This document shows, piece by piece, positions 1 to 64,000 of a stretch of DNA of 64,000 bases. A model generated the notes under the pieces. That model ran no database searches. It saw only the letters and a list, made by a program, of their open reading frames with translations, and had not been told where the DNA came from. This DNA comes from Amphiscolops sp. MND2022 (taxonomy: Eukaryota), in assembly GCA_964187785.1 (NCBI GenBank), contig OZ076409.1, positions 49,106,001 to 49,170,000 on the forward strand, written 5' to 3'. The position numbers and the translations under genes were made by a program. Each line of letters opens with the position of its first letter. The stretch's first letter is position 1.

Positions 1-2267
1 TTTGCGATGCGAGAAAAAATGTGTTAGGGGCGGTCTTACAACAGTGCGAAGAAAAGAAATGGAAACCATTTTCATATGCGTCTAGATTTTTAACGCAATT
101 AGAGGCCAAATATTCAATACACGAATTAGAGTTATTAGCTGTAGTTTGGTCCGTAGAACATTTTAAAAGTTATGTATATGGGGTTTCCTTCGGCATAGTT
201 TCTGATCATAAAGCGTTACAACGTGTTTTAAAAACGAACAAAGGAAACAAAACATACTCTAGTCGACTAACGCGTTGATTTGATAGACTTTTGCCTTTTG
301 AATTTTCAATTGTACATACTCCAGGTAGAACGCTAGGCATGGCAGATTATCTATCAAGTTACCCGTCGGAATACGAAGGCGCCGTCGCAAAAGCGGAAAA
401 ATTATTTAATGATTGGCTTTTTATTAACGTAGTGGACGAAGTTTCACCAAAACTACCACGATTGGCAGATCAGCGTAAGCCAATCAAAATGCGAGAAAGC
501 GAGAAAGTGAAAAGAACGAACGCAAGCGGCGTGTTGACAGTTCATGAGCCTGTGCAAACAATTAAACTGAGAAGAGAAGTCGCTAAGACGCCGATTAGTG
601 AAACAATGGCAGAGTTCAAAGGCTTATCAAATTCCAAAATAAGCAACGATTACGTAAAAACGAACGCGGAAAATGACCGTACAATCTGAAAAAATATCCA
701 ATTAGTCCAAAACAGGAACAATGCTGTTACTGCCCGCCTTGCCCCTCCTTGGAGGGAAAGATTTCATTCCTTCGCGGTCGACTCAAACGGCCTCCTTTAT
801 TTGAATAACCGTCTCGTCATACCTAAAGATATGAGAGAAAACATTCTACGGGCAATTCATTACGGCCATGCGGGAAGGGACTCTATGCTAAGAGAAGCAT
901 CAGATATTTGGTGGCCCCGCATTCACAGGAAGATCGTTGAGAAGGCGCGAAACTGTCGAGAATGCCAATTAGCAGGTAAGAATTTAAAATGCTTAAAGTC
1001 ACAAAACGAGTTTGGAAAGATCTGAAGCCAGAGGCATCTGAAGCAAATGAAGAAATTTCCTGAGACTTCGCAGGACCTTCTCAAAATGTAAATAGCAAGA
1101 AAAAGTATTTACTAGTGTCCGTAGATTACACTTCAGGATGGCCTCACGCAATGTTCCTACCAAACCCTAACACTGAAAAAGTTATTGAATTTTTATAAGA
1201 ATATACCTCAAAAAATGGAATACCAAAAAGAATCCGGACAGATCCCGGAACGGGATTTAAAAGTGAGGAGTTCAAACAATTTCGCAAAGAAAAATTTATA
1301 GACCATGTAATTTGCCCGGCAAGAGATCACAGAGGAAATGGGAAAGTTGAAAGAATGATACGCACAATAAATGAAAGATTGAGAACCAACAAAAGCATCT
1401 TAGTGTCGAAAGATAAGAGCGGAATATCAAACATCTTATTTGCGCTAAGATCAGAAAAGGGAATTGACGGAAAATCGGCGTTCGTAAGAAAAAACGGAAG
1501 AAGTCCAATCACTTTGAAATCGCGAATCCTTGAAAAATGTATTTTACAGCAAGACCCAAAGATCAAGATAGAGTCCGAGGATTTCAGCGACGAGGTCAAC
1601 TCCACAATCTTAGTCCGAGAGAGAGTCCGAGGAACTAAGTTGAAGGGGGCAATCAAAAAAGTGCGCGGAAAGGTCTTAAAGCAATCAAACCACACAATAA
1701 CATTAATTCTGAGAAGTGGCAAACAACGGGGAAATGCCAAGTTCCAGCAAAACGCCAATACAAAACAAAAAGGTAAGCGAGACAGCAAAGAACAAAAGAC
1801 CCCAAAAGAAAAGAGGTTTAGAAAATCAAGACCTTTGCCAGCCAAAAAGTAAAATTGTAAATAAACCTGTATATACTGAAGAACCAACGGACGAAGATAG
1901 CGATCAACAAGAAGAGATCCAAACCATGACCCAAAACGCAATGCCTGTACAAAAGGAAGCAATAGAAAGCAACCCACGGAACCAATCACAAAATGAAGAC
2001 GAAGAAACAAACGAAGACCAAATAAATGAACCACCAAAAATTCCTGTGAAAGGAACAGCGAAATGGGAGAAGAAAGCCTCAGAACGGAGAGCCTCAGAAG
2101 GAACAACAAAGAAACGAGATAGATGGGGAAACAATGTGATGATCACTAAAGTAGAAAAAGTGTCTAATGATGAAGAGAATGAAAGCTTGCCAAGTGTCTT
2201 CGAAATAAGACCTCGCCAAGAAGAAGAAACCTCCAAAAGAAAAACCACTTTTAAAAAACTTTGTTAA
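1..2267 (+). mobile_element. Decayed Ty3/Gypsy LTR retrotransposon pol (RNase H and integrase), broken by stops and frameshifts
   Basis: RNase H-type motifs in ORF 21-278 (YASR...YSIHELELLAVVWSVEHF...SDHKAL), MADYLS in 291-689, integrase HHCC zinc finger (HYGHAG...CREC) in 801-1025, and GKVERMIRTI near 1340. Confidence 0.85.
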
Positions 2268-2467
2268 TTTGTGTTGTTATTAACCAGTTACGTGTTAGTC
2301 TAACGGAGTTGTGTAATGTATAAAAACACAAGTCAAAACTTTATGTTGCTATTACTTAAAATTAGTGCAGCGTAATCTGATTGAGTTACTGATGTCGAAA
2401 AAATTACAATTGAGTGAATTTGGTATATATACAATTGTTCCCCCTTTTCTCCTAATAGAGAGGGAAG

Positions 2468-2687
2468 TGTGGTAGAGCGCAATTTTGTCACCGTCACTTG
2501 TGTAAATGAAGTGAAAATAGTTTAATTAACAACAACCTGCCAAAAGATGCCAAAGTGGCAAAAACACAAATATAGCCACATACACAAGATGCGTCATTCA
2601 ATTCAGTATTACATCCCGTTACTGTTTTCACTCCTTCAAGCTAGAATTCTCTAAGCTATTACACGTACACTCAAAGTTTCATCTACA
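2468..2687 (+). repeat. Putative 3' LTR of the Gypsy element
   Basis: Polypurine tract AGAGAGGGAAG (2457-2467) is followed directly by TGTGG. A CA end at 2687 coincides with the switch to BEL-like sequence. The right boundary is inferred. Confidence 0.5.
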
Positions 2688-4095
2688 GAAACCACCAGGC
2701 TGCGTAACCGAAAACTCTGCGAATGAACGCCGTCGGTGTAAATGAAATAAAAAGTACCTTCCACGTGGACAGTACCCTGTAATACCTTCGGCCAGATGCC
2801 TGGATTTCTTGATACTTTTGTGGACTCCTCTCAGGAAACATGAGCGAGTGTTCTCCTCGGTATCCGCAACTGGTAGTTGCAATCAACTTTGTGGTTTCGT
2901 ATTCCTTCCAAACAGGGCTATGAGACATTACGAAGGATTTACTTGGTTCCAGATGCTGCTCATTGAGAGGAACCCCCTCCAAAATTACCTTTGTCAATGA
3001 TTTTTTGACAATACTGTTTTGCAAGAACATTGTTTGTTTTCATCACAAAGAAGTTGTTTGAGAGCAGGTTTGCTGAACGTCCAATACCGGAAACCAACTA
3101 AGACCCATTGGAAGTAATTGCGAAATCAGAGTCTTTGAGAGGATTTCGAATTTCGGCATTACTATTGTGACAAATATGTTGCAAACAAGATGAATGATCG
3201 GGATTGAATTTAGATTCTGGATAGGTCCAAACTTTTTCTGTTTTCAGAAAAACCCCAAACTTACTGTCATCATTTTAGTCAAAATTAAAATTATAGCAAT
3301 CCTGGTTGAAAGGAGACAGTTCTTGAGTAATTACGCCTGAAATAGTCAAGCATTAGGTATTTTCGGCTATGGCAAGCGTGATAATTTTGATAATTTTGTC
3401 TTGAGTATTTTAGTATATATAGAGTGACTCCACAGACGATTTCGCAACGTTCCACTGCGAAGATGATTGTCCCCTCCAATGATTCTTTCATTAGAACTCC
3501 TAATCTGTGGGCCGAATTTCTTAAAGTACTAGTTGCAATGGAGCTAATGTGAGCACACGTGTCAAAAAGAACTCTAAGTTACAGTTTTGTTGCTTCTTTT
3601 ATCTGGAACTTCGACTTGAGCTGTTGGTGGAAGTGAAACCTTTTCTGACATTTCATGATTTGTTTCAATGTTTAGCGTATTATGAACTTCGGTACAAATA
3701 TGTACAAAAATTGACTGATTGTCGTTTTTTCATGCAAAAAAAAAGAAAAATACTTGGACCGACAAGTCTTGTACTTTGACTGTGAAATACATCTTGCTGG
3801 GAGAAGGCCCTATCGGAGATAGTTGAAGCAAAATTCACGTTGAATGACTGTTTGTTGACGTTCTTTCAGTATTTGTGCTTGAACGAAGTGACATTTCAAA
3901 ATAGCTCGTTCAGGTTTGTAAATTGAAAAAGGACAGTGCTGTGGTGAAATTTTTCTCTGTGGAAGTAGGATGAATAGTGCTTGTCACAACATTTGATTGA
4001 TTTGCTGAACTAAACTGATTGTATTCCCAATTGACTTCTGTGATCAAAAGATGTATGTCACAATCCAACACTTCATCTCCGGAGGCATTCTTTTT
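2688..4095 (-). mobile_element. Heavily decayed BEL/Pao retrotransposon fragment (gag zinc knuckles to start of RT)
   Basis: Minus-strand SFVMSHSPVWKEYETTKL resembles the Pao RT motif YLPHHxVxKxxxTTKLR. Around 3760-3930, LKERQQTVIQREFCFNYL..G....C resembles Pao gag knuckles. Confidence 0.5.
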
Positions 4096-4099
4096 TTAG

Positions 4100-5722
4100 T
4101 TTCAGTCTTCATTGGGAAACTGCCCAGAAACAGCTGTAACTATCGATGAAGCCCATTGCATAGCAAAAACTCTCGTGAGATTCCTGCAGAATAGGTCCGA
4201 GCACGACTGTGTAAACGATACCCAGTTTCGTTTTCCCTCGAGTGCCCCACGTCCTTGGAACGGATTCCCGCTTCCCCTTCTCAGTAGAGCACATGTTGCA
4301 GTTCGTCTTCTTTTCAGAGCCAAGGAAGTTCTTGCTCACTACCTAGCTGACACATCTTACCACCTGTTCTGCCGGGTGCTTGATAGATGAAGAATTTCTT
4401 GTCAGTGACCCCGGATTGAGCCATACACTGAAAAGTTGGTTGTCTGTCATCCTTGGCACCACAGTTCTATTGTGCATCTTAAAGGTTGGATCGTCATTCA
4501 GCTAGATGATTGCCCCCTTGTCTGTCAATCACTTTACTGACACCAGATTCTTCGCCAGGATGGCACCCAGAAGGCTTTCCTCAGTTCCAGTATACATGAA
4601 CTGCCCGAAATTTTTTTCACCCAGCATCGCACTGTCCCGCGTCCTCTGATCTCTGAACGACTGCGGTTAGCCTTGCATACGTCTGCAAAAAACCCTCGTC
4701 CAGATCAGAGAACATCTCTTTGTTTTTCATCATGAGGTTGTTGCAACCGGAGTCATTGAGAAACTTGTAGCATGCAGCTCTGAAAGCCCCGAAGCTGAAG
4801 AAATCCACTGATGAATGTCTGCTGCTGGATTGACACGAGCCACATCCTCCATTTGGATGTCACTTCCTACAAGATGGAGCCAGATGTCTTTTCTGACCAC
4901 AGTTGAAGCAGGTCCTCGTCTCCTGACTATGGCAGGCCTTAGCTCGGTGTCCCATCTTCCACTCTTGAAGCACTATGGGCTTCCTCCCGGCTGAGCGAAA
5001 TGCTCTTATGGAGGTCTCGCTGGAAACACAAAGACCCCTGGTTGCTGCCAAGTTGACCAAGTCCTGCTTCATCTCGTAGTACCACTTTTCTGTACCGAAG
5101 TTGAGGACTGACACGACACTGTCGAAGTCACGTAGAACATCTTTGAGAATCGTCGCTGTGAAAAAGAGCATCAGAGACCACTTGACCCCGTTTTAACCAG
5201 ATCCAGTTTGAGCCCTGCTGCTTTTGTGAGGTAGTCTCCTTCTCCCCTGATTTCATCTTGAGACCAGAGAGCAGTATCATATGCGATTGAACACGACACC
5301 GTTTAGTTGCCTCGAGGAGCTCTGTCAAAGCTGTCCAGAGGCTGCAGTCATATTCGGCTTGTGCCCTCTGATGGAATTGTTGCTTGCCTTGTCAAGGCAC
5401 TGAACCAGCTCGCACCACACCACATCATGTACTGGAGTTTGGCTACAGCTGCTTCTTCCCCTCTGACTTGACACGTTCGTCATTCGTCTCCACGTCGTTT
5501 TGAGGTGTTGTTTTGATTCTGTCCAGAAGGCAGTCAGAAAGTCCCAGGATATAGACTTTTGCTTCGAACTGCTCCAGAAAAGCGGGGAAGTCATTCTCTC
5601 GTCCACTAAACAGCAGCTTCCTTTGCCGAGAGCGTTGTGGTGCCGTCATCGGTATCTGCGCTGATGAGACTATGATCAGCTCAATTGATGGCGTCGTCTA
5701 TGAATCTGATGGGCCCATAACC
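4100..5722 (-). mobile_element. Decayed Ty1/Copia retrotransposon (PBS, gag, protease, 5' integrase)
   Basis: PBS GGTTATGGGCCCA (5710-5722, minus); gag start 5443-5649; knuckle CFNCGQKRHLAPSC; protease FLNDSGCNNLM; integrase C..C...GPILQES...FIDSYS in 4109-4339. The order PR then INT is Copia-type. Confidence 0.85.
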
Positions 5723-5784
5723 TTCTAAATCGTGAAGAATTGAATTGAGGTTGATTAGTCATGAGAAGAATTGGTTTAGGTGAT

Positions 5785-6215
5785 GGGGTGTTTTGAGATC
5801 GAATTTTTGTGTGATCAAAAAAGCGAGATCGAACTTGGATCGAAAATTTCGAGATCAAATTGTTTCGTTTTTGGTAAACTTTTTCTCCTGCAAAGCGTTG
5901 AAAAGCGTTTAAAGTATTTCAGGTACTTTTCTCCACCCGATATGGAGCCATATACGGTGTATGGACACTCGCCCTCACCGTCGCAAAGACCAGTTCTCAC
6001 TACGACCGCTTCGCGATCTCTGTTTCCGCTAGGTCTTTGCTCCTCTTCGAACTCGCTTAGCAAAATGGGAACATAAACGGCCCAAAGGGGTCGTGGGGCA
6101 CTAGAGGAAATGGGGGGCATATCTGAGGGCCAGAAACATTGTTATTTAAAAAAAACTAAGTTTTTGAAAACATCGATTCGATTTTCTTTTCTTCGACCAC
6201 TTTACTTCGATCTCT
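5785..6215 (+). mobile_element. Non-autonomous core-B element with GATCGAA arm arrays
   Basis: The ~170-bp core at 5958-6129 matches copies at 19380, 22925 and 24184. Arms carry GATCGAA/TTCGA(T/C)C repeats. Right terminus and TSD were not found. Confidence 0.6.
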
Positions 6216-6244
6216 GTGACAGATTGCATACTCAGTGACAGATT

Positions 6245-6720
6245 GAGAGTAAGTTTGTAAAAAAAAGATAGTATGTTCGTAGAAAAAAATACTACAAACC
6301 TACGCACCCATAGTAAGTTTGTAGGACCTTACAAATTTGCTTTCGAAAAACTTACTATAATCCAAAGGTAGACAGTAAAGTTGTAAAAAAACTAACTTTG
6401 TGGAAGTATGGTTATAGAAAACTGATAGTAAGTTCGTTGAAAAAGAGGTTTACAAATTGTACAATTTTACGCACCCAGAGTAAGTTTGCAGAATTCTACA
6501 AACTTGCTTTCTACACATTTACTCTAGTCCGCTGCGGCTCATCGTTCGATCAGTGCCGCCTAGCGAGGCGGATGGCCAACCTTGATGATTTTGTCGTCGT
6601 TGTCGTTTGGCTCAAAATAATAAACCAAGTGACTCGTTGAAAAAAATGAGCCACTTGCCTTCAAATCAAGTAACTTGTAACCAAAATTTTGCATAAAATT
6701 TTGAAGAAAAAGTGACATGA
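6245..6720 (-). mobile_element. Probable divergent relative (core C) with an AGTAAGTTTG arm array
   Basis: AGTAAGTT(T/C)G repeats at 6249-6490. ATTTACTCTAGTCCGCTGCGGCTC (~6517-6540) resembles the core-B block ATTTCCTCTAGTGCCCTGCGGCCC. Hairpin CCGCCT-AGCG-AGGCGG follows. Confidence 0.4.
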
Positions 6721-8738
6721 AAGTAGACTCAAAAGGAGTTTGAATTCTACTGATGCATATGTCAAAGTCATTAGCTTTTCATAGATTTTGCGTGCATCCC
6801 AAGATGGCCCCTTATTCATCGCCAGCCATGCGAAAGCTCTTTTGCGCCGATATTTTAGGTTTTCTTTCGTGGCCCTATGCAGCTTTCTTGACGAAAACGG
6901 AGTATACCGATGTGCACCGTCCCTTTTCCATAACTATTCAGCTGAAGTGTTGATTCTTGAGTAGTGCCGACCAACTCAAACGGGACGAGGCAGTCCTTGA
7001 ACAAAGATGCTTGAATAAGATATATTGGGTACCCACAGATAAACGGACGGTACACACAACTTGAGGATAACCTCTTGTCACGACCCGCTCCCGGTTGGTG
7101 TTTTACATGCCACGAGGGTATCCCCAAATTCAGAAGTGCAGTGGGCCATGGCTGATCGAAAAACTACTGAGTATATATATCAACTTACTTTCACTTAATT
7201 TGTAGCACGTTAAAGTACTAAATGCAAAAGGAAAATTACAACAAACGCTGTTGTTATGTAACATTTTCAAAAGTGATGTTTGACAAACCAAAACTTCCGG
7301 TCTATTATTTCACAACTAAAAGCCTCTACTTCCGGTCTCAGTCCGTACGGTTTTTCCATATCATTCCAAACAATTGGAAGAAATAAACAAATCAAATAAG
7401 ATTAATTGTTTTCCGCCTTGAAAAACAAAACAGAGATCAATATTTGAATCCGTGATCTGAACGGATCACATTGTCAGATCTAAAAAAGAAAAAGACGAAA
7501 CACAATGGAAAGGGCACAAAGTGTTTGACGGGGCTGTAAAAATCTATTCAGACTACAATTGCGTAATCTAAATAAATATTAACAAAATAATGGATGCGGC
7601 TTAGACTGGGGCCAGTGATTTGCATTTTCTATTTTTCCGGACCAAAAGCGTTGCACCTAAGACCAGCATATTTGCGCTCAAACTAGTAAGAATTATTCAA
7701 ATGACGTCACTAACAATGATTTGGAATGACTTCGTTGCTCCGCTATCCCTCCGTTGCTAGCTAACTTGCTCTAACCTTAATACGTACGGAGCAACTACGG
7801 AGCGAATAGTAAAGCTAAAGATTGTTAAGTTAGATATTACCAATCTTATTACGTACGGAGCAGTTACGGAGCAGATTGTAAGGTTGACACCAGTTAAGGC
7901 TGCGATAACTAATCTTGATATACACGAAATTCACGGAACAATTGGAAATTTAAAGTTCCAAAAACATTCTGCTCCGCTTACTTTCCGTCGTGCAATGGAT
8001 TTTTGTAAAAACAGTGCTGCAGGTTAAGAAAGGAGGATTGCCCATGTGTACTATCAGAAGTGCTCTCCTCTAAACCGAAATTATTCGGGAATATATAATT
8101 AGTTAGTTAGTATTATGTTCGATGATGCATTTGGACTGTGCTGAGTCCAAGTTATACATGGAAACCTTGTTGTTAAATTAATTATTGTTTGCTGATTCTA
8201 GGCATCATTTGTTCTTCCCATTGTATAGCTCGAACATTTTTCCGGCATTTTGAAATACGATTATCCCGTAAAGGCGTCGGAATCATTTTTGCTTCTCATT
8301 CTTTTGCGAAACTTGATCTGTTGCTGACTACACGAAGAATTATTGGTCACGCCAGCGTACTTTCTTCGGAAGAACTTTAACTAGACTTTTTTTGCTGCCA
8401 TTTCTTTGACTAAATTGGAAATAGAATTGTTGAACAGAAATGATTCCAACAGACACTCCCTAAAGGAGTCGAAATGAGGATTTTTCAAACCTGAACTAAT
8501 GATCGAAGGGCTGAAATAAGAAGGACGATTAAGCTCTTTTTAGTGAACAAAACCAGTTTTTAAGATTCCTAGGAATTTTTAGGTGAAGAACAAATGATGC
8601 TGAGAAAGTATATATATCTAGAGCACATGTAAATATACATTCAATCCTTTGCTGTTACGTGAATAGAACGTTGTAAACAAAACATTTTCTTTGAAGATTT
8701 TCCAGAATTCCAAAGAACTTTCTTCCTCTTTTTTCAAA

Positions 8739-9740
8739 ATGACTACTAGAAACCAGAAAAGGAAAGCTGTAGAAGAATTAGTTTCTGTTGACCAAGGGAC
8801 CCGTTTGAGTGGAAATAATCAGAGTGAAAACCCCGGTTTCCAGTCAAAATCTATAAAAAAGCTATTTTATAACAAGTGACTTTCTGGATTTGTCTATAAT
8901 TTTTAGGTCACTTGCTATAAAAAAACTATAGCAAGTGACCATCTATAATTTCCCTAAATAATAGCAAATGACCTGGTCCTGCTCGTCAGTCACGTGACCA
9001 AACTTTCATTCAATGAGCCAATCAAACTGAATAAAACGAATTCAGCACAAGCGACGAACTAATTACGATAACGTAGTCAGATATGTTCACATACTCCTAG
9101 TGCCATCCTCAAATCCAGGAGCGAAACGAAGCGGAGCGATGTGCCATATGGCCATGCCTCAATGGCGAAGGGAGCGAAGCGACCGAGCCATACAACAAAT
9201 ATGCCAACCTCTTCAAATTATAGTCTGAAATCAATCGCTGATATGAAAAGTTCTTTCGACGTTTTGAATAGTTTTGATTTTTTCGACGGTTTGTATATTC
9301 TACGATTTGAATGGTCACCATATCAGGTCACTTGCTATAATATTTTAGGTCACATACTATAATCTATATTATAGCAAGAGACCTGTGTATCTTATAGCAA
9401 GTGACCTGTCTATATTATAGCAAGTGACCTGTAGCGAAAATCCCGTAGTCGGAACGAGTAAATCGGCAAAGGTTCTAACTGAGAATTTAGAGGAAATAAA
9501 ATCAACTCTTAGGAAAGAGATTCACTCTGACCCCACAATACTCTTAGCTGAAAACCAAAAGGAAAAGCTCAAATTAATAGCATCTGTTGCCAAAAAAAAA
9601 CAAAAAAACTCTGACCGTTCCCTGAGAATCTGATTCTGAATCCGAAGACGTTCTGTCAGCAGTAACATCTACACCCGTAAAAGCTAAAACCACTACCACT
9701 ACTCTGAAAATTACTCCGGTAGACAGTCGTAACAACTCGG
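8739..9740 (+). mobile_element. Decayed gag-like N-terminal ORF of a probable LTR element, split by an insertion
   Basis: MTTRNQKRKAVEEL...SENP (8739-8834) joins in frame to VVGTSKSAKVLTENLEEIKSTLRKEI (9445 onward) once the insert and one TSD copy are removed. The gag assignment is by general resemblance only. Confidence 0.4.
8835..9435 (-). mobile_element. Non-autonomous core-A element with TATAGCAAGTGACC arm arrays and 9-bp TSD
   Basis: TSD GAAAACCCC (8826-8834) / GAAAATCCC (9436-9444). The core at 9070-9200 matches 16908-17042 in reverse. Confidence 0.7.
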
Positions 9741-10069
9741 GAATGTTTACAAATTTGAAACATTTTGTCACTGAAATGAAGCTGCTGACATTGTAATTGT
9801 GGTGGCTCGGTGGAAACTTGCAGGGGTCTTTCCACCTCGATAGACACTGAATCACGTTGTAAGTAGCTCCTTCTTTGAGAGCTGCGTAAATGTTCTTTTG
9901 CAGATTGTTAGTAAATTGAGATATCACGCGACACGTATTATGCCCAATTCCATTTATTCCGGCAGTGTGTAGTAGTCGCGGCTAATTCTCGTGGAAAAGG
10001 ACATTTGCGTCAGTTAACTAATTCGGCAAAATGTGACGCCAGATTTGCAATCACACGCACTCTGCATGT

Positions 10070-11703
10070 AGCGAAACCTCTCATCTAATCTTCGGAGATG
10101 AAGTAATTCAATCGCAACAGGGCTGTCAGCAAGGGGACCCCGAAGGTCCAGCTCTCTTCTCCGACACTATTCAAGACCTCGTTAGCCAAATGGTTTCGCA
10201 ATATTATGTTTGGTACCTCGACGACGAAAATCTTTCGGATCACATCGGACGGTCCTTGAGGACCCCAAACGAATCATTGCTAGCGCCGACGAGTATGGGT
10301 TGTCTCCCGAAAAAAAACTAAATGTTACCTGATTTTTCTCGGAAAATGTACCGAAAGTTCAAAAAAGAGACTAAAAACGCTTTCGAAGAAATTTGCCCCG
10401 GTATCAAAGTATAGGAACATGAGAATTTGGAAATTTCAGTGTCGCCAATGGGCGCAAATGCTCGTCGAGTCCAGTTGAACAAAAAATGATTGAATTGCAA
10501 AGACTCTCTGAAGATGTTACGAAATTCCCACTATGGTTTCTACCTGTTTAAGAACTGTTTCAGTCTACCGAAACTACTGTACTTTCTTCGCGCCAGCCCT
10601 TGCTTTGAAGAGTTGGATCTCTTACACCAATATGATTCCATTAACTGCAAATCATTGTCCAAAAGCTTTAATGTCAATTTTATTGAAAGCAGCTATACTC
10701 AGGCGATTCTCCCAGTCTCCAAAAGGAGCATAGGCATCACATCGGCTTCCCAGATTGCTCTTTCTGCTTTTTTAGCTTTAGCAACGGGCGCCAAATGTGC
10801 TCTGTCTTATATCCTCCCGGAAGACTATGTTGATGCATCTTTGAAAATGCATTAAATTTGTGGCTGACGAAGGCGAACCTATCAGAAGCACCGTCGGACT
10901 TCATCCAAAAACATTGGTCGTCTCCTTTGAGTGATGCTACTTTTGATCAACTTATAACAGACCTTGATGTGGAAAATGTCAGAAGATTGAACTCTTACCA
11001 AGACCCCTTTGGTTCCGCTTGGCTGAATGTTGTACCAAACAAAAATCTCGGTCTGAAGTTAACAGTTCAGCAACTGTGCATCTCGTTATCCCTTCGCCTG
11101 GGCGGGAAAATTTGCGAGAAACACACTTGCCGTTGTGGTAAACTTGTCGAAGAGAACGGACAACATGGTCTTTCCTGTGCCAAAAGCGCGGGACGTTTCT
11201 CGAGGCCCCACAACCTTAATACTCTAGTGAAACAGGCGCTGAGTTCCATCAAAGTTCCCTCAATTCTGGAACCAAATGGGCTGACCCGAACAGACGGAAA
11301 GGGCCCAGACGGAATTACCCTTGCGCCCTGGGAGGAAGGCAAGCAATTACTTTGGGTTGTTACTTGTGTCGATCTTCTTGGCCCCAGCAGAATAGAGAAC
11401 GGATCTGTTGCCAACCCAGGCACAGTAGCTGAGGATGCAGATGAATTGAGAGCAGCTAAGTACGTTTGTTTGACTGACATAGGATACATCTTCCAACCCT
11501 TAGCCTTTGAAATTCAGGGAGGAGTCGGACCTTCCACGTCCACGTTCTTAAAGAACCTGTGTAAAAAACTGTGCGTGTTGAACCAGGAAAATAGAGCCGG
11601 ATCAATTTTCAGGCAGAGACTCTCTCTCGCAATCCAGGCAGGCAATGCAGCCAGTGTAGTTGGAACGGTTGGCGACGAAGACCACTTAAGCGAACTTTAC
11701 TAA
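10070..11703 (+). mobile_element. 5'-truncated, decayed CRE-like non-LTR retrotransposon (RT plus CCHC plus restriction-like endonuclease)
   Basis: GCQQGDPEGP and VWYLDD near 10120-10225, LPKLLYFLR, SAWLNVVP, HTCRCG...HGLSC, (R/G)PDG...W.VT, and RQRLSLAIQAGNA in ORF 10858-11703. Confidence 0.85.
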
Positions 11704-11872
11704 TTTTGGAAAAACCACCTCGAGGAGGTAAACGTCAGAGATCATCACTCAGTGCAATTATCAACAAGCGTATTTGAGATGGTGTCATTGAGAAAAGACC
11801 GAAAACCGCAGCAGAAAAGCGAGTTAGATTGACGACTGTGTTCCATTTGCACTAAATTAGACAAAGGTAATG

Positions 11873-14835
11873 CGAGAGAGAGAGAAAAAACACTCTTTCA
11901 TTGTATAGGGATAGCTGGTGTCAGTATACAATAAGTGTAGATTGATTTATGCTGAAGCATAAATGATTTTTTCAAGTTTTACAGGGCGATAAATCAGGTG
12001 AAGCGGAAATCACGCCAAGTATGAGATGTATGGATAGGCATACGACTACTTTCAAAAGTTAGATGCTTTCTGAGACGACTTTTGATTGTGTGTAGACTTA
12101 TACTAGTGTCTCTCAAGTACAACGGTAGTGAGTTCCACTTCGAAGAAGAGTGATGAAAGAAAGAACTGAAGAGAGATACATGACTTCCCACGTATATTAT
12201 CTGATTAGTGCGATTGTTCCACCTAAAAATCGCCGTAGGTAATTTTAAAGTGCTCTGGAAGGCTTTTTTTAGTATTTTTGAGATATTGGAACAGAAATAC
12301 TAGAGATTTCAACTCGATAAGTTGCTTTATTCCAGTTATTTTCTTTTTTTTCTCTCAGATCACTCGACGATTTAAAGCTCGAACGGAAGTAGACAGATTT
12401 TAATGCCCAGTTCATCTGTTTCTCAAGGGAAAGTAGTAAAGGAGGGGATATTTGAGTGAAAAAAATCGCAGAGTATTCGAAATGACTGATTATTAGCGCG
12501 TGGAAAAGCATGACTAAGACTGTGGTCGGAAATTTGTGTTGTATAGATTCAATAGTTTTCATTCCAACTGCCATGTTTTTCAAAATCTTTTTTACTTGGG
12601 TTTGGAAAGTCAAGTGTTCATCTAACGTTATTCCAAGAGATTTACATTCACATTTCTTTTTGCTTTTTGACAACTGAAGAGCACACGACAACTGTTTCGG
12701 AGTCTAGCTGTCTCTTGTCATATTTTCGAGAAAAAGTTATGAATTCTGTTTTACTGCCATTCAAATGTAGTCGATGGGACTTAAAGTAACTTTCAAGTTT
12801 CAAAATATTTGTTTGCAAACATTGCAAAGCAATGTCAGGCTCCTAGTGACTACAAAAAAGCAAGCAATCATCGGCGTACTGGATAATGCAAGCATCCTCC
12901 GTTATCTGTCCAGTCAGGTCATTGACATATAGGTTGAAGAGCAGTGGTCCTAAAATAGTGCCCTGGGGAACGCCTTGTTTCAGTTCTATCCAATCCGATT
13001 TGACACCGTTCAATGAAACCTGCTGCAGTCTATCACTGAGGAAACATTATATAAAGTTGATGGCCGAAGATGAGAAAAAAAGAGACTTGAGTTTAGACAA
13101 AAGGATTTCATGTGAAAGTGGGTCAAAAGCTTTTGATAAATCCAGCAAGACTGCATGAACTTTTTTCCATCATGAATTTCCTGTTGAACCGATTCGGTGA
13201 AAAACAAAACAGCATCTTCTACTGATACTTTTTTCCTAAAACCAATTTGGAGTGGAGCGAGGAGATTTTTTTTTTCAATGTAAGCTGTAATTTGCCTATG
13301 AATACATTTTTCGAGGATTTTGGAGAACGTTGTTGTAATCGAAATGGGACGATAATTTTTGGGCTCTAGAATGCCATCTTTTTTGAAAATGGGGGTTATA
13401 GTCGCTCTCTTTAACATCGTAGGAAAGACACTTTCATTATTGCACTCATTCAATATGAATGTTAAGTGAGAAGTCAAAATTTGCTTTCCATCATTTATAG
13501 CCCAAGCGGGCACCTTACAAGGACCGGTAGGTTTGTTCGGTTTCAACTCATTGATGATATCGTAACAATCTTTCACTGTGATTGGACTAAAAGAGAACGA
13601 AGAATCACCGGGTAGGGAGGATGGAACTTCATCATTGATATTACCAAATTATTGACCAAGGTTCGAAAATATCAGGTTGAAATGATCGGCCATTTCCTTG
13701 TCATCAGCTATCATTTTACCGAAAGAATTTCTCACTGCTGCAAGATTGACCGACATTTTATTTTGCCCTCGGGCGGAATTTATGAAATTCTATCTTTCCT
13801 TAGCGGTGCACAGAGAGGAAAAACAGCTCCAGGCAAATTTCTCTTGCTTTTCTTTCAGTACCTTAGAAAGTTGATTTCTAAGTTTTGAGTACGTAGACCA
13901 GGTTTGAGCAGAGGTATTTTTACAGTATTCGTAGTAAGCTGCTTGGCGTGCCTGGGTTAAGGTTTTGCACTCGCAGTCATACCAGGATTCTTTGAAAAGT
14001 TTAGGGGTCCTTTTTTGGAGAAATATTTTTTTGACGGGTGCATGCTTTTCCACAACACTAGCTAACATATAGACAAACAGATTGAACATATCAGTAGCAT
14101 TCGAACAGTTATAGATTATAAACCAAGGGATATTCGATAGTGACAGACAGAAAGCGGCTTTTTGGTAAGTACTCAAATCGAACTTTTGCAAGATTGTGCA
14201 CTTCTGTTTTTCAGCGAAAACGTTTGTGAAAACTACTGAGCCAAATTGATCTGTTTTAAAAGGACGAGTGAACACAAAGCAATTACCGTCTAAGATGTTG
14301 TCAGCTATTATATAGTCAATGTGTGTGTTTGTAGTTTTACAGACACGCGTAGGTAAATTTGGGCTAGCTACGGAGAACCCATATGGTAATATGACAGTTT
14401 CTAGGTTTTCCCGTTCAAGTGGGGTGAGGTAGTCTAAATTGTAATCGCCCATCATTGTGATGTTTGCAGTTTGCACGTGGAGTTGTCTATATTTGTTTCT
14501 AATTGTTCAAGAAAATCATTTTGAAATTGTTTCATAGGATTATAAGTTACGTTAATCAACATGGTTTTCTTGCAATTTTTTGAGAAATCATTCCTACATT
14601 CTACTCATATGGAGTCGAACTTAGCTTTATCAAAAAGGTTGAGATCTTTTCGTTCCCTCGGAGCAAGTTTCAAAGGTACAAGGAGCATTACACCACCACC
14701 CTTTGTTTCGAATTTGCAGAACTTCGGTCACATCTGAAAAGCTCGTGGGTGTTCGAAGCTACATTCCAAAAAACCATGTCATCACTAGGAGTTAACTAAC
14801 TTTCTGAGATAAGGTAAATTATTAAGGCCGGAATC
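11873..14835 (-). mobile_element. Decayed APE-RT LINE (L2/CR1-group-like ORF2)
   Basis: EN motifs MMGDYNLD and TNTHIDYII; RT motifs KNYRPISIT, GVPQGTILGPLLF (~12940-12980) and YADD (~12870); many frameshifts; (TC)n-like end near 11873-11886. Confidence 0.8.
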
Positions 14836-16770
14836 AGAATGGCAGTAGGCGACGACAAGATTGCAGATTTCACTATCAACAACTACGCACCCCTCAAGCT
14901 GAAACATCCACAAAGGGAAACTTGCTCTGTTCCGGATCCCAAAGATATCGATGGTTTTTCAACCTCGGAGATTTTTGTCCACAAGGCTCTCATGTCCTTC
15001 CCCGATAGCTCTAGTGCAGGGTTGGATGGGATTTTGCCCCAAGTTTTGAAAACATTGACTGTCAAGTCGAACGGGCAAACTGTAGTGAATTTTCTCACAT
15101 CCTTAACAAATCTTGTGAGTGTCATTCTCGAAGGAAAAGTACCTTTCGAACTTCGGCTGTACTTCTTTGGTGCGAAACTAATTGCGCTGAAAAAGGCTGA
15201 TGGAGGACTTCGTCCTATCGCTGTATGCAATACCTTCTGCCGGTTATCCGCAAAATGTGTCGGATACCATGTCTTCGAATCACGTCAGGCAAGATATGGA
15301 AGTCGACAAGTAGGTGTAGGTTCAAAAAAGGGCGCTGAATTGGCCTCACATGTTTTCCGTTGTTTGATAGAAAGCCCCCAGCCCAAAGAAAATGTAATTT
15401 TGAAAATTGACTTTGAAAACGCTTTCAATTCAATAAACCGACAATTCATGCTAGAAAAAACATTTGAAACACACCCTGAAGTTTATAAGTACTCACACTC
15501 GGCGTACAGTCAACCAAGTTATCTTTTTTACAGTGATTCAGTTATAAAATTTCGTGAAGGGACCCAGCAAGAAAACACTGAGTCTCCAACTTTGTTTTCG
15601 GATTCCATTGAGTATCTGATTGACAGTTTGGAGTCGAAAATAAACTTATGGTACCTTGACGATGGAAATATAAGTGATGATTACAGAACCGTTTCGAAAG
15701 AACTCAAGAAATTAGTTGAAGCGGAAAAAACGCTGGGACTCAAAACTAAACACACTAAATGCGAAATGTTTTCCTTGGGGACAACACTGAAAATGTCGAT
15801 CGACAATTTCAACATCTTTCCAAAAATTTTGCCCCGGGATCAAAACACAAAGAAAGATGAACTTATCATTTTTGGTTCACAGCTCGGCCCGAAGTCACAA
15901 GCAGACTTATTGGAAAAGAAAATCAAAGAACTGGAAAATGTTAAAGGAATTGTTGCTAAATGCGCACTATGGTTTTTTATGTTGAAAAATTGGTTCAGTC
16001 TGCCAAAGTTGTTGTACTTCCTGAGAACCAGTACGTGTTTTAATCGTCCAGCTCTCTTGGAAAAGTATGACAAAACCGTACGCGATGGGCTTTCCGAAGT
16101 GTGTAATGTGAACTTCGACGATATTTCGAGTACTCAGCTGGCTCTGCCCGCTGAAATGGGTGGTCTTGGGGTGTCATCCGCATCATTAGTAGCACTTCCC
16201 GCCTTTTTGGCCTTAGCTTTGTGTGCGAGTGACTTTCTCACGACGATTTTCTCGGAAACATTCGAAGATGTTTCATTTACAAAAGCGCTTGAGAAATGGT
16301 TGAGTTTGACGAATGAACAGGAAAGTCCCCTCGATGGAAGACAGAAAAATTGGACACAAACTGTCTTCGTCAAAGATTTAATTTCTAGAATGGATGACAA
16401 ACGTTCGGAAGTTTTCAATGCTCATCAAGGTAAATTCGGGTCTCAATGGCTGAACGTCGTTCCTTGAAAGAACCTAGGCCTGAAACTTGATGATCAGCAA
16501 CTTCTGATTTCAATTGGTTTACGTCTCGGAGCCAACATTTGTGTTGCGCATACGTGCCATTGTGGTAAAAGAGTTGAACGGGACGGTTTACACAGTCTTT
16601 CTTGCACCGAGCGTGCTGGTCGCTTCTCACGTCATGCTACTCTCAATTCTCTCATAAAGCAGACGTTGGGATCTCTCGACTTGCCTTCAATGCTCGAAGC
16701 GCGCGGACTGTACCGAAACGATGGCAAACGCCCAGACGGTGTTACCATGATTCCTTGGGAAATGGGTAAA

Positions 16771-17151
16771 GCCTTTACAACAAACAACCGAGCCATACAA
16801 CAAATACGATAAAATTCGACCGCTTTCCATTCGATCCCTGCAATTCGATCGAAAGGTTCGATCGAATTGCAGGGATCGAATGGAAAGCGGTCGAATTTTA
16901 TCGTATTTGTTGTATGGCTCGGTCGCTTCGCTCCCTTCGCCAAGTAGCAACATTGAGGCATGGCCATATGGCACGTCGCTCCGCTTCGCTTCGCTCCTGC
17001 ATTCAGAGCACTAGGGGTATGTGAACATATCTGACTACGTTATAAAAATTTCGATCTAAGTTGTTTCGATCCCATTCAAAAATTTGGTATGTCGACCTGA
17101 GGACTAACTCTGATTTTCGATCCCGTTCCTTCGACCTATTTCCGCCCACCC
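16771..17151 (+). mobile_element. Rearranged core-A element with TTCGA(C/T)C arms, containing a perfect palindrome
   Basis: Core at 16908-17042. The right end TTCGACCTATTTCCGCCCACCC matches 24608-24629. Confidence 0.65.
16787..16923. repeat. Perfect inverted repeat, 67-bp arms, 3-nt loop (AGG)
   Basis: 16787-16853 is the exact reverse complement of 16857-16923. Confidence 0.95.
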
Positions 17152-17355
17152 GAATTAAAGTTTTCCGACCACCCGGCAGGTTGTCACAGTTGTGGATGCT
17201 CTTGCACCCAGTCGCCCGAATCAAGGCTCTTTATCTAACCCGGAAACCACCGCCACCGAGGCTGAAGCGCGTAAAATTGAGAAGTATCGCGAATTAATAG
17301 ACAACGGATACATTGATACATTTTTCAACCGGTGGCCTTAGAAGTACAGGGTTCT

Positions 17356-17405
<50 letters not shown>

Positions 17406-18964
17406 GATGTGGATTTACAGCTTTCGCTGATGGGATTGCTCCCAAATTCTTTCTAACCTCTTCGTCCCCTGTTTCTACCTTGTCCACAGTCGCACACCCT
17501 TAACCATGTACAAGAGTTGTCTTCGTCGAACTGGTTATTGTAGTGTCTCCACAAATCGCAGAGAAGTCTGTCTTTGAGACCCATTCCTTTGCCAATGTCA
17601 AAGCAACTATTAACCTTGTTCACGATCTGACAATTTCTAAAGAAAAATTCGCTGCGGCTTCTCTCAGTCCGGGGGATTTTCATTTGATAGTTCATGGGTC
17701 TGCGTGCGCTGCAAGTCATTTTGGAATGTAAGTTAAAAATGTTCGCCAGGTTTCCTCTAGTAAGCGATGAAAAAAGTAGGAGATCGTTCATCTGCACAAA
17801 CATTGGTAGCGGCAAAATGTTCAGTAGCCTCAAACTGTTAGCATAGCAAGTCTGTTTGTTGCCCATTATCCATTTCACAGCTTTCCTCTGGAGCCTCTCT
17901 AAAGCGTTCATGATGGCTTTTGATTGTTTGGCACAAAAAAGTCTATAAGGGACGGTCGGAAGCACCAGCGATTTGTACAGGTTCAGCTTAGTGTTAGATT
18001 TAACATTGTACGCAATGTTCCGCCTGAGGGAGAACAAAACATTATAGGCTTTTTTCAACCTACTGCTAACATGTGCTGACCAGTTGAGATCTTTTTTTTA
18101 CAAAGATGCCAAGGTCTTTAACTTCTTCTGTGTCCTCAAAGTTGATGTTTCCGACTTTATATTGACAATTTGTACCTCTGAACTCAAGTTTGTAGCATTT
18201 GTCCGGAGCCAAGCTCATTCCATTGGTGTCAACCCAGTTCGAAATGGCTTCTAAGTCGGATTTTATTTGCGCTTGTGTCTTCGCGACAGCTAATATTTTT
18301 AGATCATCTGCAAATATGTAGGAATCACTAAAATTCAGTGCTTCGGGGAGGTCGTTTATGAAAATACAGAACAAGAAGGGACCCACGAGAGATCCTTGGG
18401 GCACTCCATTTGTAATTTCTAATTGCTGAGATATAGTGTTCCCAACTCAAACGTACTGGGTTCGTCGTTCCAAGTAGTCACAAAGAATATCGAGAAAGCA
18501 GCCTCCAACGCCAATTGCACTCACTTTCTTCAGCAGCTCATAATGCGGTACTCGGTCAAATGCTTTCGCAAAGTCGGTGTAAAAAGCGACCACTGTATCA
18601 CTAGAATTTTTATCCAAGGCTTCATGTATGTCTTTCAAGAATTTCAGCAAGTTTGATTGAACTGATCTTCCACGGACAAATCCGTGCTGGTTTCTGGAGA
18701 GAAAGAAAGAGAAATGAAGAAAGAGAGGATCATACAAGCACTTTTTGAAAATTTTGCTGTCAATATTCAGAAGCGACACTGGTCTGTAGTTCTTTACTAA
18801 TTGTTTATCGCCCTTCTTGTAGACAGGCACGATAGTAGCATCTTTCCAACATCTAGGAAGTGTTCGTAGCCTTTTAACATTCTTGAATAGTTTGTTCAGG
18901 GTAGTACTCATTTCAACAGCTGTTTTTTGGAAAAGTACTGGGGGAAATTTGTTAGGGCCTCTTT
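17356..18964 (-). mobile_element. 5'-truncated LINE (CR1/L2-group-like RT) with a (CAA)17 tail
   Basis: KNYRPVSLL, DFAKAFDRV, PQGSLVGPFLF and IFADDLK in ORFs 18447-18911 and 18066-18404. (TTG)17 on + at 17356-17406. TCTTT is shared at both junctions (17353-17357, 18960-18964). Confidence 0.85.
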
Positions 18965-19198
18965 AGGCGAGAGCAGTGAAATTTTCATCACGCGTCTCTG
19001 TAAAATGCTCTGTCGTTCGCACGACGATCAACGAGCTGGCAGCTTTTTGAAGCAGCGGATTTCAATGGCTCTTCAGATCGGCGGGTGGCTGTAAAAAGGT
19101 CGAACTTTTCTGGTCAAAAGGACAGAGGTCGAACCTTTCGATCAAATTGCAGGGATCGAATGGAATGCGGTCGAAGTTTATCGTATTTGTTGTATGGC

Positions 19199-19690
19199 GC
19201 AGTGTACGCCTTTGATCTAATTCATTAGGTCTAATGGAATTAGATCTAACTTTTAGATCTAATTGAGGTCTAATTTTGGGTCTAACTTTCAGATCTAATT
19301 TTATCTAAAATACTTAGTCTAACCCCTTTATGATCTAATATGTGATCTGAAAGCAAAAATATAATGTGGGGCATGTGCGATGTATGCACGCTCGCCCTCA
19401 CCGTCGCGAAGATCAGCTCCCAATACGATCGCTCCGCGATCTCCGTTCCCGCTAGGTTTTTGCTCCTGTTTGACCTCGCTTAGCAAGATGGGAAGATAGG
19501 CGGCCCCAAGGGGCCGCGGGGCACTAGAGGAAATGGGGACATATCCGAGGCACGTTTCATACTTTATATCACTTGTTAGTTTCAGATCCTCCTTGACTTA
19601 TTGTTTTTCATAAATTAGATCAAATTAAAAGATATTTTTGGACCTGAGTATTTAGATCAATTTATTTAGATCTCAGTTTTGCCCCCTCTC
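19199..19690 (+). mobile_element. Core-B element with (A/G)G(A/G)TCTAA arm arrays
   Basis: Core at 19380-19557; GATCTAA/GGTCTAA repeats on the left and TTAGATC repeats on the right; ends in CCCCC just before the gap. Confidence 0.65.
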
Positions 19691-19890
19691 NNNNNNNNNN
19701 NNNNNNNNNNNNNNNNNNNNNNNNNNNNNNNNNNNNNNNNNNNNNNNNNNNNNNNNNNNNNNNNNNNNNNNNNNNNNNNNNNNNNNNNNNNNNNNNNNNN
19801 NNNNNNNNNNNNNNNNNNNNNNNNNNNNNNNNNNNNNNNNNNNNNNNNNNNNNNNNNNNNNNNNNNNNNNNNNNNNNNNNNNNNNNNNNN
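19691..19890. other. Assembly gap (200 N)
   Basis: Run of N characters. Confidence 1.
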
Positions 19891-22637
19891 AAGTTGAAGG
19901 TCTGTTAGTCATAGCCTCAAAAATTATGAACCTTTAGTAGTCGAGTACTCTCTTGAAAGTGTCGCTTCCTTTCTGTGCTTCTTTCGAAACGTCCAGAATC
20001 TATGATGAAATTTTTCAGGTTCGTGGTCCAGGTAAGTGAATAGATGTTTCCTGCGGCAAAATCGGGCGCACGAAACTGCTCGTACAGGGGGCAGAAGAAT
20101 AAGTAGTGCGTGACTGATTCTGCCTCTACTCGACAAGGGCAGAGCGGTGTCTCCGCTCGCCAAATTATTTACGCATACTCTGCCAGTTCCTCGTTGCAAT
20201 TCAAAAGGAGCTTGTTGATAGTTCTTTCTAGGTGTCTGCTTGTCGTTTTTGGATAGGCAATCCCTTCCAATTCAATTTGAGTGATTGACCAATCCAGTGG
20301 GGTAGTCGTGAGCGCGTTCTTGAATATTCTGTTCCATCTACTTCTCAGGTACTCATTGCAAGTTGACACCATGTAACAATTTATTGCTCCTGTGACTTTA
20401 TAAAAATCGTCAATGAGGTTTTTATTGCTTCTTATTTCCGGCAATTGACATTTCCGGTACAGTTTCCACAATATGTCCTGCTGTTGAGAGAGCTTGATTC
20501 CAAATTTAATAGTGATTATGTCAATTTGTAATTGCATAGGCGGGAGACCGCACAGTATTTCTGCTGCCAACTGGTCGAATTTCGTACTTGTACCTATGAT
20601 AAGTTTGAGCGCGGTGTATTGAAAACGGCTGAGTGCTTGAACGTGTTTCCTGGCGCACACAGGGGCCGCGTACAGAAGTCGGGGGAGCACTAGAGTTTTC
20701 TAAAGCTTTATGAGCGTTGCTTGCCTTAGACCCCAATTAGAGCCGCAAAACTTTTTAAATATGTTCAGCTGTTTAGCAACTTTCCCTTCTACCTGCTGTA
20801 GATGTTCGTTGAAATTCAGTTTGTCGTCCACAATCAATCCCAGGATTTTTGTGCTTCTGGTGACCTTACATGCCTCGCCGAAAAACGTCGGAGCGTGCGG
20901 GTACTCAGAGTTGAGGTAGATTATTGACGTCTTGTCACCATTTACTGCGAGCCTCCAATTTTTACACCACCGTTCCAGTTGTTTTAGAATAACTTGACAG
21001 TTTAGGTAGACTTGGGTTTCAGTGTATCCTGTCACTAGGAGGTTTCCATCGTCAGCGAATTTGAACTTCTTACAGTTGAGGTTTTTGAACATGTCGGAAA
21101 CGAAAAAAATGAACAGAATTGGTGAAAACACACTACCTTGTCGAAGTCCATCTTTGACTCTAAAGTATTGGCTTCTCAGATTACCGATTTCTATGCTGAG
21201 TTGTCGGCTTTTCAAAATTTTTCCAATCAGTTTAATGAATTTACCTCTAACTCCCGATTGATAGAGTTTTTGGAGCAGTCCATTGATCCATACGGAATCG
21301 AAGGCCTTCTCAAAGTCGATGGATATCAAGGCGCCACTTTTCCTGCTCTTTTTCACTTCTTGACATTCCATTTTCAACCTATACAACGACCTTACTGTGC
21401 TCTTGTGAGACTGGAAGCCTTCCTGCTCTTCATCTAACAGGTTGAATTTTTTGAAGAAGCTTCTCAACCTGGCATCCAATAATCTTTCCACAATTTTTCC
21501 GATATAGCTGGAGATTGTTATCGGCCGATATGCTGACGGTGTCGTGTAGTCTGTTTTACCTTGCTTCCTCAGAAATATCACTTTTGAATGGTTCCACGGC
21601 CAGTGATTTTCATTCAGTGTTTTGTTTGCAATGTGAAGAAGGACTTCTTTATATCGGAGTCCTGCGTACTTGATCATTTTGGGATGGATGTTGTCGTTAT
21701 CGAGAGACTTTCCCGATGTTTTCAAAAAACGCAGAATGTAGTCCAGTTCTTCGGAGGTAAAGTCGCTGTTAAACCACCTATCACTTTCTAATTCGGGTCT
21801 TTCGGAATGTAGGGATTGTTGAAAAGTATTCTCTACGTGTAGCTTGAACTCTTCGTTGAAGCTGAGTTTCTCCAAATGCTTTCCAGTGAAAAAAGTTTCA
21901 CGAAATATATCTGCTTTGTCTTTTTCAGCAAAGTGGAATTTGTTCCCTTTCAACAACGGGGAAACTCCAGCATCTTCTTTGTCCGTCAAAAGCTTATTGA
22001 CGCGCTTCCAAAATTCTTTTGAGTGACTATCGTTAACGTCATCGATGGAGCTTTTGAAGTGTTCGTTTGCTTTATCCTTTACCAGATTTTGAAAGGATTG
22101 TTGAAGCTCTCTCAAAAGCTTGAGGTTTTGCGCCGAGCTACGGTATCGGTAATTTTTCCGTGCCTTACGGAGCTCTCGGCTTTTCGAACTTAGTTCTTCG
22201 CACCAATACGGTTTCGAGAAGCAACAGACCTTCTTCACTGGAATATGTTGTTCTGAAGCAGTTTGAAGCGCTTCTTTCAGTAGCAACCATGAGGAATTGC
22301 CGTCCATTGTCTTGAAATCTATCCTTTCTGTTAGAAGGCTTTCTACACACTCGTAAAATCCTTCCCAATTGGCGTTCTTTAGATCTTTTTTAAGTTTGAC
22401 TTCTTTTGTGTCTTCTCCTTTCATGTTCAGCCATACGGAAAGGTGTCCCCTCGTCGGAGCACCAGTGAATAATTCTGTCTCGTGGTCTACCATTATGAAG
22501 TTTGTGATTTCAGTTATTCTCTCTGACGTGATAAAAAGGTCGATAACACTGCTCCCGTTGGTTGACACAAAAGTGGGTTGTCCGTCGTTGATGACATTTA
22601 GCACTCTGGAGGAGTCGTGTAGTGCGTTCACTAGAGT

Positions 22638-23608
22638 GGGGAAACGGAAATCGGACTAAAGAAATTGAACTAATGGAATTAGGACTAACATGCTCAAAAT
22701 TTCTGAAACGTTCATGTGAAATAGAACTAATTTCGTATTTTCTCAAACAGGAATTAGAACTAATTTGTTACTGGAATTGGAACTAAAAACAGGAATTAGA
22801 ACTAATTTGTTACAGGATTTGGAACTTAAAAAAGTAGGAATAAGACCTAAAATGCGGAATGAGACCCAAGGGGAGAACGGAATAGTATCTAAAGGAATAA
22901 TATCTAAAGTTTTTCAAAGTATAAAACGTGCCTTTGATATTTCCCCATTTCCTCTAGCGCCCCGCGGCCCCTTGGGGCCGCTTATGTTCTCGTCTTGCTA
23001 AGCGAGGTCGAACAGGAGCAAAGACCTAGCGGGAACGGAGATCGCGGTGCGATCGTAGTGGGAGCTGGTCTTTGCGACGGTGAGGGCGAGCGTGCATACA
23101 CCGAAAATGCCCAACATTGAAAGGGGAAAGTACTGAAAATTTTGTGAGACATTTACGAAAGGTAAAATTTTATTCGTGAATGAAATGATTTGAGATCTGA
23201 CACTTTTATAAAATCAATAGAAGGAAGAAAATAATGATTGTTTTAATTTTATGTTGATCAATTGTATTACGTTATTTTTGTACTACTTTCAATGAGGTAT
23301 AAGTCATTTCCTACTTTCATGTTCCACGTTTCCAATTTGAATTTTGTACCATGTTTTTATCCGCTTCTGCGTTTTTTTGTTGTACCACTTTTATGTTGGA
23401 TGTTTACAATTGAACATATCGTGATTTTGTCAATTTGATCTACGTAATTGCAATTTTTCCGTGCCAAAAGTTGTTTTAGTCCTATTTCAATTAGTCCTAT
23501 TTCCATTAGTTCTAAGGCGGCACTAAAAAAGAATTAGTCCTATTTCCATTAGTCCTATTTCAGTTTTGATTATTAGTCCTATTTCATTAGTCCGAATTCC
23601 TGTCTCCC
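22638..23608 (-). mobile_element. Core-B element, 971 bp, GGACTAA/GAACTAA arm arrays, perfect 9-bp TSD
   Basis: TSD CACTAGAGT (22629-22637, 23609-23617). Imperfect TIR GGGGAAACGGAAATCGGACTAA versus GGGAGACAGGAATTCGGACTAA. Core at 22925-23100. Confidence 0.9.
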
Positions 23609-23964
23609 CACTAGAGTTCTGCCGTGCTCATTCGTTGATCTATCTCCCCACATTGGGTGTCTAGCATTAATGTCACCCGCTAGCAGAAGTTCGAGGTTGT
23701 GTCTAGTGGAAAAGGCCGCCGCTTCCTCGAGTTGATTGATCAAAGTTTGTAGTTTCGGTGAGCTGGTTGGTGGCATGTAGACGGCTCCCAGTGAAATTGG
23801 TATTCTGTTGATAGTGACAATGGTCCAGACAAAGTCAATCGGGGCGTTGAAGATTTTCGGTACGTGTGTGATATCTTTCCTGACTAAAATAGAAACTCCT
23901 CCCTGACCGTTCGTCCCACAGTAGCTAATGGCAGAATAATTATTGATTTCATGTGCTGCTAGTT

Positions 23965-24510
23965 GTGGGCACAAACTACGATCTAAGGAATAAGATCGAA
24001 ACGCACTTCTGTAACTAAGATCTAAAGAACTAAGATCTAAATGTCATTTTTCGTAACTAAGATCTAGAGAATGCCAGCTCCCGAATCGTACCGAAAGTCT
24101 AAATTTCAGACGTTATTCCCGTTTTAATTTCCGTTATTCCCATTTTTTAGATGTTACGGTAAAGTATAAAATGCTTTAAAGTATAAAACGTGCCTCAGAT
24201 ATGTCCCAATTTCCTCTAGTGCCCTGCGGCCCCTTGGGGCCGCTTATGTTCCCATCTTGCTAAGCGAGGTCGAACAGGAGCAAAGACCTAGCGGGAACGG
24301 AGATCGCGAAGCGATCGTAGTGGGAGCTGGTCTTTGCGACGGTGAGGGCGAGCGTGCATACACCGTATATGACCCCACATTATTCCTTAGACGTTATTTT
24401 AATTCAATTTAGACCTTAGTTACGGTGCATGCTTTTTAGATCTTAGTTCTTTAGATCTTAGTTACGAAATTTCTTTAGATCTTATTCCTTAGACCTTAGT
24501 TGCGGTCCCC
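23965..24510 (-). mobile_element. Core-B element, 546 bp, AACTAAGATCTA arm arrays, perfect 9-bp TSD
   Basis: TSD CTGCTAGTT (23956-23964, 24511-24519). 33-bp imperfect TIR ending TCTAAGGAATAAGATC. Core at 24184-24365. Confidence 0.9.
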
Positions 24511-24881
24511 CTGCTAGTTCTCGGTGAGTCTCCGTTAAAAGCACTGCATGGGGTTTTCCTTGGTTCAGGTAAAAAGATAAAGCTGTTGAGCTATGACTGC
24601 TTCTTCCTTCGACCTACTTCCGCCCACCCTAGATCGGCAATGCGGCCTGTGTTCTAGGAACTGTGAGCGACAGAAATGCGTTCGAAGAATTTTATTACAT
24701 ATTTTTTATTTAAAAAAACACTTTATAATTGCAGCTTAAAAAAATTTCTACCGGTCGACTGCGATAGTTGCTGGTATGAGTAGTTTGCTGGTTGTTATTT
24801 TTTGTAACTGGTCTACTGGGTTAGTGGCTAGTATGGGGTTCCCTACGTTCGTTGCACACCACGGGTGTGTGTCTTCTCCCC

Positions 24882-24941
24882 CCAACATGATGATGCACAT
24901 GGCACTTGATTGATGACGAAGATCCATGATATCTGATAGAG
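24882..24941 (+). ncRNA. Candidate box C/D snoRNA 1
   Basis: Box C ATGATGA 24887-24893, D' TTGA 24906-24909, C' ATGACGA 24913-24919, D CTGA 24933-24936. Guides of 12 and 13 nt. Confidence 0.5.
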
Positions 24942-25165
24942 GATGAGAAACTTTACTACTTGTAAATCTGTGTTCAATAACCGTTTTGTTTAATCAAGAA
25001 ATTTGTGTTCTTTGCTTCATAATCGTTACCTTTTCACGAGCCTCATTGAGTTTCTGAATTGAAATGTCCTCGATCTATTGAACTCTCAGGTTGCATGATC
25101 TCGTTTTTCAATTCCTTTTGTTTCCTATCTTGGTTGGAGTTTTTTTGTCTGTCGCCCGGGCTGGG

Positions 25166-25232
25166 GGCACATGATGAATAAAGAAGCGTTTTTTGAACAC
25201 TGATTGATGACGACGATCCAATTCTGATTAAA
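25166..25232 (+). ncRNA. Candidate box C/D snoRNA 2 (possible SNORD69-like guide)
   Basis: Box C ATGATGA 25171-25177, D' CTGA 25200-25203, C' ATGACGA 25207-25213, D CTGA 25224-25227. ACGATCCAA can pair with the conserved 28S sequence UUGGAUUGU. Confidence 0.6.
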
Positions 25233-25677
25233 ACAAATGTTTGGATAAAGTTTTTGTGTATATGCTGCGTCGATGTCGACGAATCGACGTAACCACAGTA
25301 TCAGAACAGAATTACTGCATATAGCGAAATTTCTATAGCAAATTTCAATTACAGCGAACTGAAAGTATTGTGCCCATCATCGATTTGTCATAATTGGTGT
25401 TGACAAATATTAAAAGCACCGTGTGCACTGAAAACCAGAAAAATCTGAAGTCGGGAGCACGTCTGCTGACAGTCACTATTGGATTTCACAAATGAAGTTT
25501 TCAGACGTTATGAATCAACCAGGTTTCACGGAAGTAAATACTTCTGGGTTTGTGTGAGGTGATCGTCATTTTGCGATCCTCTGGTTTCTGCAGTGCCGAA
25601 GATTGTATTCTCCACCAATCTGCGTTTTTTGAGGAGAATGCGGTCGGGATCACAAATCGATTCGAGTTTGATAGGTT

Positions 25678-35467
<9,790 letters not shown>

Positions 35468-36893
35468 AATTACACCATTTTCACTCACTTTTATCGACTA
35501 AAGGTTGCTCCGGCATTATAATCGCTCCCCTATGAAAAGATCTTGAATAGAGCAATAAGGCATTGTATGTTTAAACCCTGGCACTTCTCCGAAGCTATGA
35601 CTAGATTTACGAAACACGCTGAAATCCAAGTTCCTCGGAAAGCACTTCAACATCGGTGTTTTGTACGTTGACTGGCTCACCAATTAGTGTACAATTCATG
35701 AGCTTGTCCTTAGCCTTGTTTTTTGTCTCCTTCGTAACGTTTCTATCGGAATATATTTCTTGGTTAAAGGTTTCGTGATTCATGTGAATGATTTTATGAT
35801 CATGGGGGAGTTTCTCAAGCACTGGCACTTGGAAATTAAAACAACTTTGAGAGTCTACTTTGCAGCTGTTGTACTTCATTGTATGTTTTATCTTCACATT
35901 TATTGAGTGACCTTCCTTCTTTTTGTGATACATTTTGAAACGCAGTTGCAGATATAAGAAATGCACATTCATGTTTTCGTTCACATATGATTTGGTAGTT
36001 GGCATTGCCTTTGACCCACTTGAAAGTGTCTGTCTAACAAAAATACGAGGAAATTTCTCAAATCTGACAAAAGGATGAATCATGACTTGGAAATGGCGAA
36101 GTGACATCAGTAGCAAAAGTTGCACTGGAGACCAGTTTATCAAACTAACTTCGGTCTACTTGAGTTTTGCTAAGTTAGGTCTCTGAAATTGTCTCAAATG
36201 CATTATTAGTTTTTGTGCACTTTTTAGTAGTTGATGGCTGTAATTTGTAACAAAAAAATATGCCTGTTTGTTGCGCGGTTCTCTTAGTGCTCTAGACTGA
36301 ATCGCTCTAGACAGCGAGGAAGACTTGTTGGCCGTAACACATGTGGATATTGCATGTACTATTGCTGTTGCAGTTTGCCGCATGCTACAAATCATTCATA
36401 TTTCCTTCAATGTTTGAATACTGAGGATCTGATGCAACAATGTGCATGAACGCTATTTCCTTACTCTTCCCTCCTCCGCTTTCAAAAAACTGTTTTAGTG
36501 GCTACTTCACTTTTTTGGATTCAAAGAAGTACCCGACCGCTGAATTCGCTTTAACTCTTTACAATTTCTATTCAAAAGTTATGTCAAGCTCGAACATGTT
36601 TGGAAAAATGATTTTGCAAAAACACTCAATGTTGCTGTATTTTTGTATTTATGTTTGTTATTAACTTCTTGAGACAATTCCACTCCATTTGCTTAAATTT
36701 TTGTGGAATAATTGAAAGTTGTTTTGGCTAGAGATTCGATAGTAAATTCGTACCTATCTTCTAAACTAGCAGATAGTTTTTTTCTCAAAATGCTGTAGTC
36801 AATTCCCGAATAAAGTTCCCCATCGCGGAGATCGATATCCTTGTGTTTTAATGAAATTGTCTCTCATTGTAATAAAAGGGCCTGAAATGGAAA

Positions 36894-38163
36894 AACAAGC
36901 CGGGAATGGCCCAAGTCGGCGTCACGCTCAAAGTTCAAAAAAAGTTTTTTACATCTGCAAAAGTACACTTTTGTTAAAATTTCAACAATTTTACTGTGCA
37001 AAAATTGAACCTCAATGGATACGTATAAGACTTGAAAACCACTTTTTCCACAACTGGAGCCAACAAAAGCTCTCAAGAAGCTAACAATTGAGGGAAAAAA
37101 TTTTCCGTATCTTTTTGAAGTCCCCGGTAAGTGCTGAAAACCCGAAGGAATGCTCGCAAAATATTTCGTTTCTAGCAAAAAATGAGAGGGGTTTTGATAA
37201 AAACCAATTGGAAAAAAGTCACTTGGAAAAAAACGTCGGTGTTAAAGAAAAAACAAAATTCGGTTACAGCGTGTTGAGAAAACCTTAGCAAAACAGTCTC
37301 ATAGTGTCTAAAAATGTGAGGGGGATGGGCCTCCATTCTGTTGCAAAATATCAAAAAATTGAAGGGGGGACCCTTTGGAGACATAAAAAAATTATTGCTG
37401 CGAAAAAAAAGTATCACAAAGCCGAAGTAACATGAACAAAAAAATTTTGGTCAAGGGCGAGACTCGATCCCACGTCTTTCTGCTTCGCAGACCTCAAAAA
37501 TCCTGATTAACATCTATGCCAAGTGGCGCTAGAAGTGACAAGTTTAGTGTGGCAGTTAGTGGAAACAATAGCTTATAAAGCTTATTAAATCTGTCGTCAC
37601 TTCGTCGGTCTTAAAAAACAAGCCGGGAACGGCCCGAGTCGGCGCCATATCTGAGGCTCAAAAATAGCAAGAGGACTTCAGAGTCTCACGTACCCGCATG
37701 AGGAAAAAATTGTTTTTTTTTCGAATTTTTTTTTAAGTCTCCGGTAAGTCGCATAGTGCCGGAAAATGTAAAAGGGGGCCCTTTGGGAGTTTTTGAACAT
37801 CTATTCTTTTGCAAAATAGAAAAAAAATTGAAGGGGACCCTTTGGAGACATGAAAAAAATATGCGAAAAATGTCTCACAAAGCCGAAATAAATAACATAC
37901 AAAAAAATTGGTCAAGGGCGAGACTCGAACCCATGTCCTTCTGCTTGGCAGACCCCCAGAAATCCTCAAAAAAATCAGAAGCAGAAGTTACATTAGTGTG
38001 GCAGTCAGTGGAAGCCAGTTTATAAAGCTTATGAAATCTGTCACTTCGTTGCTCTTAAAAAAAGAAAAGTCACTGCTGTAGTCTGCATTTTCTACGAAAA
38101 GCGGTGACTAAAAAAAGAAAGTCACTCCTATAGTCTGCGTTTTTCTACGAAAAGCGCCGACTA
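36894..38163 (-). mobile_element. HINE containing a second HINE (37617-38110)
   Basis: Two AACAAGCCGGGAA(T/C)GGCCC ends (36894, 37617) and two 5' ends (38101-38110, 38154-38163). Confidence 0.75.
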
Positions 38164-39012
38164 AAAATAGACCATGGTTTTCCAACCCTATTGATCATGC
38201 TCTAAAATAACTAAATGACTAAAATTACTAAAAACGACTAAATAAGTTCAGATCGGCAGAATTAGTTGATAGACGTGGAAGAATGAAATTAGGTTTTCAT
38301 AGAGATCACAAAATGGGATTGATCTTGATTCAAACTTAATTCGTTTTTGTATCCTTTTAAATGATAAATAGTAAGCGGGTTTGCAAACAAATTTTCACGC
38401 ACATTTGATTTTTGATTCGATGCGAATAATTGCTGCAGAACAAAATTAGAATATTTTCACGGATATCAGATCATATTCAATCGGGTCACCTAACTGCTCG
38501 GCCATTTGGGCGGTCGGCCAATTGCACGGTCGCCGTATGATCTGCTTTGTATGGTAGTCGTTCGTATGACAACGATTTTCAAGAACTAATATAAACCCGA
38601 TCTCAAATCTGATTAGACGACGAAATTAGCAAACTATCACTTTCATTTGTTCTGACCAGTTGCAAAGTTTGATAAGTTTCATCATTCAAAGCACACTGTC
38701 GACCAATAGCTATTAAGAATTCGATGTGGTTCTGCTATGAATTTATTCCGCATTTTAACTGTTCGGCTGTACAACCTACGACCGCTTTGTATAACTGGAA
38801 AGCGCCCTTGATCCGAAAAACCATTAGACGGACAATCAAACATTGAGTCAGAAAGCCGACATAGATTATCGGGTTGGTTGAAGTGTGTTATTTCAGAGGC
38901 ACCAGTTTCAAAACTGATCAATAGTGCATCCAAATGATCATACTTGTGGGCTTAATTGTTTGTTGGTTAAATTATGTGACGTAAGGCACCACTTTAGAGC
39001 TGATCTGTAATC

Positions 39013-39528
39013 TTTATTGCTACGAAAAATGATTATTTTTTGGCTGTTAGGAAACAATTATTTGAAACTATTGCAATAAATTGAAATGCCAATATATTTT
39101 TTACAATGCTGTCTGCTCTGTAATGACTCAGACCATTAACAGAGTACCCTAAAATTGATTGCTTAGCCCTGTACCCAATATAGAACCTAAAAAGCAGAAG
39201 CTCAAAATTTATATTTATTGCTACGAAAAATGATTATGTTTTGATTGTTAGGAAACAATTATTCAAAACTATTGCAAAAATTGAAATGTCAATATATTTT
39301 TTTACAATTCTGTCTGTAATGACTCAGACCATTAACAGAGTACCCTAAAATTGATTACTTAGCCCTGTTCCCAATATAGAACCTGAAAAGCAGCTCAAAA
39401 TTTAGTATATTAATTGCTACGAAAAATGATTATTTTCTGGTTGTTAGGAAACAATTATTTAAAACTATTGCAATAAATTGAAATGTCAAATGTTGTTTTA
39501 CAATGTTGTCTGTAATGACTCAGACCAT
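39013..39528. repeat. Tandem repeat, ~200-bp unit, ~2.6 copies
   Basis: ATTGCTACGAAAAATGATTA...TCTGTAATGACTCAGACCAT recurs near 39015, 39217 and 39413. Confidence 0.9.
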
Positions 39529-41174
39529 GTAAATGGTTTTTAGAGTGATTAAAAGTCGAATATTTCACTATATGGCCCGCAAAAGAATAACATTGTTTTG
39601 TTTTATATTGATTGTTTCTGTGCAATGACAATGTATGTATGGGCCATTTAAAGCTATCTTTTCGAATCGTTCCATTAATAGCTTTTATGGGATAAAGTTG
39701 GTGTTAAGAGCGCGGAATCAAGCTCAAAGTATCGGCTGCTGTTTTTCCAAAAATTCAAACTTTTGGTTGTTTTGGGGACAAGCTTGTACTATTGTGTCGC
39801 GAAATGCTGAAAACGTCATTTGTGTTTCAGGCGTAGGAAGTACATGGCAGGAGGCAAAACAGAAGCAGCGGAAGAAACAGTGCCTTCATCGGTGAGTGTC
39901 GTTTGTCTTATTTGAAACGGGGACTTGATGCGAATTCAAAAATTTTCGTCAATAGTGCAATTGTGATATTTCAAACTGCTTGCGTGGGTCATTGCAGTGA
40001 CTTTCAAAAACACATCTTCGGAAAAATTCCGCTAAGATTAAAATCCCACGTTTTTAATGTTTCTGCGTGAACAGATATACTATTAAAGCCTTAAATGTGA
40101 TTTTTCGAAGACTTATTTGTCGACCCGATTTGTTAGCCAATTTTGATTAGCTACTCCAAGTCTTTAGCTAGTTTATTCAATTCTCGTAGCAACGAGGCAG
40201 CGCTTTTTTGAAATGAAGCGAAATGAAATGTTCATTATTCGTACTCCGAGAGCTTCGCCTGCATTCAAATACGAATGCGAAACGTTATATAAGCTCAGTA
40301 GTTTCATTTTCTTTAGAAAAAACGGAAGGTGTTGTTTAATTGTGCGCTATATCATGAACTTTGAAGTTAATGGTTATTATAGCCTAACGCAGAAATATTA
40401 CAGTACCCCGCAGGGTCCTATTCCATTATTGACGTATTCTATAGTCTTGAATTCCATAATGTGTCTATTTGGAAAATACATACGGACAAAGTAGCAATTG
40501 TAGAAAGTTATTTAAAAAATGCAAAAGGAAATGTATACTAAGCTTCATCTAAGATAGTTGAATACTTATAGTCCAGTCCGAACGGTCTCCAAAGACAGGA
40601 TTCCCGTTAGCATTAACACTCTATCCACAAAGCAAAAAAACAAGGGCGATAAACAGATTACAACAAGGTAATGACCGAGAGAAAACCCAAAAACTGCACG
40701 AATGGTCTCTAAGGACGCCCAAAAATATCTATAGAAGTATGTCTGAATATTTGTAACTTCGAGAAGAATTGAATGGTTACTGATTGGCTCAGTTAAAAGT
40801 GTCGGCTACGGTTGGTTTCTTTTGGAGCATTCTAAATTTTGTTGTAGTGTTGTAATCTTAGTCTTCGGTTCTTTACTAAGCTACACTAAGTGGATTCGTT
40901 GTTTGTATTTCCATGTATTGACTTTATTACTGTTTTACTGATTCAATTCTTCTACTGGTTGCATCCGTCGTGCTCGTTTGCTGGCAAAAAACAATAGCCG
41001 ATGGACTTTGCATACATGTAAGATCTTCGGGTCCGGCTCTGATTCACTACATGGTAATTTCCGTCGAATATTTTGGGAACACTAGCCATCGGTCACATCC
41101 CTGGTTGTGCATTTTCTCCCTTGAGAAAAAAATCTATTTTCAAGTTGCGGTGTTCTTCGGTCCCCTGTCGTTGT

Positions 41175-41333
41175 TGGAGGACAAGGAACAAGTAGCAAAA
41201 GCAGAAAATCCATAAACGTTATTAAAACCTCAAGAAACTGAATCGCAAAGAATGATTCTTTGCAATTCAGTTTCTTGAGGTTTTAATAACGTTTATGGTT
41301 TTTCTGCTTTTGCTACTTGTTCCTTGTCCTCCA
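41175..41333. repeat. Inverted repeat, 79-bp arms, 1-nt spacer, 2 mismatches
   Basis: 41175-41253 versus 41255-41333. Confidence 0.92.
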
Positions 41334-41499
41334 CCTGTTGCTGTTGAGTTGATGCACGTTTTTTTCCTAGATGTGTTTGCAGGCTGCCAGGCAAATAACT
41401 CAGGTGTTTGCCTTTTGACCTCTTGGCATGGTTGCTTACAAAGGTTTCGCATTTCATAATCAACAACTTAGTCAGACTCTTGGCTTCTTCAAGGCTTCC

Positions 41500-42350
41500 C
41501 TTTGGCAATTGGTTATCGACTATGGATCGGTCTGAAGGCGGGGTGCGCAGCGCTTCAGGTCCTTGCCACGTTTGGTTTTAGTTTCTGATGCGACATGCCC
41601 CTGCTGGCGTATTCCGGTAGTGACGTAGTTTCACATCTGATGAGACTGTTTTTGGATCTTTGCGACATTATTGGCAACGAAAGTCTTCCAACGACTCTAG
41701 TGAATTTTTCATCCCAGCAGGAGCGATGTTGGCATCAATCTGAGCAGAGATTTTAATGTTCGGAAGCCTATGGTCAACGAGAGCTTTGCTGATTGATTGC
41801 ACCAACCGCGCTCCCAAAATAAACTTTTCGAGTTCTACTCTGGGAACAGTGGTTTCGATAAGGGCGAATCTTGTTTCGGCCACGGGGAGTTTGGAACTTG
41901 CAATTATCTTGACTGTTGGGTTGTTGAAGTACTTTGACAGTTGTGGAGTAGGCAGTTTTGGAGGCGTCACAAAAGTCTCGGAGTTGTAGTTTTCGTCTGA
42001 ATTCCACAGCGTGCTCTCTTTTGATCAGTTGACGAGTTTTGCGGAAGTTCTTTAATTTTACAAGGGTACTTCAAGATTTCTTCTACAGAGTCGGCTCCAT
42101 TGAGGAAATGAATTGGTACTGGCGGAACACCTGTTGAGAACCCAACTGGTCAACGAATATCACCCAGACCAAAGACAAGTACTCTGGTTTCCTCAACGAT
42201 AGACCTAGTCGTTTGACTAAGTTCTCAAGTGATCTAACAGTGCTCGAGTAAAGGTGGGTTCACTTGTTCCTGATATTAGAGTCAGGTGCTCTAAGGAAAA
42301 TGACGTTTCCCTGCGTTCTTGTCAATGACCTGCTGTCAAGCTATTGAATG
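41500..42350 (-). mobile_element. Decayed BEL/Pao pol fragment (RNase H region)
   Basis: LRDFCDASKTAY, KIIASSK.PVA...TVPRVEL...GARL and WQGPEAL. Boundaries are approximate. Confidence 0.7.
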
Positions 42351-43047
42351 AAAGTAATCAACATTGATGGTTTCCGCTCAATTTAAAACCGTGAGTTCCT
42401 TGAATGTCTGACATACACGGAGTTTGTGAGTCCTCTTCTACACTCGCCTTTCTCCTCGGATGTCGAAACATTAGTGTTGTAGCTGCCCTCAGTTGACAAG
42501 AGATGGGGCTGTATTGAAAACGTCTGCGTTGAGAGGGTAGCTGCTTCGGGAGACTGACATTCAACTTCCAAAGCTCCCCGATTTTTTTGCTTTCAGGCCG
42601 TTTCTCTGTGTTGAGATAAACTAGGGAAACATTCTATGAGATAATTGGGTATCTCATTTTTCAGAACTAGGTGATGTTCTTACACTGTACAACAGTTGAG
42701 TCAGATCTTCGGCGATTTCAAGCTTGAGTGTGATAGTTTGCATTTGGGTGCTGTTTTGTGGAAGCGATCATGTAACATTCTTGAAGGTTGTGTTTCTTAA
42801 CGATGCTGAGGATACGTCGCCTTTTGTGGATACTGCGACTTATGGCTAGAGTAGTGTTGAGTTGTTGTGTGCGCTCTTTTGAAATGATCCGAGAATAACG
42901 GTGTAATGTCCGGAAAATGTGGACAGATCCAGTTTGGATAGCTTGGCTGTACGGTATGCTTTTGGGTTACATGACATTTCGTCCTATACCTTCTCAACCT
43001 ATGCAATTTCAACCGTTGCCATTTCAACCGCTCACAATTTCAACCTA

Positions 43048-43221
43048 CAGTAGGGGGTGTTTATAACGGAGTGCTTTATAACGACGAGCGTTTATAACGA
43101 CTATTTTCTCCAAATTTCTGTCATATAACAAACGCTTGTAACGACAATCTTTATAACGACGGTTTTTATACCGACATTAAAATTAAGTGCCCCTCGGGGT
43201 CGTAATAAAAGCCCCCTACTG
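43048..43221. mobile_element. Tc1/mariner (pogo/Tigger-like) MITE
   Basis: TA on both sides; TIR CAGTAGGGGGTGTTTATAACG versus CAGTAGGGGGCTTTTATTACG; internal TTATAACGAC repeats; inserted in a TTTCAACC array (42985-43240). Confidence 0.85.
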
Positions 43222-45206
43222 TATTGCATTTTCAACCGATTTAATTTTTTTAGATTCCAAGAAATTTCCAATGTGAATAAACTTCATCCGAATTACTATA
43301 TGGAAGTTCTTTCCCTCTAAATTTTGCAGAAATAGCTGTTTTTTTTCGGATTCGATGCAGATAAATTAAGTTTTAGTCTGCTTGAGTTGTTGAAAACGCT
43401 GTGTGGTTTTCGGCGTGAAATCGGTCTTTTTCCCGTGTGTTGCATCTGTAATTTTGACTGGAAATCCAGACCGTGAATTTCTGCCATCTCTACCCCTGAC
43501 TGACGAGGACGACAAGTATCGCGCATTTTTCTGCGCTGAAGTTTTAAAAAGTAGAGCGGCACTGTAAAGTTAGCCCCGCTATTTTCCTTTCGTAAAGTAA
43601 AATACGCTGATTGAAAATTTAAGACTTTGAAGATACGGAGGATGTTGCTTGGCGTTGTAGCCTAGGCCTAAATAACTCCTAAAGGTTCATTTTCATGTTG
43701 AAGAAGACAACCGGAGATGTTTATCTTCAGGTGCATTCCCGAACAGCTGCTGTTTCAAAGTGAAGCAGGATTAGATATTTAGTTTACTTTTCACTTCATT
43801 CACCAATAATGACTGGATGCAAAATTAATGGGAATTACATCTTCACGAAGGATCGAGGAAGTCAGCCTGGAATTATCGATACAACTCAGATGGGTTTACA
43901 TCTAATTCTCAAATTTTTCCATGGAATGCAATTAAGCTTTTTACTGGTAATAGTTGCGTCGGTTACCTGCTGGTGAAAAATAGCACCTATGTGATGGTAT
44001 TAGATGATTTTCCCAAATCAGTTCGATTAGCTTGCTTTTAACACTTGTGAATCGACTGGAATTAATATCATCAGTGGTACTGCATTGGACGTAGCTTCAC
44101 TCTGTTATTCTGGTAAAATTGATGAACATATATCGCTCTGGTGCTAACGTTGAATAACTTGACTGTTTTGTAACGAGATACAGGACGATATTAACTACGA
44201 ATGATAGTTAATAGTAAATTAGACTTCTCTGGTCACTGCAAAATCAATGCGATGGAATGTTTCACATTCGCAGTCCTTAGTTTTTTTTTTTTAAAAAAAT
44301 TCGAGCATGACAAGGAATGCAATGTGCCTGAAAACGAAGTTAAGCATTGAAAAGTCCGAAAGTTATAATTTGCCAATTATGCGTCTGCGAGTGCGAATGA
44401 GTATGTGTCTATTTAAATTAGAATTACTTTCGCTGAATGTTGCTCAATTTTTCTGTTCCGTCAAATTTGAAGTTTAGATGCTAGAACTAATTTCATTTTT
44501 ACTTACCTAATTCTCCTTCCGTTATTACGTTGCTATTCATTCTTCGATCTAATCAAAGGTAGTCAGTCATTCGTTGGTTGTAGATGCTGTTTATATCAAC
44601 CCATGCTAGTTAATAAATGAGGTAAAAATGATGCATTCATCGTAAGGATTGTCACTGTGCCTTTGCTATCGTTTTTGTTGTTGGTCATTCCACTTTGAAT
44701 CTGATTGGTCAACTAAATGTATTTGATTGGTCAAGTATGCTTCATGTTGCCCTGTATAAGCTGTTCCCTGATTGGCTTAAAAGTTTGCAATATCAGTTTG
44801 CACTTATCCCATCAAAATCTTGAATGTCGGCACTTGACCAATTGAATCTTTTGGACAAAGTTTGTTGGTTTTCCACGATTTGTGAAAATATTTTTTCCGG
44901 GATCTTTTTGGATTTTCTTTCTTTGTTAAATCGATTTGGTACGTTTTATGTACTATAAACTTTGCCATCAGTTTTGGATGCGAATTGGCGGAAAACCAAC
45001 TCGTGTTGTCGAATGTAACTATTTCCATCTCGTAAGCCATCACCCTCTTCTCATTCTTCCAACCAATCATATTTCAGTTATTGTAGTATACCACTCACTC
45101 ACCTCCATCAAATTATGACCCAGTTGCTATTTCTAGTCAGAAAATAATGGATGGGTGCATTTTCAATTAAGATATCGCTATTTTCAAGTTTCAAAGTAGT
45201 TCCAAA

Positions 45207-45407
45207 CAGGGGCGGTTTAAAGGGGGGTGCGGGGGCGGCGGCGGCCGCCTGCCCCCTTGGAGAGATGTATGGAATGAATTGATGTAACAGCCGGTAAAAT
45301 GGGCCGAGTGTTCCTACTTTCAAATAATCAACTGGTGCTTTCGTTCCGGTGCGCCCCACTATTTGAAAATCCGCCCACCCGTTGAGAAAATCCTAAAACC
45401 GCCCCTG
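45207..45407. mobile_element. hAT-type MITE
   Basis: Perfect 12-bp TIR CAGGGGCGGTTT; 8-bp TSD GTTCCAAA / GTTCCCAA. Confidence 0.85.
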
Positions 45408-46386
45408 GTTCCCAAGTTTCGTGAATCCAATTATTATAAAAAGGTAATACTTAAAATGAATCGCTTGTATATTTGATCGAAGCGGAATTAGTTTGAATGC
45501 AGCGACAAGAAGTAGCAGCTGACGACAATTTTAATTTTTCATAAGCTGAGATGACAAACCTGTACTTCATGCTTTCATTCGTTATTCTCCGACTCTTAAT
45601 AATTGAACTTCGTTCCTTTTTTGCCATACCTTCTCAATATTTTCCCAAAAATTTCTGTACCGAAGTTGAATTCGGAACAAAATATCTGTTTTTGTGTCCT
45701 TTTTGAATTTTCCCTAAAATGCGAAAAAGCTTTGGTTTTAGAGTCGAGTTTATCTAAATATGTAAATATTAATCTCAACGCCTGTGGTCATGATTTGTTT
45801 TCTAGATTAATGTTTCCAGGATCTAGCGATGGTTGAATCCTTGGCCTCAACGGGTGTTGTGAGATTAATTCTGTACTATATTTCAGTTTGTCCACGCCTT
45901 ATACTTCATCATGGGTCTATGTTAATTGATTACTCCAATTAATAATCTAATCAAGGTACCTAAATACTAGATAATGAGAATGACTGAGGATGTGGTTGTT
46001 AATTATATACGAAGCAATGACCTAATATGATATGAAGTCTTTCTATTCCAAATGTTGAAGCGTTTTCAATCACAAATTATTTTTGCTTTTGTCTTCTCTT
46101 TTAAGGACTATAAATTTCAAATAATAATGTTTGCAATTGAAAAATTTTATCTCAACTATCAAAATTTAGTTTTTCCTTCGTAACCTTTTATTTATTCTCA
46201 ACAAAGATTAGAAAAGGAGCATTGAGGGTACGTTCAATGAATAATTTTGAACTATTGACTCGGTTATAAGAAAACTATGGAAAAGATTGAAACAGCAACG
46301 GTTCATGATAATGTCAATTCTACTCCACTACTTTTTTACTGAATGTATCATGGTTGTAGTAACACAGGTCAATACAGTGTTTTTAA

Positions 46387-46862
46387 TAGTCGGCGCATTT
46401 TACTAGAAAATGAGCCTGACTATTACAGTGACTAGTTTTTTTCGTCAGACAACAATGTATGCGTAGTGGACACTTTTTACAGAACTATTAAACTACTAGA
46501 CCTGCTAGCGGAAACGCATCTAAGTTAGTGCAAAGGGTCCCCCTTTCATTTATTCCATTTTGAACGTAAGATGCAAAACAGGACGAGACTATAAGGTCCC
46601 TCTTTGAATTTTTCGGCACTGTGCGACTCTCGAAATTTTTTTTGTCTCCAAAGGGTCCCCTTCGATTTTATTGAAGCCCCCCTTCGTAATATCCGGAGTA
46701 AAGCGCTATGTCCGAACTTTTAACGCTATATCAGAACTATATTGCGTTTTAGTAAGGAGGAGGCGGAAGTTGGAAAACAGGAAAAATATTCCTACGCATA
46801 TTTTAAAAACCGCTTTTTGAGCCTTAAATATAGCGCCGACTTGAGACGTTCCCGTCTTGTTT
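46387..46862 (+). mobile_element. HINE copy, complete
   Basis: AGTCGGCGC start; AGCGCCGACTTGAGACGTTCCCGTCTTGTT end. Confidence 0.75.
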
Positions 46863-48408
46863 CATGTTAATGCTGAAAAAGCGGTTCTTTCGTTTAGGAA
46901 AAGTGGTTCTTTATATTAAACCAAAGCGCCAAAATGTTAGTCAAGTTTGCTTTTGTCCGGAACAGCCTGCGAAGGGCTGTTCATGAGTCCCAAAAATTGT
47001 TCGGATTAGTTTGAGATTGCTAGTTGAAGCCAAATGTTTTTTTTTCAATTTTATAATCAGTTTTCAGATGTCAGACTTTCGGTACATTATAACATGTACT
47101 CGGATAAGTTTCTGTATACAAATCTACGCGAAACAAAGTTGAGGCTCTCTGTCAAAATATGTATTATTTCTGCATTTTTAGAGAATGATGTAAAATCAAG
47201 TGCATATATTCAAATTCTAACAATGTTCTTTTCCTTGTCTCAGAAAAACTGAAGATATTCCTCTCTTATATTGGATTTGAACGGTGAATTCGCTTTTAGT
47301 TAAGTGCTTTTAGGAAATTGGGTTTTTATACTGTGAAGTAATTGAATGAAAGCCAACTTCACGTTTTTCCGATATGTGTGTGAGTAACGCGCCTCCGCTT
47401 TGCGAAAGATGCTTGTATGATGATGTCAGAATAAGTGAATGTCAGTCACATCGACCTCATTAGATAGGATTACCGGTGAGGCAGATTAGAGGCGAATCGA
47501 CAGGTTGCATTTTCACTTGCATTCTTTTTTGTTATTACAACCTTTTTTGCTTCCTGAGTCATCCATGTCGCCCGAAAATCAATCCTTATTAGTTTTGAAC
47601 TCGAAGTCAAAGATTAAAGCCTTCTGTATACGCAGCTCGCAGCATAATGTATTGAACGACGACGGAAATGCAATATAAAATTTTAACGAAATGTTAACCG
47701 CATTCGACAGATCATGTGAATTGAACCGATTTTGTTGGAACATGACGTTAAGAACACTGGTCCCACTTTTTTGATAACCAGTTGTTCTTTGGGGACTGCT
47801 GTGCAGAGTCGACTTATGCAGGATCGAATTGTGACCTGATTTTGAAAAGAAGTGAAAATTTCATTACTTTGGCACCATACTTATAGTGACCTAAATGCAG
47901 GAGCGAACCGGAGCAACGTGCCATTACTTAACCAGCGGCAGGTTTTGATGAAGACCCACCCCGGAAGGGAAAAGGCCGAGTTATACAACAAGTTTTGGCT
48001 TCTAAATTTTTATTTAAATCGTTTTTGATCCTAAATAATTCGATTTCTAAATAATAGACTCTGAAGAAGTAAATCGTTCACTGAACGCTAGCTTTTGCAC
48101 CCTGAAAAGTGTGTTAGGTAAAAAGTCCTCCATTTTTCAAGTTTCACAAACAGTGGGTAACGCCTTTTAGCTCACAAATCGTGACAATTGTTTGAGTTGA
48201 AGAATGGCCTGCGTGTTGGCTTGCTCTATTTTTAGTGCAGAATGGTATTGAAAATTTCAAAATGCAACTGAGAAAGTTTATTTTTACAGCTAGGTTTGGT
48301 GCTGAATTATCCACTTTTCACAAGATTTTTTTGGCCTAAGGTCTTGAAAGTTGCCCTGTGATCATCATATCAGAGAGTCCCAATTTGATTTTTTGATGTT
48401 TTCAGTTA

Positions 48409-49145
48409 TTAGTCGGCGCTTCATGAAGTGAAACGCGACTATTATAGTGACTCTTTTTTGAGGCTTCGAGCGAGCGAAGCGAAGCGACGAAGTCTCTATT
48501 CCGCGTTTACTAGCGTTTTGGTTTTTTTTTCGCGTGACATACCCTCTGCATTTGTATTAATTGAAGGCTATTTTCTCAGAGCCTATTTTTCCGCGACCAT
48601 CCAAACTTTCCAAAAAGAAGCGCAACTTGATGCTCTTTCTAACCGTGTAAAAACTTTCCGAAAATTTTCCACCGGCGCGATTTTATTAGCTTCGAAAGCG
48701 CGAAATTTTCGAAAATTTTTAGGGTTTTTGTCGATTTTGCTATTTTTCTTTTCGCAAACCACAGCGAATTGGCCCGATGTAGGTACTAACCGACGTAAAA
48801 CGATGTTTTCTTTAATTTGGTGAAAGTTTTTTTATCCTAGAATTATTGGGCTTTGCGAAAATGACCATTAAAAATAGGAAAAATTTTCGGTTTTTTTGCG
48901 TAAAAAATTTCTCAACCTATTTTCAAGTAGCAATCAGTTCTTATCCAAGCAGTGGTGTTTCTACTCGATAAAAGGTCTGCTTAGCTGCCCAAAGTTAGAA
49001 ATTGGAAAGTCACAACGTTTACGTCGGACAGATAGAGACAAAAAAGTTTTCAATTTTTTTGAATTTTTGATAAATTGCTCTCTTTATTCAATTTTGTAAA
49101 AGTTTTGGCCTATTTTCTCGGAGCCTAATACTTCGAGACCATCCA
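48409..49145 (+). mobile_element. HINE-type 5' end with a different interior
   Basis: TAGTCGGCGCTT...CGACTATTATAGTGACT start, then a GAGCGAAGCGAAGCG tract. 3' end not identified. Confidence 0.45.
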
Positions 49146-50479
49146 AAAACTCAACAAATTGTTGGAACTGAATTTGTTGGTGAAGATTTAAATGTTGTTG
49201 GATTTTCGGGCAGTTCATTGTATATTATACAAATTGTGCTTTACTACGAATCTTGAAATAAATGAATATTTGATCCCTCAATTGTTAAATATACATTTTC
49301 CAAACTAATCTTAGGAAGGAGTGAAATAGACGAAGTTACCGGATCGGTCTTGTAAAAATGCATAGATTGCGGTCTGATTACCCCTAGTAACCCTCCTACT
49401 GTCTTATTTGCACGGCTGTTCTTAAAAATGCTGACTTCATCCTTGGAAGGTTTTTATTTATTTATACTGCTAGTAGAAAATGTAAAAATGCTCGAAGACC
49501 TATCGGCAATGTACATTGAATCATATACTCCATAATTGCTCATTGATTTGCTTTGTCTCATGCCTGTAAAATTTTCGGTGAATAGTTTTTTTGTCCATTT
49601 TTGATGTCGGAAACCAAAGTTTTTTTCAGACCTCTCGATGTATTGGTTTTCGAGAGTGAGATTTTATTGGACCACTGGAGTACATACTCACCGTTAGTTA
49701 TTGATGATGTGGTTGTTTGAAGCGTAAAACCGCGAAATTTCCGTTCTTTACGTATTCTATCCAGTGAATATCTGCACAGAAGGTATTATGCATTACCGAA
49801 ATATTCCTGAGAGATTTGATGTCATATGCAACGATTAAATCAAGACAACACTAAGTTATATTCACACCTCGCTGTGCAATGATATTCAACTACGTTGTAT
49901 TGAAAACAAAAATGATTTCGGATCTTTTCGTGATTTTGCCCCATTGGCAAATTTTAACAGGTTATTCATCCTCTGGAATACGTTTCCAACGGTGCCCACT
50001 GATGCTGGAAGGTTGTTTGATGCACAATTCAGCTAATTTTTAGAACTGAAAGTATACTTGCTAGTGATGGCACATATCAACCGTCCTATTGATAACTAGG
50101 GCAGCCCTTCCTTTTATATAGTGATAAAGGCCGAAAAAGTTAAGCTTCATAGGATTAATACCCGCAATTCTTTTCAATTTCATTGTATTTTGAGCATTCT
50201 CGTGCCGTATATAACCTTAGCTATTCGTCATAGCTAATAACTTGGTAATATGGTTCAAATGCACATGATGATAGTCAATTATGGCTGCGGGACCTGTCGC
50301 TCGAAGCCATGCGCAAATTCCTTTGCGCCTATGTTTTTCTTTTTTTTTCAATCCACACGAACTGACCAAAATAGTTCTACAAAAGTTCTACAAAATATTA
50401 TTGCACCAAATTGCACCATTTGGCCTAGCGAACTGAACCAAAAATGTTTTTCCTGTTTTCCCGCGTAACATACCATACC

Positions 50480-52683
50480 GGGCGAGACCAAAGGGTCCCC
50501 TTTCAATTTTTTTCGGCACTGTGAGACTTTTCGGAAAAATTGTTTTCCCCCAAAGGGTCCCCTTTTCATTTTTTTTTGCTGTTTTGCGACAGAATGGATG
50601 TTGAAAAATCCCAAAGGGTCCCCCCTTTCAGTTTTTCGGCATTGTGAGACTTTTTTTCTGAATTTTTTTCTCTCCAAAGGGTCCCCCTTCAATTTCTTTG
50701 ATATTTTACAACATAATGGTTGTGTAAAAATCCCGAAGGGTTCCCCCTTTCAGTTTTTTTCGGCATTGTGAGATTTTTTCCGAATATAAAAAGTTTTCCT
50801 CCTTCAATTTTTTGATGTTTTGCGACAGAATGGATGTTGAACCCCCCTTTCAGTTTTTCGGCATTGTGAGACTTTTTTTCTAAATTTTTTTCTCTCCAAA
50901 GGGTCCCCACTTCAACTGCGACAAAAATGTTGACAATTTCGAAAGTGTCCCCCTTTTAGCGCGCCAGGGGCTCGCGCTAGCGGGCCCCGGCGCGCCACTC
51001 GGTCCACTTTTTTTGGTTTTCCGATTTTCGAGTACTGTAAATTGACACTTGGAAGTCCTTTTGCTATTTTTGAGCCTTGGATATGGCGCCGACTTGGGCC
51101 GGTCCCGTCTTGTTTCGATATATTTTGGCTAAACAAGACTCTTCTGAACTTTCTTGAAACTGCCACTGAAGGTGGAGCTTTATTGCCCCTGATTGAAGTG
51201 CCCCTTTGATTTTTGGCGGAAGCAAAGCGTTTTGCGAGCATAGAGGCCACCGTATAGTTTTTTCGGCACAATGCTACTTACCGAAGAATTAAAAAATTCT
51301 TTTCTAGGTTTTCTGTGAGGAAAATTCTTTTCCGAGTCCCACCTCGATCATTTTTTGGTCCAGTGGGACTAATGAGAGGTTTCTCAATAATTGGGAAAAG
51401 CTTATAAACAATTTTAAAAATCTGATTTTTGATGTTTGTATTGAGAAGCGTTTTCTAATCTCATGGGGTGTCTCTTTTGGTATTTTCCAGCACTGTAAAC
51501 CTGATAACATTCTCACAATAATGCATATTCAAAAGCTTTTATGAACCTAGAGCGGGGCATCGACTTGGGCCGTTCCGGGCGTGTTCAGTTTTTACCTACG
51601 TAACACTCGAATAAGCTAGTTAGATGAATGATTTCATTACGTACCAAATAGAATAAGAAACACCAAACGGGCACGTCTAAAGTCGGCGCTATATCTAAGG
51701 CTCAAAAAGCGCAGATTTGAAATATGCGTAGGACGTTTTCAAGAAAAACTCCTATTTTCGAACCTCCGCCTCGTCACAAAAACGCAATGTAGTTCGGATA
51801 TAACGTCAAAAGTTCTTAACTCCGGATATTACGAGGGGGGGACTCCAATAAAAACGGAGGGGAGACCCATTGAAGACAAAAAAAATTCGAAAGTCTCAGC
51901 GCCGAAAAAAAATTGGGAAGGGATCCTTTAATCCCGTCTGGTTTTGTATATTACGTTTAAAAAGTAAAACTGAAAGGGGGTCCCTTTGCGATAACTTAGA
52001 TGCGTTTCTGTCTCTTAAAGAAAAAAATCGAATGACTGTAAAAGTCGGTCTCTTTTATTAATAAAAGCGCCGACTAAAAATAACAAAAACAAGCCGGGAA
52101 CGGCCCAAGTCGGGGTCATATATAAGGCTCAAAAATATTGAAGGAACAACTATTGTGAAATTTTTCAATTATAACACAGTGCCGAAGAGTACCGAAAGGG
52201 TTTTCTTCCCCGAAACTCGAAACAGCTTTTTTTCTGAACTGGAAACATCAGAAAAAAACTATTTTGCCTTTGGATTTTTTTTCAAAACTATTTGATAAAA
52301 AAGTCGCATATTGCCGAAAAACCTTTTCGAGAGACCGAAAAAACCGAGAGACCCTTTAGGCTGAGAACGTTTTTTACAAACCGAAAGTTTCAAAAAAATC
52401 AAAAGGGTACACTTTGATAGAATTCAAAAAATTTCTGAAGTCACAGTGCCGAAAAAATCCAAAGGCGAACCCTTTCGTCTCCACTTTACTTTTGGAAGCC
52501 AAAGAAAATTTTGTGGTTTAGTGCTAGACTCGAACCCACGCTCTCTTTGCTTTTCAGACCCCAGAAAATTAGCCGGCCTAAGAGTTGAACAAATTAACAA
52601 AAAAGTGGACCAATCGCGTTGAACTGACGAAGAAAAAACCTGCCACTGTAAGAGTCGTGCATGTTCTCGAAAACGCCGACTAA
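50480..52683. mobile_element. Cluster of at least four HINE copies (ends at 51114 and 51585 on +; 51662-52078 and 52088-52683 on -)
   Basis: Repeated subterminal GCGCCGACT motifs and an internal AAGGGTCCCC / TTCGGCATTGTGAGA tandem array at 50480-50915. Confidence 0.7.
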
Positions 52684-55600
52684 AAATGAAATGTTTCATT
52701 CATCATCATTTTTTTATTTTGACAGCATAACTCGTTGCATGACTCCTCCTCCTTCCTCCTTTGTGAATCTCCAGATAAGAGCTAATAACCTGCATCGAAT
52801 TTAGTTTCACATGACTTAGTGTTGGACAGATACTTGAAAGTTCAGTCACATACAGTGAGAGTATCTTGAAAATTGATCATAGTCTCTACTAGTATATACC
52901 AGTATCGATACCATTATCGAAATTTCCCTTTTGGTTCTCAAAAAGGCCTTTCATTTCAAAAAATGAATTTGAATTTCAAAATTCAGCTTCGGAAAGCACT
53001 TTCCAATAGATTAACTGCAAGATCCCGTTAATTATTCATTTGTGAACAAAGTGAACGAACATTTCGGGAATGAAATAGATTTCACGGAGACTCAAGTGAT
53101 ACAAACAGTTCAACCTTGATCACATTGGTTATGAAAATTCTGCGAAATGGTCACCAGTAAAATAGTTGATACTAGTTACCGAAATGTTAGTGACTAGTAG
53201 ATATATCTACTTGAAGATGAAAGTATACTAGTACCGTTATCAGTATAATTTCATACTACTATCAGTTACCGGCCAACACTCAACATAAATTTTCATTTTA
53301 TCTTCAAGGGAAACATCTAATTGGACAAAGCTCATTATTGGGCATGTTCGATCAAGTTACTATAACGTAATTCTGATCACGATCGGAAAATAGCATCGTC
53401 CCCCTACCTCTAGTGCCCTAAATGCAGTAGCGAGGTGGAGCGACGTGCCACAACTTGTCCAGAAGTTATTTGCTAATTTGCTATTTGGTACGTAATCTTT
53501 GGAAATCCGCCAATAATTTTCTCTCAATGCGAGTACCGCGTTGCCTAATAGTTCGCTGGAAATTGTCGGATTACCTTCAGAATGCACAAGTTGGACCATG
53601 TTTCTCGAGAACTTATTCTAAAAAGTTTATTCGAAGATGATCGAAGTGCTTTTTGAAATCGATATACTTCCTAGCAGTTGCAGAAATATTACTGATCAGT
53701 GATCCAAAGGAGCCAATTTCAGAACATTAACCTTAACTTGACCAATGTGCCAAATTTGGCACATTTAGTTTCTGCAAATTCTAAACGCACCAGATGATTG
53801 TATGGTAAAGCAAACTCTTGAATAAGATTTCCAGACAATATTGCATAGCATTCGGCGCCTTTTCACGGAATATTGACGTGATGTCTCCGAAATCCAGAAA
53901 ATAAGACAAAAAAAAATTAAAAAGTGCAGATTTTCCATTTTCCCAGTTTTCGTTTCCGGTCCTTTTATCCCACTGGTGTCAACATTGGGTCAAAGTGGCC
54001 CCAGAATGTTTTGAAACATGCTGAAAAGCAAGCAGAGACACGACGCGTGCAAAGTTTTGGCGCAAAGTCCGGAGCCCAGTGCGGCGAAGTGGGACCCAGC
54101 CCAGCCGTTTAAAAATTGATTTGAAAGCCCTGATGCTCTTCTTTCGAACGCTGTATAAATCGTTTTTCGGACTTGAATAGTTCAGGAGATATTGCGGTTT
54201 AAAGTTGAAGCACCCGATTTTTGGATGGAACAAGAATTTTCCTGGCCAACTTAAGGTTAACAACGTGAAAAATTTATCCGAATAAAGTTGTTCATGCAGT
54301 TGCCAGTGGTTGTGCTTGAAACTTCAAATTTTGTACGAGATCTTAAATTACAATCGAAGATTGAAATTGGTAGTAAAACTGCGACAAAAATGTTGACAAT
54401 TTCGAAAGTGTCCCCCTTTTAGCGCGCCAGGGGCTCGCGCTAGCGGGCCCCGGCGCGCCACTCGGTCCACTTTTTTTGGTTTTCCGATTTTCGAGTACTG
54501 TAAATTGACACTTGGAAGTCCTTTTGCTATTTTTGAGCCTTGGATATGGCGCCGACTTGGGCCGGTCCCGTCTTGTTTCGATATATTTTGGCTAAACAAG
54601 ACTCTTCTGAACTTTCTTGAAACTGCCACTGAAGGTGGAGCTTTATTGCCCCTGATTGAAGTGCCCCTTTGATTTTTGGCGGAAGCAAAGCGTTTTGCGA
54701 GCATAGAGGCCACCGTATAGTTTTTTCGGCACAATGCTACTTACCGAAGAATTAAAAAATTCTTTTCTAGGTTTTCTGTGAGGAAAATTCTTTTCCGAGT
54801 CCCACCTCGATCATTTTTTGGTCCAGTGGGACTAATGAGAGGTTTCTCAATAATTGGGAAAAGCTTATAAACAATTTTAAAAATCTGATTTTTGATGTTT
54901 GTATTGAGAAGCGTTTTCTAATCTCATGGGGTGTCTCTTTTGGTATTTTCCAGCACTGTAAACCTGATAACATTCTCACAATAATGCATATTCAAAAGCT
55001 TTTATGAACCTAGAGCGGGGCATCGACTTGGGCCGTTCCGGGCGTGTTCAGTTTTTACCTACGTAACACTCGAATAAGCTAGTTAGATGAATGATTTCAT
55101 TACGTACCAAATAGAATAAGAAACACCAAACGGGCACGTCTAAAGTCGGCGCTATATCTAAGGCTCAAAAAGCGCAGATTTGAAATATGCGTAGGACGTT
55201 TTCAAGAAAAACTCCTATTTTCGAACCTCCGCCTCGTCACAAAAACGCAATGTAGTTCGGATATAACGTCAAAAGTTCTTAACTCCGGATATTACGAGGG
55301 GGGGACTCCAATAAAAACGGAGGGGAGACCCATTGAAGACAAAAAAAATTCGAAAGTCTCAGCGCCGAAAAAAAATTGGGAAGGGATCCTTTAATCCCAT
55401 CTGGTTTTGTATATTACGTTTAAAAAGTAAAACTGAAAGGGGGTCCCTTTGCGATAACTTAGATGCGTTTCTGTCTCTTAAAGAAAAAAATCGAATGACT
55501 GTAAAAGTCGGTCTCTTTTATTAATAAAAGCGCCGACTAAAAATAACAAAAACAAGCCGGGAACGGCCCAAGTCGGGGTCATATATAAGGCTCAAAAATA

Positions 55601-57841
55601 TTGAAGGAACAACTATTGTGAAATTTTTCAATTATAACACAGTGCCGAAGAGTACCGAAAGGGTTTTCTTCCCCGAAACTCGAAACAGCTTTTTTTCTGA
55701 ACTGGAAACATCAGAAAAAAACTATTTTGCCTTTGGATTTTTTTTCAAAACTATTTGATAAAAAAGTCGCATATTGCCGAAAAACCTTTTCGAGAGACCG
55801 AAAAAACCGAGAGACCCTTTAGGCTGAGAACGTTTTTTACAAACCGAAAGTTTCAAAAAAATCAAAAGGGTACACTTTGATAGAATTCAAAAAATTTCTG
55901 AAGTCACAGTGCCGAAAAAATCCAAAGGCGAACCCTTTCGTCTCCACTTTACTTTTGGAAGCCAAAGAAAATTTTGTGGTTTAGTGCTAGACTCGAACCC
56001 ACGCTCTCTTTGCTTTTCAGACCCCAGAAAATTAGCCGGCCTAAGAGTTGAACAAATTAACAAAAAAGTGGACCAATCGCGTTGAACTGACGAAGAAAAA
56101 ACCTGCCACTGTAAGAGTCGTGCATGTTCTCGAAAACGCCGACTAAAAATGAAATGTTTCATTCATCATCATTTTTTTATTTTGACAGCATAACTCGTTG
56201 CATGACTCCTCCTCCTTCCTCCTTTGTGAATCTCCAGATAAGAGCTAATAACCTGCATCGAATTTAGTTTCACATGACTTAGTGTTGGACAGATACTTGA
56301 AAGTTCAGTCACATACAGTGAGAGTATCTTGAAAATTGATCATAGTCTCTACTAGTATATACCAGTATCGATACCATTATCGAAATTTCCCTTTTGGTTC
56401 TCAAAAAGGCCTTTCATTTCAAAAAATGAATTTGAATTTCAAAATTCAGCTTCGGAAAGCACTTTCCAATAGATTAACTGCAAGATCCCGTTAATTATTC
56501 ATTTGTGAACAAAGTGAACGAACATTTCGGGAATGAAATAGATTTCACGGAGACTCAAGTGATACAAACAGTTCAACCTTGATCACATTGGTTATGAAAA
56601 TTCTGCGAAATGGTCACCAGTAAAATAGTTGATACTAGTTACCGAAATGTTAGTGACTAGTAGATATATCTACTTGAAGATGAAAGTATACTAGTACCGT
56701 TATCAGTATAATTTCATACTACTATCAGTTACCGGCCAACACTCAACATAAATTTTCATTTTATCTTCAAGGGAAACATCTAATTGGACAAAGCTCATTA
56801 TTGGGCATGTTCGATCAAGTTACTATAACGTAATTCTGATCACGATCGGAAAATAGCATCGTCCCCCTACCTCTAGTGCCCTAAATGCAGTAGCGAGGTG
56901 GAGCGACGTGCCACAACTTGTCCAGAAGTTATTTGCTAATTTGCTATTTGGTACGTAATCTTTGGAAATCCGCCAATAATTTTCTCTCAATGCGAGTACC
57001 GCGTTGCCTAATAGTTCGCTGGAAATTGTCGGATTACCTTCAGAATGCACAAGTTGGACCATGTTTCTCGAGAACTTATTCTAAAAAGTTTATTCGAAGA
57101 TGATCGAAGTGCTTTTTGAAATCGATATACTTCCTAGCAGTTGCAGAAATATTACTGATCAGTGATCCAAAGGAGCCAATTTCAGAACATTAACCTTAAC
57201 TTGACCAATGTGCCAAATTTGGCACATTTAGTTTCTGCAAATTCTAAACGCACCAGATGATTGTATGGTAAAGCAAACTCTTGAATAAGATTTCCAGACA
57301 ATATTGCATAGCATTCGGCGCCTTTTCACGGAATATTGACGTGATGTCTCCGAAATCCAGAAAATAAGACAAAAAAAAATTAAAAAGTGCAGATTTTCCA
57401 TTTTCCCAGTTTTCGTTTCCGGTCCTTTTATCCCACTGGTGTCAACATTGGGTCAAAGTGGCCCCAGAATGTTTTGAAACATGCTGAAAAGCAAGCAGAG
57501 ACACGACGCGTGCAAAGTTTTGGCGCAAAGTCCGGAGCCCAGTGCGGCGAAGTGGGACCCAGCCCAGCCGTTTAAAAATTGATTTGAAAGCCCTGATGCT
57601 CTTCTTTCGAACGCTGTATAAATCGTTTTTCGGACTTGAATAGTTCAGGAGATATTGCGGTTTAAAGTTGAAGCACCCGATTTTTGGATGGAACAAGAAT
57701 TTTCCTGGCCAACTTAAGGTTAACAACGTGAAAAATTTATCCGAATAAAGTTGTTCATGCAGTTGCCAGTGGTTGTGCTTGAAACTTCAAATTTTGTACG
57801 AGATCTTAAATTACAATCGAAGATTGAAATTGGTAGTAAAA
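50914..57841. repeat. Direct tandem duplication, 2 x 3463 bp
   Basis: The ORF track repeats at offset 3463. Copy 1 is 50914-54376 and copy 2 is 54377-57839. One difference seen (G51936 / A55399). Confidence 0.97.
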
Positions 57842-58103
57842 TACAGATGGAAAAAACTTTGGATATTGAAAAAAATTCATATCCTTATACTTTGAGAAGA
57901 TTGAAGAATGAAAGTAATCGTTTTTAAGCTCTGCTTAGTTGTTTATTAAGTGATTGAAGTTGTCGAATCGCTTCATTGCTCGAATCAGAGTTATTCGGGA
58001 AGCAGTTTCGACATAGACACCAAGTTTTGCAACTTGACTTATCAATCAAGATAAGCAGTTTTTGTAAGATGGAGATTTTTTTCAGATTAGTTTTGTTGGT
58101 GTG

Positions 58104-58382
58104 ATGAGTGGAGGTCGTTTATCCAGTGCGCTAAACGTGGTGACGAGCAGCAAAGCAGGCACCCCCTCCTCCACGTCATCCTTGGGGTTAGGAGGTTCCG
58201 GTGAGTGGACATGGAAACACATTGCACTGGGGGCCGTAGGGATCCTCGTGGTGGGAATCAGTTCTTACGGGGTCTACTCATTCTTCGTCAAGTCCAGTGA
58301 TAGTGGGAGAAAAACCAAGTCAAAGGCTTCCTCTGCTCCTTCCAAAGCTGGTACAGAGTCTGGGTCCGAGTCCTCTTCTAAA
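58104..58382 (+). CDS. Probable first coding exon of a signal-anchored membrane protein (TOM70-like N-terminus, unconfirmed)
   Basis: ATG, Gly/Ser-rich leader, hydrophobic segment IALGAVGILVVGISSYGVYSFFV, basic stretch, strong donor GTGAGT at 58383, and raised GC content. Confidence 0.5.
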
Positions 58383-58842
58383 GTGAGTTTCCATAGAGCG
58401 TTTGTGTCATCTCATAGGCTTAACAACGCTGTGATATTGAATCAAGTTTTGTCATCCTGGGTGCTTGGCCTAATTCAGAAAAATTCAATCATTGGTAGGA
58501 TTTTGCAAGATCCTTATCATGAATACATTCTTCGAAAGATAATGCAAGGAAATGAAATCCTTGCAATATGTTACAAGTGAAATTCCTTCCAAGATATTTC
58601 AAGTAAATTGATTCTTCAGTCAGCAGTCAGATTCTTGCAAGGTCTGAGCTAAATCTAACCGGCAAAACCACGATTGAACGGAAACGTGCATTTGATGAGA
58701 CAAAATTATGAGCTGATATTGGCTTTACACTACCCTTATACTCCAATAAAACCAATCCTCTAACCAAAAATGACCGCTGTAAGTTCATTCCAAGTCAGTC
58801 CTATGGTCAGATCATTAGAGCAGAGGCATGGAAGACACTTGT

Positions 58843-59698
58843 TTAGGGAAGAAAATGCACGACTTTTACAGTGGCTAGTTTTTTTCGTCAGTTCAACGCG
58901 ATCGGTCCACTTTTTTGTTCATTTGTTCAACATCATCAACTTGAACTACGGACCTCCAAAACATACTCGAAACGCCAGAACCTCGTCCAAAACAAAAACA
59001 TCGACGTCCAGAACCTCGAAAACATAGGATCCCTCCTTAGGTGTTTTTCAGTCGGATTTTTTTGGCACTATGCGACTTTTTTTGAAGTATTTTGGATTTC
59101 ACCAAAGGGTCTCCCCTTCGTTTGTGTCGATATTTTGCAACACAATGGATGTCAAAAATCCCAAAGGGGTCCCCCTTTTACATTTTTCGGCACTGTGACA
59201 CTGTTCAAAAATCTCATTTTAAAATTTTTTATCGGAAATTTTTTAAAATCTCTCAAGGGTCCCCCTTTAATTTTTTCATATTTTGCAACCTACTGGAGTT
59301 TCAGAAAGCCCAAAGGCTCCCCCCTTTTACAATTTTGAGCCGTAGATATAGCGCCGACTTAGGCCGTTCCCGACTTGTTACAATCTACTAGCATAACTTC
59401 AAAACTGTTCTAAAGACTCTTGCTTTTCAATTTTACACATCATTATGGATATATGAAAATAAAGAGCGAAGGGTTCCCCTTCGAATTTTTTTCGGCACTG
59501 TGCGACTTTTTCGAAGAATGTGAGAAATCACAAAAGGGTTTCCCATTTGTTTTTGTGTGACAAAAAGGCTTTTTGAAGCCAAAGGGCTTCCCTCGTTTTT
59601 TAGCACTGTAAGATTTTTCAGAGATTCCATTGAAAAAGCTTTTTATCGTATTTAAAAACATCGTGCCTTTTGAGCCTTAACCGGTCCCCCTCTTGTTT
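58843..59698 (+). mobile_element. Two HINE copies (58843-59379, ~59460-59698)
   Basis: CGACTTTTACAGTGGCTAG start block, AAGGG(G/T)CCCC repeats, and GCGCCGACTTAGGCCGTTCCCGACTTGTT end. Confidence 0.7.
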
Positions 59699-61592
59699 GC
59701 ATATCACTCTAACGATGCTTTTATATTTCATGACTTCGGCTCTGCACGAAATATCACCTCTTCAAAACCCATTTAGTGGAAATGCGTTTTAATCAATCAG
59801 ATTTTGCTATCCAATTTGGCATCTTAAATCAATTGGCGATCTTAAATCAATGTATGCTCTTAGAAATTCATCTAGTGAATAATGATATTGGTTTCGAGTG
59901 AACTCCAAATCTTCGATGAATCACGCACAATTTATCACGTCAATTTAAGGCTCGCAAAAAGTTTTAAAATTCATTCACTTCGAAAGGAGGTGCGTTTGAA
60001 AATTGGCTGGTTCAGCAAGTGTTTTACGACTTAACTATTTGACGTTTACGCAACTTGTGTTCTTGCGTTGAATTGGTATGATGGTCGTCGAATTATCACA
60101 ATATAAGCTCGACTGACCTCGCCGCTCATTTATGCAGACATTTGCCATTTTAAGCAAACGCTTTATTGAGTTATAATTCTGGTTACGCGCATTATTATAA
60201 GTAGAATTTGCGTTTGCGTAAATGATAGGACTTTGCAACAAATGTTTACAGCTACAAGAAATATCTATCAGAGTTTTGTTTATATCTTGACTAGTGCCTT
60301 GCTTGGGAGATACCCCCACAGTCAAATTTGAACGAAATGCGCGTTTGCATGCTTGAAGTCGAAATATTTCTGTCGGTCAACAATTGTTCCTGGAAAAGAG
60401 CATCTACTTGGCTTTCAAATGGGTGTCGCTCGGGATTGCTGCGCAGCGTCAAATTGTCCTCGAAGGAAAAAGACCCAGTCACACAACCCGTTTTGGTTTA
60501 AGTTTTTAATGAAATAATGTTGCTTTTTTTCATTTTGGTACTCATTCAAGCAATCACCATTTTTATCGATTTTTATGCAGTCTATAGATTTGAACGATTT
60601 CGTTTTTCCCATCTCAAGCTGTCTACGAAAACTTTGCGCCAGAAAACTTGGTATTATATCGCATCAGCAAAAAAAATCAAACACCCTCGACATACAAGGT
60701 CGTCAAAAATGGTCAAATGGTTAATTTTGTTGAGATGATTAATAGCGAGCGATTTATGTCAATTAAATGTCGTTTGATGTCATCATGAATAGACTAAAAT
60801 TTTTCTTTTGAAAAACTAACAAAAGGAACTCCCTAATGGCAGAACTATTTCGACTACTACCAGTGAAACTGATCAATCCTGATATTTCCTTCTATCAATT
60901 TTAATTATTTGGGTTATGTTGCCTCAACTGGCGATGCCCAATGATTTTCCTCCATCACCACACAAGAAGTGTGACGAGTTCGGAGGGGAGCTGAATGTCC
61001 TTATAGCTTCCTACGAGGACTACTGTGGTCTAGTCGACGAGATAGAGCGTCTCACTGGTGGATATTTCACCTTCATTTTCAAAATATCCTCTCCAGAGTT
61101 ATCCAACGCCAAAACGGACGCCATGGAAACTCTTGCCCACATCTTGTTATTTTTCCAGGCTCATAGGCAATTAGTTAATAGCAATGATAAACTCCCCGAA
61201 ATAGTGGAGACTCTGCAAGCTGACATTGTGGGTGCGAATGAAAACATTTACCTTACTGTTGGGTTTTTCAGAAGAATGCAACGTGAACTATTGTCTGTTG
61301 TTCAGATTCTGTGTAAAAATAGTGCTCATAATATGGATTTAAAATCCACACCTTAATTTTATATGATCAGATAGATTAGATATTTTCGTAGCAATTATAA
61401 TTTTCTATATTTGAAGCGCTAATTTTCTCAACTTGAGCAAAGTAATAAATCGTTTGACGAAGCTCTGAGAATGAGTTTGATAATTTTTGAATTGAGGATT
61501 TTGATGTCTATCTTCACGACCATAGAAAAGTGTGACTTTTAAGTGAATTCTGTTTGTAGCTAACAATTTTTAATAGTTATTAAATGAAAGCG

Positions 61593-64000
61593 TGTTACAT
61601 TCTTGACCCGCAAGCAGTCGCATTGGCAGCATGTTTTCCTTTGGGTTTTTGATATAGGGGCGCCAATAACGTCTAAAACCCGATGTAGAGGGAATTAGCT
61701 TGACTTGGTGTTGAAGCATGATTAGAACAGAAGATGAAATGAAACAATAAAATCAAGCGTGAAATTTCTAAAGATTCAAATTTCAAACTAGGCATGCTAA
61801 CATTCACATGCAAACATGTACACGTCATTGTTATCATAATTGGTTCATACTTTATTCTTGTTCCCCACAATTTCCGTCACTTTAGTAAAAATCAGTCGAG
61901 TTAAAACTTCAACTTGCTCTCCCACTTTTCAACGAATTAGATTCATTCTAGTTTAAACTTTCAACAAATTAGATTGATTCTAATTTACAACTTCCAACAA
62001 ATTAGATTGATTCTAGCTTACAACTCACGGACCATTTTTGGTACCGTGTCAACCCGCAAAAAACCAAAACTGTTACTCAGAATGTCGGCAAAATACGTCG
62101 ACAAAACTTTTGACCAATTGAAGCCGTCAACATCCGCAATGCTTTGTGTGATTATCAAACTTAGCAACGAAGCCCAACCACTTTTCAAAAAAGAGAAAAG
62201 CAACTTGCTAGATTACATTGAGTTGCTGCGTTACTGGGAAAAGCTTGAAACCAAGGTTGAGGGAATTGCTCGTCTGAATGCGGCAATTGTCCAAGTTACA
62301 CCAGACAACGATGCGGATATGGAAAAGAGCTTGATGCAGAAAATCTTGAAAAGGTTGTACCCTTCTTAAAGCAGTCAGTCGCATTTTGGAAAAATTCGAA
62401 GAAACTGATGCGGCATCGCTAGCCTCCTTCAAAAGTCAACCAACGTCACATCAAATGGTCACAGCAGCCATATCAAGATGCCCAAATTGAACTTGCCGAA
62501 ATTCAATGGCGAATACAAGAAATGTATTCCGTTTCATGAGCAATTTACAGCCTCAGTTGATGAAAATTCCAACATTCCAGCAATTCAAAAATTCAATTAT
62601 CTGAAAGCCTATATTACTGAAGAAGCTCTTCAATTAGTTGCTCACTTGCTATTATCAAAATCTATCCAATTGCCTTGAAGTCACTCGTTGATCGCTATAA
62701 CAAATCTTGATTCATTCTCAACAATCATCCGGATGTTATTTTCGGTTTGTAGCCGATGAAAGGCGACTCTGCATCTGATTAACTCAAATTGTTTGTCACC
62801 TTTGAGAAAAATTTGATGGCAGTCAAGGCTCTAGAATTCGGAGATATCTTCGAAGACTTCATTTGGGTACGAATGATTGCAGAAAGGTTGGATCAAGGTT
62901 CGAGGGTTATTTGGTAAAACGATTACCCTGGGACGAAACGACAAACCTTGAAGCAGCTACGAGAATTTACCGTCAGAAGAGCTCAAGATCTTGAATCAGC
63001 CACACAATCAACTTACAAGACTTCAGAAGGTTTACATCACAAAGGTAATTTTCAGAAATCCCAAAATACTCAAAACTACAAGGCCAGTGTAAAAAATTGT
63101 CCCTGTTCGGAAAATAATAAATTTTATACGTGCAAGAAATTCCTTGACATGAGTTCTAAGGACCGGAAAAGTCCTAATTGTACATTGAAACTCTGCTTCA
63201 TTTGTTTGAATTCTGGTCACAGCACTAAGGATTACTATTCGAAGAGACATGCAAAACATGCCATTCAAATTACAACAAGTTGTTACACTTACCTGATGCA
63301 CCAAATGGAGCTGGTCACAGCAGTAAGGATTACAATTCGAAGCATACATACAAGACATGCCATTCTAAACACAACACGTTGTTATACTTACCTGATGCAC
63401 CAAACAGAGCTGATTCCGGTTCACTTACCACACCAGATGAATACTGGAATTGCTCCTGGCATCGTGCCTACCGCAAAGGTTCCCGCTGGAGATGATTCTT
63501 CAAAGTTCATGTGCCGAGCCATGATCGACACAGGATCACAGATCAAGTTTGATCTCAGAGTCCGCAGTGCAGCGGATGAATTTGAAACGGCATGAACGGA
63601 CACTTACCATCAATGGAATTGGAAATGTGTACAAAACCTATCGTTCCGGTAGTGTTGGTTAACGATTAAAACCACTTTCTGGGCCAAGTGTCAACACCAA
63701 AGTTTTATCCGAACGTGAATTCATCATTGCCAAATGATTTCATCTGAGGTCTGTGGATTGAGCAGACCCCGAATTCAATGAACCCGGAAACGTGGAAATG
63801 ATTTTGGGTTCTGATGTTGCAGAGCAAGTTTTAGTTGATTACAAATTTACAGACAATGGTCTTCATTTCAGAAATACTTTCTTGGACTGGACTCCATCTG
63901 GTGTTACAAGAGCATCGATTAAACGTGGTTACCACTTCACTTTGCATCACCACTTCCATCAACCTGAAACCTTTTTGGGAGCTTAAGGAAGTCCCTGAAT
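61593..64000 (+). mobile_element. Decayed BEL/Pao retrotransposon (putative 5' LTR 61593-62034, PBS, gag, protease), running off the window
   Basis: TGTT...CA then TTTTTGGTACCGTG (PBS-like, 62039-62048); gag PKLNLPKFNG...QKFNYLK; CFICLNSGH; protease MIDTGSQ; ADPEF..PG.VEMILGSD. Confidence 0.85.

Follow-up and report, generated by a model that had tools for sequence, protein, structure and literature searches.

One GC-rich core in transposable elements with different arms in Amphiscolops sp. MND2022

In a 64,000-nucleotide stretch of Amphiscolops sp. MND2022 DNA (contig OZ076409.1, positions 49,106,001 to 49,170,000; here referred to as the window), a non-coding core recurs in transposable elements whose arms differ. 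A first-pass annotation made from the letters alone had proposed that this core is common to different arm lineages, which was borne out by copies from beyond the window with far more arm classes than in the window itself. On balance, we favor a reading in which non-coding cut-and-paste elements, probably moved by transposases of the Mutator/foldback type, hand on their GC-rich core as cargo from one arm family to another through nested insertion and re-mobilization.

Elements and cores of the window

All four B cores and two A cores in the window are flanked by inverted motif-array arms. The core positions initially annotated held (B1 ~5949–6130, B2 ~19361–19582, B3 22915–23110, B4 24175–24375, A1 9068–9201 and A2 16904–17043); the B cores are mutually 84–94% alike and the A cores 85%. 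Two remnants were also re-found: R1 (47871–47994, minus strand), a decayed relative of core A with both end blocks present, and R2 (53392–53452, minus strand), a CTAG-side block with 13 bases identical to B4 and a second copy at 56855–56915, within a 3463-bp tandem duplication. The proposed homology of A and B at their ends stood above chance for A2 and B4, where the score of the CTAG-side block (29) was reached in 0 of 500 shuffles and that of the TGTATG-side block in 0 of 1000, whereas the seven other A/B pairs were weaker (p 0.01–0.20).

B1 (5785–6229, plus strand) has a left arm of GATCGAA units, core B and a right arm cut at 6229. Its single readable flank is 35% GC, and an independent B1-type copy spanning 5784–6229, with 64 differences, occupies another host site in run X1. 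A weakly supported second array element with another motif (6230–6560, minus strand) holds the CTAG-side core block only (6516–6538; 18–19 matches over 22–23 bases, a score reached in 3–4 of 500 shuffles). A1 (8836–9436, minus strand) has arms of TATAGCAAGTGACC units and a spacer with two promoter-like words, one E-box-like and one CCAAT-like. A host non-LTR retrotransposon with RVT_1 (14818–24720, plus strand), presumably CRE-like by its C-terminal motifs, is broken by A2, a LINE piece and what we call the outer element. In A2 (16771–17183, plus strand), core A and a right arm are in place; the left end is rearranged, replaced by a 72-bp inverted copy (16782–16928) with loss of 16 target bases. 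The outer element (19083–24629, plus strand) is of the same family as A2, their arm bases matching at 41/44 and 25/26. It consists of a left arm and a core A that stops after 20 bases (~19200), then B2, an N gap and a LINE, and a right end at 24600–24629; its empty site is present in run X1. B2 (19200–19690, plus strand; GATCTAA arms) is fused directly to the truncated core A, and its right end meets the N gap (19691–19890). The LINE (19891–24599, minus strand; endonuclease and RVT_1) was the target of both B3 (22638–23608, minus strand; GGACTAA/GAACTAA arms) and B4 (23965–24510, minus strand).

Core B, which occupies ~1.3% of the window, was read on B4 (24185–24375, minus strand; 57% GC) as a TGTATG block, a 6-bp stem with a 3-base loop atop a long inner stem, and an 18-base GC palindrome that stops 6 bases short of CTAG. 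The palindrome is perfect in B2–B4, imperfect in B1 and absent from A1 and A2. A hairpin or palindrome shortly before CTAG is the geometry of Helitron 3′ ends, and core A has sharp borders without duplication in A1 and A2. Helitrons are described as having a CTAG end and making no target duplication (PMC4067079). The palindrome of core B and the borders of core A would thus suit a Helitron- or HINE-like cassette of rolling-circle type, independent of the foldback into whose middle it inserts without a duplication. We nevertheless judge such a cassette improbable, since conservation runs ~35 bases beyond CTAG in all six cores, the borders of core B fade gradually and perfect stems of at least 6 are lacking in core A. 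Among 259 B matches, only 4 begin near CTAG (frame positions 3–4), in a search that favors full-length matches, and those inspected are still core-like upstream. Subterminal inverted repeats reach at best 5–7 exact bases, or 7–10 with one mismatch, against the at least 11 bp given for HINEs/Helentrons in the same source.

Other identities for the core were tried. A strongly structured RNA was unsupported, with weak RNA folding z-scores (B cores −0.6 to −2.2; A cores and R1 −0.4 to +1.0) and compensatory change in only 1 of 43 predicted pairs across four copies. We rejected the idea that the open frame of core B is coding, on 19 synonymous vs 69 non-synonymous differences in six pairs, the lack of a Pfam match and varying flank frames. 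The interior could be a captured host gene fragment of the Pack-MULE kind, although it shows neither a Pfam match nor coding constraint. Scans gave no Rfam match at gathering score and no tRNA gene, against a known RNA family or a SINE with a tRNA-like head. CpG sites in core B were not more variable than other positions (0.079 vs 0.105, p 0.17).

Arms, ends and target duplications

The arms are inverted motif arrays, as first described, but the motifs said to differ between copies are largely one: five of the six are variants of the heptamer G[AG][AT]C[GT]AA, the arm motif of B1–B4, A2 and the outer element, with only A1 differing. In 1912 arm bases, 53 heptamers face inward and 6 outward, compared with a mean of 0.91 per kb per strand over the window. 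The two arms of an element align at 77/92 complementary bases in B4, 57/66 in B3 and 51/60 in A1. Long inverted repeats of Mutator elements exceed 100 bp; the inverted arrays here reach ~200 bases, with a longest colinear match of 92 bases.

An 8–10-bp target duplication is present in four of the seven named elements. The four 9-bp duplications originally reported are perfect in B3 (22629–22637/23609–23617) and B4 (23956–23964/24511–24519) and match at only 8/9 in the outer element (19074–19082/24630–24638) and A1 (8827–8835/9437–9445, possibly 10 bp); at two fixed ends, chance would give 9/9 and 8/9 matches with probabilities of 6e-6 and 1.5e-4. The frame of the host retroelement opens again when any one of the four insertions is excised. 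Searches in the window gave no duplication for B1, B2 or A2, all cut or rearranged, nor for R1 or the element at 6230. G-rich matching termini, reported for four insertions, were confirmed in three because the ends of A1 match at 8/25; those of B3 and B4 match at 19/25 and 18/25. Both ends begin with 5′-GG in B3 and the outer element, and only one end in B4; this does not hold for A1.

The duplications and the inverted arms of subterminal repeats support the Mutator/foldback-type anatomy proposed earlier, and transposases of this type are likely to have moved the elements. No Pfam transposase was detected in the 7 window ORFs scanned, out of 41 listed, and the representative core matches, among the 150 listed, are at most 257 residues long. 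Merlin elements are likewise described with 8–9-bp duplications, 5′-GG ends, tandem repeats and sometimes very imperfect ends (PMC8101967). The two would be told apart by their transposase, IS1595-type in Merlin and MULE DDE in Mutator; the start of A1 is not GG.

Sharing of the core between arm families

Chance reading frames through the cores, used as queries against ENA assemblies, retrieved a further 1113 copies of core B and 270 of core A. Apart from the contig pieces of run X1, these are known solely as translated chance ORFs, which conceal synonymous changes, full arms and duplications, and they may stem from several related species. Four dissimilar arm classes (86, 12, 6 and 3 of 120 copies) yield consensus sequences of core A with 0, 0, 0 and 1 differences in 29 residues; the 13 unclassed copies also show 0 differences. 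For core B, TGTATG-side flanks from 210 of 259 copies fell into 12 unsupervised clusters of at least 3 (153 members) and 48 smaller ones, which carry no arm-motif names, and the core consensus differs between clusters by 0–3 of 53 residues. The 93 core B copies labeled on both sides form 26 combinations, one class having 7 partners. Linkage between core variants and the two flanks showed no clean decay across core B. Translations also revealed arm-only units that have both ends but lack the core, which therefore seems not to be required. Exact-pattern scans found nothing in prokaryote genomes, JGI metagenomes or viral contigs; one of the viral scans gave 154 pattern matches, none confirmed. 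A search of sequencing runs listed a single run, at 0.06 of the query words, and none from RNA, which has no bearing on expression. Named kinase matches were flatworm proteins, at 66–68% identity.

The core had been suggested to be kept or swapped across lineages whose arms diverge quickly. Within the largest arm family, divergence is 5.4% in the arm vs 6.3% in the core (80 of 86 copies scored, the copies having been ranked on the core), and this equality argues for swapping rather than fast arms, as does a core consensus nearly identical between dissimilar families. Between B1 and its X1 copy, substitutions number 27 over 135 bases of flank and 7 over 77 bases of core (among the 40 of 168 matches listed); here the flank is the faster part, at rates resembling what fast arm drift would give.

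Apparent stages of a hand-over are preserved. Of 74 A2-family ends with a readable flank, 12 adjoin core B, at scattered positions and in both orientations, 11 adjoin CRE-like host sequence (2 weakly) and 1 adjoins core A, a nesting rate that is inflated by an estimated two- to three-fold because reading flanks in translation favors DNA that is GC-rich and poor in stops; shuffled flanks gave 0.3 matches. A composite of a whole arm-only unit, core B and part of that same arm was found in seven copies (P0173, P0218, P0219, P0234, P0236, P0241 and P0243), each with a different outer flank, and A2-family flanks switch exactly at the terminus in 80 copies. This recurrence at seven sites and the abrupt change of flank run against gene conversion among thousands of neighboring copies, or a partly chimeric assembly, as the source of the likeness, with no families born by capture. 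The window does contain near-perfect fold-back joins (16782–16928 and 41175–41333) and a 99.97% tandem duplication plus an N gap, and left and right flanks are mixed among the copies. Still, B3 and B4 combine matched arms with perfect duplications, and run X1 independently shows a B1-type unit and empty sites, which makes conversion or misassembly a very unlikely account of the whole.

In the relay that we favor, each transposase would bind the repeats of its own arms, as described for the subterminal repeats of Muta1 (PMC5499845). Insertion would favor GC-rich DNA, and the cores would offer an abundant target of that kind; GC-rich DNA is reported as a target of Mutator insertion and is taken up by Pack-MULEs, but rice Pack-MULE flanks are given as not GC-rich (PMC5861414, PMC3310237). 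The 35% GC of the readable B1 flank likewise speaks against this preference. An incoming element would land within or beside a core, and the old or inner end would then be lost; neighboring elements have been described to capture the DNA between them once one end is lost (PMC6379663). Two compatible ends around the core could be cut out jointly as a new family, and every capture would multiply the core copies and so make the core a commoner target.

Possible function of the core and related systems

A neutral relay leaves the persistence of both end blocks among A, B and R unexplained. Given that these blocks persist across divergent cores, it is possible that the core has some function, and selection may act on the common blocks, perhaps because they assist transposition. 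The stronger proposal, of a core that acts as a cis-module, be it a transposition enhancer, a host-factor site or a promoter, and is kept by selection while arms and transposases turn over quickly, draws on the retention of both blocks between otherwise unlike cores, on the presence of the core or its start in all heptamer-arm elements of the window, and on flanks diverging about twice as much as the core between B1 and the X1 copy; internal sequences are also reported to raise transposition in Ost35 (PMC3660474) and mPing (PMC9921582). We regard it as unlikely. Arm and core diverge equally in the largest family, arm-only units exist and compensatory changes are nearly absent. Cores A and B have freely differing interiors, whereas from one dissimilar arm family to another the interior is almost the same, a pattern suggestive of recent transfer. 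A cis-module and a relay can nevertheless both be true. More speculatively, and with some doubt, the core could be a selfish cassette without ends of its own, which would attract elements or boost their transposition, be selected at the level of the element and hop across unrelated transposase lineages. It would then parasitize non-autonomous transposons, with the conserved TGTATG and CTAG blocks as its working parts.

Sea-urchin TU elements are modular foldbacks. Closer to the present elements is Tm1-HH, of the root-knot nematode Mutator/Foldback family Tm1, whose published description includes 9-bp duplications, composite arms with 13–15-bp repeats in varying number, and non-coding members whose conserved interior bears a hairpin and has no known role (PMC3169594). 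As described there, Tm1 combines one arm type with several interiors and has a known Phantom-like transposase, whereas here one interior has many arm types and no transposase was found in the 7 window ORFs scanned. Muta1 of Aedes aegypti shares the 8–9-bp duplication, a GGG start and transposase-binding subterminal repeats, which one non-autonomous member carries in unequal number at its two ends; the available account describes no interior common to several families, and the ends studied here are not clear palindromes (PMC5499845). Pack-MULEs and Pack-CACTAs likewise take up GC-rich DNA between their ends, with capture between neighbors after loss of one end and extra inner ends (PMC6379663, PMC3310237, PMC5861414), but their cargo, in these reports, is many host gene pieces rather than one non-coding, repeat-derived cassette captured repeatedly. 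Ost35 (Stowaway) and mPing resemble our elements in having non-coding internal sequence with a potential to promote transposition, and the enhancer interior still works after an engineered exchange of ends (14T32); both are single families of other superfamilies, for which these sources describe no natural inter-family exchange (PMC3660474, PMC9921582). Our literature search, with most subscription papers, Repbase and Dfam outside its scope, found no account of one core common to different arm families.

Non-autonomous DNA transposons are usually defined by their ends, their interiors being deemed dispensable or one-off captures. Here a single interior crosses many end types and apparent hand-over intermediates are preserved, which provides a direct, countable model of MITE family birth out of nested insertions and offers a test of whether an interior can by itself be a unit of selection. 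In practice, similarity-based repeat clustering will lump families that depend on different transposases for their movement. Should the core turn out to boost transposition in combination with several end types, it would amount to a portable enhancer.

Cores and elements in the window

BLAST and nhmmer searches of the window recovered every core and remnant at the position given by the first-pass annotation. The four B cores were 84–94% alike and the two A cores 85% alike, with a GC content of 51–57%, and core B made up about 1.3% of the window. The two core types had been described as homologous at both ends, which held for both conserved end blocks (CTAG and TGTATG) in the comparison of A2 with B4 (scores reached by 0 of 500 and 0 of 1000 shuffles) and was weaker in the remaining seven A/B pairs (p 0.01–0.20). 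A 3463-bp tandem duplication (50914–57841, 99.97% identity), which doubles remnant R2, is either very recent or an assembly artefact.

Target duplications of 9 bp had been proposed for four insertions. They were perfect in two elements with core B, B3 (22638–23608, ends matching at 19/25 bases) and B4 (23965–24510, 18/25), and matched at 8/9 bases in the outer element (19083–24629), which belongs to the A2 family, and in A1 (8836–9436). In silico excision of each of these four reopened the host frame, and empty sites of A2 and the outer element were present on contigs of sequencing run X1. No target duplication was found in the window at B1 (truncated at 6229), B2 (which breaks off at an N gap) or A2 (whose left end is replaced by an inverted copy).

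Arm alignments between elements spanned only 20–61 bases, so the arms are not colinear. The arm motifs described as differing between copies are mostly variants of a single heptamer, G[AG][AT]C[GT]AA (53 inward versus 6 outward), which is used by every arm except those of A1; within the window, A1 versus A2 is the only case of one core with unrelated arms. The elements behave like Mutator/foldback non-autonomous elements, and Merlin (PMC8101967) is a candidate alternative superfamily. Near-perfect fold-back joins with 1–3 bases between arms were observed at 41175–41333 (79 bp) and 16782–16928 (72 bp). In A1, two promoter-like words, one E-box-like and one CCAAT-like, lie in the stretch separating the core from the arm (8980–9030), and a comparable pair is readable in the flank of proteins P0431 and P0436, which have another arm class.

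The window is eukaryotic, repeat-rich and 40% GC, with LINE-type and other retroelement ORFs and a tau-tubulin-kinase-like gene (26604–34131) that has long low-complexity exons and animal proteins as its named relatives. A kinase exon was 96% and 86% identical to two ENA proteins, indicating that the protein collection includes related assemblies. Other repeats include a tandem array (39013–39528, 196-bp unit, 2.6 copies), a large modular family at many places within 27205–59519, which occurs in either orientation and combines AAGGGTCCCC and TTTTCGGCAC units with further blocks held in common, a small core-less MITE (43048–43224, ends CAGTAG...CTACTG, arrays of TTATAACG), presumably Tc1/mariner-like, and a GC-rich MITE-like unit (45207–45410) with ends CAGGGGCGG...CCGCCCCTG.

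Arm families around further core copies

One strand of core B was openly readable in all four copies. This is a chance frame, with no sign of coding constraint in six pairs (19 synonymous versus 69 non-synonymous differences); gene callers have recorded such frames through cores, and they therefore serve as tags for copies. The core B profile matched 1113 of 2410 candidates, and the 120 matches listed were all from ENA, none with a Pfam domain; 347 representatives matched, of at most 257 residues among the 150 listed. The core A frame matched 270 of 285 candidates (120 listed), and single protein clusters held up to 102 members. All copy counts are lower bounds from translations alone, and may pool several related species. 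Three exact patterns taken from the cores had no match in prokaryote genomes. Codons with CpG were no more variable than the rest in 259 core B protein copies, a hint that there is little CpG methylation in the lineage.

The 120 core A copies listed comprised classes of 86, 12, 6 and 3 with dissimilar arms, assigned by short signatures read from translations, plus 13 unclassed. Consensus cores of the four classes and the unclassed copies showed 0, 0, 0, 1 and 0 differences per 29 residues. In the largest class, the A2 and outer-element family, divergence was 5.4% in the arm and 6.3% in the core (80 copies). For core B, 259 proteins were used (the 120 profile matches listed and 139 new among the representatives listed). 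Flanks on the TGTATG side (n = 210) formed 12 clusters of at least three plus 48 smaller, with 0–3 consensus core differences in 53 residues, and those on the CTAG side (n = 197) formed 10 clusters with 0–4 differences; some of these clusters are core-adjacent spacers and not arms. Labels for both flanks were available in 93 copies, which gave 26 combinations. The flanks listed included the B1, B2, B3 and B4 types and several further repeat motifs.

That the interior is nearly identical beside unrelated arms, although A and B differ freely within theirs, is best read as recent transfer. Of the two fates suggested earlier for the core, kept or swapped across fast-diverging arm lineages, swapping is favoured by the near-identical cores beside unrelated arms and the similar arm and core divergence. 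One result points the other way: between B1 and a B1-type X1 copy, 27/135 flank bases and 7/77 core bases differed (40 of 168 rows listed).

Insertion beside cores and a possible core function

Among 80 A2-family ends, 74 had a flank of at least 10 residues. Twelve of these adjoined core B, at scattered positions and in both orientations, 11 (two weak) the CRE-like host retrotransposon (14818–24720, + strand) and one core A, and shuffled flanks gave 0.3 matches; the excess at core B is inflated by an estimated two- to three-fold, as ORFs are called more readily where flanks are GC-rich. Other arm motifs stood beside 11 further ends (by signature, without control). Since the CRE-like host was struck about as often as core B, the insertions probably favour GC- or CpG-rich DNA as such, not the core alone. 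The host region is 48% GC, and flanks of five of six window insertions are 41–51% GC. The C-terminal region of the retrotransposon (16400–19082 and X1 record 1), whose motifs are CRE-like, was a repeated insertion target, with A2, the outer element, a B1-type X1 copy near 16700 and nine clear protein-match flanks.

The core may also have a putative function in the elements: its TGTATG and CTAG blocks are kept between A, B and remnants, a further array element adjoins a CTAG-side block (6516–6538; score reached by 3–4 of 500 shuffles), and internal enhancers are described for Ost35 (PMC3660474) and mPing (PMC9921582). However, arm-only units occur, the folding of the core is unremarkable, and covariation was seen in only 1 of 43 predicted pairs (four copies), all of which speaks against the core being required. 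That selection acts on the cassette itself, making it a selfish enhancer or a magnet for insertions, is less likely than not. Core B was also considered as a Helitron end, as a palindrome precedes CTAG, but about 35 conserved bases continue past it; subterminal repeats of a HINE were not found, and the core consequently fits neither. No tRNA or Rfam match was found in the core.

Proposed hand-over of the core

A new element family would land next to a core, which would then be carried along when the neighbouring element moves, yielding a new family; we infer these steps from nesting to new family. Seven proteins, each with its own outer flank, read as a composite of a whole arm-only unit, core B and a partial copy of the same arm. 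This is the form that an intermediate would take had a new family settled next to a core and later mobilised it. The window holds one fusion, B2 joined into the core A of the outer element. No clean gradient of linkage was found across the core.

Related behaviour has been published: transposase binds subterminal repeats in Muta1 (PMC5499845), loss of one end leads to capture between neighbouring copies in Pack-CACTA (PMC6379663), and GC preference is described for Mutator insertion and Pack-MULE uptake (PMC5861414, PMC3310237), with rice Pack-MULE flanks, in the same pair of sources, not GC-rich. The closest case, Tm1-HH (PMC3169594), pairs a single arm type with a conserved interior that bears a hairpin, whereas here one core has many arm types. 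A search of the open-access literature found no description of a single core shared by many families of arms. The shared-core system is real and unusual: a non-coding cassette is common to many arm families of foldback-type non-autonomous transposons, and we lean slightly towards its relay between them by nesting.
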